Shown here one piece after another: positions 1 through 64,000 of a stretch of 64,000 bases of DNA (position 1 is its first letter; each line of letters opens with the position of its first letter). Where the stretch lies: positions 23,809 to 87,808 of the IMG/VR virus record IMGVR_UViG_3300034356_001231. The stretch is one strand, 5' to 3'. The notes under the pieces were generated by a model. The model searched no databases and was not told the DNA's origin. It saw nothing but the letters and a program-made list of their open reading frames with translations. Origin of the DNA: a virus. The position numbers and the translations under genes are program-made.

Positions 1-1
1 A

Positions 2-730
2 CTACTAGGCGTATCATTCACTGGTATCTATGATAATCCTTTGATGAACGATTACAATGATCCTGAGTTGCCTGCACGTCTAGAACGTCTACGTCAGGTT
101 GCTATTGATACGAATAAGGAATGGAGCGAGAAACTTGGAATTAATCAGTCAGTAGCTATTACCTGCGTTAAACCATCAGGAACAGTCAGTCAATTGGTCC
201 TTAGTCCTTCTGGCATTCATCCAGGCCATGATAGGTACTACATCCGCCGTGTGCGCAGCGACAATAAAGACCCACTCACCAATCATCTTATTTCTGCTGG
301 CGTGCCTCATGAGCCAGACGTTACTAAGCCTCATTCTACTACTGTCTTTAGTTTCCCGATGAGACTACCAGATACTTCAATCACAAGAGAGAATGTATCA
401 GCTATTGACCATCTAGAACTTTGGTTGAAGTATCAGCGTCATTGGTGTGAGCATAAACCATCTGTTACTATTAATGTAACGGAAGCAGAATGGCCACGTG
501 TTGGCGCATGGGTTTATGATCACTTTGATGAAATGTCAGGCGTTTCCTTCCTACCATATGATGGTGGTACATATCGTCAGGCGCCATATGAAACCATCAC
601 AAAAGAAGAGTATGAAAACACAATCATAAATATTCCGACGACTGTTGATTGGGATAACTTGATTGAAATGGTTGACAACGTAGAAGGCGTTCAGACATTG
701 GCTTGTAGTGCAGGAAATTGCGAGATATGA
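2..730 (+). CDS. nrdJ: Class II (B12-dependent) ribonucleotide reductase, C-terminal part (5' end outside the window)
   Basis: Frame is open from base 2 (LLGVSFTG). Motifs TCVKPSGTVSQL, WCEHKPSVT, SGVSFLP, YRQAPYE and the C-terminal ACSAGNCEI redox pair. Confidence 0.92.
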   Translation, partial: LLGVSFTGIYDNPLMNDYNDPELPARLERLRQVAIDTNKEWSEKLGINQSVAITCVKPSGTVSQLVLSPSGIHPGHDRYYIRRVRSDNKDPLTNHLISAGVPHEPDVTKPHSTTVFSFPMRLPDTSITRENVSAIDHLELWLKYQRHWCEHKPSVTINVTEAEWPRVGAWVYDHFDEMSGVSFLPYDGGTYRQAPYETITKEEYENTIINIPTTVDWDNLIEMVDNVEGVQTLACSAGNCEI

Positions 731-1095
731 GCGAAGAATGGAAAGACGGATACAAACAAGGTTTCCAAGATGGCATGGAAATAGGAAAATTATGGAGGGA
801 CCAGATGGTCCCTCCACCTTCTGTTGGTCGATTAGACTATGGCGAACAGAAATGTAAAGTCTGTGGAATGTCTTTCACTGATAGTCTTGGTAGATTGAAA
901 CCTATGGGATATGTTTGTTCGCATAACAATTGTCCTAGTAGAATTACTTGTAACACAAGCCAACCATATAATTCTTCATGGTCTACTTCTATGGCTGCAT
1001 CTTTAATAAAAGATCCTGGTCCTAGTGATGGTATGTCTTATGAGGAAATTTATGGTTCAGTAATTTATCAACAAAATAAAAATAAGGAAGAATAA
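727..1095 (+). CDS. Hypothetical protein with CxxC...CxxxxC
   Basis: ATG overlaps the nrdJ stop; Cys motifs. Confidence 0.65.
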   Translation: MSEEWKDGYKQGFQDGMEIGKLWRDQMVPPPSVGRLDYGEQKCKVCGMSFTDSLGRLKPMGYVCSHNNCPSRITCNTSQPYNSSWSTSMAASLIKDPGPSDGMSYEEIYGSVIYQQNKNKEE

Positions 1096-1284
1096 ATGAA
1101 GGTTGACGCAGAATTATTCGATCTTTGTAGAGAATTTATAAAAGAACATAAAATTGAATGTGCAGAAGACATCTATCAGACAGATAGCGTGTCTGAATAT
1201 TCTTTAGAATTTATTGAATCAATCTGTGAATTAATTGGTTATCATGAAGAAGAAGAAATAGAAGACGAAGAATACGAAGATTGA
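1096..1284 (+). CDS. Acidic hypothetical protein
   Basis: AAGGAAG RBS; abuts neighbouring genes. Confidence 0.7.
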   Translation: MKVDAELFDLCREFIKEHKIECAEDIYQTDSVSEYSLEFIESICELIGYHEEEEIEDEEYED

Positions 1285-1508
1285 TACGTATTGATCCTCC
1301 TATACCTTTGTTAACACCAAAGGGCAAAGCATTAGCGCATTTTCTTATTGATTATGGGTTTGAGCACGATTTATATTGGGTTTGTTTTCAAGAAGAAACT
1401 GGTGAATGTTGGACTTGGAATAATAAAGATATAAGAGCGCAAAAGAATATTACGGCTGGTAGGATAAATATCCCGAAGGAGATTCGGGATGTGGACTTAC
1501 AAAGGTGA
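1281..1508 (+). CDS. Hypothetical phage protein
   Basis: Overlapping start/stop; Trp-rich motif WVCF..TGECWTW. Confidence 0.7.
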   Translation: MIRIDPPIPLLTPKGKALAHFLIDYGFEHDLYWVCFQEETGECWTWNNKDIRAQKNITAGRINIPKEIRDVDLQR

Positions 1509-1887
1509 AATCTTAGAAGATATACCAGAAGGCTATGTTGGAATGGTTTATATGATCACCAACATAGCCACTAATAAAAAGTATATCGGCAAAAAGATTT
1601 TTCATTTTACTAAAACAAAACAAGTAAAAGGTAAAAAGAAAAGATCTAAAGTTGAAAGCGACTGGAAAAATTATTATGGCTCCAACAAAGAACTCAATGA
1701 GCATGTGGAGTTGTTTGGAGTCAACAACTTTAAAAGAGAAATTCTGCATCTCTGTGTCAATAAATCTCAAATGTCTTATCTAGAATTACGAGAACAGATA
1801 GATCGTAGAGTATTGGAAACAGAAGAGTATTATAACGAATGGATCTCTGCGAAAGTTCGTAAAACAAAACACTTGACTAATCTATAA
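1489..1887 (+). CDS. GIY-YIG family nuclease-like protein (T4-like conserved)
   Basis: GMVYMITN...KYIGKK, YYGS, ELREQ, YYN pattern. Confidence 0.8.
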   Translation: MWTYKGEILEDIPEGYVGMVYMITNIATNKKYIGKKIFHFTKTKQVKGKKKRSKVESDWKNYYGSNKELNEHVELFGVNNFKREILHLCVNKSQMSYLELREQIDRRVLETEEYYNEWISAKVRKTKHLTNL

Positions 1888-1900
1888 AATATAGTATAAT
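1873..1900 (+). promoter_or_regulatory. Sigma70-type early promoter
   Basis: TTGACT-16 nt-TATAAT. Confidence 0.65.
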
Positions 1901-1926
1901 TGGATTATTAACAATGGAGGTGTTAT

Positions 1927-2025
1927 ATGGCATGGCCACATAAGAATCGTCCTCGTAAGGGACGTAGAAAGATCGGCTCTCAGAAACGTAAGGCACGTCG
2001 CCTAAAGGGTCGTAAGCGTAAGTAA
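1927..2025 (+). CDS. 32-aa Arg/Lys-rich peptide (not in the ORF track)
   Basis: GGAGGTG RBS, then MAWPHKNRPRKGRRKIGSQKRKARRLKGRKRK*. Confidence 0.75.
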   Translation: MAWPHKNRPRKGRRKIGSQKRKARRLKGRKRK

Positions 2026-2047
2026 TAAAATTGAAAGGTGAATAAGT

Positions 2048-2335
2048 ATGAATAAGTTTTTCCTAACAGCAGCATTTGTTCTCGGTCTATCTGGCTCTGC
2101 ATTTGCTCTGCATACCCACGATGAGACACACAACGGTAAGACTGTTGCTGTTCCTGGCGCAACTAAGAGCAATGGCGTTTACGCTCCAGCAGCGCAGTAT
2201 ACTCCGCACGGTCTAGTTGTGACTGCTCCTCCAGGCGCTGACGTTGATGTTGATAACGATGGTAGTGATATTTCAATTGATATTACTCCAAAGGGCAAGC
2301 GTGGCCTTCTTGGGCTTGGCGTTCTAGGTCTATAA
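2048..2335 (+). CDS. Secreted hypothetical protein
   Basis: Sec-type signal peptide MNKFFLTAAFVLGLSGSAFA; AAGGTG RBS. Confidence 0.8.
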   Translation: MNKFFLTAAFVLGLSGSAFALHTHDETHNGKTVAVPGATKSNGVYAPAAQYTPHGLVVTAPPGADVDVDNDGSDISIDITPKGKRGLLGLGVLGL

Positions 2336-2337
2336 CA

Positions 2338-2796
2338 ATGAAAAAGCTGAATCTGAATGAAGTAAAAGAATTCATTGTCAATACATCATTGTCAACTAAA
2401 ATTTACATCGGTTCAGATTCAGCACGTCATCGTAAGGGTGATGTTTGGTTTGCTGAATACTGTACTGTTATAGTTGTTCACTATGATGGTAAACATGGTT
2501 GTAAAGTTTTCGGTGAGTTAGAAACCGAAAGAGATTATGACCAGAGGAAAGACAAACCACGCATGCGTCTCATGAATGAAGTAATGAGAACTGCGCAGAT
2601 GTATCTTGAACTTGAAGAAGCTATTGGCGATAGACAAGTTGAAATACATCTGGACATCAACCCTAACGAAAAGCATGGTTCATCATGTGTCATTAGTGAA
2701 GCAGTAGGTTATATCAAAGGAATGTGTAACGTAGTACCTTTCGTAAAACCAAAAGCATTTGCTGCTTCTATTGCAGCTGATAGGCTGCTCGCGTAG
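2338..2796 (+). CDS. RNase H-fold YkuK/DUF458 family protein
   Basis: IYIGSDS, RLMNEV, EIHLDIN, KPKAFAASIAAD motifs. Confidence 0.8.
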   Translation: MKKLNLNEVKEFIVNTSLSTKIYIGSDSARHRKGDVWFAEYCTVIVVHYDGKHGCKVFGELETERDYDQRKDKPRMRLMNEVMRTAQMYLELEEAIGDRQVEIHLDINPNEKHGSSCVISEAVGYIKGMCNVVPFVKPKAFAASIAADRLLA

Positions 2797-2804
2797 CCTA
2801 TCTT

Positions 2805-2881
2805 GGGGATGTAGAACAATTGGTTAGTTCCCGCTGCTCATAACAGCGTGGTTGCAGGTTCGAGTCCTGCCATCCCTACCA
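2805..2881 (+). tRNA. tRNA with CAU anticodon (Met or Ile2)
   Basis: GGGGATG/CATCCCT acceptor stem, CGCTG-CTCATAA-CAGCG anticodon arm, GGTTCGAGTCC T-arm, encoded CCA. Confidence 0.9.
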
Positions 2882-2899
2882 TTTCCGAAAGGTTTTATT

Positions 2900-3253
2900 A
2901 TGAATTGTTTGATCCCATTTTTGTGCGCATTAGTTATGAATGCGCCAGATAATAATCATAAATCTAAATATATAAATAAACATTACCAGGGTGGCGGACA
3001 TAACGCCTCTTGGTATAACGACCGGAGCGGACGGACAGCATCCGGCATGCGTCATCACTATGGTGTTGCGCATAGAACTCTACCATTTGGAACAACAGTT
3101 TGCATTAGCAATCCTGCAAATGGTAGATCAGTAGAAGCCGTTGTAACCGATAGAGGGCCATTCGTCAGAGGAAGAACTATTGACGTCAATCAAAACGTGG
3201 CTCGTGCCCTTGGTTTCCGAGGAACCGCACATCTAAATTACCATCCGTGTTAA
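2900..3253 (+). CDS. RlpA-like double-psi beta-barrel lytic transglycosylase
   Basis: ASWY, TASG, AHRTLPFGT, VTDRGPF, RTIDV; hydrophobic N-terminus; ATG at 2900. Confidence 0.88.
   Translation: MNCLIPFLCALVMNAPDNNHKSKYINKHYQGGGHNASWYNDRSGRTASGMRHHYGVAHRTLPFGTTVCISNPANGRSVEAVVTDRGPFVRGRTIDVNQNVARALGFRGTAHLNYHPC
2971..2978 (+). promoter_or_regulatory. T4-type late promoter
   Basis: TATAAATA upstream of the secreted peptidase gene. Confidence 0.45.
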
Positions 3254-3289
3254 GGGTCGGTTGCACATAACAGAAAGGTAAATCCCAAA

Positions 3290-3811
3290 ATGAAGAAGAT
3301 TATTTTTGCTGCTGTGACAGCAGTAGCTATGCTTGCGATTAGCAGCACAGCTGAAGCACGTCGCTACAGCCAGAATACTCAGTATTCGCAACACGAAGAG
3401 GTAGACTTTGATCCCATTGGCTCTCTCTTCGGAGGAAGTAATTGGAGTGTAACACCACAATTCCGATTACATCCAAAACATGCTGTCTATCATAACAGCC
3501 GTTACCACACTTACTCTCATCATTTTTCTGGCAATATGTCAAGATCAATTGTATCTTATGGTCATATGCTTCAGAATATGGGACTGAGAGTATCCGAACA
3601 TCCAGCATTCGGTGGCGTTCACCATGTTCATCATGGTCATGCGCATTATGCTGGACGTGCGATCGACGTTAATGTTGGTCGTGGCGTATATGAAGCACAT
3701 TCCGGCTATGCTCATAAGTTTGATGCTATTGCAGCACGAGCAAGAGCAGCTGGCTATACAGTACTTTGGCGTGTGGCTGGTCATTTCAACCACATGCACA
3801 TTCAGAAGTAA
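3290..3811 (+). CDS. Signal-peptide-bearing Zn peptidase of LAS/M15-like type (putative endolysin)
   Basis: Signal peptide ending AEA; HYAGRAID (H-x6-D) and HFNHMH (HxH) Zn ligands. Confidence 0.7.
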   Translation: MKKIIFAAVTAVAMLAISSTAEARRYSQNTQYSQHEEVDFDPIGSLFGGSNWSVTPQFRLHPKHAVYHNSRYHTYSHHFSGNMSRSIVSYGHMLQNMGLRVSEHPAFGGVHHVHHGHAHYAGRAIDVNVGRGVYEAHSGYAHKFDAIAARARAAGYTVLWRVAGHFNHMHIQK

Positions 3812-3820
3812 TATAAGTAT

Positions 3821-3850
3821 AAGGGTGGCAATGTCCGTGCCACCCTTTTA
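3821..3850 (+). terminator. Rho-independent terminator
   Basis: AAGGGTGGCA...TGCCACCCTT stem followed by a T tract. Confidence 0.75.
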
Positions 3851-3852
3851 TC

Positions 3853-4431
3853 ATGGAGGCAAACTTGAACGTAGAAAAAGAGGATAAAAATATAGAAATC
3901 CCTAACATTGAAGATCATCACTACCTATTATTCAACTCGATTTTTGACGCAAGTTCAACAGGCGAAGCAATAAAATTTATTCTCGCTCGTAATCTTATGA
4001 AAAAAGATCGCCCAAAATTCATGAAGATGATCATAAATTCTCCAGGCGGCGAAGTCCCTTCAGCCTTTGCGTTAATTGATACGTTAAAAGGTTCAAAGAT
4101 TCCGGTGTATACATATGGACTTGGTGAAATTGCTTCTTGTGGTCTACTTACGTTCATGGCGGGAACGAAAGGACATCGTTACATTACTAGAAATACCGCA
4201 ATTCTTTCCCATCAGTTCTCATGGGGAACTATTGGCAAAGAACACGAGTTACATGCATCAGTAAAAGAATTTAATAACACCAGTCAACGTATTATAGATC
4301 ATTATAAAAAATGCACTGGCCAGACTGAAGCGACTATCAAGAAATATCTATTACCACCAGAAGATGTTTGGTTAACGCCCAAGGAGGCAGTGAAGTATGG
4401 TATCGCAGACCAAATTGTGGATTTTTACTGA
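3853..4431 (+). CDS. clpP: ClpP-like protease subunit
   Basis: INSPGG, GEIASCG (catalytic Ser), SHQ (His), DVWLTPKEAVKYGIAD. Confidence 0.88.
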   Translation: MEANLNVEKEDKNIEIPNIEDHHYLLFNSIFDASSTGEAIKFILARNLMKKDRPKFMKMIINSPGGEVPSAFALIDTLKGSKIPVYTYGLGEIASCGLLTFMAGTKGHRYITRNTAILSHQFSWGTIGKEHELHASVKEFNNTSQRIIDHYKKCTGQTEATIKKYLLPPEDVWLTPKEAVKYGIADQIVDFY

Positions 4432-4636
4432 GTGGGCAGCAACCTTAATACTAATCATTGGCGTTGCTCTTACATCATGGAACATATATCCAGCTAACAT
4501 ATATATTAGTGCACTAGGTAATTTTTTATGGTTACTTATGGCATTGTATTGGAAAAAGTGGTCTTTGATTGTTATTCAAGTATTCATACTGTTAATATAT
4601 ACAGGTGGTGTAATTAAAGTTTTTATGGGAGTATAA
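4397..4636 (+). CDS. Small membrane protein, about 3 TM helices
   Basis: Three hydrophobic segments. Confidence 0.7.
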   Translation: MVSQTKLWIFTEWAATLILIIGVALTSWNIYPANIYISALGNFLWLLMALYWKKWSLIVIQVFILLIYTGGVIKVFMGV

Positions 4637-4637
4637 T

Positions 4638-5339
4638 ATGGCAATTATTCGTTTTTCTACCGAAGAAGTGTTCGGTACTGATTCTCAAGAATATGAAATC
4701 CTAACAAATGCAGTAGCTAAAGTAGGCGATACACCAGGAGCAATCGTTGAGATTGGCACTCGTCGTGGTGGTTCTGCTAAGTTGATTATTGATACGCTTG
4801 TCGAGAATGGTAACTCTGATCGTTCTATGTTCTGTATTGATCCTTATGGTAATATTGAAATTGAATGCACCAATCTTAATATGACTATGCACAATCCAGA
4901 CCGCCAAATCGATGGCGATAAGATGTCTAAGGAATTGACATCTCCTCAGCGTTTTGATTATGACAACACCATGCGTAATCGCACTATTCCTTCTCTGTAT
5001 TTCTATGCATACCAGGCAGGTCTTAACTTTTCTTTCTTTTGTCTAGAAGATCACGAGTTCTTTAAGCGTTATGCTGATGGTGTTCCTGTTTATGACGAGT
5101 TTAAAAAGTTAGAAAATGAGTATGCATTTGTTTTCTTTGATGGTCCACATGATAATGAAACGCTACACATTGAATGTGACTTTTTCGTAAAGAGAGCGCC
5201 AGTCGGAGCAGTATACGTATTCGACGATATCTGGATGTATGATCACGATGAGATCGTAGAGAATACTTATCTGTTCCCTAATGGTTTTGAGGTTCTCGAG
5301 AAAAGCAAGATCAAGGCTTCCTACGTCAAGACTAAGTAA
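4638..5339 (+). CDS. Class I SAM-dependent methyltransferase (TylF/Methyltransf_24-like)
   Basis: IVEIGTRRGGS, CIDPY, FVFFDGPH, VFDD. Confidence 0.82.
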   Translation: MAIIRFSTEEVFGTDSQEYEILTNAVAKVGDTPGAIVEIGTRRGGSAKLIIDTLVENGNSDRSMFCIDPYGNIEIECTNLNMTMHNPDRQIDGDKMSKELTSPQRFDYDNTMRNRTIPSLYFYAYQAGLNFSFFCLEDHEFFKRYADGVPVYDEFKKLENEYAFVFFDGPHDNETLHIECDFFVKRAPVGAVYVFDDIWMYDHDEIVENTYLFPNGFEVLEKSKIKASYVKTK

Positions 5340-5345
5340 TATAGA

Positions 5346-5385
5346 TCCTCCAGGATTATAAATAATACATAACAATTCTGGAGGA
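5346..5385 (+). promoter_or_regulatory. Late promoter inside an RBS-sequestering hairpin
   Basis: TCCTCCAGGA (5346-5355) pairs with TTCTGGAGGA (5376-5385, contains the SD); TATAAATA at 5357-5364 lies in the loop. Confidence 0.7.
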
Positions 5386-5388
5386 ACC

Positions 5389-6114
5389 ATGCTAAACTTT
5401 GGTAATTATCTATCTGAATTAAAATTGACTCTTCAATATCATGACGAGTTAAATCCTAAGATTTGGAAAACCGAAGATAAGCTAAAACCAGAAGTTCGAC
5501 AGGCGCTTCTGAAGTTTGCTTATACTTGGGCAGATTTTGCCAAGATACCAAAGTCAATGATCGATCATGTTATTATGACAGGCGGTAATGCCAATTATAA
5601 TTACACTAGCAAATCAGACATTGATGTTCATGTTATGGTTGATCGTTCTAAACTCTTCTCGGATCCTAAATTTGTAGAAGAATATTTACAGGACAAAAAA
5701 TCTTTATGGACTCTTACTCATAATGTAGATGTTTATGGTTATCCTCTTGAACCTTACGCTCAAGATAAGACTCTGAAATATCCCAAGAATCAAGGAATAT
5801 ACTGTTTAACAAAAGATGAATGGTTACAGAAACCTAGAAAAATTGACTATGATTTCAAAAACGATCATCTTCTGAAACAAAAAGTTTCACATTACATGCA
5901 TGCAATTGATCATATGATCAACACTAAAATGAATGTTGATGCTTTTGAAAATATGAAGTCTCGTTTCAAAAACATGCGTGCTGCTTCTCTGCAACAATAT
6001 GGTGAATTTGGTAGAGAGAATCTTCTATTTAAAGAGTTACGTAACCGTGGGTACATAGACAAAATGAATAAATATGAAACATCACTCAAAGATAAAGAAC
6101 TCTCTTTAAAATAG
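5389..6114 (+). CDS. Pol-beta superfamily nucleotidyltransferase-like protein with a capsid-targeting-like N-terminus
   Basis: GGNANYNYTSKSDIDVH (G-G/S...DxD); N-terminus MLNFGNYLSE. Confidence 0.7.
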   Translation: MLNFGNYLSELKLTLQYHDELNPKIWKTEDKLKPEVRQALLKFAYTWADFAKIPKSMIDHVIMTGGNANYNYTSKSDIDVHVMVDRSKLFSDPKFVEEYLQDKKSLWTLTHNVDVYGYPLEPYAQDKTLKYPKNQGIYCLTKDEWLQKPRKIDYDFKNDHLLKQKVSHYMHAIDHMINTKMNVDAFENMKSRFKNMRAASLQQYGEFGRENLLFKELRNRGYIDKMNKYETSLKDKELSLK

Positions 6115-6170
6115 AGCTTTTCTTTTTCTTAAATGTAGTCTATAATAGAGTGTCTTAAATGGAGGTTGTT

Positions 6171-6290
6171 ATGACAATGAGCAGCGAACTAGAATTTATG
6201 GTTGAAACAGATATGATTGAACGGGGATATAATCCTTATAACCCAGAAGAAGTCAATATGTATTGGGAGAGCTATTTCAATGGCCATTGA
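6171..6290 (+). CDS. 39-aa acidic hypothetical protein (not in the ORF track)
   Basis: GGAGG RBS; MTMSSELEFMVETDMIERGYNPYNPEEVNMYWESYFNGH*. Confidence 0.6.
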   Translation: MTMSSELEFMVETDMIERGYNPYNPEEVNMYWESYFNGH

Positions 6291-6555
6291 AATCTACTCA
6301 AAGAACAATTGTTCTTTTTGCGAACAAACTAAAAAAATCCTAAAAATTCATGGTAAAGAATATGTCGAATATAAACTCGACGAAGACTTTACACGCGAGA
6401 TCCTTCTTTCAAAATTTCCGGAAGCCAAGACATTTCCGGTTATTGTTGTCGATGGTTTTAATATTGGAGGATTCGAACAACTGAAGAAATATCTCACAGA
6501 AGAAACTTCTGACAACAGAAAGATTCTATTAGAAACCAATTATTATGGAGCTTGA
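6280..6555 (+). CDS. Glutaredoxin
   Basis: IYSKNNCSFC, TFPVI, IGGF. Confidence 0.9.
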   Translation: MAIEIYSKNNCSFCEQTKKILKIHGKEYVEYKLDEDFTREILLSKFPEAKTFPVIVVDGFNIGGFEQLKKYLTEETSDNRKILLETNYYGA

Positions 6556-6839
6556 TTGTGGTTAAGTACGTAAGAGACACCTTATTGCAAGAACTTCGTA
6601 AGAATGTCATGGCTGTTCATTTTACTAAAGTGAATGGTGAAAAGCGTGAAATGCGTTGCACTCTTATGCCAGAACTTCTTCCGCCAAATTACGTTACCGA
6701 ACAATCAGAAGAAAAAGATTTTCATGGCAAGAACCCAGATGTTCTTGCAGTATGGGATGTGATGAAGGGAGGCTGGCGTTCATTTCGCATTGACTCCATT
6801 GAGTATGTTGAAATGTTAGATCCATATCAATATATGTAG
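6552..6839 (+). CDS. WYL-like/SH3-fold conserved T4-like protein
   Basis: FTKVNGEKREMRCTL, VWD...GWRSFR. Confidence 0.75.
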   Translation: MIVVKYVRDTLLQELRKNVMAVHFTKVNGEKREMRCTLMPELLPPNYVTEQSEEKDFHGKNPDVLAVWDVMKGGWRSFRIDSIEYVEMLDPYQYM

Positions 6840-6848
6840 GAGAAACTA

Positions 6849-7211
6849 ATGAACGAAAAGACTTATTGGGGGCATCATCTTATAATTAATGCAGGTGAAT
6901 GTAACCATCAAACAATCACAGATTACAATACGATTTATCAGTTTGCCAAACAGTTGGTAGAGCAGATTGATATGGTCGCATATGGCGAACCACAGATTGT
7001 TAAGTTTGGGCACGGAGATAAGCAAGGTTATACCTTAGTTCAGCTTATTGAAACTAGTAATATTTGTGCACATTTTGTCGACGAAACTAATGATGCCTAC
7101 ATTGATGTCTTTTCTTGTAAGCCATTTGATGAAAAGGTTGTTATCAATCTAGTTAGAACATTCTTTGAAGCAAAGAAATTCGATACGATGTTTATTGACA
7201 GACAAGCGTGA
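6849..7211 (+). CDS. speD: S-adenosylmethionine decarboxylase proenzyme-like protein
   Basis: GHHLII, GYTLVQLIETSNICAH (self-cleavage region), YIDVFSC. Confidence 0.8.
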   Translation: MNEKTYWGHHLIINAGECNHQTITDYNTIYQFAKQLVEQIDMVAYGEPQIVKFGHGDKQGYTLVQLIETSNICAHFVDETNDAYIDVFSCKPFDEKVVINLVRTFFEAKKFDTMFIDRQA

Positions 7212-7218
7212 GGATTAT

Positions 7219-8052
7219 ATGGTCGATATGATTTGGTCTGATTTCGATCCGGAATCAGAATATTCAATTAAGCAACGTGAAGCTAAAGCAATAAATGGGC
7301 CAGATTATTGGCCAACTATGCGGGAAGTGTTCAAGCATGATTGTGCTACACTCCCGCTCAATCGTTTTAGATTGTGGGCTTCGTGTCACAATGTTCCTTT
7401 TATTACACAGTATAGAACTTCTCGTTTTGTAGGCGAAGCATTCTATCATGCTGCTCGTGATGCAGAAATCGCAGAAGCTCTTGAAGAAAATTGGATTGGC
7501 GCTCCTGAACATATTCGTCCAGCCCTTAAAGTTACCTCTGACTTCGACACTTCTATGCAGCGTATTCAAGATATAGCTCATTTGTGTATTACTGGATTTG
7601 CGAAGAAACTGAAAGACATGGAATCAATCGTTGAGATTGGTGCAGGTTATGGAGACATGTGTTCAGTTGTTCATGCTTTAGGATTCAAAGGTAAGTATAC
7701 CATTGTTGATATTCCAGAGACTCAACCTATTCAGGCGCACTATCTTGGTAAGCAAGGTATAACTCCGGAGTGGTCATTCGAAGACGATAATGTAACACAT
7801 TCTGATCTTGTTATTGCTACTTGGTCGTTGTCAGAAACACCAGTAGAATATCGTAATGTATTAATGCCAAAGATTGACAAATCTAAAAATTGGCTTATAC
7901 TAGCACAGTCAGAAGTATTTGGTTTGAAAGTTAATGACGATTACTTCAACAATTTCTTCCTAGATAAGGAAGTGGAAAAGATTCCGTTGATCAGTAATGG
8001 TCTTGACGTTTGGGATGGAGGAAATATGTATTATGTTGTACGGAGCGAATAA
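7219..8052 (+). CDS. Putative sugar O-methyltransferase
   Basis: IVEIGAGYG, YTIVDIP, LVIATWSLSE; AGGA RBS before ATG 7219. Confidence 0.75.
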   Translation: MVDMIWSDFDPESEYSIKQREAKAINGPDYWPTMREVFKHDCATLPLNRFRLWASCHNVPFITQYRTSRFVGEAFYHAARDAEIAEALEENWIGAPEHIRPALKVTSDFDTSMQRIQDIAHLCITGFAKKLKDMESIVEIGAGYGDMCSVVHALGFKGKYTIVDIPETQPIQAHYLGKQGITPEWSFEDDNVTHSDLVIATWSLSETPVEYRNVLMPKIDKSKNWLILAQSEVFGLKVNDDYFNNFFLDKEVEKIPLISNGLDVWDGGNMYYVVRSE

Positions 8053-8527
8053 AACGTTTTATCCTTCCACTGCCGAACCATGTTATAATACCGCTGAAAA
8101 GTGGAAACCAAACATTGGTATTACATTCGGTGCGTTCGATCTTCTGCATGCTGGACATACAACTATGTTACAGCAGTGTAAAAATCAGTGCGATCAGCTG
8201 ATTGTCGGTCTTCAGTCTGACCCTACAATTGATCGTCCAGATACAAAGAATAAACCAATTCAATCTTTATTTGAAAGATACGCGCAGCTTGATGCATGTC
8301 GTTGGGTTGATGCCATCATTCCATATGATTCAGAAAACGATTTATTAAATATACTAAGTATTGCTGATGTAAGAAAAAGGTTTATAGGTGAAGAATACAG
8401 AGGCCAATATATTCATGGTTCTGATATTTGCGCCGCAAGAAATATAGAAATTATTTTTATTGATCGTCAACATGGATTTTCTTCTAGCGAATTGAGAAGG
8501 CGAGTTGCTAATGAGTCACACAGATAA
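8033..8527 (+). CDS. HIGH-family cytidylyl/adenylyltransferase (TagD / RfaE domain II-like)
   Basis: TFGAFDLLHAGH, LIVGLQSD, ER..QL, FSSSELR. Confidence 0.85.
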   Translation: MLYGANKTFYPSTAEPCYNTAEKWKPNIGITFGAFDLLHAGHTTMLQQCKNQCDQLIVGLQSDPTIDRPDTKNKPIQSLFERYAQLDACRWVDAIIPYDSENDLLNILSIADVRKRFIGEEYRGQYIHGSDICAARNIEIIFIDRQHGFSSSELRRRVANESHR

Positions 8528-9095
8528 TTATTTTAATGAAGTTGTTACAATTGCTCAAACTATCGATACAGTCAAGATTGACATATTGGCACAGAAACTT
8601 CGCGATGTTCGTGAAAATAATGGCCGTGTATTTGTTCTTGGCGTTGGTGGTAGTGCTGGTAACGCTTCCCATATGGTCAACGATCTTAGAAAGCTATGTG
8701 GTATCCAGGCATATTGTCCTACCGACAACGTTCCGGAACTCACAGCACGAACTAATGATGAAGGATTCGACACAGTCTTCGAAGAGTATCTAAAGGTAAG
8801 TAGACTTAGTCCTTTTGATGCTATCTTTATTTTATCAGTTGGTGGTGGCAACAAAGAAAAGAACGTATCAGTTGGTCTAATCAATGCTATTGATCTTGCT
8901 GATGCTATTGGCGCTAACATTTTTGGTATAGTTGGCAAGAATGATGGCTATACTTATAAAATGGGCGATTGTGTTGTATGTGTACCTGCTGTTGATAATA
9001 CACGTGTAACTCCTCACTCAGAAGCATTCCAGGGCGTAGTCTGGCATTGCTTAGTTTCTAATCCAATCTTACAGAAGAATGCAACAAAATGGTAA
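8511..9095 (+). CDS. gmhA: Sedoheptulose-7-phosphate isomerase (SIS domain)
   Basis: GVGGSAGNASH, LTARTNDEG, SVGG, EAFQ...H. Confidence 0.85.
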   Translation: MSHTDNYFNEVVTIAQTIDTVKIDILAQKLRDVRENNGRVFVLGVGGSAGNASHMVNDLRKLCGIQAYCPTDNVPELTARTNDEGFDTVFEEYLKVSRLSPFDAIFILSVGGGNKEKNVSVGLINAIDLADAIGANIFGIVGKNDGYTYKMGDCVVCVPAVDNTRVTPHSEAFQGVVWHCLVSNPILQKNATKW

Positions 9096-9631
9096 AAGCG
9101 ATATTTCTAGATCGTGATGGCACGATCAATGAACTTGTTCATGGCAGAGAAAACCCAAAGCACGTTTGCCCTTGGTATTTTGCAGAGTTCAATTATATTG
9201 ACGGTATAGAAGAAGCGATTAAAGGGTTTAGAGCTCTTGGCTTTTCTCTTCATGTTGTAACCAATCAGCCGGATGTTGATGATGGTTATACTACTGAAGA
9301 TACTATGAACGCTATTCATAATTGTATCAAAGCAGATTTAAAAGTGGATACAATTCAGGCAGCAAGAACACGTGGCACTGAAGAGTATAAACCTAATCCT
9401 GGTATGCTTAATAATATCATTAAAGAGTGGCATGTTTCAAAGGAACGTAGCTGGATGATTGGCGATACTTGGCGAGACGTAGTAGCAGGTAATAGGGCTG
9501 GCGTTAAGACTATATACCTTGGTGATATATATTCTGCTCCTGAAGAATGGTTGCATATTAAGCCAGACTTCTATGCTAAGAATCTTCTAGAAGCAGTTAA
9601 CATTATTCAACAGAATGTAGGTGGACAATGA
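9089..9631 (+). CDS. gmhB: Heptose-1,7-bisphosphate phosphatase (HAD IIIA)
   Basis: FLDRDGTIN, VTNQ, KPNPGM, MIGDTWRD..AG. Confidence 0.88.
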   Translation: MVKAIFLDRDGTINELVHGRENPKHVCPWYFAEFNYIDGIEEAIKGFRALGFSLHVVTNQPDVDDGYTTEDTMNAIHNCIKADLKVDTIQAARTRGTEEYKPNPGMLNNIIKEWHVSKERSWMIGDTWRDVVAGNRAGVKTIYLGDIYSAPEEWLHIKPDFYAKNLLEAVNIIQQNVGGQ

Positions 9632-10368
9632 TTGAGATTTATGCTGATGGCGCAGACTTTGATGGTATTCTAAAGGCTGCTGAGAATCCAAGGGTTACAG
9701 GATTCACTACTAATCCAACGCTAATGAAGCAAGCTGGCGTTACTGATTATGAGAATTTTGCTAAAGATATTATTAAAGAATTATCAGTTCGTCGTCCAGG
9801 AACTAATATCTCTCTAGAAGTATTTGCTGATGATGTAAATGGAATGTATGATCAGGCAAAGAAGATTGCTTCATGGGGCGAAGAATATGGATACGATGTG
9901 TTTGTTAAAATCCCTGTTACAAACACAAAGGGTGAAAATAATTATGGTTTGATTCGTTTGCTAAACAGTGAAGGTGTAAAGGTAAATGTTACAGCTGTCT
10001 TTACTGTCAATCAGACACGTAACATTCTAGATAATATTACTAATCCAGATGTACCCGTTATCATTTCTATTTTCTCTGGACGTATCGCTGATACACTTCG
10101 CGATCCAGTTTTGTGGACAAAACATTGTGTTGGCGAAGCTATGGACAAGCCAGAAGAATTTGATAAGATTAAGTTCCTTTGGGCTTCGTGTCGCGAACAG
10201 TATCATCTTGTGATGGCTGAACAAGCAGGTTGTAATATTATTACTATGCTTCACGATCAGATCAAGAAGCTAAGTCTAGCTAATAAAGATCTAGATGTAT
10301 TCTCTAAAGAAACTGTTCAAATGTTTTATAATGATGCTGTTGCATCCGGATATAGGATTGAAGTATAA
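9628..10368 (+). CDS. tal: Transaldolase (TalC/MipB type)
   Basis: GFTTNPTL, SLEV, FVKIP (Schiff-base Lys), VNVTAVF, SIFSGR, WAS.R. Confidence 0.9.
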   Translation: MIEIYADGADFDGILKAAENPRVTGFTTNPTLMKQAGVTDYENFAKDIIKELSVRRPGTNISLEVFADDVNGMYDQAKKIASWGEEYGYDVFVKIPVTNTKGENNYGLIRLLNSEGVKVNVTAVFTVNQTRNILDNITNPDVPVIISIFSGRIADTLRDPVLWTKHCVGEAMDKPEEFDKIKFLWASCREQYHLVMAEQAGCNIITMLHDQIKKLSLANKDLDVFSKETVQMFYNDAVASGYRIEV

Positions 10369-11372
10369 TGAAGGGATTTGAAGAAAACGAAATTTCAGCT
10401 AAAGCTCAAGGCGGTACAGAAATTGCTAAACGTAAGTTGGCATCAATTATTGACGAAAAGCTGCTTGATAATTTCCAGATTGTTTGTTCACGTCCGAGAG
10501 AATTAGACGAATCTAAGATTCGAATTTTTTGGTGTCATGATATGCCAGAAGATCCAGAGTCTGCTAAGTTCAGAGATACAGAATGGCGTGACAAGTTTCA
10601 CAAATTTGTATTCATTTCTAACTGGCAGTTTCAGCGCTACCAGGGAATGCACGGCATTCCCATGGACAGTAAGTGTATTATTCTAGAGTCTGGTATTGAA
10701 CCAGCACCAGAGTCATGCCTAGAAAAGTCATATGATGATAAGATTAGATTGGTTTATACATCTACACCACAACGTGGTCTAGAGATTCTTGTTCCTGTAT
10801 TTGAATTTCTAAATCAAACACAGGATGACATTCATCTAGATGTATTCTCTTCTTTTAAGATTTATGGATGGGACGAATACGATAAACAGTTCGAACCATT
10901 ATACGAACAGGTTCGTAATAATCCAAACATGACTTATCATGGATTTGTTCCTAACGCAGAACTAAAAGAATATCTAAACAAGTCTCATATATTTGCTTAT
11001 CCTTCTATTTGGCCAGAGACTAGCTGTCGTGCTATGCTAGAAGCAATGTCAGCAGGACTTGTTTGTGTTCATCCAAATCTTGGCGCTCTACCAGAAACTT
11101 CTGGTGCATTGAATGTTATGTACCAAATTGATATGGACAAAAATATGCACGGTAGTATTTTTGCCGGTAATCTCAATGCAGCTATAGAGTTAGTTCGGCA
11201 GAAAAATCAAGACAATATGATTAGATTCAATAAAACATATGTTGATTCTAGATATAATATTGATTTCATCAAAAGCAAATGGGAATTTATGTTAAAAGAT
11301 CTTGTCAAGAGATATCCTGATGAAGATTCAAGAAAGTTTCCTGAAGCTATGTTTACTTATAAGACGAGCTAA
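10368..11372 (+). CDS. GT-B (GT4-like) glycosyltransferase
   Basis: GGTE, WCHD, YTSTPQRGL, YPSIWPETSC..LEAMSAG. Confidence 0.85.
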   Translation: MKGFEENEISAKAQGGTEIAKRKLASIIDEKLLDNFQIVCSRPRELDESKIRIFWCHDMPEDPESAKFRDTEWRDKFHKFVFISNWQFQRYQGMHGIPMDSKCIILESGIEPAPESCLEKSYDDKIRLVYTSTPQRGLEILVPVFEFLNQTQDDIHLDVFSSFKIYGWDEYDKQFEPLYEQVRNNPNMTYHGFVPNAELKEYLNKSHIFAYPSIWPETSCRAMLEAMSAGLVCVHPNLGALPETSGALNVMYQIDMDKNMHGSIFAGNLNAAIELVRQKNQDNMIRFNKTYVDSRYNIDFIKSKWEFMLKDLVKRYPDEDSRKFPEAMFTYKTS

Positions 11373-11376
11373 CAAA

Positions 11377-12366
11377 ATGATCTTAACAAAGACTCCTCTA
11401 CGTGTATCCTTCTTTAGTGGAGGAAGTGATATGCCATCCTTCTACGAGCAGGAGGATGGCGCTGCTCTTTCTGTTACTATTGACAAATTCATTTATGTCT
11501 TTGCTCACAAAGTCCCACATATGGGTGTACGTTGTATGTATGATGACGTTGAAGAGCAACATGATATTGAACAAATGCAGCATGCTATTACTCGTGAGAC
11601 ACTCAAGTATTATAATGTCACAAAGGAACTAACAGTTGCATCCATTTCAGATATTGTCACTAAGGGTTCTGGGCTCGGTTCTTCTTCTGCTTTTACTGTG
11701 GGTTTGGTAAAGGCTCTTTCTTGCACCAAATATGATAATAGCACACGTAAGTACGTTGCTGACATTGCATGTCAGATAGAAATGGATAAGTGCGGCTATC
11801 CTGTTGGTAAGCAAGATCAGTATGCTGCTGCATTTGGTGGAATGAATCTATTTCGTTTCAGAAAAAATGGTGAAGTAGAAGTAGAAGAACTACGTTTAAC
11901 TAATCCTAATGTCGAGGCTCTCGAGAAAAATCTAATGCTTGTTTACTCTGGTAGAAGTAGAAATGCTAATAACATTCTACAAAAGCAGCAAAAAGCAATG
12001 ATGGATAATGATAAATTTAACAAGGTCAAACGCTCTAAAGATAAAGCGTTCGAAGGTATGGATCTAATCCTCAAAGGAAAGATCGATGACTTCGGTAGAC
12101 TACTACACGAATCTTGGTTAGATAAAAAAGGTGTTTGCGAAGAGATCACCCAAGATTATTTCGATAATGTTTATCAAACAGCGATCGAAGCCGGAGCTCT
12201 TGGTGGTAAACTACTGGGTGCTGGTGGTGGAGGATTTTTTATTTTCTACGTGCCAGAAAAATATAGAACATCTGTAGAGGGCGCTATCTCTAATTTTCAT
12301 AAAGAATGCAAAATCTATGATTTCGAATTTTATGGATCCGGTTCTCATATGGTCTACCAGAACTAA
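11377..12366 (+). CDS. hddA: D-glycero-alpha-D-manno-heptose-7-phosphate kinase (GHMP family)
   Basis: TPLRVSFFSGGSD, GSGLGSSS, GKQDQYAAAFGG, GGKLLGAGGGG. Confidence 0.88.
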   Translation: MILTKTPLRVSFFSGGSDMPSFYEQEDGAALSVTIDKFIYVFAHKVPHMGVRCMYDDVEEQHDIEQMQHAITRETLKYYNVTKELTVASISDIVTKGSGLGSSSAFTVGLVKALSCTKYDNSTRKYVADIACQIEMDKCGYPVGKQDQYAAAFGGMNLFRFRKNGEVEVEELRLTNPNVEALEKNLMLVYSGRSRNANNILQKQQKAMMDNDKFNKVKRSKDKAFEGMDLILKGKIDDFGRLLHESWLDKKGVCEEITQDYFDNVYQTAIEAGALGGKLLGAGGGGFFIFYVPEKYRTSVEGAISNFHKECKIYDFEFYGSGSHMVYQN

Positions 12367-12373
12367 ATACTAT

Positions 12374-12402
12374 TGACTTTTTATATTTTATAAGGTATAA
12401 TG
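12374..12402 (+). promoter_or_regulatory. Sigma70-type early promoter
   Basis: TTGACT-17 nt-TATAAT. Confidence 0.7.
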
Positions 12403-12407
12403 TAACT

Positions 12408-12797
12408 ATGAATTCGAATAATGTAGTGAGCTTTCCAAAAGGTAAGACTGTTAGTCGGGATATCACTCTAGAAGATATCCAGCAAAATATGGATATGATG
12501 AGGCATTATCATATCCAAGAAACAATCCAAAACTTAGTACCTATGATTTTCAATCAATTAGATATAGCTGGTTTTGGATTGATTGAAGATGATGTAGACG
12601 TAGATATAAAGGATGGCGCTCTTATAGTCGAAGCATTACGTTCATTAATGCTAAAACACTATGATATGCACCATCCTTTTCAGCAAGTATCAGATGCAAT
12701 CTTTGTACCTCATCCTAAAGAAGAAGGTGCGTTTAAGATTGTAGATAAGATAGAACTAGAACTACTACCAATTAGCGAAACTGAAGAAACCGAATAG
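12408..12797 (+). CDS. Hypothetical T4-like protein
   Basis: ORF directly after the promoter; NVVSFP N-terminus. Confidence 0.75.
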   Translation: MNSNNVVSFPKGKTVSRDITLEDIQQNMDMMRHYHIQETIQNLVPMIFNQLDIAGFGLIEDDVDVDIKDGALIVEALRSLMLKHYDMHHPFQQVSDAIFVPHPKEEGAFKIVDKIELELLPISETEETE

Positions 12798-12804
12798 GTG
12801 AATT

Positions 12805-13662
12805 GTGATTATCGTTGACTTGAATCAGGTGATGTTGTCAAATTTGTTGATGCAACTTGGCAACCATACCAACGCACAGCTTGAAGAAAATATGGTTCGC
12901 CATATGATCCTAAACTCTTTACGATCATACAAAGTAAAATTTGGCGATGAGTATGGTGAAATGGTTATTGCTTGTGACAACACTAACTATTGGCGTAAGC
13001 AAATCTTTCCTTATTATAAGGCTAATCGTAAGAAGAATATTGAATCTTCCGAACTTGATTGGAAGGCTCTGTTCGAATGCCTTAATAAGATTCGTGCAGA
13101 ACTAAAAGAGTATTTTCCCTATAGAGTAATTGATGTTGAGTCAGCAGAAGCTGATGACATTATTTCCACACTTGTTTCTAAGTTCGGCTCAGAACTAAAT
13201 ACTGGTGAAAAAATTCTAATTCTTTCAGGCGATAAAGACTTCATTCAATTGCACGTATATCCTAACGTAAAACAGTATGATCCTACTCGTAAGAAGTGGG
13301 TTTCTCATGAGGATCCAGAGAGATATCTTCATGAACATATTCTAAAGGGAGATGCCGGAGATGGTGTACCTAATGTGCTTTCTCCTGATAATGTTTTTGT
13401 TGTGGGTGATCGACAAAGACCCCTGACAGCAAAAAAGATGGAAAAGATCATGGGCACTGATCTTGAAGATATGGACACAGTTACCGCCCGTAACTATTCT
13501 CGTAATGTGAGATTGATCGATCTCAGTTTTACTCCAGATCATATCCGCCAAAAGGTTATGGAACAATATGAAGCGCAAGCAAATCGTGATCGTAGCAAAC
13601 TACTAAATTATTTTATAGCAAACAAACTCAAAAACCTTACTGAACATTTGAGTGAATTTTAG
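12805..13662 (+). CDS. rnh: T4-type RNase H / 5'-3' exonuclease
   Basis: IIVDLNQ, WRK..FPYYKANR, EADD, SGDKDFIQL, GDAGDGVPN. Confidence 0.93.
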   Translation: MIIVDLNQVMLSNLLMQLGNHTNAQLEENMVRHMILNSLRSYKVKFGDEYGEMVIACDNTNYWRKQIFPYYKANRKKNIESSELDWKALFECLNKIRAELKEYFPYRVIDVESAEADDIISTLVSKFGSELNTGEKILILSGDKDFIQLHVYPNVKQYDPTRKKWVSHEDPERYLHEHILKGDAGDGVPNVLSPDNVFVVGDRQRPLTAKKMEKIMGTDLEDMDTVTARNYSRNVRLIDLSFTPDHIRQKVMEQYEAQANRDRSKLLNYFIANKLKNLTEHLSEF

Positions 13663-13671
13663 GAGATAATA

Positions 13672-14091
13672 ATGGCTGTCCTTGGGATGTATGAATTTTT
13701 ACACAAGGTTTCTAAACTAAAAAAGACGCAGGAAAAAGTTGATAATCTGAAGGGTAATGATACTATGGCTTTGCGGATTGTTCTGCAGGCTGTGTTCGAT
13801 CCAAATGTCAAGTTCCTCTTACCAGAAGGCGAACCACCTTATAGGCCAAATGAAATCGTAGATCAGCAGCATGTGTTCCACAGAGAAGCTGATAAAATTA
13901 GATATTTCGTCGAAGGATTCTATCCCAATCTCAATCAAATGAAACGTGAAGCAATGTTCGTAGAGTTTCTAGAGAGACTAGATCCCGACGATGCGAAACT
14001 TGTCCTAGCAATGAAGGATAAGAAGATGCCATTTCCCGGCATCACTGTTCAACACGTCAAAGAAGCACTACCAGGGTTAATCGCAGAATGA
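13672..14091 (+). CDS. Conserved T4-like hypothetical protein
   Basis: FLLPEGEPPY, KRE.MF.EFLE.L..DA motif; sits after rnh. Confidence 0.8.
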   Translation: MAVLGMYEFLHKVSKLKKTQEKVDNLKGNDTMALRIVLQAVFDPNVKFLLPEGEPPYRPNEIVDQQHVFHREADKIRYFVEGFYPNLNQMKREAMFVEFLERLDPDDAKLVLAMKDKKMPFPGITVQHVKEALPGLIAE

Positions 14092-14288
14092 GCAAGTCAG
14101 CACTAAAGAAGTTTAAGAAGAACGATTATTCAGATCACGAAGAATTTCACGACGATCCTCGTGAACGTGAGAACAAACGTAAGGCCAAACGAGTTGAACG
14201 TGCCTTACGTACAAAAGATATCTCTGCTCTAATCGAAGACGATGAAGATTTTATTGACGATATCTCTCAAGATATTTGGAGAGATTGA
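14088..14288 (+). CDS. Hypothetical protein
   Basis: ATGA overlap with the upstream gene. Confidence 0.7.
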   Translation: MSKSALKKFKKNDYSDHEEFHDDPRERENKRKAKRVERALRTKDISALIEDDEDFIDDISQDIWRD

Positions 14289-14530
14289 TGCCAACGTATA
14301 AGTTTTTAAATAATGAAACTGGCGAAGAGTATGAAAACTTTATGTCGATATCGGAACTTGATGCATACTTGCAAGAAAATCCACATATCACTCAACTCGT
14401 AAATGGCGCTCCTATGATCCATTCTGGCAGAGGCATGGGCAAACCTGATCAGGGTTTCCGTGATCTGCTTAAACATATGAAGAAGGGAAATAATAAAGGT
14501 ATTACGAGGAGCACTATCAACACATTCTAA
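14288..14530 (+). CDS. FmdB-like small protein
   Basis: MPTYKF.N..TGE N-terminus. Confidence 0.7.
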   Translation: MPTYKFLNNETGEEYENFMSISELDAYLQENPHITQLVNGAPMIHSGRGMGKPDQGFRDLLKHMKKGNNKGITRSTINTF

Positions 14531-14538
14531 GGGGTAAA

Positions 14539-15300
14539 ATGGAAGAAGAACATACAACAAAGAGATTAACCCGTAAAGAAAAAAGACTTCTTCGCCAACA
14601 AGGAAAACCTGTTAAAGAAAATTATCAAGAAAAATTAAATTTCAATTTAAGGCATTTTGATCCTCTGACAGAAAACCAAAGATGTACGTTTAAGGCGTTC
14701 TCTGAGGAAAAAAATTTAATGTTGCATGGCATTGCAGGAACAGGCAAATCCTTCATGGCCATGTATCTATCTCTTAAACAAGTATTGGGAAATCCTGACT
14801 GTTCTTTTAAAAAGATTGTTATCGTGCGCACAGTGGTGCCCACCAGAGACATGGGGTTTTTGCCAGGTAATTCCAAAGAGAAAACTAAAGTATATGAAGC
14901 TCCCTATTACGCAATCTGTAATGAATTATTTGGTAGAGGAGACGCATACGACTATCTTAAAAATAAGAACCTTGTTGAGTTTATTTCTACATCTTTTATA
15001 CGTGGTATTACTCTTAATGATTGTATAGTTATTGTTGATGAGATGCAGAACGCAACTCTTCATGAGTTAGACTCTGTCATCACTCGTATTGGCCATAATT
15101 GTAAAGTCATATTCTGTGGTGATTTCAGGCAAACAGACTTTACTAGAGAGCATGAGAAAAACGGATTGACGGATTTCATGAGAATTGTCAAATCTATGAG
15201 ATCGTTTTCGTTGATAGAGTTCAATGCAGAAGATATCGTAAGGTCTGCTCTTGTAAAAGAATATATAGTTCTAAAGGACAAAATGAGGATCATAACATGA
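14539..15300 (+). CDS. phoH: PhoH family ATPase
   Basis: GIAGTGKS, MGFLPG, FIRGIT, VDEMQN, GDFRQTD, DIVRS. Confidence 0.93.
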   Translation: MEEEHTTKRLTRKEKRLLRQQGKPVKENYQEKLNFNLRHFDPLTENQRCTFKAFSEEKNLMLHGIAGTGKSFMAMYLSLKQVLGNPDCSFKKIVIVRTVVPTRDMGFLPGNSKEKTKVYEAPYYAICNELFGRGDAYDYLKNKNLVEFISTSFIRGITLNDCIVIVDEMQNATLHELDSVITRIGHNCKVIFCGDFRQTDFTREHEKNGLTDFMRIVKSMRSFSLIEFNAEDIVRSALVKEYIVLKDKMRIIT

Positions 15301-15968
15301 GCGAATCTTTTAATTTTTCCGACTACTGGCCAAAACCAGATCTTGGTAAACTCTATCACTACAAAGGTTTCAATCCCGCTGATCAAAAATATATTGAATG
15401 GGTTGTATGGAATTCAGGAGAGAATGGAATATTCTTTCAAGAAGATTATCATGATAGCAAATGGACAGCTACTTGGGTAATGAATTACCAATACTATGAC
15501 TCAAATAATAACTATCTTGGAGTTATGGAAACAGCCGACATTTATCCAAAATATTCTTATCAATTCTGGGCAAATTTCAGAACGACTTCTTTCGTAAAAG
15601 GATATGAAATTCCATGGGGTGGATTGCAGAAAGTTGGAGATTTAATAGACAAACCTTTAAAAATATCTTTCTTCAATTCTACATTCTTTACATTTCCTTC
15701 GCCAGGTAGGCAGGTCGTTAAGTTCGAAGCTAGACATCCAACTTATGTAAATAAGAATGGTGTGCTATATAATGATGTTCTAGAAGTAACATATGACCAA
15801 ACCTTCGGCGAAAAGACAGCTGGCGCTAGAAGCTGGTTCGCTAAGGATTTTGGTATCGTTGAGACCCAATGGCGTTGGAAGGGGCAAGATATTGGTGATA
15901 TTTTGCCAATGACAATACGTATTGATAATGGATATATAGATGAAAACAAATACCCAGTTTGGACGTAA
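15297..15968 (+). CDS. Aromatic-rich hypothetical protein
   Basis: 223-aa ORF with ATGA overlap; no family recognised. Confidence 0.7.
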   Translation: MSESFNFSDYWPKPDLGKLYHYKGFNPADQKYIEWVVWNSGENGIFFQEDYHDSKWTATWVMNYQYYDSNNNYLGVMETADIYPKYSYQFWANFRTTSFVKGYEIPWGGLQKVGDLIDKPLKISFFNSTFFTFPSPGRQVVKFEARHPTYVNKNGVLYNDVLEVTYDQTFGEKTAGARSWFAKDFGIVETQWRWKGQDIGDILPMTIRIDNGYIDENKYPVWT

Positions 15969-16617
15969 ATTATTTAAACATAATCTAGTACCAGAAGTTG
16001 AGATAGATACTCAGACTATAGATGGCAAAAGATATTATGTGTTACCGAACGGAGAAAAATTCCGTTCGGTAACGACTGTATTAGATGGAGCGTTAGACAA
16101 AACAGCACTAATGGAGTGGAAGAAGCGTGTCGGTCACGAAGAAGCTCAAAAGATTTCTACGCAAGCTGCTCGTCGTGGAACCGCCGTACATTCCATCGCA
16201 GAACGTTATGTGCTCAATGAAGAGAACCATCTTCGGGGTGCTATGCCTTCTGGAATTGATGCTTTCAAGGGCATTCAAACGTTATTAGACAAACATGTAG
16301 ATAACATTCTCGGCGTAGAGTTACCTTTATATTCGGTTGCTCTTAGGACTGCCGGGCGTTGTGATCTTATTGCAGAGTTTAATGGAACCCCTTCTATCAT
16401 TGATTTTAAAACAAGTCGTAAGTTAAAGAAAGAAGAATGGATTGAATCTTATTTTCTTCAAGCCACAACTTATTCTCTAATGTTCGAACGTATGTATAAA
16501 ATACATGTTCCGCAGATCGCAATACTTATAGCTGTAGATCATGAAGAACCACAGCTATTCGTGAAAGATCGTGGAGATTATGTTAATAGAGTATTAGAGA
16601 TATTCACAAAAGAATAG
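15940..16617 (+). CDS. PD-(D/E)xK exonuclease (Cas4-like phage exonuclease)
   Basis: SVTTVL, RGTAVH, AGRCD, IIDFKTS, YFLQ..Y. Confidence 0.88.
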   Translation: MKTNTQFGRKLFKHNLVPEVEIDTQTIDGKRYYVLPNGEKFRSVTTVLDGALDKTALMEWKKRVGHEEAQKISTQAARRGTAVHSIAERYVLNEENHLRGAMPSGIDAFKGIQTLLDKHVDNILGVELPLYSVALRTAGRCDLIAEFNGTPSIIDFKTSRKLKKEEWIESYFLQATTYSLMFERMYKIHVPQIAILIAVDHEEPQLFVKDRGDYVNRVLEIFTKE

Positions 16618-16918
16618 CTGCAATAATTCCTAAAATTATTATAGTCCAGAATAAATCTGATATACTACCTTTAGGTTTTCTGCCTCTTTTTCTACGATAT
16701 CCCCCAGTAGTTTTACTAGTAGTATACCATGAATTCGGCCCAACCTTTAATGATTGGGTCGTTCTAGATCTTCCAGTTTTTTGATTGGTTGAGTAGGTAG
16801 TTCTCATACCTTTCTCACCATAAGAGGTAGATGTGGTTATACCTCTTTTACCACCCCATGAAGTAGTGGTTCTAACTGGTCCGGTTTTCTTTGTGATTCG
16901 AGTTCTTACATTTCCCAT
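16604..16918 (-). CDS. Basic Thr-rich protein with a C-terminal TM anchor
   Basis: Hydrophobic C-terminus; TATAAATA late promoter at 16924-16931 on the - strand. Confidence 0.7.
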   Translation of the reverse strand: MGNVRTRITKKTGPVRTTTSWGGKRGITTSTSYGEKGMRTTYSTNQKTGRSRTTQSLKVGPNSWYTTSKTTGGYRRKRGRKPKGSISDLFWTIIILGIIAAILL

Positions 16919-16926
16919 ATATCTAT

Positions 16927-17340
16927 TTATAGGTTATTGACACCGTAAAAACTTTCTTGATCAGTGGAATATACCGTACGTTTAATGCCAAAATGTTCTA
17001 TAGCTTTCTGGCAACCAGGGCAAGGTTCAGCCAACCCAGTCACCCAGTTAGTATCTCCCTTGTTTTGTTTCTTAACACGGTAGACATATAGGGTGGCATC
17101 TTTTAGATCGTCTTCATCGACAACCTTCAACGCTTTGATAATACAATCTACCTCTGCATGTTTAAAGATCGCATCGTTATTCTTTGCGAATCTTTTTTGT
17201 AGAGGATGAGACTTATCTGAGTTGAAACCGACAGAGATAATCTCGTTACGAATAACAAGACACGCTGCCAGTTTCATTTTCATATTGTTGGAAGTAGCAA
17301 GTCTACGGACAAAGTCCATATATTTTTTATCACGAGACAT
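16927..17340 (-). CDS. Zn-dependent deaminase (CDA/TadA fold)
   Basis: HAE and EPCPGC motifs, GFN. Confidence 0.85.
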   Translation of the reverse strand: MSRDKKYMDFVRRLATSNNMKMKLAACLVIRNEIISVGFNSDKSHPLQKRFAKNNDAIFKHAEVDCIIKALKVVDEDDLKDATLYVYRVKKQNKGDTNWVTGLAEPCPGCQKAIEHFGIKRTVYSTDQESFYGVNNL

Positions 17341-17356
17341 TACATACCATAAGAAT

Positions 17357-17430
17357 TGGAGCGGGCGAAGGGAATCGAACCCTCGTCTTTAGTTTGGAAG
17401 ACTATGGCTCTGCCATTGAGCTACACCCGC
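17357..17430 (-). tRNA. tRNA-Gly(UCC)
   Basis: Cloverleaf, loop CTTCCAA, CCA. Confidence 0.92.
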
Positions 17431-17432
17431 AA

Positions 17433-17540
17433 TTAGTTCACACTTGTCATTATATTGATATCGCTTACAACAAAACCAATTACAATTGTTATAAGAAAGA
17501 AACAAACAATCTTTATAATAGCACTAGTCTTGTGATCCAT
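17433..17540 (-). CDS. 35-aa single-TM peptide
   Basis: AAAGGAAA RBS; MDHKTSAIIKIVCFFLITIVIGFVV... Confidence 0.55.
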   Translation of the reverse strand: MDHKTSAIIKIVCFFLITIVIGFVVSDINIMTSVN

Positions 17541-17557
17541 AATATATTTCCTTTAGT

Positions 17558-17632
17558 TGGCTCGGGGACCTGGACTCGAACCAAGAACGACTGAGTCAGA
17601 GTCAGCAGTTTTACCAATTAAACTATCCCCGA
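17558..17632 (-). tRNA. tRNA-Gln(CUG)
   Basis: Loop CTCTGAC, CCA. Confidence 0.92.
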
Positions 17633-17633
17633 A

Positions 17634-17709
17634 TGGTGCTGGCAGAAGGAATCGAACCCTCGACCTGATGCTTACAAGGCAACTGCTCTACCGTCTGAGC
17701 TATACCAGC
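17634..17709 (-). tRNA. tRNA-Thr(UGU)
   Basis: Loop CTTGTAA, CCA. Confidence 0.92.
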
Positions 17710-17710
17710 A

Positions 17711-18130
17711 TTAATACGCAGGAACCAAACAACTCTGAACCAGATCTGCCCCACCAAACAACTGGCCGAACAAATCATAAGGATCAACATACATTGCACA
17801 GTTCCGAGAAGCTGCTACAGGAACGTTCAGTGGATATCCTGGCGGCGAATAAATGTTAGACGCTTCTGGTGTTGGAACGTAACTATAAACAGGAACCAAC
17901 GGTGCAGGCTGAACAGGAACTACTACAGGAACTGCGATCGTTGAACTAATAGGTCCAGGACCAGCAGGAAGATACTCGACCGCTACCGGAACAGGAACGG
18001 TCTTTACAACCTTCTTGACTATTGGTCTTTGAACATTGATATTGCAGTTGTTACATTGATCAATGTTGTAGTTTCCGGCCAAAGCAGGAGTTGTAAGCAT
18101 AAGAGCAAATGCTAATACTAGCTTTTTCAT
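17711..18130 (-). CDS. Secreted Pro/Val-rich protein
   Basis: Probable start MKKLVLAFALMLTTPALA (signal peptide) at 18130. Confidence 0.7.
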   Translation of the reverse strand: MKKLVLAFALMLTTPALAGNYNIDQCNNCNINVQRPIVKKVVKTVPVPVAVEYLPAGPGPISSTIAVPVVVPVQPAPLVPVYSYVPTPEASNIYSPPGYPLNVPVAASRNCAMYVDPYDLFGQLFGGADLVQSCLVPAY

Positions 18131-18131
18131 C

Positions 18132-18416
18132 TTAGTACCCGTAGTAATAATAACGACGAGGATTGTAGTAATAAGCAGGAGGAGCATATGGTGCATAGTA
18201 TCCACCACCATAAGCTGGATAACCATATCCATACCCATAACCCTGCGAAGCAATAGCTCCACCAATTACACCACCAAGAATAGCAGCACCAGCCATTGCT
18301 CCATAGGCTGCACCATAACCATAACCATATCCATATCCGCCCCAATACTGAGCGTTAGCAGGTTGGGCAGTAGTGATACCAAAAACCAGTAGTAATGCAA
18401 CAGCAAACTTTTTCAT
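18132..18416 (-). CDS. Secreted Gly/Tyr-rich glycine-zipper protein
   Basis: GGAG RBS, MKKFAVALL signal peptide, GAAILGGVIGGAIA; late promoter TATAAATA at 18463-18470. Confidence 0.75.
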   Translation of the reverse strand: MKKFAVALLLVFGITTAQPANAQYWGGYGYGYGYGAAYGAMAGAAILGGVIGGAIASQGYGYGYGYPAYGGGYYAPYAPPAYYYNPRRYYYYGY

Positions 18417-18484
18417 TTCTCTTCTCCATAGGAAGTGGACTAACCATGGGCCCACACGAGTCTATTTATAGCGACCAACCTAAA

Positions 18485-18559
18485 TGGCTCCCTGAGAAGG
18501 ATTCGAACCTCCGACCAAGTGATTAACAGTCACCTGCGCTACCGCTGCGCCACCAGGGA
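18485..18559 (-). tRNA. tRNA-Asn(GUU)
   Basis: Loop CTGTTAA, CCA. Confidence 0.92.
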
Positions 18560-18736
18560 AAAGAACCAATAACCGCCACCAAACAACATAACCAAAAAGA
18601 TAATGTTCCAACAGATATCGTTGATCATATCTTTCTTTACTTGACACATCACTCGATCGCAACCGATTGGATACGTTCGAGTTACTCGAGAACACTCTCT
18701 ACAGACATAATAGTTAGGGAAGTTCATATCATTCAT
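18539..18736 (-). CDS. Small Cys-containing membrane protein whose 3' end overlaps tRNA-Asn
   Basis: Follows an early promoter; CxxC and a TM segment. Confidence 0.5.
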   Translation of the reverse strand: MNDMNFPNYYVCRECSRVTRTYPIGCDRVMCQVKKDMINDICWNIIFLVMLFGGGYWFFSLVAQR

Positions 18737-18742
18737 ATTTAT

Positions 18743-18770
18743 ATTATACCCTAGAACTGCAAAAAGTCAA
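18743..18770 (-). promoter_or_regulatory. Sigma70-type early promoter
   Basis: TTGACT-16 nt-TATAAT on the - strand. Confidence 0.65.
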
Positions 18771-18771
18771 G

Positions 18772-18847
18772 TGGTGCTGTCGGAGAGAATCGAACTCCCG
18801 ACATGCGCATTACTAATGCGCTGCTCTACCAACTGAGCTACGACAGC
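18772..18847 (-). tRNA. tRNA-Thr(AGU), A34 anticodon
   Basis: GCGCA-TTAGTAA-TGCGC anticodon arm; perfect GCTGTCG/CGACAGC acceptor; CCA. Confidence 0.88.
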
Positions 18848-18853
18848 ATTTAA

Positions 18854-18927
18854 TGGCACTGGCACCAGGTATCGATCCTAGTCTACAAGATCCACAATCT
18901 CGTGTGCTACCTTTACACTATGCCAGC
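18854..18927 (-). tRNA. tRNA-His(GUG), no G-1:C73
   Basis: Loop TTGTGGA, CCA. Confidence 0.85.
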
Positions 18928-18932
18928 AAAAC

Positions 18933-19007
18933 TGGATCGGGGACTAGGACTCGAACCTAGAAAGTCGGAACCAAAATCCGACGTTATGCCAATTTAACTA
19001 TCCCCGA
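18933..19007 (-). tRNA. tRNA-Gln(UUG)
   Basis: TCGGA-TTTTGGT-TCCGA, CCA. Confidence 0.9.
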
Positions 19008-19008
19008 A

Positions 19009-19085
19009 TGGTGTCTCGAGTAGGAGTCAAACCTACAGCCTTCGGTTTCGTAGACCGATGCTCTATTCAGTTGAGCTATCGAGAC
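19009..19085 (-). tRNA. tRNA-Arg(ACG)
   Basis: TCGGT-CTACGAA-ACCGA, CCA. Confidence 0.9.
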
Positions 19086-19086
19086 A

Positions 19087-19164
19087 TGGTGCCCTCGGTC
19101 GGATTCGAACCGACACTAGCGATGATTTTGAGTCAACGGCCTCTGCCAATTGGGCTACGAGGGC
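19087..19164 (-). tRNA. tRNA-Leu(CAA), short variable arm
   Basis: Loop CTCAAAA, CCA. Confidence 0.85.
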
Positions 19165-19169
19165 ATAAA

Positions 19170-19272
19170 TGATTGCGACAGGAATCGAACCTGTATCTCT
19201 GCCTTTTCTGTCCATATTGAATGTCTCCAATAGGCTCTTACATAGAGTGCTTTCCCATTAAACTACACAATC
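19170..19272 (-). ncRNA. tRNA-like RNA with an expanded anticodon region
   Basis: GATTGTG/CGCAATC acceptor, D-arm TAGTTTAATGGGAAAGC, T-arm ACAGG-TTCGATT-CCTGT; about 40-nt insert; no CCA. Confidence 0.6.
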
Positions 19273-19275
19273 AAA

Positions 19276-19351
19276 TGGTGCTTCCCCTTTGAATCAAACA
19301 AAGTCCTTCTGTTCTTCAGACAGACGTGCGCATCAGCTACACCAGAGAAGC
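19276..19351 (-). tRNA. tRNA-Phe(GAA)
   Basis: TCTGT-CTGAAGA-ACAGA, CCA. Confidence 0.85.
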
Positions 19352-19361
19352 ATATTTATAT

Positions 19362-19438
19362 TGGTGCGCCTGGTAAGACTCGAACTTACAACATCTGGTT
19401 TCTAAGACCAGCGCCTCTACCAATTGGGCTACGAGGGC
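19362..19438 (-). tRNA. tRNA-Leu(UAG) with a mismatched acceptor stem
   Basis: CTGGT-CTTAGAA-ACCAG, CCA; acceptor GCCCTCG/CAGGCGC. Confidence 0.75.
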
Positions 19439-19509
19439 ATTATAATAAGTTGTCTGGTGCGCTATTCTATTCTAATAAGACATAGTGGAAGCGTGACAAC
19501 TCTGTTTTC

Positions 19510-19585
19510 TGGTGCGAGATGACAGGATCGAACTGCCGACATTCTGCGTGTAAAACAGACGCTCTCCCAACTGAGCTAATCTCGC
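19510..19585 (-). tRNA. tRNA-Val(UAC)
   Basis: Loop TTTACAC, CCA. Confidence 0.92.
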
Positions 19586-19590
19586 ATTAA

Positions 19591-19666
19591 TGGTCTAGGT
19601 GGCTGGACTTGAACCAACAGCCTTCCCGCCCCAAACGGGATGCTCTGCCAATTGAGCTACACCTAG
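19591..19666 (-). tRNA. tRNA-Pro(UGG)
   Basis: TCCCG-TTTGGGG-CGGGA, CCA. Confidence 0.92.
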
Positions 19667-19673
19667 ATAAAAC

Positions 19674-19748
19674 TGGATGCGGACCCATGAGTCGAACATG
19701 GCTCTCTTGCTTATGAGACAAGAATGGTCTCCGGACCACCTGACCGCA
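19674..19748 (-). tRNA. tRNA-Met(CAU), atypical
   Basis: CTTGT-CTCATAA-GCAAG, CCA; T-T mismatch in the acceptor stem. Confidence 0.75.
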
Positions 19749-19830
19749 AAACTTGCTGTCCCTCACGCCTTGGGACGAATGTTGTCTAGCATTACGACAC
19801 TCCATAAAGGCTGTGTATCTAGATCAAACA

Positions 19831-19905
19831 TGGTGCTGATAGTTGGAATTAAACCAACCTATAACGTCTTATGAGAACGCCTCGACCTCTTGCCGACCTA
19901 CCAGC
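19831..19905 (-). tRNA. tRNA with CAU anticodon (Met or Ile2), atypical
   Basis: GCGTT-CTCATAA-GACGT, T-loop TTTAATT, CCA. Confidence 0.75.
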
Positions 19906-19909
19906 GAAT

Positions 19910-19999
19910 TGGCGGAGTGGTGGCGGAATCGAACCCCTGGCCTTTCGGCTCTACTGGTTTTCAAGACCAGACTAGTATCCCCGACTAGATACGCACTCC
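19910..19999 (-). tRNA. tRNA-Ser(UGA), non-canonical fold
   Basis: CTGGT-CTTGAAA-ACCAG, long variable arm GCCGAAAGGC, G73, CCA. Confidence 0.8.
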
Positions 20000-20053
20000 A
20001 ATTATTCTACCTTTATAAGAGCCTCCCCGCTACCCAGCGTCACGACCATATGA

Positions 20054-20129
20054 TGGAGGATCCGGTCGGACTCGAACCGACAGCCTTGGGATTAAAAGTC
20101 CCTTGCACCACCTATTGTGCTACGGATCC
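20054..20129 (-). tRNA. tRNA-Lys(UUU)
   Basis: Loop CTTTTAA, CCA. Confidence 0.9.
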
Positions 20130-20134
20130 ATAAA

Positions 20135-20210
20135 TGGTAGACCGAGAGGGATTCGAACCCACGACAAAGGGATTAAGAGTCCCCTGCTCTACCAACTGAG
20201 CTATCGGTCC
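20135..20210 (-). tRNA. tRNA-Lys(CUU)
   Basis: Loop CTCTTAA, CCA. Confidence 0.92.
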
Positions 20211-20216
20211 ATAAAC

Positions 20217-20291
20217 TGGTGACCCCAACGAGATTCGAACTCGTATTGACGGCTTGAAAGGCCGCTGTCCTAACCATTAGACGATGGGGCC
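20217..20291 (-). tRNA. tRNA-Glu(UUC)
   Basis: Loop CTTTCAA, CCA. Confidence 0.92.
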
Positions 20292-20292
20292 G

Positions 20293-20366
20293 TGGTGCTT
20301 CCTGATGGTATCGATCCAACGTCTATCGCTTATCAAGCGATTGCTCTACCTTTGAGCTAAGGAAGC
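20293..20366 (-). tRNA. tRNA-Ile(GAU)
   Basis: ATCGC-TTGATAA-GCGAT, CCA. Confidence 0.9.
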
Positions 20367-20367
20367 A

Positions 20368-20444
20368 TGGAGTGGATGATGGGACTCGAACCCACATATT
20401 AAGGTTTTGCAGACCTCTACCTAACCAATTCGGTGCACATCCAC
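20368..20444 (-). tRNA. tRNA-Cys(GCA)
   Basis: Loop CTGCAAA, U73, CCA. Confidence 0.9.
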
Positions 20445-20446
20445 AT

Positions 20447-20472
20447 AAAAAAGGCGGCCACTAGGACCGCCC
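20447..20472 (-). terminator. Rho-independent terminator
   Basis: GGCGGTC-CTAGT-GGCCGCC followed by T6 on the - strand. Confidence 0.7.
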
Positions 20473-20478
20473 TCTCGA

Positions 20479-20742
20479 TTAGAGACCAGCGGCCAGCGCT
20501 CGATATCCAGCAGCAATCAACTTGCGGCTTGGTTTACCAGCACGATACTTAGCGACAGTTTCGCCCTTTGAGTTCTTGCGCTCATTTAGATAAATCGCAT
20601 AACCCATCTGACGAATCTGATAAACAGCGTCATGCGGATTAGCAACACCATAACGAGTCTTAATCTGCTGAGCAGTTAGTTCCTCGCCACGACCTACAAG
20701 AGCCTCAAAAACCTTCTCAACCTTTGTAACATTAGCAACCAT
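20479..20742 (-). CDS. Winged-HTH-like small protein
   Basis: GEELTAQQI..RYGVANP..VY.IR..GY; GGAG RBS. Confidence 0.75.
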   Translation of the reverse strand: MVANVTKVEKVFEALVGRGEELTAQQIKTRYGVANPHDAVYQIRQMGYAIYLNERKNSKGETVAKYRAGKPSRKLIAAGYRALAAGL

Positions 20743-20759
20743 TATATACTTTCTCCATA

Positions 20760-20933
20760 TTAAAATATGTCAACAACTCGGCCATTCGAATCAACTGCAC
20801 GAATCCGAGCATTCGGAAACTGCCACTGCAGCTGACGCATCCCATCTCGATACAAGAGAGGAACATTTTGAGTATACGAATACGTACGCCAGTTACCCGT
20901 CTGATCTTGAAGCTGGATTTCGATCATGTCCAT
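20760..20933 (-). CDS. 57-aa hypothetical protein (not in the ORF track)
   Basis: AGGAG RBS; MDMIEIQLQDQTGNWRTY...VVDIF*. Confidence 0.7.
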   Translation of the reverse strand: MDMIEIQLQDQTGNWRTYSYTQNVPLLYRDGMRQLQWQFPNARIRAVDSNGRVVDIF

Positions 20934-20950
20934 ATCCGTATCTCCTGTCT

Positions 20951-21151
20951 TTAGCTTAACTTAATCTTACTATAGTCTTCGATAAAAGTCAAGACATTTT
21001 TTAGATCAGAGAAGATAAACTTCTTATTCTGCCAATCGTCGTTATGATCGTTGCCAGAGACCTCGACCATCCAACCGTTTTCATAACGGTTGACGGTAAT
21101 CGTTTCAGAAACATTCATGAATACTTCTGCAAGTTCAATATCCGTAGCCAT
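20951..21151 (-). CDS. Hypothetical protein
   Basis: GAGG RBS; contains an early-promoter-like TTGACT site near 20991. Confidence 0.7.
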   Translation of the reverse strand: MATDIELAEVFMNVSETITVNRYENGWMVEVSGNDHNDDWQNKKFIFSDLKNVLTFIEDYSKIKLS

Positions 21152-21159
21152 CTATTTAG

Positions 21160-21588
21160 TCATCCTCTTCGAGATTTTGTTCCAACCGTAGTTAAATCTA
21201 CATTCGGACCAGCATATTGTAGACCGCCCTTATTATAAAGGGGCATCACCAGACTCGCTTTTTTCAGGATCTCCTGTTGAACGTGCTCTGGTTCTTTATG
21301 AAGGTTTGTCATAATATCTCGCTTCGAACAATCACCAGCGACTAGCTTCTTATTGTCGTATTCGCGAGTAGAACGATCAACCACCATAGACTCATTATAC
21401 TCTTTTCTGAAGGATAAGTCAAGCGATTTTTTGTCTTTTTTGGAACGAATTTGATCTGGGTGAAGACCCTTTGATAACAACCATCTATCATGGTCGGATA
21501 CGAGCTTGGACTTAGCTGTATTCTTACGGCTCTGCTTACGTTTACTAACAGTCGTCGTATAGTAAGCGGGAAGGATATGCATAGACAT
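21160..21588 (-). CDS. Hypothetical T4-like protein (PLYNKGGLQY motif)
   Basis: AGGAG RBS; early promoter upstream. Confidence 0.75.
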   Translation of the reverse strand: MSMHILPAYYTTTVSKRKQSRKNTAKSKLVSDHDRWLLSKGLHPDQIRSKKDKKSLDLSFRKEYNESMVVDRSTREYDNKKLVAGDCSKRDIMTNLHKEPEHVQQEILKKASLVMPLYNKGGLQYAGPNVDLTTVGTKSRRG

Positions 21589-21612
21589 TAGGTTTTCTCC
21601 TACTGTCCTATT

Positions 21613-21641
21613 AATATACCCTAGATCCAGAAAAAAGTCAA
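21613..21641 (-). promoter_or_regulatory. Early promoter
   Basis: TTGACTTTTTTCTGGATCTAGGGTATATT; shares CTAGGGTATA with the promoter at 18743-18770. Confidence 0.6.
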
Positions 21642-21841
21642 GCGATAACTTCTAGTATTTTTTGAAGTTTTTCTACTGAAGGTTTATATTCGTTCTCAAG
21701 TATTTGCCTAGCGTAGCTATGATTTTCATATTCCATTTCTTTTAAATACTTATACCTAGAATCGATGACTGCTTCTAATACTATTGGTAATAGTTCCGAA
21801 GTGGGTATGAATACTTGTCCGTCACTGTATATCTTCGACAT
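21638..21841 (-). CDS. Hypothetical protein
   Basis: ORF packed within the operon. Confidence 0.65.
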   Translation of the reverse strand: MSKIYSDGQVFIPTSELLPIVLEAVIDSRYKYLKEMEYENHSYARQILENEYKPSVEKLQKILEVIA

Positions 21842-22172
21842 CCGTGTTATCCTTGCTGCTCTCTACCATAATATACCTGGCTTCAGGATGTAATTCCATA
21901 TAAGCGTCAAGTAATTTCCTTACGCTATATAGTCTTTTTGAAATGTCTCTTATTGTATTATGGACTGCTTGATCGTTGACGCCTTCTTCAAGATCGGTTA
22001 GAGCAGCATCTAGATTCATATCTACTGAATAATCAACTTGCCATTTGAAAAAACTACCATCCTTATCCATTTCCTCGTTCAATTTACTGGGTGGAAATAG
22101 TATTTCTTTGATCTGTTCTAATCGTTCTTCGGCTGGTGTATTAATTTTCTTTTCAATTTTAAATGGCCACAT
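21822..22172 (-). CDS. Hypothetical protein
   Basis: GAAGGA RBS. Confidence 0.7.
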   Translation of the reverse strand: MWPFKIEKKINTPAEERLEQIKEILFPPSKLNEEMDKDGSFFKWQVDYSVDMNLDAALTDLEEGVNDQAVHNTIRDISKRLYSVRKLLDAYMELHPEARYIMVESSKDNTDVEDIQ

Positions 22173-22188
22173 AATATAATTCCTTCAA

Positions 22189-22590
22189 TTACTTTTTCTT
22201 ACGACCCATATTATACTTAGTCTCTAAAGTCCATTCATTTTTTTCTTTATGATTAATAATTTTTATTTGACTCATAGATGCCAATGGTTCATTAATTCTA
22301 TCGGGTTCTACTACTTTCAACAAACCCCATTCTTGGAGTAAGTGAATTATTTTGTTTCGACGACCTTTATCCTCTTCTGAGAAATTAGAAGGTTTGCCAT
22401 CAATGATAAACATTTCTTTGAAATGAACAATATAATATTTTCCTTGCTTATGGAAAATATGACAAGATTGATAAATTTTCTTTTCTCTGCGCGAAGCAAC
22501 ACCTATGCGTGTTAACGTTTCTTTGATCTTAAGAAAATCTTCTTCCTCGGCAATCTTCACCTCAATTAAAGAATCTAAAAATTCATTCAT
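22189..22590 (-). CDS. regA: Translational repressor RegA
   Basis: DFLKIKETLTRIGVAS, QSCHI.HKQGKYYIVHFKE. Confidence 0.95.
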   Translation of the reverse strand: MNEFLDSLIEVKIAEEEDFLKIKETLTRIGVASRREKKIYQSCHIFHKQGKYYIVHFKEMFIIDGKPSNFSEEDKGRRNKIIHLLQEWGLLKVVEPDRINEPLASMSQIKIINHKEKNEWTLETKYNMGRKKK

Positions 22591-23081
22591 TTGACTCCAC
22601 CTTTATTATTTTTATTCCTTATAATTTCTAATTGTTCCGCCGTAAGAATCTTCAATGCTTCTTTAGTGCGCACAATATTATATTTATAATAATTAGAAAC
22701 TAAGGTTTGGAGTTCTTCTTTCTTCTTTCTGGATTTCTTTTCCTCTTCGGTTTCTTTGATGCCTTTCATCTTTTTCTTACGAATTGAATAATAAAGATAA
22801 TCGTAATGCATCTGATCTGTCACGTTATAATGACAATTCATTTCGTTGGCGTAGAGGATTGTTTCTCGATAATTCGATAAGACGTTATTAGTTCTCCATT
22901 GACTATAATCCATATCAATGTCAACTGGGGTTTTACCAGAGGTAATTGAATTTTCATACCGCCAATCATATCTTTCTTTCTTGGTTTCTATAGAATGTTT
23001 TGCCCAATTGCCAAAGAATCCAACAGCTTCTTTTTCAGGGGTTCTCTCCTCCAATAATACATTAAGAAACTTAGTAGCCAT
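22587..23081 (-). CDS. gp62: Clamp loader small subunit gp62
   Basis: N..LS.Y.ETILYANEMN, QMHYDYL..SIRK; synteny 45-44-62-regA. Confidence 0.85.
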   Translation of the reverse strand: MATKFLNVLLEERTPEKEAVGFFGNWAKHSIETKKERYDWRYENSITSGKTPVDIDMDYSQWRTNNVLSNYRETILYANEMNCHYNVTDQMHYDYLYYSIRKKKMKGIKETEEEKKSRKKKEELQTLVSNYYKYNIVRTKEALKILTAEQLEIIRNKNNKGGVK

Positions 23082-24034
23082 TACACAAACTCACAATCAA
23101 TCATTACCTGAACCAGGAATGCCATGAAATTAATTTCTGCATTGGCAGCAAATGCATTTTGATATTGGTATCTAGCAATAAGTAATACTAGAACAGGAGC
23201 CGAGTTCTTAGTACAAATGTCAGATGACAATTCATAGAACTGATTGTAAAGATAGTTAACATCAGTGTCTAAATTATTCTTAACCCATTTACGGATCTCT
23301 GTATAGTTTTGCTGCTTCAGTAGAGCAATAAGATCCTTGATTGAAGCCTCTGTCATATTCGCTAGAATACCAGAATCAATCTTACCCGTTGCTGAATAAC
23401 GCTGAAGCTCATTAAGAACACGGCGCCAATCTGGAAAATGTTTATTGATTACTTCAGCAACAACAGCCTTATCGTATTCAATCTTTTCGTTTTCCAGAAT
23501 AAAAGTAACACGTTTGAAGAACTGCGTAGCAAGTTTGGCCATGGCCTTTTTGCTAATTTTAAAATCAATTACTGAACATCTTGAATGTAACGGCTCAATG
23601 ATGCGGTTTTTGAAATTACAGGTGAGAATGAAGCCGCAATTCCTCGAGAATTCCTCCATAAAATTTCGAAGTGCGGGTTGAGTAGAATTGGCATTAAGAT
23701 AGTCCGCTTCATCAAGGATGACATATTTCCTTCCACCCGAAAGTGACACTGATGAGGCAAAGTTGAGAATTTCATTTCTAAGCGTGTCGATATTTCCATT
23801 CATAGATCCATTAATGACGATATAATCACAACCAAGTTGTTCAAGCATAGCACGTGCTACGGTCGTCTTTCCGACACCTGCTGTTCCTGCTAGAATTAGA
23901 TTAGGGATATTCTTTTGTTCAACAAACTGTTGAAATGTTTGTTTAAGATCGCAAGGAAGAATAGTTTCTTCAATAGTTTTTGGGCGATACTTTTCAGTCC
24001 AGATAAAGTGTTCATCCATGTCAAAACTCTCCAT
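23081..24034 (-). CDS. gp44: Clamp loader large subunit gp44
   Basis: WTEKYRP, GVGKTT, ILDEADY, LHSRC. Confidence 0.95.
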   Translation of the reverse strand: MESFDMDEHFIWTEKYRPKTIEETILPCDLKQTFQQFVEQKNIPNLILAGTAGVGKTTVARAMLEQLGCDYIVINGSMNGNIDTLRNEILNFASSVSLSGGRKYVILDEADYLNANSTQPALRNFMEEFSRNCGFILTCNFKNRIIEPLHSRCSVIDFKISKKAMAKLATQFFKRVTFILENEKIEYDKAVVAEVINKHFPDWRRVLNELQRYSATGKIDSGILANMTEASIKDLIALLKQQNYTEIRKWVKNNLDTDVNYLYNQFYELSSDICTKNSAPVLVLLIARYQYQNAFAANAEINFMAFLVQVMIDCEFV

Positions 24035-24036
24035 TA

Positions 24037-24104
24037 TATAAATAAGCGTAGGTCACGGGACGCCAATCCCTACCTACTCTAACGCTAAACAGGAGCGCCA
24101 GCAT
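24037..24104 (+). promoter_or_regulatory. Late promoter plus structured leader of a homing endonuclease gene
   Basis: TATAAATA at 24037-24044; GTAGGT/ACCTAC and GGGA/TCCC stems; AGGAG RBS. Confidence 0.55.
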
Positions 24105-24623
24105 ATGATTATATATAAAATCACCAACCTTATCAATGGTAAATTTTACGTAGGTAAGTCCACAAAAACTACCGAAGAAAGATTTAAGCGTCATTATTAC
24201 AATCACAAATCTGGTAACACCTATCTCTATAAGTCGATGAGAAAACATGGCTTCGATAATTTTGTTATTGAAACAATAGAAGAAACCACATATATCGACG
24301 AAAGAGAAAAGTTCTGGATTTCAGAACTGGCGCCACATTACAATATGACAAAAGGAGGAGATGGCGGTGATACTTCTAGCTCTCCAAATTTTATCGAAGG
24401 CATAAAGAAAAGACCGCCACCACCTCCCACTTATGGTATGCTCGGAAAGAAACAATCTGATAAGTTTTTTGAAGCTATCAGAAAATCCAATAGTCGCCCA
24501 GTTATGTGCGAAGGAAAAAGATATGCTTCTATCAACGAAGCTCAAGAAGCATATCCTGGTATTTCTATTCGCAAAAGATTAGACAATCCAAAGTATTCCG
24601 AGTTTTATAGATTAGAAAGTTGA
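24105..24623 (+). CDS. Free-standing GIY-YIG homing endonuclease, antisense to its neighbours
   Basis: IIYKITNLINGKFYVGKS, RF..H, EKFWI, YNMTKGGDG. Confidence 0.88.
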   Translation: MIIYKITNLINGKFYVGKSTKTTEERFKRHYYNHKSGNTYLYKSMRKHGFDNFVIETIEETTYIDEREKFWISELAPHYNMTKGGDGGDTSSSPNFIEGIKKRPPPPPTYGMLGKKQSDKFFEAIRKSNSRPVMCEGKRYASINEAQEAYPGISIRKRLDNPKYSEFYRLES

Positions 24624-25265
24624 GCTTGATTCAACTGCAATATAATATTCTACATCATCACGCACAAAATGCGAAATGCCCTTTGATGAGATATTAACAT
24701 CATAATCGCCAGGAATAATCTTAATATTCTCAGCCTTAAAAATTGCCTTGAACGCCTTATCAGTCTCGCCAATCTGGATAGAATAAACGTCGCCAGAAGG
24801 ATTCTTAGAATCAGCAGCCTGAAGATATAGATTCTTACCGTCGCCCATGACAACAATCTCCGGTAGAGCAAGAATGCCAGAAGCCTTCTCAACATCCCGT
24901 AGATTATCATTAGTTAAACGGAAAGTAACGTCAACCGAAGGGAGATTGATTTCTCTGTCCGGAGCCTTTGTTACCGTGGTTTCGTCAGCATAAACATAAT
25001 GAGTCTTACGATTGTTGTCAGAAATATCAACAGACTTATCTCCAAACTTAAAATCTGGATCAGTAAAAGTGCTAACGATCGAGATGAAACGATCGAGATT
25101 ATAGATTGCAAATCGCTTATCAAAATCTGTCTTTACCTTTGCCTTTGCCATGATTGTCTTGGTTGGCGAAATAGTCTTAAGAACATTACCTTCCTGGATA
25201 ACAATGGAAGGATTAATCTTAGCAAAATTCTTAAGAACATTAACTGTATCTGTATCAATCTTCAT
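24612..25265 (-). CDS. gp45: Sliding clamp gp45
   Basis: LKNFAKINPSI, FAIYNL, IPGDYDV, YYIAVE. Confidence 0.95.
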   Translation of the reverse strand: MKIDTDTVNVLKNFAKINPSIVIQEGNVLKTISPTKTIMAKAKVKTDFDKRFAIYNLDRFISIVSTFTDPDFKFGDKSVDISDNNRKTHYVYADETTVTKAPDREINLPSVDVTFRLTNDNLRDVEKASGILALPEIVVMGDGKNLYLQAADSKNPSGDVYSIQIGETDKAFKAIFKAENIKIIPGDYDVNISSKGISHFVRDDVEYYIAVESSSTF

Positions 25266-25281
25266 AATGTATTTTCTCCTA

Positions 25282-26154
25282 TCACTTGTTCTTTGATTTC
25301 ATCATTTTCTTTGACTTCAATGCTCCAGGATCAGCAGTAGCTGAAGCACCAATCGAAGCAAGGTCAGCAAGCGAACCACCAAATATGTAAGTTCCAACAT
25401 GCTGCATCTTCATCCATGGACAGAACCATGTCTTAAGATCAATTGCCTGCGCCTTTTGACAGAACCAATAATCTTCTGAAAGATAACGCTTAGATACCGG
25501 ATCAATTTCTGCCTGGAAGAACTGAAGAATCTCACGGCTACCATCAAAATGCTCAGTGCGAACATGATCAGGCTTGTAAGAATACTGATCCTTATATGCG
25601 TCATAGAACTTAGTCATGGCCTTCTTAGAAACCATCATGAATCCAGTTCCGATCTCGAGAACTTCAACTGGCTCTGCGATTGGAATAGAAGTCTGATGAC
25701 CCTTGGGATTGAAAACATAATCACCAACGAAACGCTCTAGAACGTTTGGATCATCATCAGCAACACCCTTATCTACAGCGTGCTTAATCTTTTCCCAAGA
25801 GATACACTTCTTAGGATATGGGCCACCAATAATGTCATACTTATCTTCTTCAAGAGCCTGCAGAGACATTAGAGCAATAACATCCTGTGGATTGAATCCG
25901 ATGTCAGAATCAATAAACATTAGATGCTGTGATTCAGAACGCATAAACTCATCACAACAATAGTTACGAGCTCGAGTAATTAGCGATTCATTGAACAAAT
26001 AATAAAACTGAAGAGGAATACCATACTGCGTACATAGAGCAGAAAGATCTGCACACGAACGAGCAAACATACCAGCGCACTGTCCGCCATACATTGGTGT
26101 GGCGACAAATAACTTGCGCTCTCTTAGTTTTTCAATTGGGATCTTAATTTCCAT
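25282..26154 (-). CDS. GT-A fold glycosyltransferase-like protein
   Basis: FVATPMYGG, ESLITRARN, HLMFIDSD (DxD), GTGFM, YLSEDYWFC. Confidence 0.75.
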   Translation of the reverse strand: MEIKIPIEKLRERKLFVATPMYGGQCAGMFARSCADLSALCTQYGIPLQFYYLFNESLITRARNYCCDEFMRSESQHLMFIDSDIGFNPQDVIALMSLQALEEDKYDIIGGPYPKKCISWEKIKHAVDKGVADDDPNVLERFVGDYVFNPKGHQTSIPIAEPVEVLEIGTGFMMVSKKAMTKFYDAYKDQYSYKPDHVRTEHFDGSREILQFFQAEIDPVSKRYLSEDYWFCQKAQAIDLKTWFCPWMKMQHVGTYIFGGSLADLASIGASATADPGALKSKKMMKSKNK

Positions 26155-26166
26155 AATATACCTTTC

Positions 26167-26355
26167 TTATGCTGTAATAGTATTATGATATTTACAAGTG
26201 TTACAATGAACTTTTTTTCTAGGAGGGTTTGATAGTAAGACGATGCCAGGTTCAGACAAAACTAATTCATCACCACAAGCTGGACACTGAATGCCAGTGC
26301 CATGCCTTTCTCTCAATAATCTTTTCTCTTCTTCGTATTCCTCAATAGTCTTCAT
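26167..26355 (-). CDS. Zn-ribbon small protein
   Basis: CPAC...CNTC. Confidence 0.7.
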   Translation of the reverse strand: MKTIEEYEEEKRLLRERHGTGIQCPACGDELVLSEPGIVLLSNPPRKKVHCNTCKYHNTITA

Positions 26356-26699
26356 TTCCTATCCTTATAATGATCTGCATAAAGCATCATTATAACATAA
26401 TGAAGAACTTTTAGCAAGTCATCTTTATTGCTGCCATGCTTTTTACCATAGCGCCAAAGATATTTGATAGCAGTGTTTCGGAAGGTAGGCATAGAATCAC
26501 CAAGAGCAAGCCACACATCGAAACATTCTATATTCTCTTCTTCAGTCATATAATGCTGCCCATATGTCTTATCTATATAGGCGTGGAAATCAGCAATAAT
26601 CTGATCTTCCATATATTTGTATTTAGGCGCAACCTTTCCAGCAACATCCAATTTATAACTAACACCTGATGGTATTTCACTATATAACCTGCTCATCAT
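26352..26699 (-). CDS. DUF3310 family protein (T7 gp1.7/SaV-like, nucleotide-modification associated)
   Basis: TYGQHY, AIKYLWRYGKK, DLLKVLHY. Confidence 0.78.
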   Translation of the reverse strand: MMSRLYSEIPSGVSYKLDVAGKVAPKYKYMEDQIIADFHAYIDKTYGQHYMTEEENIECFDVWLALGDSMPTFRNTAIKYLWRYGKKHGSNKDDLLKVLHYVIMMLYADHYKDRK

Positions 26700-27232
26700 G
26701 CCTCCAAATATTTCATAATGTAATCCACAATAATCTTCTGATCTTCTTTGTTATTGTTTTTAAATTTAACAGTGTTAAACATAAGAGTCATATTCGTTAG
26801 AATATTTGCAATCTTAGTTTCTCTTCCCTGTAACCAAGTTTCGTTTTGGTTACTTCCACGCTCCTTATAACGTTCTTGCCGAACAGCTTTATCGGTTTCT
26901 AGATAAATTATATCAGTGTTATAATTGTTCACACAATGTTCTAAGAACGTTGATGTGAAAAGACGGTCGCCCTCAAAAAGAACAACCGAATCTTTATGCA
27001 AACTTGCTAAGAATTTAACTGCTTCTGGCTGAACTGCCATAGACATACGATCTGTTCCAGAGAAAGTTTCACCTTCGTCATACTTACCCAAAATATAATT
27101 ACAATCATATTGAAGATACGGAACAAGTTTTACTTCATCATAAACTTTTATCCAATTAAATTTCGAAATAATTTCTTTCATTAAAGTAGATTTGCCAGCA
27201 CCTGGCTCGCCACCAATCGCAAATACAAGCAT
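26696..27232 (-). CDS. P-loop nucleotide/DNA-base kinase associated with aGPT-Pplase
   Basis: GGEPGAGKST, GTDRMSMAVQ, FEGDRL; abuts the aGPT-Pplase2 gene. Confidence 0.78.
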   Translation of the reverse strand: MLVFAIGGEPGAGKSTLMKEIISKFNWIKVYDEVKLVPYLQYDCNYILGKYDEGETFSGTDRMSMAVQPEAVKFLASLHKDSVVLFEGDRLFTSTFLEHCVNNYNTDIIYLETDKAVRQERYKERGSNQNETWLQGRETKIANILTNMTLMFNTVKFKNNNKEDQKIIVDYIMKYLEA

Positions 27233-28230
27233 TATGTAAACCTTTCAAGTCCGACCTTTTCAGGCTCAACAAACAAACCTGTGCAGTCTAGAATACCATT
27301 CTCACTATACAAAGCCATTTTACTATTGTTTATGTGATTAGTCAATAGTTTATTATTTAGAGTTTCATTACGAGCGTCCCACATTGGTTGCCAATCAATA
27401 CCATCCCATCCATCTTTTTCACACTGAGTAATTTCTTCAGCCTGACGATCTAGATAATAACCAAGATATCGACCATGTTTTACTCTGAATAACTTTTTAA
27501 AAGAACAGAGACATGTTTCCATATCAAAATAATCAGTGTCAGGAAAGTCTTTCTTAACTTCTTCTAGAATTAGATACGCCTGTGCTTCCAGATAAGCAAG
27601 TTGACTGACATCTAATTTTTTATCAATCCATTCAGGCTTACCAAGAGCGAAGCATAAACCATTGCGGTGAGATCTTGAGCCAGAATAATCTTCAAGCATT
27701 AGACTGCTCGGTTCAATTGGTAAACCGCAACATTGCTTTAATGTTTGCATGTAGAACCAAGTTGAATATCTACCAAACTTATGAAAGTTTCCCTTGACCT
27801 CGTCCCATAGTAAACTGAAACTTAATTTAGGGCTACCCGGAGCAAGGAAATCTTTAAACGCTTCTGCTTGCGATCTATCACCAACCCAGTTTTTATAAGA
27901 TTCAAACTGAGCAGGTAGATGGCCTTTGTTCCATTTAGTATCTGTTTGATACCGTAGACGTTTATAATTCTTACTGTTCCAATCTTTCAAACGATCAAGA
28001 CCAACAAGTTCCATATCAGGAAACTCGTTCCAGATAACCCACGTTGTCGGAAAATGATACGTTGTACCGTAGATCCAAGCAATCCAGAGTTTCTGTTCTC
28101 TGTTATGTTCGAACCTACGGAACAAGTAATTGGTCATAAAGATAGCGGGGTCGCAATCCTTAATGGAAAGCGACCACCGATACCAGTTTATAAAATCTTG
28201 CTTACGCTGCTTTACGATTTGCTGGTTCAC
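27232..28230 (-). CDS. aGPT-Pplase clade 2 / amino acid:DNA transferase
   Basis: RLRYQTDTKW, FGRYSTWFY, METCLCSFKK, GRYLGYYLDRQAEEI. Confidence 0.78.
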   Translation of the reverse strand: MNQQIVKQRKQDFINWYRWSLSIKDCDPAIFMTNYLFRRFEHNREQKLWIAWIYGTTYHFPTTWVIWNEFPDMELVGLDRLKDWNSKNYKRLRYQTDTKWNKGHLPAQFESYKNWVGDRSQAEAFKDFLAPGSPKLSFSLLWDEVKGNFHKFGRYSTWFYMQTLKQCCGLPIEPSSLMLEDYSGSRSHRNGLCFALGKPEWIDKKLDVSQLAYLEAQAYLILEEVKKDFPDTDYFDMETCLCSFKKLFRVKHGRYLGYYLDRQAEEITQCEKDGWDGIDWQPMWDARNETLNNKLLTNHINNSKMALYSENGILDCTGLFVEPEKVGLERFT

Positions 28231-29542
28231 TTATTACCTTATTTGTCCTGGTGTCCCAGAAGCAAGGAAGAAATTCCAACTCGATCCATTCAAGTTTAGC
28301 AATGGCCAAACATTCACGGACTTCTTGCTCAAGAACATCTCTCTCAAGATATTCTTCAACATTCTTAAAGTGAATGAATATTTTGCCTTTCGGATTATTT
28401 CTTGCCGAGGGACGATTCTTTGTCTTTTGGCGCAAACTATTTACCACACCACCAATACCCGAGTGAATGACAGTGCTTATAGACTGACTGATACAACCAG
28501 CATAAGGATTTTCTGCAAGGTAAGAATTTACCTTCTTCTTCAGATCCTTATCTACCCAGTTATAGAAATTATACTTGCTGTTAATTTCGTTAGTGAAATA
28601 ACGATCTTTAGCAGCGCTGATCAAACTCTTTAGAGACTTCTCAGAGAATTCTCCAAGATAAAGATCAAATACAATTTCTTCCATTTCATCTGAATCAAAA
28701 GGAATTCCATCGACATAAAGAGCTTCAATCTTGCGCTTCACATCTTCCTTAGAATTACCTTCCTTGACAACTGGCTCGTGATTCATAAGAACCCCGAAAT
28801 GATCCATAATAGAAGGATCATCAAGGAATTCGTCAGAATTAATATAAATTACGGGCACAGTTGCCCATTTAGCTTCAATTGCTGCACTGAGCGTATGATT
28901 ACCATCAAGAATCTTTTTCTTGCCGTCACGGAAAACAACAACCACAATAGGATTGATATGCTGATTGGCACGCTCTGGATCGTTCATACGATCTACAAGT
29001 TTATTTACATGATGATTATGACGTAGCTTAAAACGAATTTGAATTCGTTCGAAATTCGCCAACTCTCCAACGTAAACATTATGGACTTCATAATGTTTCT
29101 TGATTTTGTTTTCTTTTACCTTATTTGCAATCGATCGAGCAAGACGAATATGCTCCTTATACGTAGATCTAGCTTTTTCGATAATGAAATCTGTAGAAAT
29201 ACATCGGCTAACGATCTCTCGCATTTTATCTGTGACGTGCGAAAGACTACATCCAGCACCACCACCATTTGTCTTATTATACATATCTGGGTTATTACGA
29301 GCATCTAATACATCAAGCATATAATGCTCGAGCGAGATACACTGTTCTAATGTGCCTTCAAAAAATTCTACTCGACGAAGAAACCCTTTGTTCCAGGCAT
29401 CATTAAACGCTGGATCAGTAGAGCTCGAAGTGTAATAGTCTGAAACATTCTTATCAGAAAGTTTATGATAACCTACATAGACAATCTTAGTAGTTTCACG
29501 ATTATACCAAAGATAACAAATAGCCTGTTTTGCAGTTTTCAT
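28202..29542 (-). CDS. GIY-YIG-like N-terminal domain fused to a ParB/Srx-like domain
   Basis: CYLWYN...YVGYH, YTSS, LEH..L, YN.TNGGG; then PIVVV...ILDGNHT. Confidence 0.65.
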   Translation of the reverse strand: MKTAKQAICYLWYNRETTKIVYVGYHKLSDKNVSDYYTSSSTDPAFNDAWNKGFLRRVEFFEGTLEQCISLEHYMLDVLDARNNPDMYNKTNGGGAGCSLSHVTDKMREIVSRCISTDFIIEKARSTYKEHIRLARSIANKVKENKIKKHYEVHNVYVGELANFERIQIRFKLRHNHHVNKLVDRMNDPERANQHINPIVVVVFRDGKKKILDGNHTLSAAIEAKWATVPVIYINSDEFLDDPSIMDHFGVLMNHEPVVKEGNSKEDVKRKIEALYVDGIPFDSDEMEEIVFDLYLGEFSEKSLKSLISAAKDRYFTNEINSKYNFYNWVDKDLKKKVNSYLAENPYAGCISQSISTVIHSGIGGVVNSLRQKTKNRPSARNNPKGKIFIHFKNVEEYLERDVLEQEVRECLAIAKLEWIELEFLPCFWDTRTNKVISEPANRKAA

Positions 29543-29603
29543 AGGTCACTCCTTTTTGGACCGTTTCAAAATATTGGGCTTCCTTTACATCACCCAATAA
29601 ACA

Positions 29604-29633
29604 TATACTACCACTATTCTGCGAAAATGTCAA
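29604..29633 (-). promoter_or_regulatory. Early promoter for the GIY-YIG/ParB gene
   Basis: TTGACA-17 nt-TAGTAT on the - strand; AAGGAG RBS downstream. Confidence 0.55.
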
Positions 29634-30150
29634 GTCCTTTATATTCGACGAAGAGCTCTACGCAGCCTCCCTTTCCTTTTTTCGTTGCAGCCTTATAGAT
29701 TATATCGTCGAGAGAGTAATCAATCTTCTCGAATTCCGAAGAATTAATCTTAAACATAGCCAATAGACATCCACTTTTCTGTTTACCTACGAATTGTATG
29801 CCTAGTTTTTTGTAGAACGGTATAGCTGGAATTTCCGAAGAAACTCTGAAATAATGTGCGCTCGAATAGAAAGCGTAATACAAAGAATGATTGCATAGCT
29901 TTCTAGCAACTCCTTTGTTCCTATGCGCATAAAAAGTATGAAGCAATTGAAGGTTAGCCGTATAAGGTTTACGTTTCGAAATAGTTGTGAGAATGGCTCC
30001 GGCAAGGTCATCGCCTTCCCAGAGCCCAACAACTTCATTCCATTTGTCTAGCATGTCGCATTTAGCAACAAATGTTTTGGCAAACTTATCTTCTTTACGA
30101 TCGCTAATGTTTGCTATAAATTGTTCTTTTGTAACTGTTTTAAACTGCAA
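29614..30150 (-). CDS. GNAT acetyltransferase
   Basis: LLHTFYAHRNKGVARKL (motif A), AIPFYKKLG; probable TTG start at 30150 (frame open to 30225). Confidence 0.8.
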   Translation of the reverse strand: MQFKTVTKEQFIANISDRKEDKFAKTFVAKCDMLDKWNEVVGLWEGDDLAGAILTTISKRKPYTANLQLLHTFYAHRNKGVARKLCNHSLYYAFYSSAHYFRVSSEIPAIPFYKKLGIQFVGKQKSGCLLAMFKINSSEFEKIDYSLDDIIYKAATKKGKGGCVELFVEYKGLDIFAE

Positions 30151-31012
30151 TGAACTCTCGGGATTTCTTTCCTCGCTCTTTTCCATATTTTGTTTTCTCC
30201 CATGACGTATAAATCTCGTGATCATATTTTAGTTCTGGAAATTTATAATCGCCTTCAAGAAGAATTTGTAGAACATCTGGGCCATTATTGAGCGCAGCGT
30301 CTATAAACGCTTCAACAAATCTAAATGAATCTTCTAACTCTCTACGGTCAAAAGAATTACGGAAACAACGGAACTCAATAGTTCCTGTGTGTTTCATACA
30401 ATATGTATTAATTGCATAACGGAAAGGACGACCCATAGAAACGCCATCTTTACCTGCGCAATGTAACTTAATAAAGTGTTCAAAGTCGGTTGTAAGATTA
30501 ATAATGTTGTTGCACATATAATCAGGCATCAACCTACCACAATCTAACTTCAAATAAGTCTTTGCTGTTTTTGTAGAAGCCATATCTGGGTGCAATCTAA
30601 ATGCATGGATACGATCAACTACTACATGTTGATTTTCTTTGATGTATGCAACCAACCGTTTGAGCGCATCAACATCTTCTTTTAGACCTGGAACATATAC
30701 ATGAACATGATTATGAGAAATACAATTACTAGTAGGATTGTTACCGTGCGATTTATAAAAATCAAGAATCTCAAAAATTCTGTCAACCTGTTCCTTCCAA
30801 GTTTTCGTTGGTCTTACATTAATTTCGCCGCCAAATGGTGGTTCAATACCAAGAGGATCACAAGCGATACCACGATAAGGTGGATTGAGATTCACTACGT
30901 CAGTTTCTGAAAATTCCCATTTACCTAAATGTTCTGGAAGTGGGAGACGACGATCAACATCCCCCACTTCCATTTCAAACCCCCATGTGAAGTCTTTTTT
31001 GTTATATGTCAT
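30140..31012 (-). CDS. Amidoligase (COOH-NH2 ligase type 2)
   Basis: TWGFEME, GGEIN..P, HNHVHV, RYAIN, GTIEFRCF. Confidence 0.8.
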   Translation of the reverse strand: MTYNKKDFTWGFEMEVGDVDRRLPLPEHLGKWEFSETDVVNLNPPYRGIACDPLGIEPPFGGEINVRPTKTWKEQVDRIFEILDFYKSHGNNPTSNCISHNHVHVYVPGLKEDVDALKRLVAYIKENQHVVVDRIHAFRLHPDMASTKTAKTYLKLDCGRLMPDYMCNNIINLTTDFEHFIKLHCAGKDGVSMGRPFRYAINTYCMKHTGTIEFRCFRNSFDRRELEDSFRFVEAFIDAALNNGPDVLQILLEGDYKFPELKYDHEIYTSWEKTKYGKERGKKSREFIAV

Positions 31013-31692
31013 TGCAAATCCTCAATAGCAGGAAACTCATACTTATTATAGCTTACAATTTTGAAATTTTCAACAATAAAATGTTCATACATAGAAGCAG
31101 TAACTTGAACGTCAAGACCGCTTCTTTTCAGAATATCTCTGGTAGAAGCAAATATAATACCGTTCTCATTGTAAGAATAATGAAGTGGTCGAGATTCATT
31201 CCGGAATGCGGTAAGAACTTTATCCTTGTCAATAGTGCAAACAGACATGCTTGCAGGATGAAACTTATGTAAAGGAACTTCACCAGTTTCTAAACAACGT
31301 AAAATTAATTCGCTATCGTTCTTTGTAATTACATCATATCCAAAAGTTTGTTTCCATTGTTCTGGATCTTCTTGAGAAATGACTCCATTGTGGACAATAG
31401 AAAGTTCTTCAGTAGCCATTGGTTGATTGTAAGCAAGATCGCTCGTTGAGTAACGAACATGGCCAATGCAATAAAGATTGCCATCTTCGTTTACCCAACT
31501 GGGAATATCCTGATTGTTGATAAAGGTACAGGCGTTCACAGGTTCTTTGATAGTATGAACCTTACTGTTCTTTACATATGATACTCCTGTAGCGTGCTTG
31601 CCACGAATCATTGATTGAATAAAAAGCCGACGAACAAGTTCGAATTCGTGCTCGCTCGGTTTCTTTATAGCTATTCCTAATACTCCACACAT
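31009..31692 (-). CDS. Class II (Ntn) glutamine amidotransferase
   Basis: MCGVLG, RGKHATG, GHVRYST, NQP, HNGVI, NDSE. Confidence 0.9.
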   Translation of the reverse strand: MCGVLGIAIKKPSEHEFELVRRLFIQSMIRGKHATGVSYVKNSKVHTIKEPVNACTFINNQDIPSWVNEDGNLYCIGHVRYSTSDLAYNQPMATEELSIVHNGVISQEDPEQWKQTFGYDVITKNDSELILRCLETGEVPLHKFHPASMSVCTIDKDKVLTAFRNESRPLHYSYNENGIIFASTRDILKRSGLDVQVTASMYEHFIVENFKIVSYNKYEFPAIEDLQ

Positions 31693-33065
31693 TAGAAAAA
31701 TGATTCCAATGAAGCCACTTCGTCTTTGCCGTAAGGATCTTTCATTCCATGAGCGTGAAGATAATCATACCATTCTTGCTCTTCCCACATTCCAGGAGAA
31801 ACACCATTCCACAATGGACGATGTAATGGATGATCTTTATTCATACGACGTTCTTCCACAAATTGCTTACGCAGCAATTCATAGTCATATGATTTCAACT
31901 CAAGCATTTTCTCACGGAAATAGCAGACTACAGATATGCGCTCACAAGAAGGATCATCAGGCTTATTAAGCACGATAGGAGTATTACCATGGATAATCTC
32001 ATGGTTGTTAACGAGTAACAAATCGCCAGGACGCACATTAACAGCGATACGATACTCAGGAAATATAAGATAACCACCAGTATATTCTCCAGAACCAAGA
32101 ACAAGTAGATTAGATAAACCAGAATCAAGATCACCAGCATCTCGATGACATGCTGTCCGAAAAGTCTTGTTCACAGTCAATGTAGTAAACACTGTTTCAG
32201 GAACAAGAAACCTTGGATCAAGTTTATCTGCTGCAGCTTTCTGATTGCCCCAACGCCAAGGAAGTAATTCTCTAAAACCTTTATTCAGTGTTTGGAGAAA
32301 TGGATACGCCTTTGAAAACAATTCTGGATGGTTTTCAGTATATGCAGTAGCACGACCATACGGAATACGTGGGTATCGATCGTACCAACCAGCAACGCCC
32401 GAAAACACTGACTTTGCATAGTTAGTAGTTGATGCCCACTTTTCAGCAACCTTTCTCGCCTCTGCACGCACTTCTTCGTTTGGTTTATTAGATAAACCAT
32501 CAACCCATTTATCAAACCAACCATGATATTCCGGATACACTTTCTGGACTTCTGAACGTAACCATACAGTACCACGAGTTTCATCTGCAGGTTTAAATTT
32601 AGGATCTGCATACTTAGCGCGAATAGATGCAACTGAATTGTCATCAATTACCTTTGCACCATCATCCATAAGAAAGTCTAAAATCTCCTGTTGATAAGGA
32701 GTAACCCAATCACGACCACCACGACCTTCACATGCTAGCATGTCACCACGAGGACCAGCAGCAAGACCACGATTTTGAGATTCAGTAGCTGCTTGCCTTA
32801 GACCTTCATATGCCTGATCGCATTCTTCTTTAGTGAAGTAGTTCTTACGAAACTTAAATGCAATACGTAATTCATCGTTGCCTTTATCGCAATCTTCGCA
32901 TTCTTTAGTCCCACAATCTGCTTTGGTAAGCGGATCACATAGCGGTGGCATATAACAATCAGTATCTTCTTCAATCAAAATATCATAATGACTCTCGTCA
33001 ACGAAAGTGCCAAGAAGATGTTCACAATCATGTTTTTGACGAGCAACAATACGTCTTACCATCAC
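31692..33065 (-). CDS. TET/JBP-family 2OG-Fe(II) dioxygenase
   Basis: FTTLTVN, TACHRDAGD (HxD), GGYL.FP, PGDLLL, HEIIHGNTPI, RISVVCYFRE. Confidence 0.82.
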   Translation of the reverse strand: MMVRRIVARQKHDCEHLLGTFVDESHYDILIEEDTDCYMPPLCDPLTKADCGTKECEDCDKGNDELRIAFKFRKNYFTKEECDQAYEGLRQAATESQNRGLAAGPRGDMLACEGRGGRDWVTPYQQEILDFLMDDGAKVIDDNSVASIRAKYADPKFKPADETRGTVWLRSEVQKVYPEYHGWFDKWVDGLSNKPNEEVRAEARKVAEKWASTTNYAKSVFSGVAGWYDRYPRIPYGRATAYTENHPELFSKAYPFLQTLNKGFRELLPWRWGNQKAAADKLDPRFLVPETVFTTLTVNKTFRTACHRDAGDLDSGLSNLLVLGSGEYTGGYLIFPEYRIAVNVRPGDLLLVNNHEIIHGNTPIVLNKPDDPSCERISVVCYFREKMLELKSYDYELLRKQFVEERRMNKDHPLHRPLWNGVSPGMWEEQEWYDYLHAHGMKDPYGKDEVASLESFF

Positions 33066-33442
33066 TTATCTCCGTATAGAACACTTTTAATATCTGGAGC
33101 AGTCCAGCCTTCGGGTTTCAAAATCTTACCATCATCACGACGAACTACTTTACCGTCTACTAGTTTTTCCATGTTAGATCTATGGACTTCGTTGAAGACT
33201 CTGTCCAATGGAATCCCATAAGATGCAGCAGTGCCACAAACAATGTAAATAATATCAGCAAGCTCTTTGGCGACATTCTCTAGATCATCCTTATCTTCAC
33301 CATCAAAATATTCTTCTACTTCTTCTTTTAAAAGTTTACGACGCAATACACGTTCATTCTCATCAGGAAATTCAGGCACTTCGCTGACATTCTGACCGAC
33401 TGCTGTTTGAAACTTTTTTACTTCTTGAAACATATTAGACAT
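33062..33442 (-). CDS. MazG-like all-alpha NTP pyrophosphatase
   Basis: LKEEVEE, KELADIIY, EVHRSNM.K, RDDGKILKP. Confidence 0.85.
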   Translation of the reverse strand: MSNMFQEVKKFQTAVGQNVSEVPEFPDENERVLRRKLLKEEVEEYFDGEDKDDLENVAKELADIIYIVCGTAASYGIPLDRVFNEVHRSNMEKLVDGKVVRRDDGKILKPEGWTAPDIKSVLYGDK

Positions 33443-33998
33443 AGATCCACTCCGGAGGGTTACGTTTTTTCCATTTATGAAGATGTGTTTTACCCATCTT
33501 ATAATAGTTACGATAATTTATTATTGGGTCAGAGTCAATAATATATTCTGGCGCCATACACGAAGGCATGGTAGTCATATCATACTCTTGTAAATTTTTA
33601 GGTGGAGAAGCCAACGTCGCTGATATTTCTCCATAACACTTATGCGTCTTTTCATAACGATAGGTATACTCTTGCATCAACGCAAAGAAATGATCTACCA
33701 ACCAATTGTAATTCTCGACGCTACTGCGAGCCCATACAGCAGATGGGTGATTGATGTGCGTAGCTGAATATATAATTTGTTCGCGCGAGTCATTTAGTAA
33801 CCACCATTTTTTCTTGCGTGTTTTAATTTTACCATCTTCCTGCTCAACCTGCACCTCGAGTTGAATTTCTCGACCGTCTAGTAAACGATGTGCTGTAGAA
33901 AGCAACTGAGCGGATTCGAGGATCATCTTAACAACATGACGATCTACCATCCACTCGGCTGCTTCCACGGGGTTATCAGAAATATAGAAAATATTCAT
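33435..33998 (-). CDS. Pyrimidine-dimer glycosylase-like (DenV-related) protein
   Basis: MNIFY, DRHVVKMILESAQLLSTAH, HINHPS, YRNYY. Confidence 0.75.
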   Translation of the reverse strand: MNIFYISDNPVEAAEWMVDRHVVKMILESAQLLSTAHRLLDGREIQLEVQVEQEDGKIKTRKKKWWLLNDSREQIIYSATHINHPSAVWARSSVENYNWLVDHFFALMQEYTYRYEKTHKCYGEISATLASPPKNLQEYDMTTMPSCMAPEYIIDSDPIINYRNYYKMGKTHLHKWKKRNPPEWIYV

Positions 33999-34108
33999 TT
34001 TTTTCTCATATACCAATAAACAAATATTGCGAACACAATTAGTATAAACCATTGTTCATAATATTCAAGCATTAAATTCAGTTTATAGAAATTAAAAAAA
34101 TGATTCAT
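33995..34108 (-). CDS. 37-aa single-TM peptide (not in the ORF track)
   Basis: ATGA overlaps at both ends; ...WFILIVFAIFVYWYMRKK*. Confidence 0.55.
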   Translation of the reverse strand: MNHFFNFYKLNLMLEYYEQWFILIVFAIFVYWYMRKK

Positions 34109-34572
34109 TGTTTCCACTTTCTCATTGCTTGGTCTCGATGAAACTTGTTAGCTCTATCATAAAAACGAATGCCTTGCAAGTGATCATATTCGTGTTGAAA
34201 TACTCTAGCAGACATACCTATAAACTGTTTTGTCAAACTATCTCCATTAGGAGTATTGAATCGAACACGAACTACTGTTGGTCTTTTAATTTTAACTACT
34301 AATCCAGGATAAGATAAACACCCTTCCTCGAGAACTACGTCGTCTTTAGATTGACTAACTATCTTAGGATTATAACAAACAAAATTTTCCGGAGCTCCAC
34401 GCATAGCGAAAATACGATAAGGCACTCCTACTTGGTTTGCTGCCACTCCAAGACCATTGTTCTCATACATAAATTTGATGAGACTCTGCGCGAAATCAAT
34501 CGGATCGAAGGGAGGATCTTTAAAATCGAATTCTTCACATTGTTCTAAAAGATATCTATCATCTAGTTTCAT
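34105..34572 (-). CDS. def: Peptide deformylase
   Basis: GLGVAANQVG, EGCLS, QHEYDHL; TTGACT-17-TATAAT promoter just upstream. Confidence 0.93.
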   Translation of the reverse strand: MKLDDRYLLEQCEEFDFKDPPFDPIDFAQSLIKFMYENNGLGVAANQVGVPYRIFAMRGAPENFVCYNPKIVSQSKDDVVLEEGCLSYPGLVVKIKRPTVVRVRFNTPNGDSLTKQFIGMSARVFQHEYDHLQGIRFYDRANKFHRDQAMRKWKQ

Positions 34573-34603
34573 ATTATAACCTCGATTTTCATTTTAGTCA
34601 ATA

Positions 34604-36304
34604 TTATTGTATCTGAGAGAAATTTTTATTTTTCACGAATTTCAATACGTTATTGAACTTCTCGTTCAAATGTTCTTTGTGCGATATAATGATAATATTA
34701 CTATCTTTGGATATCTCACGAATAATATTCATAAGATAATCTGTTGCATTTTGGTCCAAAGAAGAATCGAACACTTCGTCCATTATTAAAAGATTTGTGC
34801 TTATTGAGTTACGAAGTTTGGCAATTGCTCTCCATGTAAACAATAAAGCCAAATCAATTTTCTGTTTCTCTCCTTCAGAGAAAGATGCGTATGAAAAATC
34901 ATCTCTATATCTAGACTTGATTGTTTCGTTAAAATTTTCATCGAGTTCAAACGAAACAAAAAAATCCATAGAAGAAAGGTATTTATTAATCAATTTGTTA
35001 ATGACAGGAATATACTGCCTAATAATTTTAGATTTAATTCCTGTATCTTTTAATAAAACTGTTGCTGCGCTCAAAACTTCTTTTTCTTCGCTTAATTCAT
35101 TATATCTAGTTTCTAACGCATTCAATTCTTTTTCGTAGTCTACTATTTTAACATCAACCACTTCATTTTTATCTTTTAGATTTTCTATCTCTTGATTCAA
35201 TTGTTCGATATATTTGTTTAAAGAATTTATTGTTGTTTTGTATTCAACTCTTTCCATTTCAAATTTCTGAATATCATTGTTCATATTCATAATTTGTTTT
35301 AGGCGGTTATTAGCAGTTTCATACTCTAAAGATAATAACTTCAACCCTTCTTCAGTATCTTTGATCTGAGAAGTTTTTTCCTCTATAGTTTTGTCTCTAA
35401 AATTTTTATCAATATTTTGTTTACATGTGGGGCAATTTTCGTGATTACTAAAGAAAACAACATCTTGATTTAGAATGGCTACTTTTGCTTCTATCTGATG
35501 ACGAAGTTTAGAGAGTTTTTCTAGTTTTCTAGAAACGCTATCATTGTCGCCAATATCTTTCTTACAAATTTCTATTTGTTTTGTTATTCTATCAATTTTA
35601 TTAGTATACTCTTGGATTTTTTTATTGGTGTCTTTTATGTTTTTTTCTTTTTCCTCTACCAATTTATTATTATTAATCTGAAGTTCTTGCAAATGACTTT
35701 TAGTCAATTCAATTTTAGAGTTGACTAGTTTTTTAGAAGTATTAACTTCGTAGATATTTTCACTGTTTATAAGAACTTTATCTTTTAATATAGAATTCAT
35801 AACAGTAAAGATTTGAAGGTCTAATAGATCCTCAATAATTTCTCTACGCTGACCAGAAGACAACTGCATAAAAGGCTGAAAGGTAGCTGAACCTAGAACA
35901 ACTACCTGCGAAAAAGATTTATGATTTACTTTGATAATTTGTTTTTCTAAAAGTTCCTGGTAATCTTTCATCTCAGCGTTTTGATTTAAAAGATTACCGT
36001 TCTGATATACTTCAAAAACAGTTGGCTTTATACCACGAACAATCTTATACTCTTTAGAACCTATAGAAAATTCTATTTCTACCAAGCAGTTCTTTTGTGT
36101 GATTGAATTTACAAGTTGTGGTTTGTTTATCTTTCGGAACGGTTTACCAAAAAGACCAAAACTCAACGCATCTAGAATCGTAGACTTCCCAGCCCCATTC
36201 TGTCCAACAATGAGTGTAGTCTCTTTGCTTGCTAAATTGATTTCTGTAAAAACGTTTCCAGTCGAAAGGAAGTTCTTCCATTTTAATTTCTTAAAGTGAA
36301 TCAT
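34604..36304 (-). CDS. gp46: Recombination endonuclease subunit gp46 (SbcC-like)
   Basis: GQNGAGKST, CPTC hook, FSEGEK, MDEVFD. Confidence 0.95.
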   Translation of the reverse strand: MIHFKKLKWKNFLSTGNVFTEINLASKETTLIVGQNGAGKSTILDALSFGLFGKPFRKINKPQLVNSITQKNCLVEIEFSIGSKEYKIVRGIKPTVFEVYQNGNLLNQNAEMKDYQELLEKQIIKVNHKSFSQVVVLGSATFQPFMQLSSGQRREIIEDLLDLQIFTVMNSILKDKVLINSENIYEVNTSKKLVNSKIELTKSHLQELQINNNKLVEEKEKNIKDTNKKIQEYTNKIDRITKQIEICKKDIGDNDSVSRKLEKLSKLRHQIEAKVAILNQDVVFFSNHENCPTCKQNIDKNFRDKTIEEKTSQIKDTEEGLKLLSLEYETANNRLKQIMNMNNDIQKFEMERVEYKTTINSLNKYIEQLNQEIENLKDKNEVVDVKIVDYEKELNALETRYNELSEEKEVLSAATVLLKDTGIKSKIIRQYIPVINKLINKYLSSMDFFVSFELDENFNETIKSRYRDDFSYASFSEGEKQKIDLALLFTWRAIAKLRNSISTNLLIMDEVFDSSLDQNATDYLMNIIREISKDSNIIIISHKEHLNEKFNNVLKFVKNKNFSQIQ

Positions 36305-37359
36305 TCAATTGTCAATGCCTCATGATATAACTCTACAATTTTATTTTCTAATTTGTTCTTATCAACGCCTTTTACTTCGGCGCCAGTAATGTATTTTTTA
36401 AAAATTTCAATTGTAGATTCAGCTTCATCAATAATATCATCGTCATCTTCCAAATCAAGATTAAGATGATCTTCTACGATTTGTATGTCCACAGGATTTT
36501 GTTTTTCAATATTCTCTATAAATTTTTCAAACCAATAAGGATTATTCTTTTCAGTGATTATAATTTTAATTATCTTATTAGCAAATTGAGTATAGTCGAT
36601 TTCGGAGTCTACAAATTTAGTATCTCCGTCATTATACCAGAACTTATGAAACATCTTATACGGGTTTTCAATAAAAGTTAATTGTCTCGTTTCTGTGTCA
36701 AAGATATGAAACCCTCGAGGATCGTTATAATCAGACCAAGTATACTCTGCAGGAGAACCGAGATAATTAATATTACCACGGTTTGAACGATGATGAAAAT
36801 GCCCAGAACAAACAATATCAAACCGTCCAAAAAGTGACGGATCGTCTCCATGAGAAACGATTGATCCTTTAAACATTTCAAATCCTTCCAGTTCCAAATG
36901 ACCGAAAGCAATTTGTGCATCTGTTTCCTTAATTAGTTTGAAGGAATGCTGTTTATTGTCATCACAAATCCAAGGAATTAATAGAATCTTGGTTTCACCG
37001 AACATTACTTCGGTTGCTTTATCATAGATATTTATCTCATACTTACGAAAAAGTTCGTTAAAAGATGACACCTCATTAGTATTTTTATGATATGTGTCAT
37101 GATTGCCGAGTATCTGATGCCATTTTAATCCACGTTCAATAGCTGGTTCAATCAAATCTTTTCTTAAACGATACGCAGTATTGATGTTGATATATTTTCG
37201 GCGATCCACAATATCGCCGCAATGCACAACAGTTTTAATATTATTTTCGTCGATATATCTATAGAATACATTATCATAGAACCTTTTCATATAGTCATGA
37301 AAGACTAGAGAGTCATTACGAACACCAGCATGACTATCGGTTAAAAGAGCGATTTTCAT
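36301..37359 (-). CDS. gp47: Recombination endonuclease subunit gp47 (SbcD-like)
   Basis: DSH, GD..D, GNHD, GHLE, SGHFH. Confidence 0.95.
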   Translation of the reverse strand: MKIALLTDSHAGVRNDSLVFHDYMKRFYDNVFYRYIDENNIKTVVHCGDIVDRRKYININTAYRLRKDLIEPAIERGLKWHQILGNHDTYHKNTNEVSSFNELFRKYEINIYDKATEVMFGETKILLIPWICDDNKQHSFKLIKETDAQIAFGHLELEGFEMFKGSIVSHGDDPSLFGRFDIVCSGHFHHRSNRGNINYLGSPAEYTWSDYNDPRGFHIFDTETRQLTFIENPYKMFHKFWYNDGDTKFVDSEIDYTQFANKIIKIIITEKNNPYWFEKFIENIEKQNPVDIQIVEDHLNLDLEDDDDIIDEAESTIEIFKKYITGAEVKGVDKNKLENKIVELYHEALTIE

Positions 37360-37516
37360 TTTTAGAACTTGCCTTTACAACAGCAGCCGTAACATAATCA
37401 CGAATAGCATCTAGACGTAGCAATAGATTTGCTCTTTCGTTTTCTCGAATATTTTTGTCGTTTAATCTATTAACAATATCCTGAACGACAACAGGTACTA
37501 AATGATCATTCTTCAT
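37334..37516 (-). CDS. Hypothetical protein
   Basis: Overlaps gp55 and gp47. Confidence 0.6.
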   Translation of the reverse strand: MKNDHLVPVVVQDIVNRLNDKNIRENERANLLLRLDAIRDYVTAAVVKASSKNENRSFNR

Positions 37517-38048
37517 TTTCTTCCACCTCTGAAAATTTTTCTACTCCAGTAAGTTTACTCTCTTTTTTAGATTTAGTCAACTTATCTTCAAACGAACGCA
37601 CTATGTCTGACGAATACTCATTAGATTTCAAATGCATAGCATGCCCCGAATTTTCTACAATTTCGCTAAACAAATGAGAGTTCTCGAAATTCTTATGTTT
37701 TATATATGTCTGTTTCTTTTCTTTTTGTATTCTTCGAAGAAAGGCGTTCCATGCAATCTGTGTAAAATAAGCAAATGGATTGTTTGTTTTGTCTGGATTA
37801 AAATTATCAACTGCAGATATACAATCCATGATACCATCAGAAATCATTTCTTGTTTGTATGTATATCCTGAGAAGTTTGGTTTCTTAGCAAGATTATTAC
37901 ATATAAGGATAATCGATTCTCCAATATAGTTAGGCACTTGCGGTTTATCTGCATCGTGTTCCAGAGCATGTTGCAAATCATTCTTGTAATGGATCATGGC
38001 GCCATATAAAGTTTTGTTATTGATATAATTTTTTACCTTAGCCATCAT
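37506..38048 (-). CDS. gp55: Late-transcription sigma factor gp55
   Basis: KPNFSGYTY..EMISDG, NPFAYFTQI.WNAFLRRI.KEK. Confidence 0.95.
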   Translation of the reverse strand: MMAKVKNYINNKTLYGAMIHYKNDLQHALEHDADKPQVPNYIGESIILICNNLAKKPNFSGYTYKQEMISDGIMDCISAVDNFNPDKTNNPFAYFTQIAWNAFLRRIQKEKKQTYIKHKNFENSHLFSEIVENSGHAMHLKSNEYSSDIVRSFEDKLTKSKKESKLTGVEKFSEVEENEE

Positions 38049-38057
38049 TCCTCACTT

Positions 38058-38441
38058 TTAAAAAATTACGAATAAAAAGAAACATACTAAAGATATTAAA
38101 AACCCAAAGACAGTTTCAGATATTGTGTGACTGTTAGTTTCAATAAGCGCATAAGCAAATATAGATAGTATACCTAAACAAGCTATAAAAGTCAATAACT
38201 TATTTGATAAAAAAGAAGCCCATAACAATATAATTGTTGCCATTGCCATATGTCCACTGGGGCTATACGGCTGTAGAATTATTTTTAAAAAACCAGTTAT
38301 TACCACTGAAGAGAGAAAAGACAATACGAATCTAAAATTGTTTGTCAAAATAAAAACAATATACGCTAGATAGAAAGCGATATTAATGTTTCCTATTTCA
38401 AGTATCTTTCTCAAAATTTCTATTGACATTTTTCCTGACAC
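38058..38441 (-). CDS. PAP2-like membrane phosphatase
   Basis: Multi-TM; K..., PSGH, SH...E motifs. Confidence 0.6.
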   Translation of the reverse strand: MSGKMSIEILRKILEIGNINIAFYLAYIVFILTNNFRFVLSFLSSVVITGFLKIILQPYSPSGHMAMATIILLWASFLSNKLLTFIACLGILSIFAYALIETNSHTISETVFGFLISLVCFFLFVIF

Positions 38442-38451
38442 CCAGTATAAT
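38423..38451 (+). promoter_or_regulatory. Perfect sigma70 promoter oriented antisense to uvsW
   Basis: TTGACA (38423-38428), 17 nt, TATAAT (38446-38451). Confidence 0.6.
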
Positions 38452-38471
38452 CATTAATGCGCTGATTGAAA

Positions 38472-39917
38472 TTAAATATCCAATTGAACCTTATAGATCT
38501 TGTACTCAAACTTCTCTTCGTTATATATCTTTATTCTCTCCATGAAATGGAGTAAGGTATAGTTCTTCTTACTCTTCCAAGACATGTCGTCAGCTATATC
38601 AAAAAGGGTAGCAGAAGTTTTCGTATCAGACTTACGTAGTCCACGGCCAATTGACTGTAGATTCCTAATGCGAGACTTGCTTGGGCTACTAAAAATAATA
38701 TTATGGAGATTCTTAATATTGACTCCGGTGCTAAAAGTACCAAAAGAAGCGACAATAATAGCATTGTGATCATTTTCGACAACCTTTCTAATTTGTTCTC
38801 TATCGTCGCCAGATATATCTCCTGAAACGAAATATACAGGACGATTATTATTTTGTAACATATTAGCTAGATGAATACCATGCTTTTCTACAAATTGATA
38901 TAATACTAAAGTATTACCCTTTAACGATAACGCAAGATTCTTAATGAATTTATTTCTTGATTCTAACCTTACAAGGTAATCCATTTCAGCTTGATAATCG
39001 TTTGCTCGAGCAATCATCTGTCTAATTTCATCCGGATATGACAAAACAATAGCTTTAATTTTAAAATCAGCAAGATGTTTTTGATCAATAAGTTCTTTTG
39101 TGGTTGTTACTTTTCTGACTGCTCCGAAGAGTCCCTCAAGGACGAGGCGGTGGGTTTCAGTACCATCCAATGTTCCGGTAAATCCAAAACGATAACGGCA
39201 TCCGGACATCTTAGTAAGTATAGAAGTAAGAGATTTTGCTTTGAAGAGATGAGCTTCGTCTCCGATGACAACATCAAAGTTTGCAAAGAATTCTTTAGGT
39301 AGCTTGTATACGCTTTGCCAAGTTGTGATTGTGATCGGTTTTGTTGATCCCTTATCCTGTCCAGCGAACACACGATGAACAAAAGTATCGGAGTCAAAAC
39401 CATAGTCAGCAAAATCACTGGCAAGCTGACTAACAAGAGAAGTAGTTGGTACAATAATAAGAGTGCGTTTCGCATAATACCTCACAAGTAAATAAATGAT
39501 AAATGACTTACCAGAAGCTGTGGGAGAAAGCATTAATGCTCTACGTTCTCTTACAGCATGAACAAAAGCATCCAACTGGTAATCTCTTGGCTGCATCGTA
39601 GGTTTTATTTTTTCAACAAACTCTTTAGCTTCCTTTAAAGAAAAGTTCTCAGAAGCAAAATCTGAAAGATATTCTAGTTCATAGTTTCTAGATTTACAAA
39701 ATTCTTCTACATATTTTGTTAAACCAGCATACAACAAACCAGTCATGGCATTTAACAAGCGTATCTTACCATCCCAAAATTTAGAACGATAAGCGGGCAT
39801 GAATTTAGCGCCAGGAACAGTGAACGTAAAGAATTCGCTCATTTCCATCATAATGCTTGGTTCGGCTTTTACTTTAATATAAACTTCGTCGAACCTTTCG
39901 ATTTGCACTATATCCAT
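38472..39917 (-). CDS. uvsW: UvsW helicase
   Basis: WDGKIRL, PTASGKS, DEAH, QSIGRGLR. Confidence 0.95.
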   Translation of the reverse strand: MDIVQIERFDEVYIKVKAEPSIMMEMSEFFTFTVPGAKFMPAYRSKFWDGKIRLLNAMTGLLYAGLTKYVEEFCKSRNYELEYLSDFASENFSLKEAKEFVEKIKPTMQPRDYQLDAFVHAVRERRALMLSPTASGKSFIIYLLVRYYAKRTLIIVPTTSLVSQLASDFADYGFDSDTFVHRVFAGQDKGSTKPITITTWQSVYKLPKEFFANFDVVIGDEAHLFKAKSLTSILTKMSGCRYRFGFTGTLDGTETHRLVLEGLFGAVRKVTTTKELIDQKHLADFKIKAIVLSYPDEIRQMIARANDYQAEMDYLVRLESRNKFIKNLALSLKGNTLVLYQFVEKHGIHLANMLQNNNRPVYFVSGDISGDDREQIRKVVENDHNAIIVASFGTFSTGVNIKNLHNIIFSSPSKSRIRNLQSIGRGLRKSDTKTSATLFDIADDMSWKSKKNYTLLHFMERIKIYNEEKFEYKIYKVQLDI

Positions 39918-40351
39918 TAAGCACCCATTGTAAATTTCTGCCAGTCAATCGCATTTTTTATCACGAAATTTCTATTCATAATAGACTTGATAATTGAATC
40001 TAGCAGTTCTATTTTTTCTTGTTGATAACCAATCTTAAGAGATAGATTGATAATGTCTTGGTCGGCTTCTAGATACATAGGAATATCGCTTTTAAGCACC
40101 ATTCCTTTTGGAGGGAGCTTCCAACCCTTGTCTTTAGTTTCTTCGTTCGGCCCCTGAGTCAAAAACTCATACTTATCTAGTTTGAGTTGTCTCATGTCAG
40201 CTTCATGTTTTCGAAGAAGCATTTTCTCCTTAACATATATCTGATAGTATTTATGGTGAAGTTTTGGGATGTTTAGAGCTTCTTCGCCCAGTTCAGTTTT
40301 ATCAATTTTAGTGTCGGTTTGCCAATGTTCTAGTATTTCATCTATATTCAT
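39917..40351 (-). CDS. uvsY: UvsY recombination mediator
   Basis: IPKLH.KY, YLEAD, R...IKNAIDW.KF; synteny. Confidence 0.9.
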   Translation of the reverse strand: MNIDEILEHWQTDTKIDKTELGEEALNIPKLHHKYYQIYVKEKMLLRKHEADMRQLKLDKYEFLTQGPNEETKDKGWKLPPKGMVLKSDIPMYLEADQDIINLSLKIGYQQEKIELLDSIIKSIMNRNFVIKNAIDWQKFTMGA

Positions 40352-40374
40352 AATAATCTCACAGGTTAAATAAT

Positions 40375-40896
40375 TTAGATTTTAATAATATTATAGTATG
40401 TATATTTGAAAGAAGCAGTAGCTGTAATATAATTTACATCGCTATCAATTGTATTGAATTCAAGCCCAGATAGAGAAACAGGATATCCGTCAACGTAAAC
40501 AATTTCATAATTGGCTGATTTGGTGCTAGATAAAACTATAACAGAAATATCTGAGTATATGCCTTCGCCAGTCCATTCTTTTTTGTCTGCAATGTTTTTA
40601 TACTGTTCAAACTCTTCTGGCTTGCCTAATCCTGTTATCCAATTATGAATCTCGAGATAGTTTTGTAAATCTTCATCAACCTTAAATGTTATATTTAATT
40701 CACCATAAGTCAAATGTTCTCCCGGCAATGGTATATTTACGAAGGGATTTGGTGATACTGCTGGCGGTAGATTGATTGCCGGTATGTTTACTTTCTGAAT
40801 AAAGAAGTTTACATGTGGAGCTTTCTTAATCTGAAACTTGAAATTCAGAGGGGAAAGAAAGTTTCTATTAGATGGTGTGTTATCTATAGCTGACAT
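40375..40896 (-). CDS. gp3: Tail completion / tube terminator gp3
   Basis: NFLSP..FKF, F.Q.VNIP, VDEDL.NY.EI..W; synteny. Confidence 0.8.
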   Translation of the reverse strand: MSAIDNTPSNRNFLSPLNFKFQIKKAPHVNFFIQKVNIPAINLPPAVSPNPFVNIPLPGEHLTYGELNITFKVDEDLQNYLEIHNWITGLGKPEEFEQYKNIADKKEWTGEGIYSDISVIVLSSTKSANYEIVYVDGYPVSLSGLEFNTIDSDVNYITATASFKYTYYNIIKI

Positions 40897-40906
40897 GTTT
40901 TTCTCT

Positions 40907-40930
40907 AAAAAAGTGGGGGTGATTAGCCCC
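40907..40930 (-). terminator. Rho-independent terminator
   Basis: GGGGG-CTAATCA-CCCCC followed by a T tract on the - strand. Confidence 0.55.
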
Positions 40931-41650
40931 CTAGTCTGATGTTGTTAGATCTTTGCCTAACGATTTATTTAGTCTATAATCTTCCCAACGTTTTTTTGAT
41001 GCTTCTTTTAGTTTTCTCTTTTGATTTTCTGCCCAGACAGGGTCACTCCATCTATTCTTCAGTTGTGTGGAACATAGTTTATCTTGTTCTTCTCTTGTCA
41101 TAGTTTTTTTGGGTTCTGCTCTTTTTCTTGAACCATTATTCCATTGTTCTTTCATTCGAATAGAATTTTGTTGTTTCCATTCTTCTGTATGTTTTTTACC
41201 TAGTTTTGCTTGTCGAAGTTTTTCTTTGTGCTCTTCTGAGAATTTTCTGCCTTTGTTCGCTGTAGATATTTTATCAGCAGTTTCAGGAGAACATGGACCT
41301 GTAGATTTGCCTTTTTTAGAATGAGAAATTTTTTGTCCGATAGTTTTTACTGACTCTGGATACTGATGCCAAGGATTGCCGTTTTTAGTATCAAGGTTAT
41401 AATATCTAATTTTCTTTTCCTCAGGTTTCATCATATTCAAATAACGTTGTTCCTCAAGATACATTTGTTCTCTGCTAAGATTAGTTTTAAGAACTTTTCT
41501 TCTGAAATCTTGTGGCCTTCTTTTATATGAGTCTCTCATCCAATTAGAAGAACAGATATATCCGTCTGTTTCTGTTCCCCAATGACAACCAACATAATAG
41601 CGTTTATGTTTAACATCATACCAGATATATACAAACCCATACTTTTCCAT
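40931..41650 (-). CDS. Seg-like GIY-YIG homing endonuclease with NUMOD3 repeats, downstream of gene 23
   Basis: GFVYIW...YYVGCH, YICSS, EQ..L, YYN; KIS.ANKGRK.SEEHKEKL. Confidence 0.88.
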   Translation of the reverse strand: MEKYGFVYIWYDVKHKRYYVGCHWGTETDGYICSSNWMRDSYKRRPQDFRRKVLKTNLSREQMYLEEQRYLNMMKPEEKKIRYYNLDTKNGNPWHQYPESVKTIGQKISHSKKGKSTGPCSPETADKISTANKGRKFSEEHKEKLRQAKLGKKHTEEWKQQNSIRMKEQWNNGSRKRAEPKKTMTREEQDKLCSTQLKNRWSDPVWAENQKRKLKEASKKRWEDYRLNKSLGKDLTTSD

Positions 41651-41664
41651 TAATATTTCTCCAT

Positions 41665-41700
41665 AAAAAAATACCTGGGAACTTTCGAAAGTTCCCAGGT
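41665..41700 (-). terminator. Gene 23 terminator
   Basis: Palindrome ACCTGGGAACTTTCGAAAGTTCCCAGGT followed by a T tract on the - strand. Confidence 0.85.
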
Positions 41701-41755
41701 TTATTTAGTCATATTACTGACGCTTTTTAGTGAATAACACTAAAAAGTATAGTGA

Positions 41756-43132
41756 CTACATCAAATTATTTACGATCACACGACGATAATATTTGTTAGT
41801 GCTAATAACATTAGAACGACCAAGGCCCTGGTTAGTGCCTTCGGCGAATGGGTTTGCAACCATGCCGTAACGAGTCTTAAAGCCGATCTTTGGCTGGAAG
41901 GATGACTGATCAACAGCACGAACCATCTGTAGTGGAACGTATGGGCAGTAGAATAGACCAGCGTCGAAAGCTGATGAACCCTTATAGCCAACTGTTAGAT
42001 AGTTACCGCCTAGAGCGTATGGATCGATATAAACACGTAGACGACCATTTAGGATACCAGCGAAGGTATTTCCTGTATCGTCAACCTGTAGGTTATTTGA
42101 GTTAAGAGCAGGAGCGTAGTCAAGAACACCAGCCATCTGTAGAGCAGAAGCAACGTCTGAAGAACAGATAACGATGTTACCCTTACCACGACGAGTCTGC
42201 TTGGCGATCTGGTTAGCTTCACGCTCTAGCTGGAACATTAGACCCTTGAACTTTTCAACTGACCAACGACCGTTTGAGTCAGTATCAAGATCGAAGACAC
42301 CAGCTGTAGTAACGTTATCCTGAGCGCCAGCTTCAGCAGTGAAGTTAATAGTACGAACAACTTCACGGTTGATTTCGGCTAGGATTTCAGCTGATAGAAT
42401 ATTGGCTAGTTCTGTTTCAGCGTCTAGACCATGGATTGCCTTAAGATCCTGAGCAAGTTCCATAGTATACTCTGCCTTTAGAGCACGAGTGTTAGCAGTT
42501 ACAGTAACCTTCTCAATTGAGAATGCCATCTGTGGGAAAGCTGTATTTGAATCAGTTCCAAGAGCTTCAGCCTGGAAAGTTGACATACCAGCACCAGTGT
42601 TATATGTATTAACAGCTGTTAGTGGTGTAGTGTTAGTAGCACCTGGAATTGTACCAACGAACTTCTGACCGAAGGTGTTAGCGCCAGATGTAACAGAAGA
42701 GAACTGAGTGTTAACTTCGTTATAGAATGTTTCTGCGCCAGCGTTGTTATAGCTAGTTGTATTAGCATAACGTGAACGCATAGCGAAAATGAGGCCAGTT
42801 GGGCCAGTCATTGGCTGAACGCCGCAGATGTCGTAAGCAATTAGATTTGGCATTGCACGACGAACTAGAGAAATAAGAACTGGATCGAAAGTATCGATGC
42901 CGCCTGTTCCCTGAGTTGAGCTTGAAGCGCCCATTAGGTTTGTGTGAACAAGTGAACTTGTTTCTGTTAGTGTCTGATAGTCACCATGAGCTGCTGATTC
43001 ACGGAGAGCCTTCTCTGTGTTCTCAAGCATAACTGCTGTGACTGAACGGCGGTGCTGGTCCTTAATGGCGCCAAGAGCGTCATGGTCTAGGACTGGAGCC
43101 CACTTGTTTTGAATTTCCTCAGCTAGATACAT
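41756..43132 (-). CDS. gp23: Major capsid protein gp23
   Basis: RRAMPNLIAYDICGVQPMTGPTGLIFAMR, RALKAEYT.ELAQDLKAIHGLDAE, GFKTRYG. Confidence 0.98.
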   Translation of the reverse strand: MYLAEEIQNKWAPVLDHDALGAIKDQHRRSVTAVMLENTEKALRESAAHGDYQTLTETSSLVHTNLMGASSSTQGTGGIDTFDPVLISLVRRAMPNLIAYDICGVQPMTGPTGLIFAMRSRYANTTSYNNAGAETFYNEVNTQFSSVTSGANTFGQKFVGTIPGATNTTPLTAVNTYNTGAGMSTFQAEALGTDSNTAFPQMAFSIEKVTVTANTRALKAEYTMELAQDLKAIHGLDAETELANILSAEILAEINREVVRTINFTAEAGAQDNVTTAGVFDLDTDSNGRWSVEKFKGLMFQLEREANQIAKQTRRGKGNIVICSSDVASALQMAGVLDYAPALNSNNLQVDDTGNTFAGILNGRLRVYIDPYALGGNYLTVGYKGSSAFDAGLFYCPYVPLQMVRAVDQSSFQPKIGFKTRYGMVANPFAEGTNQGLGRSNVISTNKYYRRVIVNNLM

Positions 43133-43166
43133 TTAGGTTTTCCTTTCTTAGAAATACACTTTATCT

Positions 43167-43174
43167 TATTTATA
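43167..43174 (-). promoter_or_regulatory. Late promoter (gene 23)
   Basis: TATAAATA on the - strand. Confidence 0.8.
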
Positions 43175-43179
43175 ATATA

Positions 43180-44340
43180 TTACTTTTTAACTGTTCTGGA
43201 GATAGCGTCTAGATAGCGACCAACTGTTGGATCGATATTCTTAGTTACAGCTACTTCTCCTTCAAATGTTTCTTCTTCAATTGAAGAACTTGAAGTTGCT
43301 TCATTCTTAAAGTAGTTTTCCTTGACAATCATTAGCTTCTTAGCATAAACGTCAAGATCGCCGTCGAACTCAATTCCTTCAACTAGAGCAGCAAACTTTT
43401 CTTGTTGTGTCAATGCTAGATCGGAAGCAAGACTCTCAACGATATCCTGTCTTTCGTTCTCAACAACAAAGTTTCTTAGCTCAACGTTTTCTGTAATTGT
43501 TTCGTCAAGTTTTGCTTCTAGAGCTTCAACCTTCTCAGCCATAGCCTCTAGAACATCAACCTTTTCTTCTGGGACACTGATGTAGTGTTCAGCGAATAGG
43601 TTCTTCAATCCTTCCATGAACTCTTCAGCAAGTTCATTACGTAGGGTTGATTCGATAGCTACTTCGTTTTCTTTCATCCAGTTCTCAACAACATAATCGA
43701 GATATGTGTCGAGCTTTGATGTCATCTCTTCAGCAATTGAAGAAACTTCTTCCTGTAGCTTTGTTTCAAATTCTTCTTCAAGACGTGTCTGCTCTGCAAT
43801 AACTCTTACGGAAACTGCAGCTTCGAATAGAGTAGCAACGTTGTCTTTAAATTCTTCTGATAGATCCTGACCGTTAAACATTTCTTCAATGTCTTCGCGG
43901 ACATTTAGTTTTGGCATAGCGTCACGTGTCTTTGGAGCTGACTTAGCAGTTGCATCAGATGGCTTCATGTCAATAGTTGACTGATTGTGACCTGACTTGT
44001 CGCCAACACCCCAATCCTTACCTGGACCATACTGAGCTTGAACCTGATTGAAGAAATCGACAAGATCTGACTTGCCCATGCCAGCCATAACATTCATTAC
44101 TGAAGTCATTGCTTTTAGTTTTGGCATTGGATCTGAATGACGAGCGGCTGGATGAAGTGAAGATGCAGCAAGAGTTTCCTCGTCAACTGTTTCTTCTCCC
44201 ATCTTCTTACAAGAAGATTCCTTTTCTTCTTTTTCCTCTTCTTCCTCTTCCTCTTCCTCATGATGCTTCTTCTTGCCCTTTACCTTGGCTTCCTCAAGAG
44301 CATTTAGAGCTTCAAGATCGAATTCTTCGTTATTAGCCAT
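43180..44340 (-). CDS. gp22: Prohead core scaffold gp22
   Basis: LSEEFK...TLFEAAV, YLDYVVENWMKEN, LF.EHYI.VPEEK. Confidence 0.92.
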   Translation of the reverse strand: MANNEEFDLEALNALEEAKVKGKKKHHEEEEEEEEEKEEKESSCKKMGEETVDEETLAASSLHPAARHSDPMPKLKAMTSVMNVMAGMGKSDLVDFFNQVQAQYGPGKDWGVGDKSGHNQSTIDMKPSDATAKSAPKTRDAMPKLNVREDIEEMFNGQDLSEEFKDNVATLFEAAVSVRVIAEQTRLEEEFETKLQEEVSSIAEEMTSKLDTYLDYVVENWMKENEVAIESTLRNELAEEFMEGLKNLFAEHYISVPEEKVDVLEAMAEKVEALEAKLDETITENVELRNFVVENERQDIVESLASDLALTQQEKFAALVEGIEFDGDLDVYAKKLMIVKENYFKNEATSSSSIEEETFEGEVAVTKNIDPTVGRYLDAISRTVKK

Positions 44341-44372
44341 TTAAATAGTCTCCTATTAAAGAAATTTACAAT

Positions 44373-44380
44373 TATTTATA
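44373..44380 (-). promoter_or_regulatory. Late promoter (gene 22)
   Basis: TATAAATA on the - strand. Confidence 0.75.
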
Positions 44381-45047
44381 ATTTTTTGTTTTTTACGATT
44401 AGAGAAGTGAGATAGTTCTCAAATAAGTTCAATTTCTGTTCTTCAAGTTGTCTTTTACTCAAAGAATGAATATTCTTCTTCATTTCATGAAGTTTTTCTT
44501 CATGCCACGAACCTTTGACTGGGTCGTAAATCCATTCAACGTTTTCCATAATACCATTTACGAAACATCCTGGTCCACTGGGATCAGAAACAATATCAAC
44601 TGTTGAAAGTTTGAAATCAGGTTGAACGATCATGGCGCCATTTGATTCTTTTAATGAACCCATACCACGTGTAGAAACGCCAAGTTGTCCGCCTGATTCT
44701 AGGAGACCACGAGCAATCTCACCCATAGGTGTTGATGTAATTTTGGCCTTACCGTTTACATAGTTACCATCCCACTTTAATTCGGTAATGATATGAGAAA
44801 CACGATCTAGATTGATAGTTGGACCTGATGGATGATTTAATTCGCCGAATGCTCTTTTTGCATTAACTACTTCACGAATATATCTTGACACTTCGTTTTC
44901 AAGAATATCTTTCTTATACAATCTACCGTTTTTATTTTTCTCTTCAGCAGTCATAAAGCGTCCCATAATATAATGGTGCTTCTTACCGTCTTCAGATCTT
45001 TCGGTAATATATTGAGTGTCTTCGTTTAATTCGGCGATGAGTTTCAT
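44376..45047 (-). CDS. gp21: Prohead protease gp21
   Basis: N.NGRLY, GELNHP, GVSTRGMGS, DIVSDPS. Confidence 0.95.
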   Translation of the reverse strand: MKLIAELNEDTQYITERSEDGKKHHYIMGRFMTAEEKNKNGRLYKKDILENEVSRYIREVVNAKRAFGELNHPSGPTINLDRVSHIITELKWDGNYVNGKAKITSTPMGEIARGLLESGGQLGVSTRGMGSLKESNGAMIVQPDFKLSTVDIVSDPSGPGCFVNGIMENVEWIYDPVKGSWHEEKLHEMKKNIHSLSKRQLEEQKLNLFENYLTSLIVKNKKL

Positions 45048-45050
45048 CTG

Positions 45051-45296
45051 TTATCCTCTGTATGCTACTGGAGTTGCTAATAGGCCAGTGCCTTGTAAAC
45101 CGTCTGTTAAACCTTTAGCAACAATGACAGGTGCTGTATTGGTTACAGTTGTATTAGCATAAACAACACCATTTGCGTATGAAATATTTAAAACTGCTGC
45201 AGCGCCAGTAGCAACCACTCTACAAAGATTAGCAGTATTTGAAAAAGTGTTAGCTGTTGAAATGCTAACCTCTGGTCCTAAAAGTTTTATAACCAT
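45051..45296 (-). CDS. Small head-region structural protein
   Basis: Packed ORF between gene 21 and an upstream core gene. Confidence 0.65.
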   Translation of the reverse strand: MVIKLLGPEVSISTANTFSNTANLCRVVATGAAAVLNISYANGVVYANTTVTNTAPVIVAKGLTDGLQGTGLLATPVAYRG

Positions 45297-46141
45297 TATA
45301 AAGTCCCCACATCTAGTCTACCTGTTGACCATCCAGCAGCGCCTGGTCCAGCATAATCAGTATTAGTTGCTGGGCCAGATTCAGATTGGCCGTGCATTTT
45401 CCACGCTTTAGCATATAGAACTTGCGTTCCTTTTTCTTTACCATACTGTTTTATGAAACGTTCTTTGTTTGACTTGATCCAAGATTCAATTTTTTTACTT
45501 GGTGGAGCAACTTCTTGGATATCTTCTTCTTTTAGCTTTGCTTTAGCTACAGAAGAACCACGCTCGCCAGCTTCGATATCACGTTTTGCTAATCCCGCAG
45601 ACATTGTTCTAGCTCCACCAAACATAGAGCCAGTAGATTTTAATTGATTATACTGTTTCTTGCCTGGTTTTAGTTTTGTTACTGGTTTGTCAGAAGCAGC
45701 TGCTATAGCAGCAAGTTGTTTAGTAACTTTCTTATGCGCTACATCTTCAACACGTCCTTCTGAAACATGTTTTTTATCGGTAAGCATTTTCTTGCCTTTA
45801 TATCTTGGTTCTTGATCGGAACCAGATGGGCAAGCAGCTTCGCCGTGAACTTCGCACATCACACCTTCATTGGTTTGATTACATGCAGCTTCATAAACTC
45901 CATCTTTCTGGAATTTATACTTTGAAGTCTTTTCACCACCACCCTTCTTACCCTTGAATGCAGCTTCTGCATCATATGGGTAATCATGAGTCTCAGTGTC
46001 ATGTTTCTTTACAAAGGCAACGCCATCTTTAGCATTCCACTGATATAAATTCTTATCGTCAATATCTGGCGGAGCAACTGTAGTTTTATTTACTCCAGCG
46101 AACTGGCCTTTACCAGCAATATCTCTAAGTTTCTTCGCCAT
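45296..46141 (-). CDS. Lys-rich prohead core/internal protein
   Basis: At the gene 67/68 position; EVAPP...F..QYG...LYA.AWK motif. Confidence 0.6.
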   Translation of the reverse strand: MAKKLRDIAGKGQFAGVNKTTVAPPDIDDKNLYQWNAKDGVAFVKKHDTETHDYPYDAEAAFKGKKGGGEKTSKYKFQKDGVYEAACNQTNEGVMCEVHGEAACPSGSDQEPRYKGKKMLTDKKHVSEGRVEDVAHKKVTKQLAAIAAASDKPVTKLKPGKKQYNQLKSTGSMFGGARTMSAGLAKRDIEAGERGSSVAKAKLKEEDIQEVAPPSKKIESWIKSNKERFIKQYGKEKGTQVLYAKAWKMHGQSESGPATNTDYAGPGAAGWSTGRLDVGTL

Positions 46142-46376
46142 TATCCTCTTCCTCTGAGTTATCTATTTCTTGTTCTTGTTCTTCAGCATCATCTTCATAT
46201 TCGACTTCTGGTTCGTAACCATACATCTGTTGAGCAATTTGTATTTTCTTATTCTCAATAGCTGTAGAGATACGATCAACAATCAAGTCATTAAATGCTG
46301 CTTCAAAATCTGTTGGCTTCTGATCTAATGCAGAAATAACTAAGTCATCTAATTCATATTTATTAACGTCAGTCAT
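46125..46376 (-). CDS. Acidic prohead core protein (gp67-like)
   Basis: Directly after the portal gene; acidic tail. Confidence 0.65.
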   Translation of the reverse strand: MTDVNKYELDDLVISALDQKPTDFEAAFNDLIVDRISTAIENKKIQIAQQMYGYEPEVEYEDDAEEQEQEIDNSEEEDNGEET

Positions 46377-46392
46377 TTACATTCATCCTTTA

Positions 46393-48201
46393 TTATTGTT
46401 CTGTAGCTCTAACAGAACCTCTTTGTACTAGTTCTGGATTCTTTGCTAATACTTGTACCGCTGCTTTATATTTTGCTTCATCTGCCATAGTTCTATTAGC
46501 CTTTGGCATTTTCTTCATTTGATCTACGATTATTTCAGCGTTTCTAACTTGTTCCATTTTTTGTGCTAGTTCTGGATCTTGACCTTGCGAACCTTCAACA
46601 CCTGGTTGAAGTTGCTGTTCTTGCATACCTTGCATCTGTTGATTCTGCATTTCAGCTTGCTGTAATAACATTTCATTATTAATAATAGCTGGATTAATCC
46701 ATCTGTTTTCGCCTTGATCCGCCATTTGTGATTCTGTATTGATTTGTTTATCGTTCTTTGCTATATCATCGTCAGACTGTTGAAGAACGTTTTTACGAAC
46801 CCATTCATGACTGTAATACTTACCAACCATATCCTGAATATTTCTTGCTTGGTTTATACGACCTTCAAGAATTTCAGCGTCTTTAAGTTCTGTAAAATAG
46901 TTATCCTTAGCAAAGTCAAAACGAATATCGTCGACGATGTAATTCCAATCTTCAATAGTAGTAACACCCTTGAGGATTAGTTGTTTCTTCAACATTTCTA
47001 GGAATAGGTTTGAGAATCTTCCTCTCAAACGAATACAAAAACGATTAAACTTTAACTCGTCTCTTGTAATTTCTGTGGCTCTACCAACTGAAAATAGAGC
47101 GTCTGAATTAAGTCTTGACACTGGAACATTAAGCGCCTGTAAGAACTTCTTTTGAAAGTATAAAACGTCGTCCATCTGTCCCAATGTCTGACCGCCTGGT
47201 AGGGTAGTAACCTCCGTACCTCTACCACCTTCACGACGAGGTAGCCAGTAATCCTCTAGCATCGTCATGAATTTGCGGTCATCTCTAATGTCGCCTGTCT
47301 GGGCGTCATAGATTAATCTGTTTTTATGCTTAACCATAATATCACGAACGTACTGCTCTGCCTTCATCTTAGGCAGATTACCAACATCGATATACCAAAT
47401 ACGTCTTTCGGGCGCACGAGCAAGGCGATAAATCACTAAGGCGTCTTCCAGGGTGCGCAACTGGTTTAGCGGTTTAATAGCTTTATGCAGATAGGAAAGA
47501 ACCATTGTGCCTTGATTGTCTGTTAGACCTGACACAACATGTAGAATAGAATCTTTAGCAATCTTTAAACCAGTAGTTGATGGACCGACTGCTTTATTAC
47601 CGAAATTGAAACCTTTGTCGTTAAAGATAAAATATTCATTAACTGTTTTGGTAACAATTGCATCGCCTGGATTGTTGGCTTGAATTTTTTTCTTTTGAAC
47701 TTCGCGGACTTTACGGATCTTTCTTGGATCAACGTAACGAACTTCTTTGATACCAGCTGATGGATTATTGTCATCAATAATAACATGATAATATAAACGA
47801 CCATCAATATACCAGCGTCTATAAATTTCATATGCATATTTGTTGAAACCTAAAAGGTTCAAACAATGCTGAAACTCGTCTCTAATGATTTTTTTAATAT
47901 TGTCTTTGACGTTTAATTGTTCTAGATTAATTTGAACAATATGTTCTTCATCAATTGAAATAGACTCATTGACAATTTCATCAACAGCTGCATCACATTC
48001 TGGTTGTAATGACATCTCACGATATTTTGTAACTAGTTCTGCTTCAGATCTTACTGTACCATCAAGATCAACATAAGTGCCAAAAGCACCACCTGCTGAT
48101 ACGACAACAGCACCATCGTCCGAGTCCTTTGGTGGAGCGAACGACGGTAGCTCTGGGTCTGGTCTTTTTTTTCTGAATTCGAAACCGAATAATTCTGCCA
48201 T
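46393..48201 (-). CDS. gp20: Portal protein gp20 with a Gln-rich C-terminal extension
   Basis: WYIDGR, YRLARAPERR, EDYWLPRREGGRGTE. Confidence 0.97.
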   Translation of the reverse strand: MAELFGFEFRKKRPDPELPSFAPPKDSDDGAVVVSAGGAFGTYVDLDGTVRSEAELVTKYREMSLQPECDAAVDEIVNESISIDEEHIVQINLEQLNVKDNIKKIIRDEFQHCLNLLGFNKYAYEIYRRWYIDGRLYYHVIIDDNNPSAGIKEVRYVDPRKIRKVREVQKKKIQANNPGDAIVTKTVNEYFIFNDKGFNFGNKAVGPSTTGLKIAKDSILHVVSGLTDNQGTMVLSYLHKAIKPLNQLRTLEDALVIYRLARAPERRIWYIDVGNLPKMKAEQYVRDIMVKHKNRLIYDAQTGDIRDDRKFMTMLEDYWLPRREGGRGTEVTTLPGGQTLGQMDDVLYFQKKFLQALNVPVSRLNSDALFSVGRATEITRDELKFNRFCIRLRGRFSNLFLEMLKKQLILKGVTTIEDWNYIVDDIRFDFAKDNYFTELKDAEILEGRINQARNIQDMVGKYYSHEWVRKNVLQQSDDDIAKNDKQINTESQMADQGENRWINPAIINNEMLLQQAEMQNQQMQGMQEQQLQPGVEGSQGQDPELAQKMEQVRNAEIIVDQMKKMPKANRTMADEAKYKAAVQVLAKNPELVQRGSVRATEQ

Positions 48202-48218
48202 TTATTTCTCCAAAAGTT

Positions 48219-48238
48219 GGAGGGAGTTAACTCCCTCC
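48219..48238. terminator. Hairpin between genes 19 and 20
   Basis: Palindrome GGAGGGAGTTAACTCCCTCC. Confidence 0.55.
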
Positions 48239-48258
48239 ATTCACATAGTTTAGTTTAT

Positions 48259-48870
48259 TTAGACTATTGGTCCGATATCAGTTTGAGCGAGATATGGTGT
48301 GACTTTACCAGCTGTCTTGACTGAAGTGTCTTCAATTACTGGTAGCCAGTAATCGTAAGCAAAGTTTACAGTAAACTCTTCAACAGCGTTCTGCGAATCC
48401 CATCCTAGTGTAATGCCACTAAGCTGAGTTGGGAATGCACCAATTAGCTGATAAACACGAAGTACTTCGCCATCCTTAGCAAACTGTGTAACGTCAACAG
48501 CGAATGCTTTATATTGTTCAAAAGCAGCTTCTGGTAGACGAATATTTGTCTGCATCGTATTGATAGCATTCTGCCATGCTTCAAACATTGAACGTACAGA
48601 GAAATCTTCATCGTTCATTACTGTAATTGACCAATCAGCAAAAGATCTTTCGCCAGCCAACTTAATTCTACGACCGAAATATGGAACTTCAATCTGAGAA
48701 ATTGTTGACTCTGGTAGCTCTGCTGCTCTACAAGTGAAAACTAGCTTTTTAAATGCTTCAGGATTCAATGGTAGAGTAGGAGGCGGTGTTATTTGGACTT
48801 GGAAGAGGGAGGGGCGAGCGCCCCCCCATGGTAGTCCATTTACTTTAAAAGAGTTAATATTAAAAGCCAT
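48259..48870 (-). CDS. gp19: Tail tube protein gp19
   Basis: GARPSLF, CRAAELP, GR.IKLAG.RSF.DW..TVMNDEDF. Confidence 0.95.
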   Translation of the reverse strand: MAFNINSFKVNGLPWGGARPSLFQVQITPPPTLPLNPEAFKKLVFTCRAAELPESTISQIEVPYFGRRIKLAGERSFADWSITVMNDEDFSVRSMFEAWQNAINTMQTNIRLPEAAFEQYKAFAVDVTQFAKDGEVLRVYQLIGAFPTQLSGITLGWDSQNAVEEFTVNFAYDYWLPVIEDTSVKTAGKVTPYLAQTDIGPIV

Positions 48871-48902
48871 CTATTTTACTCCTAGAATATTTTATCTATT
48901 TA

Positions 48903-51509
48903 TTAAAACTTACCGATAACTTCAGAGAACTGAACACCAGTTGGAACAGCAACGAAGTTAAGCTGGATAAAGTTAATGCTTCTAGCAGGTTTAATATAGA
49001 TGTCTCCAACAAACTGATTGCTGTCAATAATTTGTGGAGTGTTGTTTGTATCATCACATACAACATAGAAATCAGTAATACCACGACGACCTTTAATAGT
49101 GCGTAGATATGGTGTTACAAGGTTTCTAAACTGTGCTCTTGTGAAAGCATCGTTGAATTCGAACAACTGATACTTAGCTGCAGTAGCAATTGCCTTTTCA
49201 AGAACAATGAACAATCTGCGAACATTGATACGATCAAAGGCAGATGGCTTGTCCTGTAGGGTTTTATCTCCATATAGAACAGTTCCCTGACCTGGGAATG
49301 TTACAACAGGATTGATACCGTTACTATAAAGAATGTCGCGCTCTGCTTTGCGTGGATTGAATGCTAGTTTTACTAGATTCTTAATTTGACCACGGTTGAA
49401 ACCAGCTGGCGACCACCAAGCGTCATTAGTAGTATCTGTTCTTGCGCAGATACCAGCAATGTCACCGTTTAGTGGAACCCAACGATAAACGTCATTATAA
49501 CGATCATATTGATACTTATAACCTGAATCCATGATAGCGTATGAAGAACTATTAAGAGATCCTCTCCATGCTTTAAGATCCACAGCTTCGTCGCCGACGT
49601 TATTAAGGACTGTTGAACGATCAGGAGATACTAGAACCACACAATCTCTTCTAGAATTGACTATGTTATCGATTAGATAATTAGCCAACTGGAAATTATT
49701 GACTGTTCTTCCACCTACTGCAGTAGTTCCGCCAATAGGCTTTCCTTGGATAACTAGAGAAATATCGATATCCTCGGCTGACTGGAATAGATCATAAGCT
49801 GAACCTAGGATAGCAATTGTTGCTGATGATTCATTAAGACCGTCAGCTCCATGAGCAAGGGTTATATTAGCAGGAGCAGTAGCTGATGAAGAAACTACAT
49901 TTAGTGCTGATGCAGAAGGAGCAATACTACGGTCATTAGCCCAACGAATATAATTAGAATTCTGATTAATTACGTCTTTGTAGTAATTACCAGTTCCATC
50001 ATTATTCTTGCCATCAGTAGCACGTGATAGACCTCTATAAACCTCAAGAATTGTTCCTGGTGTTCCTGAGAATTTTCCACCATCATCAACAACTACGACG
50101 TGAAGTTCGTCTTGTGCAGAAGTGTTACCATTGGCTAGTACGAAATCAGACTGACCTGGTGCAACGTCTACGACATTGAAGAATTCCCAATAACGATCAA
50201 TAGTATTGCTGACAAAATCAGTTCTTAGTCTGTAAGAATCTTCAAGATTAATTCTGACTACAGTGGTGTTTGCCACTAGAGTTGAATTTGCACCAGAAGT
50301 AGTAGTTAGATCAATTTCATCGCCAAATGGTGTTAGCGATAGTTTTAATCCAGAAGAATTAGCCTGAATTACATGGTAGTTAATACCCTGTGTTAGACCG
50401 GTAATTTGACTGTTTCCAGCTGTGTTAGAATAGTTAACAATATCGCCGTTTGAGTATGGATTACTTGCAATAGTAATGAAGTTAGAAGTATTTGATACAT
50501 CCAAGCCACTGAAACCAATAGTTGAAGTATTAATGAAACTTGCATTACTTCCTACTGATACTGACTGAACCATCAAATATTGCTGATTGATTGAACTATT
50601 ACCAGCAAGAACTTGATCGCCGTTTGCCAACTTAGTTGCAACACTGTTTGCTGCAGCATTTGTAGTGCCAGCAAACTTAATAGTTGCTACGTTTGAACCA
50701 AGGCGGAATTCAATACGAGCATTAGCAGTTACGCCACTACCAGCAACATTAGCGCCAGTTAGAGCGATTGTTGAATTGAAGCTCTCTGCTGTGTCGCAAA
50801 TTCCAACTCTTAGAGAATTACCCATGTCGCCTGGGAATCTTGCAACGTAAATAACGTCTGGATCAAAGTTGCCATCTTTATCAGCATAATCATTGTCGTT
50901 TTTGACTACCTGATTTACTAGGTTAGCAACAAACCCATTAGCGCCCATTGCTGAAGAACCTGGCTCTAGAGCTACAGCAGTATAAGCTGAAGCTGGATGA
51001 GCAAAGTAGAAACTTACGCCATTCTGTGTAGCAGTTACATTGCTTGAAAGGGTTACTGAAGATGAGTTCTTAGAAAGTACTGAAATTGTTGAAAGCACTG
51101 CAGTGTTTACTGAGCTATTACCAAAAGTAATGCTAGCATTTGAACATTGAGTAAGATACATTCCTACTAAAATGTTAGATGTATCGGCAATCAAAACAAC
51201 ATTATTAGCGCCATCAGTGTTACCAGAAACTACAGGAGTGGCTCCGGTTACATCAGCAGCACGTGAAACCCAAAGGCGATTAGTATATGATAGAAAGTTC
51301 GCCGCTGTGAAAAATGTTTCGCCGTTAAAATTGGTTGGTTTACCAAATCGAGTAACTAGCGCATTTTCAGAGTCGATTAAAACTCTTTCTCCGATTGGAC
51401 CCCAACGAAAAACGCCAGCAAAGGCGCCATCAGTTGTGGCAACTGAAGGAACCACTGTTGTAAGGTCGATCTCAGATACATTAACACCAGGTGATAGTTG
51501 AAAAGCCAT
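48903..51509 (-). CDS. gp18: Tail sheath protein gp18 with inserted domain(s)
   Basis: SPGV...EIDLT, WWSPAGFNRG, FDRINVRRLF, IKPARSINFIQLNF. Confidence 0.96.
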   Translation of the reverse strand: MAFQLSPGVNVSEIDLTTVVPSVATTDGAFAGVFRWGPIGERVLIDSENALVTRFGKPTNFNGETFFTAANFLSYTNRLWVSRAADVTGATPVVSGNTDGANNVVLIADTSNILVGMYLTQCSNASITFGNSSVNTAVLSTISVLSKNSSSVTLSSNVTATQNGVSFYFAHPASAYTAVALEPGSSAMGANGFVANLVNQVVKNDNDYADKDGNFDPDVIYVARFPGDMGNSLRVGICDTAESFNSTIALTGANVAGSGVTANARIEFRLGSNVATIKFAGTTNAAANSVATKLANGDQVLAGNSSINQQYLMVQSVSVGSNASFINTSTIGFSGLDVSNTSNFITIASNPYSNGDIVNYSNTAGNSQITGLTQGINYHVIQANSSGLKLSLTPFGDEIDLTTTSGANSTLVANTTVVRINLEDSYRLRTDFVSNTIDRYWEFFNVVDVAPGQSDFVLANGNTSAQDELHVVVVDDGGKFSGTPGTILEVYRGLSRATDGKNNDGTGNYYKDVINQNSNYIRWANDRSIAPSASALNVVSSSATAPANITLAHGADGLNESSATIAILGSAYDLFQSAEDIDISLVIQGKPIGGTTAVGGRTVNNFQLANYLIDNIVNSRRDCVVLVSPDRSTVLNNVGDEAVDLKAWRGSLNSSSYAIMDSGYKYQYDRYNDVYRWVPLNGDIAGICARTDTTNDAWWSPAGFNRGQIKNLVKLAFNPRKAERDILYSNGINPVVTFPGQGTVLYGDKTLQDKPSAFDRINVRRLFIVLEKAIATAAKYQLFEFNDAFTRAQFRNLVTPYLRTIKGRRGITDFYVVCDDTNNTPQIIDSNQFVGDIYIKPARSINFIQLNFVAVPTGVQFSEVIGKF

Positions 51510-51555
51510 TTTTATTTTCTCCCTATTACGAGAACATTCGTATATTTGTTTTTTG

Positions 51556-51563
51556 TATTTATA
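51556..51563 (-). promoter_or_regulatory. Late promoter (gene 18)
   Basis: TATAAATA on the - strand. Confidence 0.75.
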
Positions 51564-51575
51564 AAAAGGGCTTTT

Positions 51576-53216
51576 TTAGAAGTCTTGCGGATGATTCCAC
51601 ATCCAAGAGTCGCCTACAAATCTTTCATATTCTTCCTCAACGAAATCATCTCTCCCAGAATCTACAAAGCCGAATGGGGCCAAATCTTGCTCCATATCAT
51701 CTTCAGTTTTGTCTCTCAGTGACATAAGAGTATTAATATTAGTATAATCTTTAAAATATTGTTGGTCTGAAAGCCAAGCAAATAGAACCAAACACATTAC
51801 CAAATCGTCGTGTTTCCCTGGCTCGGCTTCATACGAAGTTCCTTTTTTAGAAAAGGTTCCTAACTCGCTAATCGTGTTTATATCGTTAACGATTAATTGA
51901 TTCTGTTCTATAAGTAGCTTTAATATAGAACAACCTATAGATTTGACGATTTTAGTGGTACGGATACCTTTATCAACGCTCCCTCCACCAAATCCAGTTG
52001 TGATCCTTTTACCAGATCTTCCTGCATTCTCAGTAAAAAGAACATTCTCATAACCAAAATCATAGTTTAATGAAGTTGAAACTTGTTCGCCAATATCATT
52101 TACTTCAACCAACACAGAGGCGTTATTATATGCCTTAGCAGTTCTATGAATAATATCAGCATAATCTAAAGGAGTGATAGCATTATTTCTATAAACTCCG
52201 ACCTGTTGGTAAGGCATATTTGTAACATCTATAAGCTGAAACGCTGAATAGTCTAATCCTTTGCCTCTAGAAACGTCGCATACCATCATATATACATGAT
52301 TCGGTTCTACTGGCTTGAATTGAGTCAAACCATCTTTTTGTAAGATAGGGTTACTAGAAACCAGTTCTTTGAGTTTCCAACCAGCAATAAGTGTTCCTGA
52401 TGACCCCAAGAACTCACAATTGTATTCCTGATCAAACTTCTCTAGGTCGAAGTTCATACCTGCTATGGTTTCAGATTTCCATTTTTCATCTCTACCTGGA
52501 ACACTAGTCCAGTGAACAAGAATAGGATGATAACCATTTTGACCTTTTTGAGCATTAGCCCAAGTAGCGTGGAAATGATTTAGACCATTAGGGGTAGAAA
52601 CTAGAATAATCTTTGATTCTGAACCTGATGAGATAGTAGGATAAACCGATGTGAAAAATTCGTCCCAATTTTCAATGAACGCTGCTTCGTCGATGAATAG
52701 AAGGTTGATAGTATAACCACGGATGGCGCTGGCTGAAGTTGCCGCTGCCAAAACACGAGAATTGTTTTCTAGAACAAACGAACCTTTGTTCCATTCAACC
52801 ACACCCTGCTGTAGCCATTTAGGTAGATGTTGATAGGCGAGCTGAACTCGACCTAGAATTTCTCGAGCCGTATCACCTTTATTCGCCAAAAGAGCAACTG
52901 TTTTATCAGGATGGAAAATGATATACCAAAGGATGAATGCGCAAGTTGTTGTTGATTTACCAGCCTGACGAGCAGTTGTGACTATAGAATAACGATTATC
53001 TTTGAAAGATCTAACCATATCCTTCTGATAATCATACATTTTAAAACTTGTAAGACCCTCGTTAATTGAGATGATCTTCATATAATTTTCAGTAAAATAG
53101 ATAGGATCTTGTTGACACTTAACATACTCCTGGACTAATTCCGGAGTCCATTCAATGTTCTGATTAGTTTTCTTTAATAGAACATTACCCTTATAACCGC
53201 CAGTCAATTCATTCAT
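51576..53216 (-). CDS. gp17: Terminase large subunit gp17
   Basis: RQAGKST, IDEAAF, STPNGLNHF, DVSRG...DYS, HDDLVM. Confidence 0.97.
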   Translation of the reverse strand: MNELTGGYKGNVLLKKTNQNIEWTPELVQEYVKCQQDPIYFTENYMKIISINEGLTSFKMYDYQKDMVRSFKDNRYSIVTTARQAGKSTTTCAFILWYIIFHPDKTVALLANKGDTAREILGRVQLAYQHLPKWLQQGVVEWNKGSFVLENNSRVLAAATSASAIRGYTINLLFIDEAAFIENWDEFFTSVYPTISSGSESKIILVSTPNGLNHFHATWANAQKGQNGYHPILVHWTSVPGRDEKWKSETIAGMNFDLEKFDQEYNCEFLGSSGTLIAGWKLKELVSSNPILQKDGLTQFKPVEPNHVYMMVCDVSRGKGLDYSAFQLIDVTNMPYQQVGVYRNNAITPLDYADIIHRTAKAYNNASVLVEVNDIGEQVSTSLNYDFGYENVLFTENAGRSGKRITTGFGGGSVDKGIRTTKIVKSIGCSILKLLIEQNQLIVNDINTISELGTFSKKGTSYEAEPGKHDDLVMCLVLFAWLSDQQYFKDYTNINTLMSLRDKTEDDMEQDLAPFGFVDSGRDDFVEEEYERFVGDSWMWNHPQDF

Positions 53217-53616
53217 TGTTCTTCATATCCTTAAGAACTTTTTGTAACTCTGCTGTCGATCCTACAAATAGATTGTTATTGATAGTCTGAGCTTTTTCGC
53301 TTATAGGAGAATCCTTAGCGTCAATGTCTCTTATTTTTGTTTGTAATTCTAACAGTTCTTTATTGGTGTTGACAACTGTATCCATCAACTTAGCAAGAAC
53401 TTCGAACGCACGTGGATGCTGCGATTGACCAGCTATTTCAGATAGCTTATCAATTGCTTCTTGACCTGTTTGAATAACTTCATAAAGATTAGCTCTGGCT
53501 GCTTCGAAATCATTTCTAGCAGAATCATCATGAGCTTTTGCTATCAAATTGTCAATTTGTTTTTCATATTGTAACGGAGTAAGAGATTTATCCGTTTCAT
53601 CATTTTTTTCTGTCAT
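53209..53616 (-). CDS. gp16: Terminase small subunit gp16
   Basis: QHPRAFEV, NNLFVGSTAELQK. Confidence 0.93.
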   Translation of the reverse strand: MTEKNDETDKSLTPLQYEKQIDNLIAKAHDDSARNDFEAARANLYEVIQTGQEAIDKLSEIAGQSQHPRAFEVLAKLMDTVVNTNKELLELQTKIRDIDAKDSPISEKAQTINNNLFVGSTAELQKVLKDMKNNE

Positions 53617-54470
53617 TCAATCTCATCAGTGTTATAAATTTGAGTTATGAAACCATAATCATCGTCGGAATTTATTTCAATATAAGGCACAGTTCCTGTG
53701 TTGGCGTTTGGACCTCCATAGTAATTTATAGGATTGCCATTAGCGTCTAAACCTGGCTGAACTGTTACCTTCTCGGCCATTTGAGTTATACCTCTACCCT
53801 GAGCGGCAGTATTTGTAGAAGGTATATAAAACTGTGTTCTAACGAACTTAATAATACCAGAGGATTTAACAGGTCCGTAAAGATAACCTTTCAATACAAA
53901 ATCCAACTGCCAAATTATAGCTCTTCTTTCAGTATATGCTCCATCATAATTATCAGAATAACTAATGTTATTTAGAATGATTGGTATGTCCATTGTAACA
54001 TTAACTTCTGGAATTAAATTACAAGTAGTTGTCCAATCTGGAGTAAAATACGGAAGTATCTGTTCAATAATTTTAGTTCCATCTTCAGCGTTTTTAGCGT
54101 AGATAAAAACCTTAAAATCTATATTGTAAGGAACAGGATTATATTGATATTTGAACTTATCAGCGTCAGTAGCGTCTTTGACAGAAACCTTACCAATAGT
54201 GTTTAATTTTCTAGAGCCATCATAAACCATTTTGCCCATCTCGAAAGAGATCATAGGCAATGGCGCTACTGCTGTTTGAGCGTCTAAACCTGGATCTTGT
54301 GTAATACGAGCCAGCATTTTATCTTTAGGAGCGTATGTAATTGGAACCCTTAAAAGAGCAGTAACATCCCCAGCTGTGTTTGTTCTAGTAATTCGAATCT
54401 GATTTAGCAAAGTTCCCATAAGAATTACATATTTTCTTATAAGACCAAAATAAAACGGCGAACCAAACAT
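53613..54470 (-). CDS. gp15: Tail sheath stabiliser gp15
   Basis: VPITYAPKDK, PVPYN, EQILPYFTP. Confidence 0.93.
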   Translation of the reverse strand: MFGSPFYFGLIRKYVILMGTLLNQIRITRTNTAGDVTALLRVPITYAPKDKMLARITQDPGLDAQTAVAPLPMISFEMGKMVYDGSRKLNTIGKVSVKDATDADKFKYQYNPVPYNIDFKVFIYAKNAEDGTKIIEQILPYFTPDWTTTCNLIPEVNVTMDIPIILNNISYSDNYDGAYTERRAIIWQLDFVLKGYLYGPVKSSGIIKFVRTQFYIPSTNTAAQGRGITQMAEKVTVQPGLDANGNPINYYGGPNANTGTVPYIEINSDDDYGFITQIYNTDEIE

Positions 54471-55198
54471 TAAATTTTACCTTCGCTAAATGGATCTATT
54501 GAACTAAAGTCTACAAATAAATCTGACTCTTGTTGTATTTCTTCGTTATCAGAAGCATGTATAAGATCGTTCATTGAAGAATTTTCCAGAACTATATAAT
54601 CTCCGTCTTCAGTCAAAATAGGCAATTCATTCGAGCTTTCTTCTTTGATAGTCCAATCAAGAATATTGATATCATATTTTTTCTGAATAGCATCTATTTC
54701 AGGAATACCGGTATTGATAAGTTCGCCTGAATACTCAAATACTTCACAAGTCATTTCCCATGTTTGTAAAGCGCCAAGCTGGTAAAACATCTCGTACTTA
54801 TTTACATATTTTATTTGAAAAGCTCTTTGATTCAATGGAAACCAAATTAGGTCGCCTTCGTTTGGTCTTACCTGAGTAGTAAACTCTCCGACTTCATCGT
54901 TAAAAATTCTACGAGCGACCGAGAACACAACCTGATTACGGATTTCAACGCCAAACTTAGAAAGGAATTCTTGATCGCCGCTGAAACCATCAATAGATTT
55001 GATATACATTTCTATTGGGTAAGCTACTTCATATGACGATTGATCGTCTGCTCCATACACATCATCATAATTGTTCAATTTACGAGGAATGTAGTATATA
55101 TCGTGACCATATATTTTTATTGACTCAATAATTAAATTCTCAAGAAGCAGCTGCTCCTGAGATGCTTGAAAATTATTGAAGAAAAAATTAGTGGCCAT
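54470..55198 (-). CDS. gp14: Neck protein gp14
   Basis: ESIKIYG, LSKFG, RPNEGDLI, FYQLG. Confidence 0.93.
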   Translation of the reverse strand: MATNFFFNNFQASQEQLLLENLIIESIKIYGHDIYYIPRKLNNYDDVYGADDQSSYEVAYPIEMYIKSIDGFSGDQEFLSKFGVEIRNQVVFSVARRIFNDEVGEFTTQVRPNEGDLIWFPLNQRAFQIKYVNKYEMFYQLGALQTWEMTCEVFEYSGELINTGIPEIDAIQKKYDINILDWTIKEESSNELPILTEDGDYIVLENSSMNDLIHASDNEEIQQESDLFVDFSSIDPFSEGKI

Positions 55199-55200
55199 AA

Positions 55201-55941
55201 TTATCCAATCATGTCTACAGCTGGTAGCGAGTATGTGTAAATCATTTCACGCTCTAGATCTGCTCTTTCCTGAGTGGCTTCATCGTATATTTTTTGACCA
55301 TTAAAAGTCAGTCCACCTGGCATTTTCATACCTTCAAACTTCTTAAGGTTTTGACCCCATTGCTGTTTGATTAAACAAGCAGCATATCTTAGTAACCAAC
55401 GATCGCTCCAAGCATCAGTATAAACAGCAGGATCAACAACTTGATATGCTTCAACGATTAAATAATTACCCACAGCAACTTGATCCCAAGACATGTCGAT
55501 ATAAAGTCTATTAATGTGTCTATTGTATCTAAGTGGCTGTTGGCCAACTAGCATCTGTTCTAGAAACTGAACATGATTCATGGCCATATAATATGGCACC
55601 ATAGAAACTGATGTTAAAGTGTAAAGATCATTCAACGCAATCTGGTAACGAATATTAAAAAGATTGTTTAAACCTAATGCAGAACCAAGAGGAAAAATGT
55701 TTACAGCTCCAATAATATTTTCTGGAAGCGTAATATACTTGTTGTCTATATCAGTTTGATCAATTTGTTTTTTGTAATATGTTTTTTCAGAACCATCAAA
55801 GTGATAATCCCAATAATATCTCAGAGCTTCGTCGATACGATCGGAAACTTGATCATCGTCAACGTTGATTTCAATAACTGGTTTACCCAATCTTCGTAAA
55901 CAATTTTCAACAAATTCTGCTCTTGATGTTGGGATTGCCAT
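55201..55941 (-). CDS. gp13: Neck protein gp13
   Basis: LRRLGKPVIEINV, QWGQNLKKF, PGG.TFNG. Confidence 0.93.
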   Translation of the reverse strand: MAIPTSRAEFVENCLRRLGKPVIEINVDDDQVSDRIDEALRYYWDYHFDGSEKTYYKKQIDQTDIDNKYITLPENIIGAVNIFPLGSALGLNNLFNIRYQIALNDLYTLTSVSMVPYYMAMNHVQFLEQMLVGQQPLRYNRHINRLYIDMSWDQVAVGNYLIVEAYQVVDPAVYTDAWSDRWLLRYAACLIKQQWGQNLKKFEGMKMPGGLTFNGQKIYDEATQERADLEREMIYTYSLPAVDMIG

Positions 55942-56145
55942 TTATTGTTCCTGATTTTCTGAGTAACTATTCCACTTAGCGAGCGGACATCTAGATTCGG
56001 GGAATATAGTTTTTAATTTCATAAAACAACCGCATTCTTTACATGTAAAAAATGTCTTATCGAATTTTTCGCATTGATTGCAAACTTCTAATCTTTCTTT
56101 AGATTTTTTACTTCTTTCTTTCCAAACTTCTTTAACGTCTTTCAT
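55942..56145 (-). CDS. Cys-rich small protein
   Basis: RL..C..C...C..CGCF...K.....CPL.KW. Confidence 0.75.
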   Translation of the reverse strand: MKDVKEVWKERSKKSKERLEVCNQCEKFDKTFFTCKECGCFMKLKTIFPESRCPLAKWNSYSENQEQ

Positions 56146-56147
56146 GA

Positions 56148-56717
56148 CTATTTATCAATCACAAGTTCGTTAAATAAATTCTGCAATTCTAATAATTGTG
56201 TTTTGTCTATTTTATCTAAGTCTTCGGGTCTAGTTTCTAATAATCCGTATTCTTTTATTTTTTTATAATATTTTGATAACAATTCATCAAAATTCTCAGG
56301 TTTTTTAATCCAATTATTAGAAGAAACAGACCAAACGTAATAATTGCCATCGTCAGGCGCAGAATACGGCGCATTCATAATTTTTCTCATGTTCTCATTA
56401 TAATCTTTTACAGATTGAATAGCTAATTGTATTATTTCTTCTTCAGAAAGCGATGTTATTTCGTAATGATCTGTCCATATTTCAGTATTGTATTCTTTAG
56501 ATAACTCCTCGTCACTAATATAATGAACAGAAGAAAGTTTTTGATGAATTGCGACGTCTGGTAATGGCTTTCTTATAAATCTAGCATAACCTTCTGGTGG
56601 ATTGTCAGGATCAAAATCTGAAAAAAGTAATCTCATGTTCCATTCTGCAATCGGGTGCTCATATGGTTTATTGTTTTTAATTTGAATAAAAAATTTTTCT
56701 GTCATGTTTAACTCCAA
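56148..56717 (-). CDS. Hypothetical protein (possible fibre-associated chaperone)
   Basis: PDDGNYYVW motif; fibre-region context. Confidence 0.6.
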   Translation of the reverse strand: MELNMTEKFFIQIKNNKPYEHPIAEWNMRLLFSDFDPDNPPEGYARFIRKPLPDVAIHQKLSSVHYISDEELSKEYNTEIWTDHYEITSLSEEEIIQLAIQSVKDYNENMRKIMNAPYSAPDDGNYYVWSVSSNNWIKKPENFDELLSKYYKKIKEYGLLETRPEDLDKIDKTQLLELQNLFNELVIDK

Positions 56718-57424
56718 GATATCAAAACAGAACCATTGGCACCTGTTCCACCGGTGCCGCCGCCCCAGTCACGATTTCCTCCACCACCTGCGCCGCCCTG
56801 TCCTACTACTACTTGATAACTTGTTGACCAAGTAGGATGACCCGCTGTAGAATTGAAAGTCCAAGATTTAGTCTGTCTATTTCCTGTACCACCCGACCGG
56901 CCGCCGCATCCACCATTAGGAGATCCACCAGCACCACCTGCGCCTCCGCCAGCGCCTTGATCAGTACCACCAGAACCAGTTCCGTTTCCTCCCCCAGGAC
57001 CACTTCCGCCGCATTCGGGTGCACTATTTCCACCAAACCCGCCTCCTCCAATTACTGGAGTTGAAGAAACAAATCTTGATTCTCCGCCATTTGTGCCAGG
57101 CAAACCAGGGCAATTGCCTAAAAACCCGCATGGGTAAAAAAATGTTCCGCCACCTCCACCGCCGCCACCAGCACCTCTGACATCAACATTTAATGTTTGA
57201 TATGGAAGAGTTAGAAATGTATACGTTCCAGGAGTGCTGTAACTATTACTTCCTGCTACAGGTTTGCCTCGTGCATTTGTCATACTTATCTGAGCTGCAC
57301 TAGTAGGAACATCTAATAAAATTCTAACATTAGTATCATTTAAACTTATTTGAGCTGTTGCATTGTTATAAACAATACTTGCAATGTCAGAAAATGATAT
57401 AGCGCCTGAACTAGGAGTTGGCAT
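56708..57424 (-). CDS. Glycine-rich virion/adhesin-like protein
   Basis: MPTPSSGAIS..DI N-terminus; GAGGGGGG and VGQGG motifs. Confidence 0.75.
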   Translation of the reverse strand: MPTPSSGAISFSDIASIVYNNATAQISLNDTNVRILLDVPTSAAQISMTNARGKPVAGSNSYSTPGTYTFLTLPYQTLNVDVRGAGGGGGGGGTFFYPCGFLGNCPGLPGTNGGESRFVSSTPVIGGGGFGGNSAPECGGSGPGGGNGTGSGGTDQGAGGGAGGAGGSPNGGCGGRSGGTGNRQTKSWTFNSTAGHPTWSTSYQVVVGQGGAGGGGNRDWGGGTGGTGANGSVLISWS

Positions 57425-60372
57425 TATTTATTCTCCAACATTTTTTTAAGTTCGTCAATTTGATTTTGTTGTTCTTTGATTGCTTCGATTAGAATTGCAA
57501 ACAAACCTCTATCGCGCAAAGATAGATAACCGTCTTCGCCTTCACGAACTAGATCTGGAAATACTTCTTGGACGTTCTGTGCAATCAAACCAATATCATT
57601 ATTGATACCAGCAAAATCACGTTCAGCGGTTCCTTTTTTCCAATTATAAGTAACGCCTTGAAGTCTTTTTACTTTATCTAGTGTGTTTGAAAATGGTGTA
57701 ATATTTTCCTTTAATCTTTCGTCAGAAACCGAACCAAATGCAGTAATATTACCATTGGCCACGAAATTACCACTTGGATCTAATGCGGCCTTTGCTGAAC
57801 CACCGGCTACAAAATAAACAGAGGCGCTAACAGAAGTACCCACAAAAAGACCAGAAGAATTTACTGCGATTTGGGCTGTTTGTGTATTTTGAGTAGCGTT
57901 TGTGAATTGTAATATAGCAGTATTTGAGTCACTACCACCGCCTGGATAAATTCTAATACCATAATCACCAGAGCCAGTCCTAAAAACTCCACCAAGACTG
58001 GTTATATTATGATGAGTAGCAAATACCGCTGAATTAATTATAACATTACCATTAGCTTGCACACTCATAACGTTAGCGCCACTAGAATTAGCAGCTACAA
58101 ACGGTAGACCGCCATTAGATCTAGCATAGACTCCAGTGCCATTACTTTGATTAAAGAAATATCCTGCAACTGAAGAAGAATCAGTTGTTGGTTGTGTGAA
58201 CCCTGCAACAGCCCAACCACCGCCAACATTGGCAGAGCCAAGAACGCCTATACCAGCTCCAGAAACTCCAAGAACAGCGAAACCATTAGCGTTGTATCCA
58301 CCAATAGCAGCTCCGCCTTTGTTGTTAGAATTATTAAATGTGTTACTATTATAAGTTACTGTTAGACCATTAATGTCTAGGTTAGTAGCATTACCAGAAG
58401 GTCCAGCAATAGTTACCAAAGCATTAGGGGTAGCAGTACCAATACCAATATTACCGTTAGCTGAAATACTCATAAATTCTACAGTATTATTAGCAGCAAC
58501 GAATGGTCTACCAGTTCTGGATTGAGCGTAAACACCAACGCCAGCATTAGCTATACCTGCTAAAGCTGTTTCTGACCCAAAATAGGTTTGAAAATAACCA
58601 CCATATCCAGTATTAGCATAACCAGCAACAGCAACAGATGTTGTACCAAAAGTGTTAGATACACCAATAATTCCAGCAAAACCATTTTCAGTTTTGGAGT
58701 TCAAACCATTACCTGTATTGGATTGAAAATAACCAGCTCCTCTACCATCGGTGCTAATTACCGTAATTCTTTCGCCAGGAGTAGCAGTGCCAATACCAAT
58801 GCTACCATTACTAGCGATACGCATACCTTTGTTATCAGAAGACCATGGTCCAATGACCAAAGCGCCAGTATCAGCCGAACCATCAGAATATATTAAAGTA
58901 TGATCATTAGTTTGTACTAATGGATTCCAAGAGCCAACGGTCGACCGACTGTTCAACATGGACCAATATAAACCTTCATCCAAATATATTTCGCCCGCAG
59001 AGGCTGCGCCCGAACTTCTGGTTATATGTAATCTAGTTCTAGGCGATGAATTGCTGAAACCAATGTTGCCATTAGCTTCAACAGACATAAATTCTACAGT
59101 AGCATTAGAAGCAACGAAAGGTCTACCACCTGTTGAGGCCGCCGCTCTAACGCCAATACCATTACTTTGGTTAAGAAAAAAGCCTGCATGTGCAGAAGAA
59201 TTAGTTGTTGCATGAGCATAACCTGCAACAGCAACACCACCACCAGAGTTAGCAACTCCAACAATACCTATACCAGCGCTAGATCTACCAAGAACAGCAA
59301 AACCATTGGCGTTATACCCACCAATAGCAGCTCCGCCTACATTAGAAGAACTGGTGAATGTGTTACTATTATAAGTTACTGTTAGGCCGTTAATGTCTAG
59401 GTTAGTAGCATTAGTGGTTGGGCCTACAATAGTCACCAGAGCATTAGGGGTGGCAGTGCCTATACCAATATTACCGTTAGCGACTATTCGGGCTGCTGTG
59501 CCAAAAGTAGAAGTATTAGTTGACACTACTAGCGAAACAGCGTTTACTAAAGTAGAATTAGCAGTGAAAGAAGTACCAACTGTATGACTGGCTGCATTAA
59601 TGATTCCAGTGTAAACACCAGTAGCATTAGCAATTGTTGACGTTCCTACAGAATGTACTGCTGCATTAATTATAGGAGTATAAACACCAGTAGAATTAGC
59701 AATTGTTAATGTTCCTACAGAATGTACTGCTGCGTTAATTATAGGAGTATAAACACCAGTAGAATTAGCTATTGTAGAAGTTCCAACTGTATAAGAAGCA
59801 GCGTTTATACTAGTAGTATTGATTGAACCATTAACGACTAATTTAACTGCAGGGGTTGAATCGCCTATACCAATATTACCATTAGCTGAAATGCTCATAT
59901 ATTCTGCAGTATTACTAGCAGCAACGAATGGTCTACCGCCAAAAGATCTAGCATAGACTCCAGTGCCATTACTTTGATTAAAGAAATATCCTGCAATTGA
60001 AGAAGAATCTGCCGTTGAATGGGCGTAACCTGCAACTCCTTGACCGCCACCAACGTTAGCAGCACCAATAACGCCTATACCGGCCCCTGATTTACCAAGA
60101 ACACCAAAACCATTAGCGTTATAACCACCAATAGCTGCAGCACCAGTATTTACCGAACTAGTGAATGTGTTACTATTATAAGTTACAGTCAAACCATTAA
60201 TATTTAAATTAGTTGCGTTAGTGGTCGGACCTACAATAGTCACCAGAGCATTAGGGGTAGCAGTGCCAACGCCGACGTTGCCATTGGCAACTATATATAC
60301 TGAGTTACCTATTGTGACGTTATTAGTTCCGGTAACTAGACCATTTTTTACGACGAAATCTTTATCTGCCAT
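57424..60372 (-). CDS. Long tail fibre with a C-terminal S74 intramolecular chaperone
   Basis: GNIGIGT.TP repeats; SDERLKENI...G.IAQ.V..VFP..V. Confidence 0.88.
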   Translation of the reverse strand: MADKDFVVKNGLVTGTNNVTIGNSVYIVANGNVGVGTATPNALVTIVGPTTNATNLNINGLTVTYNSNTFTSSVNTGAAAIGGYNANGFGVLGKSGAGIGVIGAANVGGGQGVAGYAHSTADSSSIAGYFFNQSNGTGVYARSFGGRPFVAASNTAEYMSISANGNIGIGDSTPAVKLVVNGSINTTSINAASYTVGTSTIANSTGVYTPIINAAVHSVGTLTIANSTGVYTPIINAAVHSVGTSTIANATGVYTGIINAASHTVGTSFTANSTLVNAVSLVVSTNTSTFGTAARIVANGNIGIGTATPNALVTIVGPTTNATNLDINGLTVTYNSNTFTSSSNVGGAAIGGYNANGFAVLGRSSAGIGIVGVANSGGGVAVAGYAHATTNSSAHAGFFLNQSNGIGVRAAASTGGRPFVASNATVEFMSVEANGNIGFSNSSPRTRLHITRSSGAASAGEIYLDEGLYWSMLNSRSTVGSWNPLVQTNDHTLIYSDGSADTGALVIGPWSSDNKGMRIASNGSIGIGTATPGERITVISTDGRGAGYFQSNTGNGLNSKTENGFAGIIGVSNTFGTTSVAVAGYANTGYGGYFQTYFGSETALAGIANAGVGVYAQSRTGRPFVAANNTVEFMSISANGNIGIGTATPNALVTIAGPSGNATNLDINGLTVTYNSNTFNNSNNKGGAAIGGYNANGFAVLGVSGAGIGVLGSANVGGGWAVAGFTQPTTDSSSVAGYFFNQSNGTGVYARSNGGLPFVAANSSGANVMSVQANGNVIINSAVFATHHNITSLGGVFRTGSGDYGIRIYPGGGSDSNTAILQFTNATQNTQTAQIAVNSSGLFVGTSVSASVYFVAGGSAKAALDPSGNFVANGNITAFGSVSDERLKENITPFSNTLDKVKRLQGVTYNWKKGTAERDFAGINNDIGLIAQNVQEVFPDLVREGEDGYLSLRDRGLFAILIEAIKEQQNQIDELKKMLENK
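58117..59996. repeat. Internal direct repeats in the fibre gene
   Basis: Exact 53-bp repeat at 58117-58169 and 59944-59996; three copies of the ATPNALVTI..TN.DINGLTVTYNSNTF module; 23-aa (69-bp) tandem units near 59590-59800. Confidence 0.8.
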
Positions 60373-60457
60373 GGTTCCCTATCCCCTTGTTGGCTTTGTT
60401 TTTATAATATTTAGTCATATCCAAGGTTAGATTGCTCGCTCTATGTTGTAAATAGAT

Positions 60458-60703
60458 TTATTGTAATCCTAATGCTTCTTTCAATTCGTCAATAGTTAGA
60501 CCAACACGCTGCAGTTTTTCCTGAACTGTTGGTTCTGGTAATGATTCTGGTAATGGTTCAGGCTCTTCTGGTTTGTTACCTTTTTTTAACCATGCCTGAT
60601 ATTCTGCCCATTCTTCTGGATTATTGGGACCTAATATCATACCATCTGTTAGTCTTACAACCGCATTTGTATGGAGCCTTGATTTATAATTAAGTTTTGT
60701 CAT
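60458..60703 (-). CDS. Small fibre-associated protein
   Basis: EYQAWL..GN.PE, EKL..VGLT.DELK..LG. Confidence 0.7.
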   Translation of the reverse strand: MTKLNYKSRLHTNAVVRLTDGMILGPNNPEEWAEYQAWLKKGNKPEEPEPLPESLPEPTVQEKLQRVGLTIDELKEALGLQ

Positions 60704-61287
60704 TAGTTATATCCATATGCTCTTACTGTCCCTGTGATGTTTCCTGATGATGCATACATTTGAAATCCGGTTATAGCAACCGTTGATGCTGTATACCATC
60801 CTCCACCAATATACAAAGCAGTATATCCTGTCGTGTATGTCGGACCATTAACTTTGTAATCCCAAGTTTTATAAGTAGAACCCGTCACATTATAAAGATA
60901 CATAGTACCACATATACCAGATCCACCACTGGCTGTTGTAATGAAATATGACGGATAAGTCATTGTTAATTGTGTTGCTGACACTGAATGGAATGCACCA
61001 GTATTGGTATTGTATAAACCATAACCCATACTTTGATAACCAGCCGCTGCGTTGAGATATGCGCCGCCACCATATAACTGAAAATAAAGAGTCACCGACT
61101 GAGTTACAGGCAACAGATTTTCAAACACCAATTCGTAATTTCTATAACCAGAAAGAACAGTAGTAGCGAGAGAAGCGACATTCGTGCCGGTGATCGTAGT
61201 AACCAAGTTTCTTGATCCATTACCGGTTGCCACAATACTGTTATCCGGATATGTGATACCACTGGTGCCGTTTATAGTGATCGCCAT
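60703..61287 (-). CDS. Virion fibre-tip-like protein
   Basis: MAITINGTSGITYPD, ITGFQMY.SSGNI.GT...YG. Confidence 0.7.
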   Translation of the reverse strand: MAITINGTSGITYPDNSIVATGNGSRNLVTTITGTNVASLATTVLSGYRNYELVFENLLPVTQSVTLYFQLYGGGAYLNAAAGYQSMGYGLYNTNTGAFHSVSATQLTMTYPSYFITTASGGSGICGTMYLYNVTGSTYKTWDYKVNGPTYTTGYTALYIGGGWYTASTVAITGFQMYASSGNITGTVRAYGYN

Positions 61288-61291
61288 CTAG

Positions 61292-61702
61292 TTACTGCCC
61301 ACAAGTAAGCGTTAAAAGTTCTTCAAGAGTAGTCGTAGAATCCACTACCTGAGTAATGTTACGAAGGCGGTTCTTTTCAGCAACAATAGCAGTTGTATCA
61401 GCACCAGTCTCTAATGCCTTCATAAAAAGAACATCCTGTGCGGCCAACAATGGAGCACGTTCTGAACGAAGACGGTTCTTTGTGATCTCTTGGGCCTTAG
61501 TAAAGTTTACTGTTACTTCCTTAGCATCTATTTCCCAGGCATCAGTAAACTCTATATGCTCTGGAAGGTCAGAGGTATCAACAATACGAGCAAGATTACC
61601 TAGACCACCTTTGTCTAAAATCTCTTGTGCTGAAAATTCTTTGGAAGGCGAGGTGATAGCAACACCACCCTGTCCATTCTGTGAAATGATTACCTGTGTC
61701 AT
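61292..61702 (-). CDS. Tail-fibre assembly-like protein
   Basis: AWE, R.ERAPLL...D..FMKALE, K.RLRNIT. Confidence 0.7.
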   Translation of the reverse strand: MTQVIISQNGQGGVAITSPSKEFSAQEILDKGGLGNLARIVDTSDLPEHIEFTDAWEIDAKEVTVNFTKAQEITKNRLRSERAPLLAAQDVLFMKALETGADTTAIVAEKNRLRNITQVVDSTTTLEELLTLTCGQ

Positions 61703-61714
61703 TTTATCTCCTGA

Positions 61715-62119
61715 TTAGTTGGCCATGATACCAAAGTTTAATGAGAACGAGTCAACATACGTATCACCATTATTATCACAGTTATTGACTCTTGTTGTGC
61801 TTGTCGTTTTGGCACCATATGTATTACTTGCTGACAGCAATTCCGAGAATACGGCGGCGGCAGCAGTAGTACCGGAACCAGTATGAACCGTTGATCCAAA
61901 AACACAATAGTTAGCATCAGCTACGGCAGATGCAAAGTTTTGAGTATAATCGCCAGTGCCGTTTCTTGTAACAGAACTAAGGTTGAATGATGATCTTACT
62001 GTCGCACCACCTGCACCATTGGTATTTGACCATACTTTGGCGCTACCTCTAATAACAGTAGTGGCACTACCATTGATTGAACCATCAGATATTGTGGTTA
62101 CTGTTAATGTACCTGGCAT
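61715..62119 (-). CDS. Small fibre/adhesin-like protein (paralog of 62988..63383)
   Basis: RSSFNLSSVTRNGTGDYT.NF....DANY. Confidence 0.72.
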   Translation of the reverse strand: MPGTLTVTTISDGSINGSATTVIRGSAKVWSNTNGAGGATVRSSFNLSSVTRNGTGDYTQNFASAVADANYCVFGSTVHTGSGTTAAAAVFSELLSASNTYGAKTTSTTRVNNCDNNGDTYVDSFSLNFGIMAN

Positions 62120-62895
62120 TATACTTCCTTATCCAAATAGTCTGGCCAAACCGCTTCTAGTTCTTCTATCGTTCTGGCTGCTTCTAATTCTGGTAACTGT
62201 GTAACGTCTCTTAGTAATTGCTTACGGTTAGCAATGGCCTTTTGATCTTCTGGCGTTCCTCTTTCCAACGCTATAAAATATTGTGTGTCAAGTTTAGGAA
62301 ACAGTAGTTCTCTAGCCTGTCTCATTCTGTTCTTCCATATATCTTTCGCTTTATCAAGATCTATAGATATAAGTTGTTCTTCTGTATCTGATAGGCGCCA
62401 CGCATTTCTATATGTCTGGTCGACCGGTATATCTTCCCTTGTAACAATTCTATACATTTGTCGGTTATACTTGTAATCAGGATGCCATACTCTTGCTGGT
62501 ATGTCTTTCTTCAGAATATACTCAATGGCCTCTTCTTCTGTCATAGGGCCAATTGGTTCTGGTAACAAGTATTCTTTATAATCTATAACCTTTTCGCCAG
62601 TGATCTTCTTTTCTAGGTATATCTGTTGTGCTTCGAAGAATGTTGTTACAATCTTTTCACCATCTTCGGTGGTCAATTCTAGTTTCATATTATGTTGGTG
62701 TTCGACCGAAGGAAGAATACCACCATGTAAAGCGCATGCCATCCATTCTGGTGCTACACATACCTCACATACTGGATGATCTGGATATGCAGGGTCTTCA
62801 TAAACAATAACATATTTGGATTGATATGGTTCAAGGTTTTCAGACGCCCAATGTAACCTGGTAAACATATCTACATTACGAAAATCTGGTGTCAC
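62119..62895 (-). CDS. Fibre assembly-like protein (C-terminus paralogous to 61292..61702)
   Basis: MTEEEAIEYILKKDIP, RNAW, KA..I.KNR.R..R, ALE, LRDVT. Confidence 0.7.
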   Translation of the reverse strand: MTPDFRNVDMFTRLHWASENLEPYQSKYVIVYEDPAYPDHPVCEVCVAPEWMACALHGGILPSVEHQHNMKLELTTEDGEKIVTTFFEAQQIYLEKKITGEKVIDYKEYLLPEPIGPMTEEEAIEYILKKDIPARVWHPDYKYNRQMYRIVTREDIPVDQTYRNAWRLSDTEEQLISIDLDKAKDIWKNRMRQARELLFPKLDTQYFIALERGTPEDQKAIANRKQLLRDVTQLPELEAARTIEELEAVWPDYLDKEV

Positions 62896-62987
62896 TTAGT
62901 TCTCCTTATCTATTAATTATTATATAAACTCTGAAAAAAACAGTTCAAGGGCCGCCAGAAAAATATATAAAGCATTTAATTATAATC

Positions 62988-63383
62988 CTATCTTACTAAA
63001 TTTGTAGAACAATATACAGGATCTCTAGCGCCACCGGCGCCATCGGATACAAATACTCTAACAAGACTTACGGTGAGTCCCCAACATATAGCTTGTCCGT
63101 CATTAGCAGGGCCAGTAGCTGTATTGGTAAACGAATAGTTAGCAACCGCAGAATAATTTGCATCATTAATCGCATTCGAAATATTAACTGTGTAATCTCC
63201 ACCACCATTTCGAACAGCACTGGAAACATTAAAACTCGCTCTAATAACAGCCGAACCTGTTGATCCGTTAAAGTTGCACCAACTTCTACACAACTGTCCA
63301 ATTTCAGTTCCACTGGTGTTCTGAAAAACTGTTGGCGTCGAAAGACCAGATTTAATCGTATCTGCTACTATTGTTCCTGCCAT
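62988..63383 (-). CDS. Small fibre/adhesin-like protein
   Basis: CRSWCNFNG, IRASFNVSS..RNGGGDYTVN...DANY. Confidence 0.72.
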   Translation of the reverse strand: MAGTIVADTIKSGLSTPTVFQNTSGTEIGQLCRSWCNFNGSTGSAVIRASFNVSSAVRNGGGDYTVNISNAINDANYSAVANYSFTNTATGPANDGQAICWGLTVSLVRVFVSDGAGGARDPVYCSTNLVR

Positions 63384-63411
63384 AATATTTCCTTTATATT
63401 ATTTATTATCA

Positions 63412-64000
63412 TTATACAATTGTCCAAGTGGAACCAGTTGGAACCGTAACAGTTACGCTAGTATTTACAGTAATAGGACCAGCTGACATAGCGTTTTTAC
63501 CAGTTGTTATGGTATAATTTGATGTAATGTTATTAGAAAATTCAATGAAAGCGTCAACGCCCATGTTACCAGCAACTTGTAGTTTGACTGCTGGTGACGT
63601 GTTACCAATACCAACGTTACCACTATTTAATACAGTAATATATTCACTAAACGTATTCTGTGATGTATTAGATGCTGGATATGCACCTATTCTAACAGCT
63701 ACAGTGTCTGATTTTCTACCATAGAGGGCTGTAGCCCAAGCGGTACTTTGTAAAGAACCAGTGTCTCCATAATGAAGTTCTGCACCAAAACCTCTGTCTG
63801 TCCAAAATGTAATACCAGCATTTCTAACAGTATTTGCTGTCGAAGCACCGCTTTGTACCTGAACGCCAAAAGTTGAGTTAGCAATAAAGTTAGATCCAAC
63901 TGTGTGACTAGCCGCATTAACAACACCAGTGTAAACACCAGTAGCGTTTGCGATGGTTGATGTACCTACTGTATGACTGGCAGCATTAACAACACCAGTG
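63412..64000 (-). CDS. Tail-fibre-like protein, C-terminal part (5' end outside the window; not in the ORF track)
   Basis: Open frame with TGVYTGVVNAASHTVG repeats, GNVGIGNTSP, and C-terminus NAMSAGPITV...VTVPTGSTWTIV*. Confidence 0.8.
   Translation of the reverse strand, partial: TGVVNAASHTVGTSTIANATGVYTGVVNAASHTVGSNFIANSTFGVQVQSGASTANTVRNAGITFWTDRGFGAELHYGDTGSLQSTAWATALYGRKSDTVAVRIGAYPASNTSQNTFSEYITVLNSGNVGIGNTSPAVKLQVAGNMGVDAFIEFSNNITSNYTITTGKNAMSAGPITVNTSVTVTVPTGSTWTIV

Follow-up and report, generated by a model that had tools for sequence, protein, structure and literature searches.

A TET-primed, exchangeable cassette for predicted thymidine hypermodification in a freshwater T4-like phage

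What modified base would a T4-like phage make with a TET/JBP dioxygenase that is followed by a glutamine amidotransferase, an amidoligase, an acetyltransferase, an amino acid:DNA transferase and a kinase? The question is raised by the window, the whole 64,000-nucleotide stretch analysed here, in which a freshwater (lake-water) T4-like phage carries a TET-primed cassette spanning 33442-26352 on the minus strand, between gp46/gp47 and gp45/gp44. A first-pass annotation had described nine overlapping genes in this interval, and all nine ORFs were recovered where it had placed them, their order and position being confirmed by coordinates and by profile and structure searches. From the upstream landmarks, and in transcription order through the nine genes, the features are:

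36301-37359: gp47 (Metallophos match)
34604-36304, minus strand: gp46-like recombination nuclease subunit, upstream landmark (SMC_N 2e-16, AAA_23 7.4e-14)
33062-33442, minus strand: MazG/PRA-PH-type NTP pyrophosphohydrolase, 126 aa (PF01503 9.5e-19; phrog_671 3.2e-41)
31692-33065, minus strand: long-form TET/JBP 5-methylpyrimidine dioxygenase, 457 aa (Tet_JBP PF12851 4.6e-23; phrog_24024 1.3e-149)
31009-31692, minus strand: class II (Ntn) glutamine amidotransferase (GATase), 227 aa (GATase_6 3.6e-12; GATase_7 2.8e-07)
30140-31012, minus strand: Amidoligase_2-like (glutamine-synthetase-type) carboxylate-amine ligase, 290 aa (sub-threshold PF12224, and orthologues)
29614-30225, minus strand: GNAT acetyltransferase, listed ORF 203 aa (Acetyltransf_10 2.3e-07; Acetyltransf_1 5.5e-06)
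28202-29542, minus strand: protein with GIY-YIG, ParB/sulfiredoxin-fold and C-terminal alpha/beta domains, 446 aa (AF2 model, Foldseek, VIA-align)
27232-28230, minus strand: amino acid:DNA transferase (AADT, formerly aGPT-Pplase2), 332 aa (ADDT PF18724 3.5e-24)
26696-27232, minus strand: P-loop kinase (Ploopntkinase3), predicted 5hmU-DNA kinase, 178 aa (PF18751 9.8e-13)
26352-26699, minus strand: DUF3310 protein, 115 aa (PF11753 3.9e-05; phrog_480 1.2e-23)
25282-26154, minus strand: 290-aa backbone ORF in the cassette-gp45 interval (phrog_1574 8.6e-56)
24612-25265, minus strand: gp45 sliding clamp, downstream landmark (gp45-slide_C 6.7e-13)
23081-24034: gp44 (Gp44_lid match)

From the 205-aa ORF 5' of MazG onward, successive intergenic distances are -8, -4, -1, -4, -86, +71, -29, -1, -4 and -4 nt. 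The listed GNAT ORF shares 86 nt with the amidoligase, so its true start is probably later, for example at the ATG at 30186. The placement between genes 46 and 45 holds as a position, but the interval is shared with other ORFs: a peptide deformylase and the 205-aa ORF intervene between gp46 and MazG, and a Zn-ribbon ORF and the 290-aa ORF between DUF3310 and gp45.

Which of these genes belong together was judged from 63 of 80 related IMG/VR loci, those with a complete interval from TET to DUF3310 or the 290-aa ORF. The latter, with a weak Anp1 match (E 0.011), was found in 61 of these 63 at 55-100% identity. MazG adjoins TET across all cassette types, and is missing beside it in several loci; DUF3310, with a Pfam score exactly at the cut-off (24.0 bits), lies behind every cassette type, being replaced by a PF18909 protein in L067 and L072. 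MazG and DUF3310 are therefore conserved backbone of the lineage, not specific to the modification pathway: the first-pass annotation was right about their presence and identity, but had counted as operon members genes that accompany every type of cassette.

TET, too, occupies a constant position in the backbone, and is followed by genes that form a swappable cassette. There were at least 14 changes of cassette type on the TET tree, where shuffling gave a mean of 29.9 and the least possible was 3, and the TETs that group as sister to the window's own (SH-aLRT 98) feed a different AADT cassette. None of six cassette genes was present in 23 loci; one of these (L023) instead encodes a TAGT matching PF20691, L029 and L046 hold one ORF of similar size in this slot (262 and 261 aa), and L072 and L080 have weak GT-B matches. 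Sister TETs with another cassette, and glycosyltransferases in some cassette-less loci, fit a common 5hmU intermediate. Within the cassettes linkage is tight, as the first-pass annotation's reading of them as one pathway implied: among the complete loci, 38 have AADT with the kinase and none has AADT without it. The window's AADT subtype (at least 50% identity) is accompanied by the GATase in 20 of 20 cases, and never found without it, whereas the distant subtype has it in 0 of 18.

For the initiating enzyme, the Pfam match, the catalytic motifs (H307-x-D309, H359, R376) and the AF2 fold (pLDDT 90.5) agree on a TET/JBP dioxygenase; all 40 aligned relatives keep H307, D309 and H359, and 38 of them R376. 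The model aligns with human TET2 (Z 20.8, 272 residues aligned, rmsd 4.7), CMD1 (Z 19) and NgTET1 (Z 18.2), well above AlkB, ALKBH3 and FTO (Z about 12-13.5), so the predicted fold groups with the nucleic-acid 5-methylpyrimidine dioxygenases. It is longer than the ~300-aa phage forms by about 100 residues N-terminally and about 45 C-terminally; for such long forms (430-477 aa) we found no published assay in the literature.

The substrate is most likely thymine, which the enzyme is predicted to oxidise to 5hmU in DNA after replication, because ThyX is present and both a ThyA-type hydroxymethylase and a C5-methyltransferase are absent. ThyX was found in the window's own record and in the relative G001, which has the same cassette. 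PF00303, which covers ThyA and the dUMP and dCMP hydroxymethylases, was found neither in the window's record nor in those of five out of five relatives; the same six records contain no PF00145 C5-methyltransferase, an absence that rests on the 98% completeness of G001, the window's record being just 53% complete. PF01555 was also lacking in G000-G003. [quoted passage not shown] Nevertheless, clade A/B phage TETs do oxidise 5mC, the TET fold does not separate the two specificities, and Burke et al. proposed cytosine hypermodification for some kinase-containing TET contigs, suggesting a 5hmC kinase for contigs 49, 76 and 88 (PMC8256090). That the enzyme acts on 5-methylcytosine, with the cassette hypermodifying cytosine, is nonetheless highly improbable given the missing methyltransferase and the presence of ThyX. 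Furthermore, AADT and kinase chemistry is characterised on 5hmU only (PMC8989533), and a C5-methyltransferase co-occurs with just 6% of mined 5mYOX pathways (PMC13229309).

Following oxidation of thymine, the next two steps would fall to the kinase and the AADT, the calls for which stand above the Pfam cut-offs. The kinase belongs to PF18751 and falls outside PF18748, which holds the characterised 5-hmdU DNA kinase M6 gp54; pairwise, the two proteins are only marginally similar (25% identity, E 0.008), and tblastn returned no match in M6, ViI or PhiW-14. M6 gp51 matches PF18724 (1.4e-46), the family of the window's AADT, with no pairwise BLAST similarity between the two. The nearest cultured homologues of the AADT come from Ackermannviridae, at 27-30% identity, and from Caulobacter phage Cr30, at 30.7%. 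Phage ViI is a member of the Ackermannviridae, as is Vibrio phage 144E46.1 by its taxonomy line, and we take the other genera carrying the nearest homologues to belong there too. The presence of AADTs from ViI's family among these homologues weakly suggests that the appended residue would be a small amino acid, for instance Ser or Gly, attached through O or N.

Three further genes would tailor this residue. The GATase and GNAT both exceed Pfam curated cut-offs; the former begins MCGVLG, has weak matches to the AsnB and PurF N-terminal domains, and exists as a second allele, 63% identical, within contigs otherwise 99% identical. The amidoligase itself falls below the PF12224 threshold (13.8 bits where 22 are required; E 0.053), but the call is backed by seven of eight orthologues, which match at E<=0.1 (best 3.7e-4), and by its nearest Atlas clusters, which are amidoligase clusters (score 0.96-0.98).

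Hence we consider it likely, from family membership and gene context, that the locus is a post-replicative thymidine hypermodification system. The phage, with its own ThyX, would replicate with ordinary T; the long-form TET would convert thymine in DNA to 5-hydroxymethyluracil; the kinase would phosphorylate the hydroxymethyl group; and the AADT would swap the phosphate for an amino acid. The amidoligase may then activate the residue's free carboxylate with ATP and amidate it with ammonia from the Ntn-GATase, while the GNAT may acetylate the free amine left over, giving a neutral, bulky N-acetyl-aminoacyl-amide on uracil C5. The order of amidation and acetylation is a guess, as is their action on DNA rather than on a free donor. 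The pathway previously proposed fits the fold, gene content and co-occurrence, with the exception of the share given to MazG and DUF3310 and of its novelty as a kind.

It is rather unlikely that the GATase, amidoligase and GNAT instead act before transfer, building an unusual amine or amino-acid derivative, such as an amino-acid amide or an N-acetylated diamine, that the AADT would attach to phosphorylated 5hmU on the model of putrescine transfer in PhiW-14. AADTs do accept varied donors (Gly, Ser and putrescine; PMC8989533), and in Vibrio phage 2.275.O the amidoligase has a homologue that adjoins small-molecule genes for a 7-deazaguanine precursor. The strict tie between AADT subtype and GATase would also be expected of a transferase specific for its cassette's own donor, but is equally compatible with tailoring after transfer, and in M6, ViI and PaMx11 the characterised tailoring enzymes (decarboxylase, rSAM isomerase, FAD lyase and acetyltransferase) are all reported to take the DNA polymer as substrate once transfer has occurred (PMC8989533). 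Nor is it credible, beyond a very slim chance, that these three genes modify a protein, cell-wall precursor or metabolite, and merely occupy a permissive slot beside a minimal TET-kinase-AADT system. The slot is indeed a hot spot of gene exchange, and literature on phages without known DNA modification (LUZ24-like phages and phage tf) apparently mentions GATase and amidoligase together. However, the GATase follows one AADT subtype and not the other, the genes overlap TET and one another by 1-4 nt, and the same domains recur in contigs with kinase and AADT (PMC8989533).

The remaining gene is an optional, fast-diverging passenger of the cassette. It has no significant Pfam match, yet comparisons of its AF2 model (pLDDT 82.9) recover both domains of the original call: residues 6-92 align with the I-TevI GIY-YIG domain (VIA-align Z 6.9, 79 aligned) and residues 148-258 adopt a ParB/sulfiredoxin fold (Z 8.6-9.1; PadC Z 9.1, pNOB8 ParB-N Z 8.9), with ParB-CDP, Noc, and C. 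crescentus and M. xanthus ParB as top Foldseek matches. Similarity to the 5hmC-specific endonuclease PD-T4-3 is lower (VIA-align Z 6.2). Among 18 homologues Y10, G24, E72, Q168, R170 and G214 are invariant, and Y22, N89, N92, N215 and H216 occur in at least 90%. At the position of GERR, the canonical ParB motif, it has DGNHT. Of the 20 complete loci with the window's cassette, seven carry the gene (median identity 28%), and of the 43 with other cassettes none does, although TET identity remains 63-99%; hence the protein is not an obligatory TET activator in this lineage. It could tentatively be a nuclease sparing modified DNA or, just as plausibly, a homing endonuclease; a ParB-type activator of TET is unlikely, and some other role more doubtful still.

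This bears on the comparison with O'Toole et al. 2026 (PNAS, PMC13229309), where phage T-dioxygenases are linked to GATases, P-loop kinases and AADTs. Clade C1 TETs that lack ParB are reported to show activity on neither 5mC nor T in E. coli (PMC13229309; PMC8256090). The window resembles these ParB-dependent enzymes in its C-terminal TET extension, in the association with GATase, kinase and AADT, in lacking a C5-MT, and in a ParB-fold gene whose closest structures are the same M. xanthus and C. crescentus ParB; it differs in the N-terminal GIY-YIG domain, the altered motif and the patchy distribution of that gene (PMC13229309). The ParB-independent enzymes assayed there are ~290-300 aa, against 457 aa here, and in 5mYOX176 the last residue shared is C280 (PMC13229309).

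Lee et al. 2022 (NAR, PMC8989533) had already mapped IMG/VR metavirome contigs with kinase, aGPT-Pplase2, amidoligase and glutaminotransferase domains, one group of which (Fig. 2, sequences 22-25) has TET_JBP instead of a dUMP hydroxymethylase and no nearby source of 5mC, and had likewise proposed in situ formation of 5hmU by TET to supply the neighbouring enzymes. This kind of cluster is therefore already published, and the combination is not unprecedented (PMC8989533; PMC13229309). Those clusters were presented as gene maps, the functions of amidoligase and GATase being called 'not yet known' (PMC8989533); the window has a T4-like backbone and a PF18751 kinase, outside the family of their query kinases. 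The predicted final base does appear new, as the first-pass annotation had suggested, no chemical description of it being found in the literature searched.

Characterised pathways close to this one are those of M6 (5-NedU), PaMx11 (5-AcNmdU) and ViI (5-NeOmdU), in which 5hmU is phosphorylated in DNA, a PF18724 AADT adds an amino acid and tailoring follows, ending in PaMx11 with GNAT-type acetylation, as proposed here. The kinase and AADT steps have been reconstituted for all three, including GNAT acetylation of a DNA-borne amine (PMC8989533). Unlike the window, these phages make 5hmU before replication by a dUMP hydroxymethylase, use PF18748 kinases and tailor with PLP, radical-SAM or FAD enzymes, rather than a GATase and amidoligase. 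For the amidation step, a parallel is the CmoX/CmoY carboxymethylcytosine pathway of Synechococcus phage S-B43, in which a DNA-base carboxylate is the handle for ATP-dependent amine ligation, as shown for CmoY; a sister cluster has a GATase-fused (glutamine-hydrolysing) version predicted to amidate with ammonia (PMC12783734). There, however, the base is C, the ligase is AMP-forming rather than Amidoligase_2, and the carboxylate is installed differently (PMC12783734).

Among cultured T4-like phages, Caulobacter phage Cr30 and Stenotrophomonas phage DLP6 encode long-form TET homologues (45.7% and 49.5% identity) near gp46/gp45. Both homologues are annotated 'SNF2 DNA repair protein'. Cr30 has an AADT (PF18724, 1.3e-52), a kinase homologue (33.7%) and an inositol-1-phosphate-synthase-like gene, matching the second cassette type of the related loci. 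A tblastn search of 50,697 phage records with the window's amidoligase gave no match in either phage, and two distant matches in others; no report of their DNA chemistry was found in the literature. If the proposed pathway is correct, the modified base would shield phage DNA from host nucleases, and the 5hmU made by TET would be a universal 'handle' for exchangeable downstream cassettes.

The nine genes (in transcription order MazG, TET, GATase, amidoligase, GNAT, a 446-aa GIY-YIG/ParB-fold ORF, the amino acid:DNA transferase AADT, kinase and DUF3310; 33442-26352, minus strand) lie inside the T4-type replication and recombination block of an 87.8-kb IMG/VR record, 53% complete according to CheckV, flanked by the following genes.

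Genes flanking the nine-gene region, in order of transcription
36301-37359, minus strand: gp47 (Metallophos), by profile match
34604-36304, minus strand: gp46 (SMC_N/AAA_23), by profile match
34105-34572, minus strand: peptide deformylase (PF01327, 2.1e-37), between gp46 and MazG
33435-34052, minus strand: 205-aa ORF (phrog_624, 'DNA binding protein'; weak Pyr_excise match, E 0.015), between gp46 and MazG
26167-26355, minus strand: 62-aa Zn-ribbon ORF, downstream of the nine genes
25282-26154, minus strand: 290-aa ORF (phrog_1574; weak Anp1 match, E 0.011), between the Zn-ribbon ORF and gp45
24612-25265, minus strand: gp45, the landmark past the cassette
23081-24034, minus strand: gp44, the landmark past gp45

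Consecutive genes mostly overlap by 1-8 nt, the exceptions being an 86-nt overlap at the GNAT, probably the product of a mis-set GNAT start, a 71-nt gap ahead of the 446-aa gene and a 29-nt overlap behind it. One sigma70-like site (TTGACA-17-TAGTAT, 29633-29605) stands upstream of the 446-aa gene, although it does not warrant a promoter call, given that the scan for such sites showed no enrichment (37 sites against 34.5 expected). The 7.1-kb region had no megablast match among 50,697 phage records, and therefore has no close cultured relative among them. Contigs of three lake runs carry 614 additional letters between MazG and the 205-aa ORF (33442-33470), which look like a small inserted gene of a sister strain.

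Scanning IMG/VR with the TET recovered 258 relatives, the best 80 loci of which (63-99% identity) were kept and searched by tblastn with 17 window proteins; the counts that follow use the 63 loci with a complete interval from TET to DUF3310/the phrog_1574 ORF, with the 17 that end early excluded. The order of the backbone is conserved, running gp47, gp46, peptide deformylase, 205-aa ORF, MazG, TET, cassette, DUF3310, Zn-ribbon, phrog_1574 ORF, gp45 and gp44, and it is the cassette behind TET that is exchanged. None of the six cassette genes was present in 23 of the 63 loci, a distant AADT (22-32% identity) with a kinase in 18, a kinase alone in two, and the window's cassette, in full or reduced form, in 20. 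Within this last group, nine loci had GATase, amidoligase, GNAT, AADT and kinase, seven had these five plus the ParB-like 446-aa gene, two lacked a recognisable GNAT, and two combined GATase, AADT and kinase with another GNAT. Loci without the cassette can hold other genes: one encodes a TET-associated glycosyltransferase (TAGT; L023, PF20691, 2.2e-15), two have weak GT-B matches below cut-off (L072, L080), and two have a single ORF of 261-262 aa, known by its size and position, in the cassette slot (L029, L046). The distant-AADT loci are similarly varied, with an inositol-1-phosphate-synthase-like gene in addition in L008 and L015, an N6_N4 methylase in L055, and further ORFs without a Pfam match in L044 and L076. 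The comparison shows at least four chemistries downstream of one TET (TET-associated glycosyltransferase, GT-B, two AADT subtypes and the window's cassette).

The pathway genes are tightly linked within this variation. Across the 63 complete loci, AADT was accompanied by the kinase in 38 and never occurred without it, while the kinase occurred twice without AADT; GATase was present in all 20 loci with the window's AADT subtype (at least 50% identity) and in none of the 18 with the distant subtype. A maximum-likelihood tree of 64 TET proteins, 40 of them distinct, required at least 14 changes of cassette label, where three is the least possible and shuffled labels averaged 29.9, none of 200 shuffles being as low. 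The window's own TET is sister (SH-aLRT 98) to TETs that precede the other AADT cassette. The first-pass annotation's expectation that the genes co-occur in related phages is consequently answered in two ways, because TET is constant and the kinase, AADT and GATase/amidoligase/GNAT unit are linked, whereas MazG and DUF3310 follow the backbone independently of the cassette, and the ParB-like gene is optional. Hence the comparative data separate the pathway genes from the backbone genes.

Peptide deformylase and the 205-aa ORF are conserved in many relatives, being detected in 61 and 49, respectively, of the 80 related loci. The phrog_1574 ORF (25282-26154) is missed in two of the 63 complete loci and present in the other 61, with all cassette types; ORFs in the cultured phages DLP6 and Cr30 resemble it in approximate size and in place. 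In two loci (L067:11528-11914 and L072:13216-13656), the DUF3310 slot holds a protein with a dATP/dGTP diphosphohydrolase N-terminal domain (PF18909, 1e-34 and 3.5e-29), so that either of two different small proteins, both nucleotide-related, can occupy this position.

Profile and structure searches bore out most of the gene-by-gene assignments that had been read from the sequence: the curated Pfam cut-off is reached or exceeded by seven of the nine genes (MazG/PRA-PH, Tet_JBP, GATase_6, GNAT, ADDT PF18724, Ploopntkinase3 PF18751 and DUF3310), the amidoligase is probable, and the 446-aa ORF could be modelled as ParB/sulfiredoxin-like and GIY-YIG-like folds. No NCBIfam family scored above cut-off for any ORF, and phmmer against PDB sequences returned nothing useful for the 290-aa amidoligase ORF, the 446-aa ORF, TET or AADT. 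The GATase (PF13522, scoring 46.9 bits where the cut-off is 27) has MCGVLG at its N-terminus, which is the Ntn signature with cysteine directly after methionine. The 290-aa ORF behind it matches the amidoligase family PF12224 below threshold (13.8 bits, the cut-off being 22; E 0.053), and a profile of its family had no matches among PDB sequences; it is probably an amidoligase nonetheless, on the basis of its orthologues from related loci, seven of eight of which match PF12224 at E<=0.1 (best 3.7e-4), and of its protein-language-model neighbours in the Atlas, which are amidoligase clusters (score 0.96-0.98) with PF12224 in 30-79% of members.

The AADT scores 86.3 bits against PF18724 (cut-off 26.2), the family to which the characterised M6 gp51 belongs (159.6 bits); it has no pairwise similarity to M6 gp51, and its nearest cultured relatives, at 27-31% identity, are from Ackermannviridae and Cr30. 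The kinase matches PF18751 (48.5 bits), and PF18748, the 5-hmdU DNA kinase family of M6 gp54 (7.7e-18), is absent from its nine Pfam matches at E<=0.01, the direct comparison of the two kinases being marginal (25% identity, E 0.008). Despite its family, the window's kinase may work like a 5-hmdU DNA kinase, as it accompanies AADT in all 38 loci that have one.

In two loci (L006 and L085), TET, amidoligase, GNAT, the ParB-like gene and AADT match the window at 98-100% identity, but GATase at only 63% and the kinase at 83%, and a diverged GATase segment also appears in lake contigs of three runs, with joints at 30991/31457 and 31498/31685. A single phage population thus seems to harbour two alleles of GATase, suggesting that gene-sized segments have recently recombined within the cassette. 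Amidoligase homologues in cultured phages are distant ones only; that of Vibrio phage 2.275.O (L090, MG592671, 332-337 kb) lies beside QueF-like, QueC-like and GTP cyclohydrolase I (7-deazaguanine) genes and an Ntn 'nucleophile aminohydrolase'. The amidoligase/Ntn-amidotransferase pair may serve several DNA-modification pathways.

The 457-aa TET (PF12851, 81.7 bits against a cut-off of 34.9, and 84.3 bits in the genome-wide search) carries the motif H307-R-D309, H359, R376, with the Fe(II)/2OG triad H307/D309/H359 invariant in 40 of 40 relatives and the 2OG-binding R376 in 38. Its AF2 model (pLDDT 90.5, pTM 0.87) aligns best with human TET2 (Z 20.8, 272 residues aligned, rmsd 4.7), followed by CMD1 (Z 19.0), NgTET1 (Z 18.2) and CcTet (Z 17.0), with ALKBH3, AlkB and FTO clearly below these (Z 12.2-13.5). 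The oxygenase therefore does not group with non-nucleic-acid 2OG enzymes, the outcome that would have refuted the first-pass annotation. Among 1.84 billion cluster representatives, 1688 relatives were found at E<=1e-3 and 236 at E<=1e-30; in the best 150 of the 1688, about two dozen are long (430-477 aa), whereas most are of 283-350 aa and align with residues ~200-400 at 40-45% identity. Relative to the short forms, the long form is extended by about 100 residues at the N-terminus and about 45 at the C-terminus, the C-terminal extension running 73 residues past R384 compared to 22-51 in 15 short relatives (~283-349 aa). The phage 5-methylpyrimidine dioxygenases (5mYOXs) described as assayed are short forms, the ParB-independent ones being of ~290-300 aa, with C280 the last shared residue of 5mYOX176 (O'Toole et al. 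2026, PMC13229309). Long-form homologues occur in the cultured T4-like phages DLP6 (49.5% identity), C48C1 (45.9%) and Cr30 (45.7%), those of DLP6 and Cr30 being annotated as 'SNF2 DNA repair protein'.

Genome context bears on whether this enzyme oxidises T or 5mC. The window's record encodes ThyX just upstream of the window (C1:20057-20638), and in the 53% of the genome it represents there was neither a ThyA-family protein (PF00303, which includes the dUMP and dCMP hydroxymethylases) nor a C5-methyltransferase (PF00145). As the record is half a genome, the search was extended to five related records reached via the TET loci, including one of 162 kb that is 98% complete and has the same cassette (G001). 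PF00145 and PF00303 were absent from all five; ThyX was present in three of four related records, including G001, and PF01555 only in one (G004), as part of another cassette type. As these records show no enzyme that would supply 5mC, or 5hmU or 5hmC before replication, the only evident substrate, and the most likely one, is T in DNA, in line with the suggestion that TET generates the hydroxymethylpyrimidine after replication. The same argument was made by Lee et al. 2022 (PMC8989533).

A pathway can be proposed by analogy with those of M6, PaMx11 and ViI, which were reconstituted (PMC8989533), and with the phage T-dioxygenases, also reconstituted (PMC13229309). Firstly, TET would form 5hmU in DNA. 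Secondly, the kinase, of family PF18751 where the characterised M6 gp54 is of PF18748, would phosphorylate the 5hmU. Thirdly, AADT would put on an amino acid. Fourthly, GATase and amidoligase would amidate its free carboxylate, and finally the GNAT would acetylate its free amine. Each of the last two steps has a parallel: CmoY of phage S-B43 ligates an amine to a DNA-borne carboxylate, with a glutamine-hydrolysing version predicted (PMC12783734), and the GNAT PaMx11 gp48 was shown to act on a DNA-borne amine (PMC8989533). If the phrog_1574 ORF were a glycosyltransferase, 5hmU could be its substrate too.

The remaining cassette gene, the 446-aa ORF (28202-29542), has no Pfam match better than E 0.05, and none to GIY-YIG, and its AF2 model (pLDDT 82.9, built on 18 homologues) contains two recognisable folds. 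Residues 148-258 adopt a ParB/sulfiredoxin fold, for which the best Foldseek matches are B. subtilis ParB-CDP (6sdk), Noc, C. crescentus ParB and M. xanthus ParB (7bm8 and 7bnk among them), and VIA-align gave PadC (Z 9.1), pNOB8 ParB-N (Z 8.9), sulfiredoxin (Z 8.8) and KorB (Z 8.6). Residues 6-92 resemble GIY-YIG domains, with matches to I-TevI (Z 6.9, 79 of 92 residues aligned) and UvrC GIY-YIG (Z 5.5), both rated middling by the tool, and to the 5hmC-specific endonuclease PD-T4-3 (Z 6.2). Residue conservation is compatible with both domains. In the GIY-YIG-like part, where no conserved catalytic arginine was identified, Y10, G24 and E72 never vary among the 18 homologues, and Y22, N89 and N92 are present in at least 90% of them; the ParB-like part contains Q168-x-R170, also invariant, together with a D-G-N-H-T motif (the GERR box being the CTP-binding motif of canonical ParB).

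The activity of some clade C1 T-dioxygenases depends on a ParB-like activator encoded alongside them (O'Toole et al. 2026), and the window's protein shares its closest ParB structures with that activator (PMC13229309). The window resembles this ParB-dependent 5mYOX subclass both in having a co-located ParB-fold homologue and in the C-terminal extension of its TET, the latter likeness being the presence of an extension. However, the constant company of TET is not seen, and several observations argue against an obligatory activator in the window's lineage. Firstly, tblastn detects the gene in seven of the 20 complete loci with the window's cassette but in 0 of the 43 that carry other cassettes, and PF02195 finds no other ParB in the window's record or in G001-G004. 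Secondly, it is by far the most divergent gene of the cassette, with a median identity to the window of 28% compared to 67-82.5% for its neighbours. Thirdly, the slot can be filled by a different protein, of 483-494 aa in L033 and L039; homology of the 494-aa protein of L033 is unsupported (hhalign probability 0.6%), whereas L074 encodes a remote homologue (98.5%). Fourthly, the nuclease-type N-terminal domain keeps its key residues down to 22% identity, and the lower-scoring Atlas neighbours (0.79-0.83, leads only) are DndB, GmrSD_N + GIY-YIG and ParB_N clusters. Prediction of a complex between TET and the ParB-like protein (score 0.01, mark 0.32) is evidence neither way.

The gene is not distinct from its neighbours in GC or GC3. 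In three independent lake metagenomes there are near-identical contigs that run from GNAT through the ParB-like gene into AADT, and hence it is a stable part of the phage population; no joint skipping it was among the joints listed from four runs. Its role may be that of a nuclease that would spare modified DNA, of a homing endonuclease, or of a regulator of TET or the pathway. Joining a ParB-like NTPase to a nuclease is the architecture of modification-dependent restriction enzymes, GmrSD among them, and T4 endonuclease II, a GIY-YIG enzyme, is a precedent for a nuclease that attacks unmodified DNA.

One joint reading, put forward tentatively and rather unlikely to be right as a whole, is that the long-form TET is a universal 5hmU 'socket' in a widespread lake T4-like lineage, into which cassettes are repeatedly swapped; that the window's cassette would write a chemically undescribed thymine derivative bearing on its C5-methyl an amino acid with the carboxylate amidated by the GATase/amidoligase pair and the amine acetylated; and that the GIY-YIG/ParB-fold protein would be a new GmrSD/PD-T4-3-like nuclease that senses the modification and destroys unmarked DNA. 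The 7.1-kb stretch was found in 24 lake-water or freshwater runs from 24 studies, dating from 2016-2024, at 66-98% of sampled words, with four runs flagged as possible sources; all 24 were DNA metagenomes kept as contigs, and the search returned no RNA run.

Operons of TET, kinase and aGPT-Pplase, as well as TAGT, were reportedly first predicted by Iyer and colleagues in NAR in 2013. The architecture and its interpretation are already published (Lee et al. 2022; O'Toole et al. 2026), in NEB studies that both mined IMG/VR (PMC8989533, PMC13229309), and a cultured Rhodococcus phage with ParB, TET, aGPT-Pplase2 (now AADT) and kinase has been described (PMC11955845). In the literature searched, we found no assay of a long-form TET, no GIY-YIG fusion of a ParB-fold protein and no cassette swapping in the lake T4-like lineage, and nothing tying putrescinyl thymine pyrophosphorylase to JBP. 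Nor was there an identified product of a GATase/amidoligase thymidine cassette, with or without the GNAT, which accords with the view in the first-pass annotation that the final base is chemically undescribed. Caulobacter phage Cr30 (L003, KF301602, 49.9-69.7 kb), on whose DNA chemistry the search found no report, combines its long-form TET with an AADT (PF18724, 1.3e-52), a kinase homologue and a gene resembling that of inositol-1-phosphate synthase, which is the cassette type of L008 and L015; it is a ready laboratory model for the TET-kinase-AADT core.

Hypermodified thymidines shield the DNA of phages against restriction enzymes and CRISPR nucleases, and biotechnology can draw DNA-modifying enzymes from them. 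In this locus, the class combining TET, kinase, AADT, GATase/amidoligase and GNAT, already published but chemically unsolved, has a clean natural representative. Its product, once solved, would add both a new base to the known set and a function for the phage GATase/amidoligase pair.
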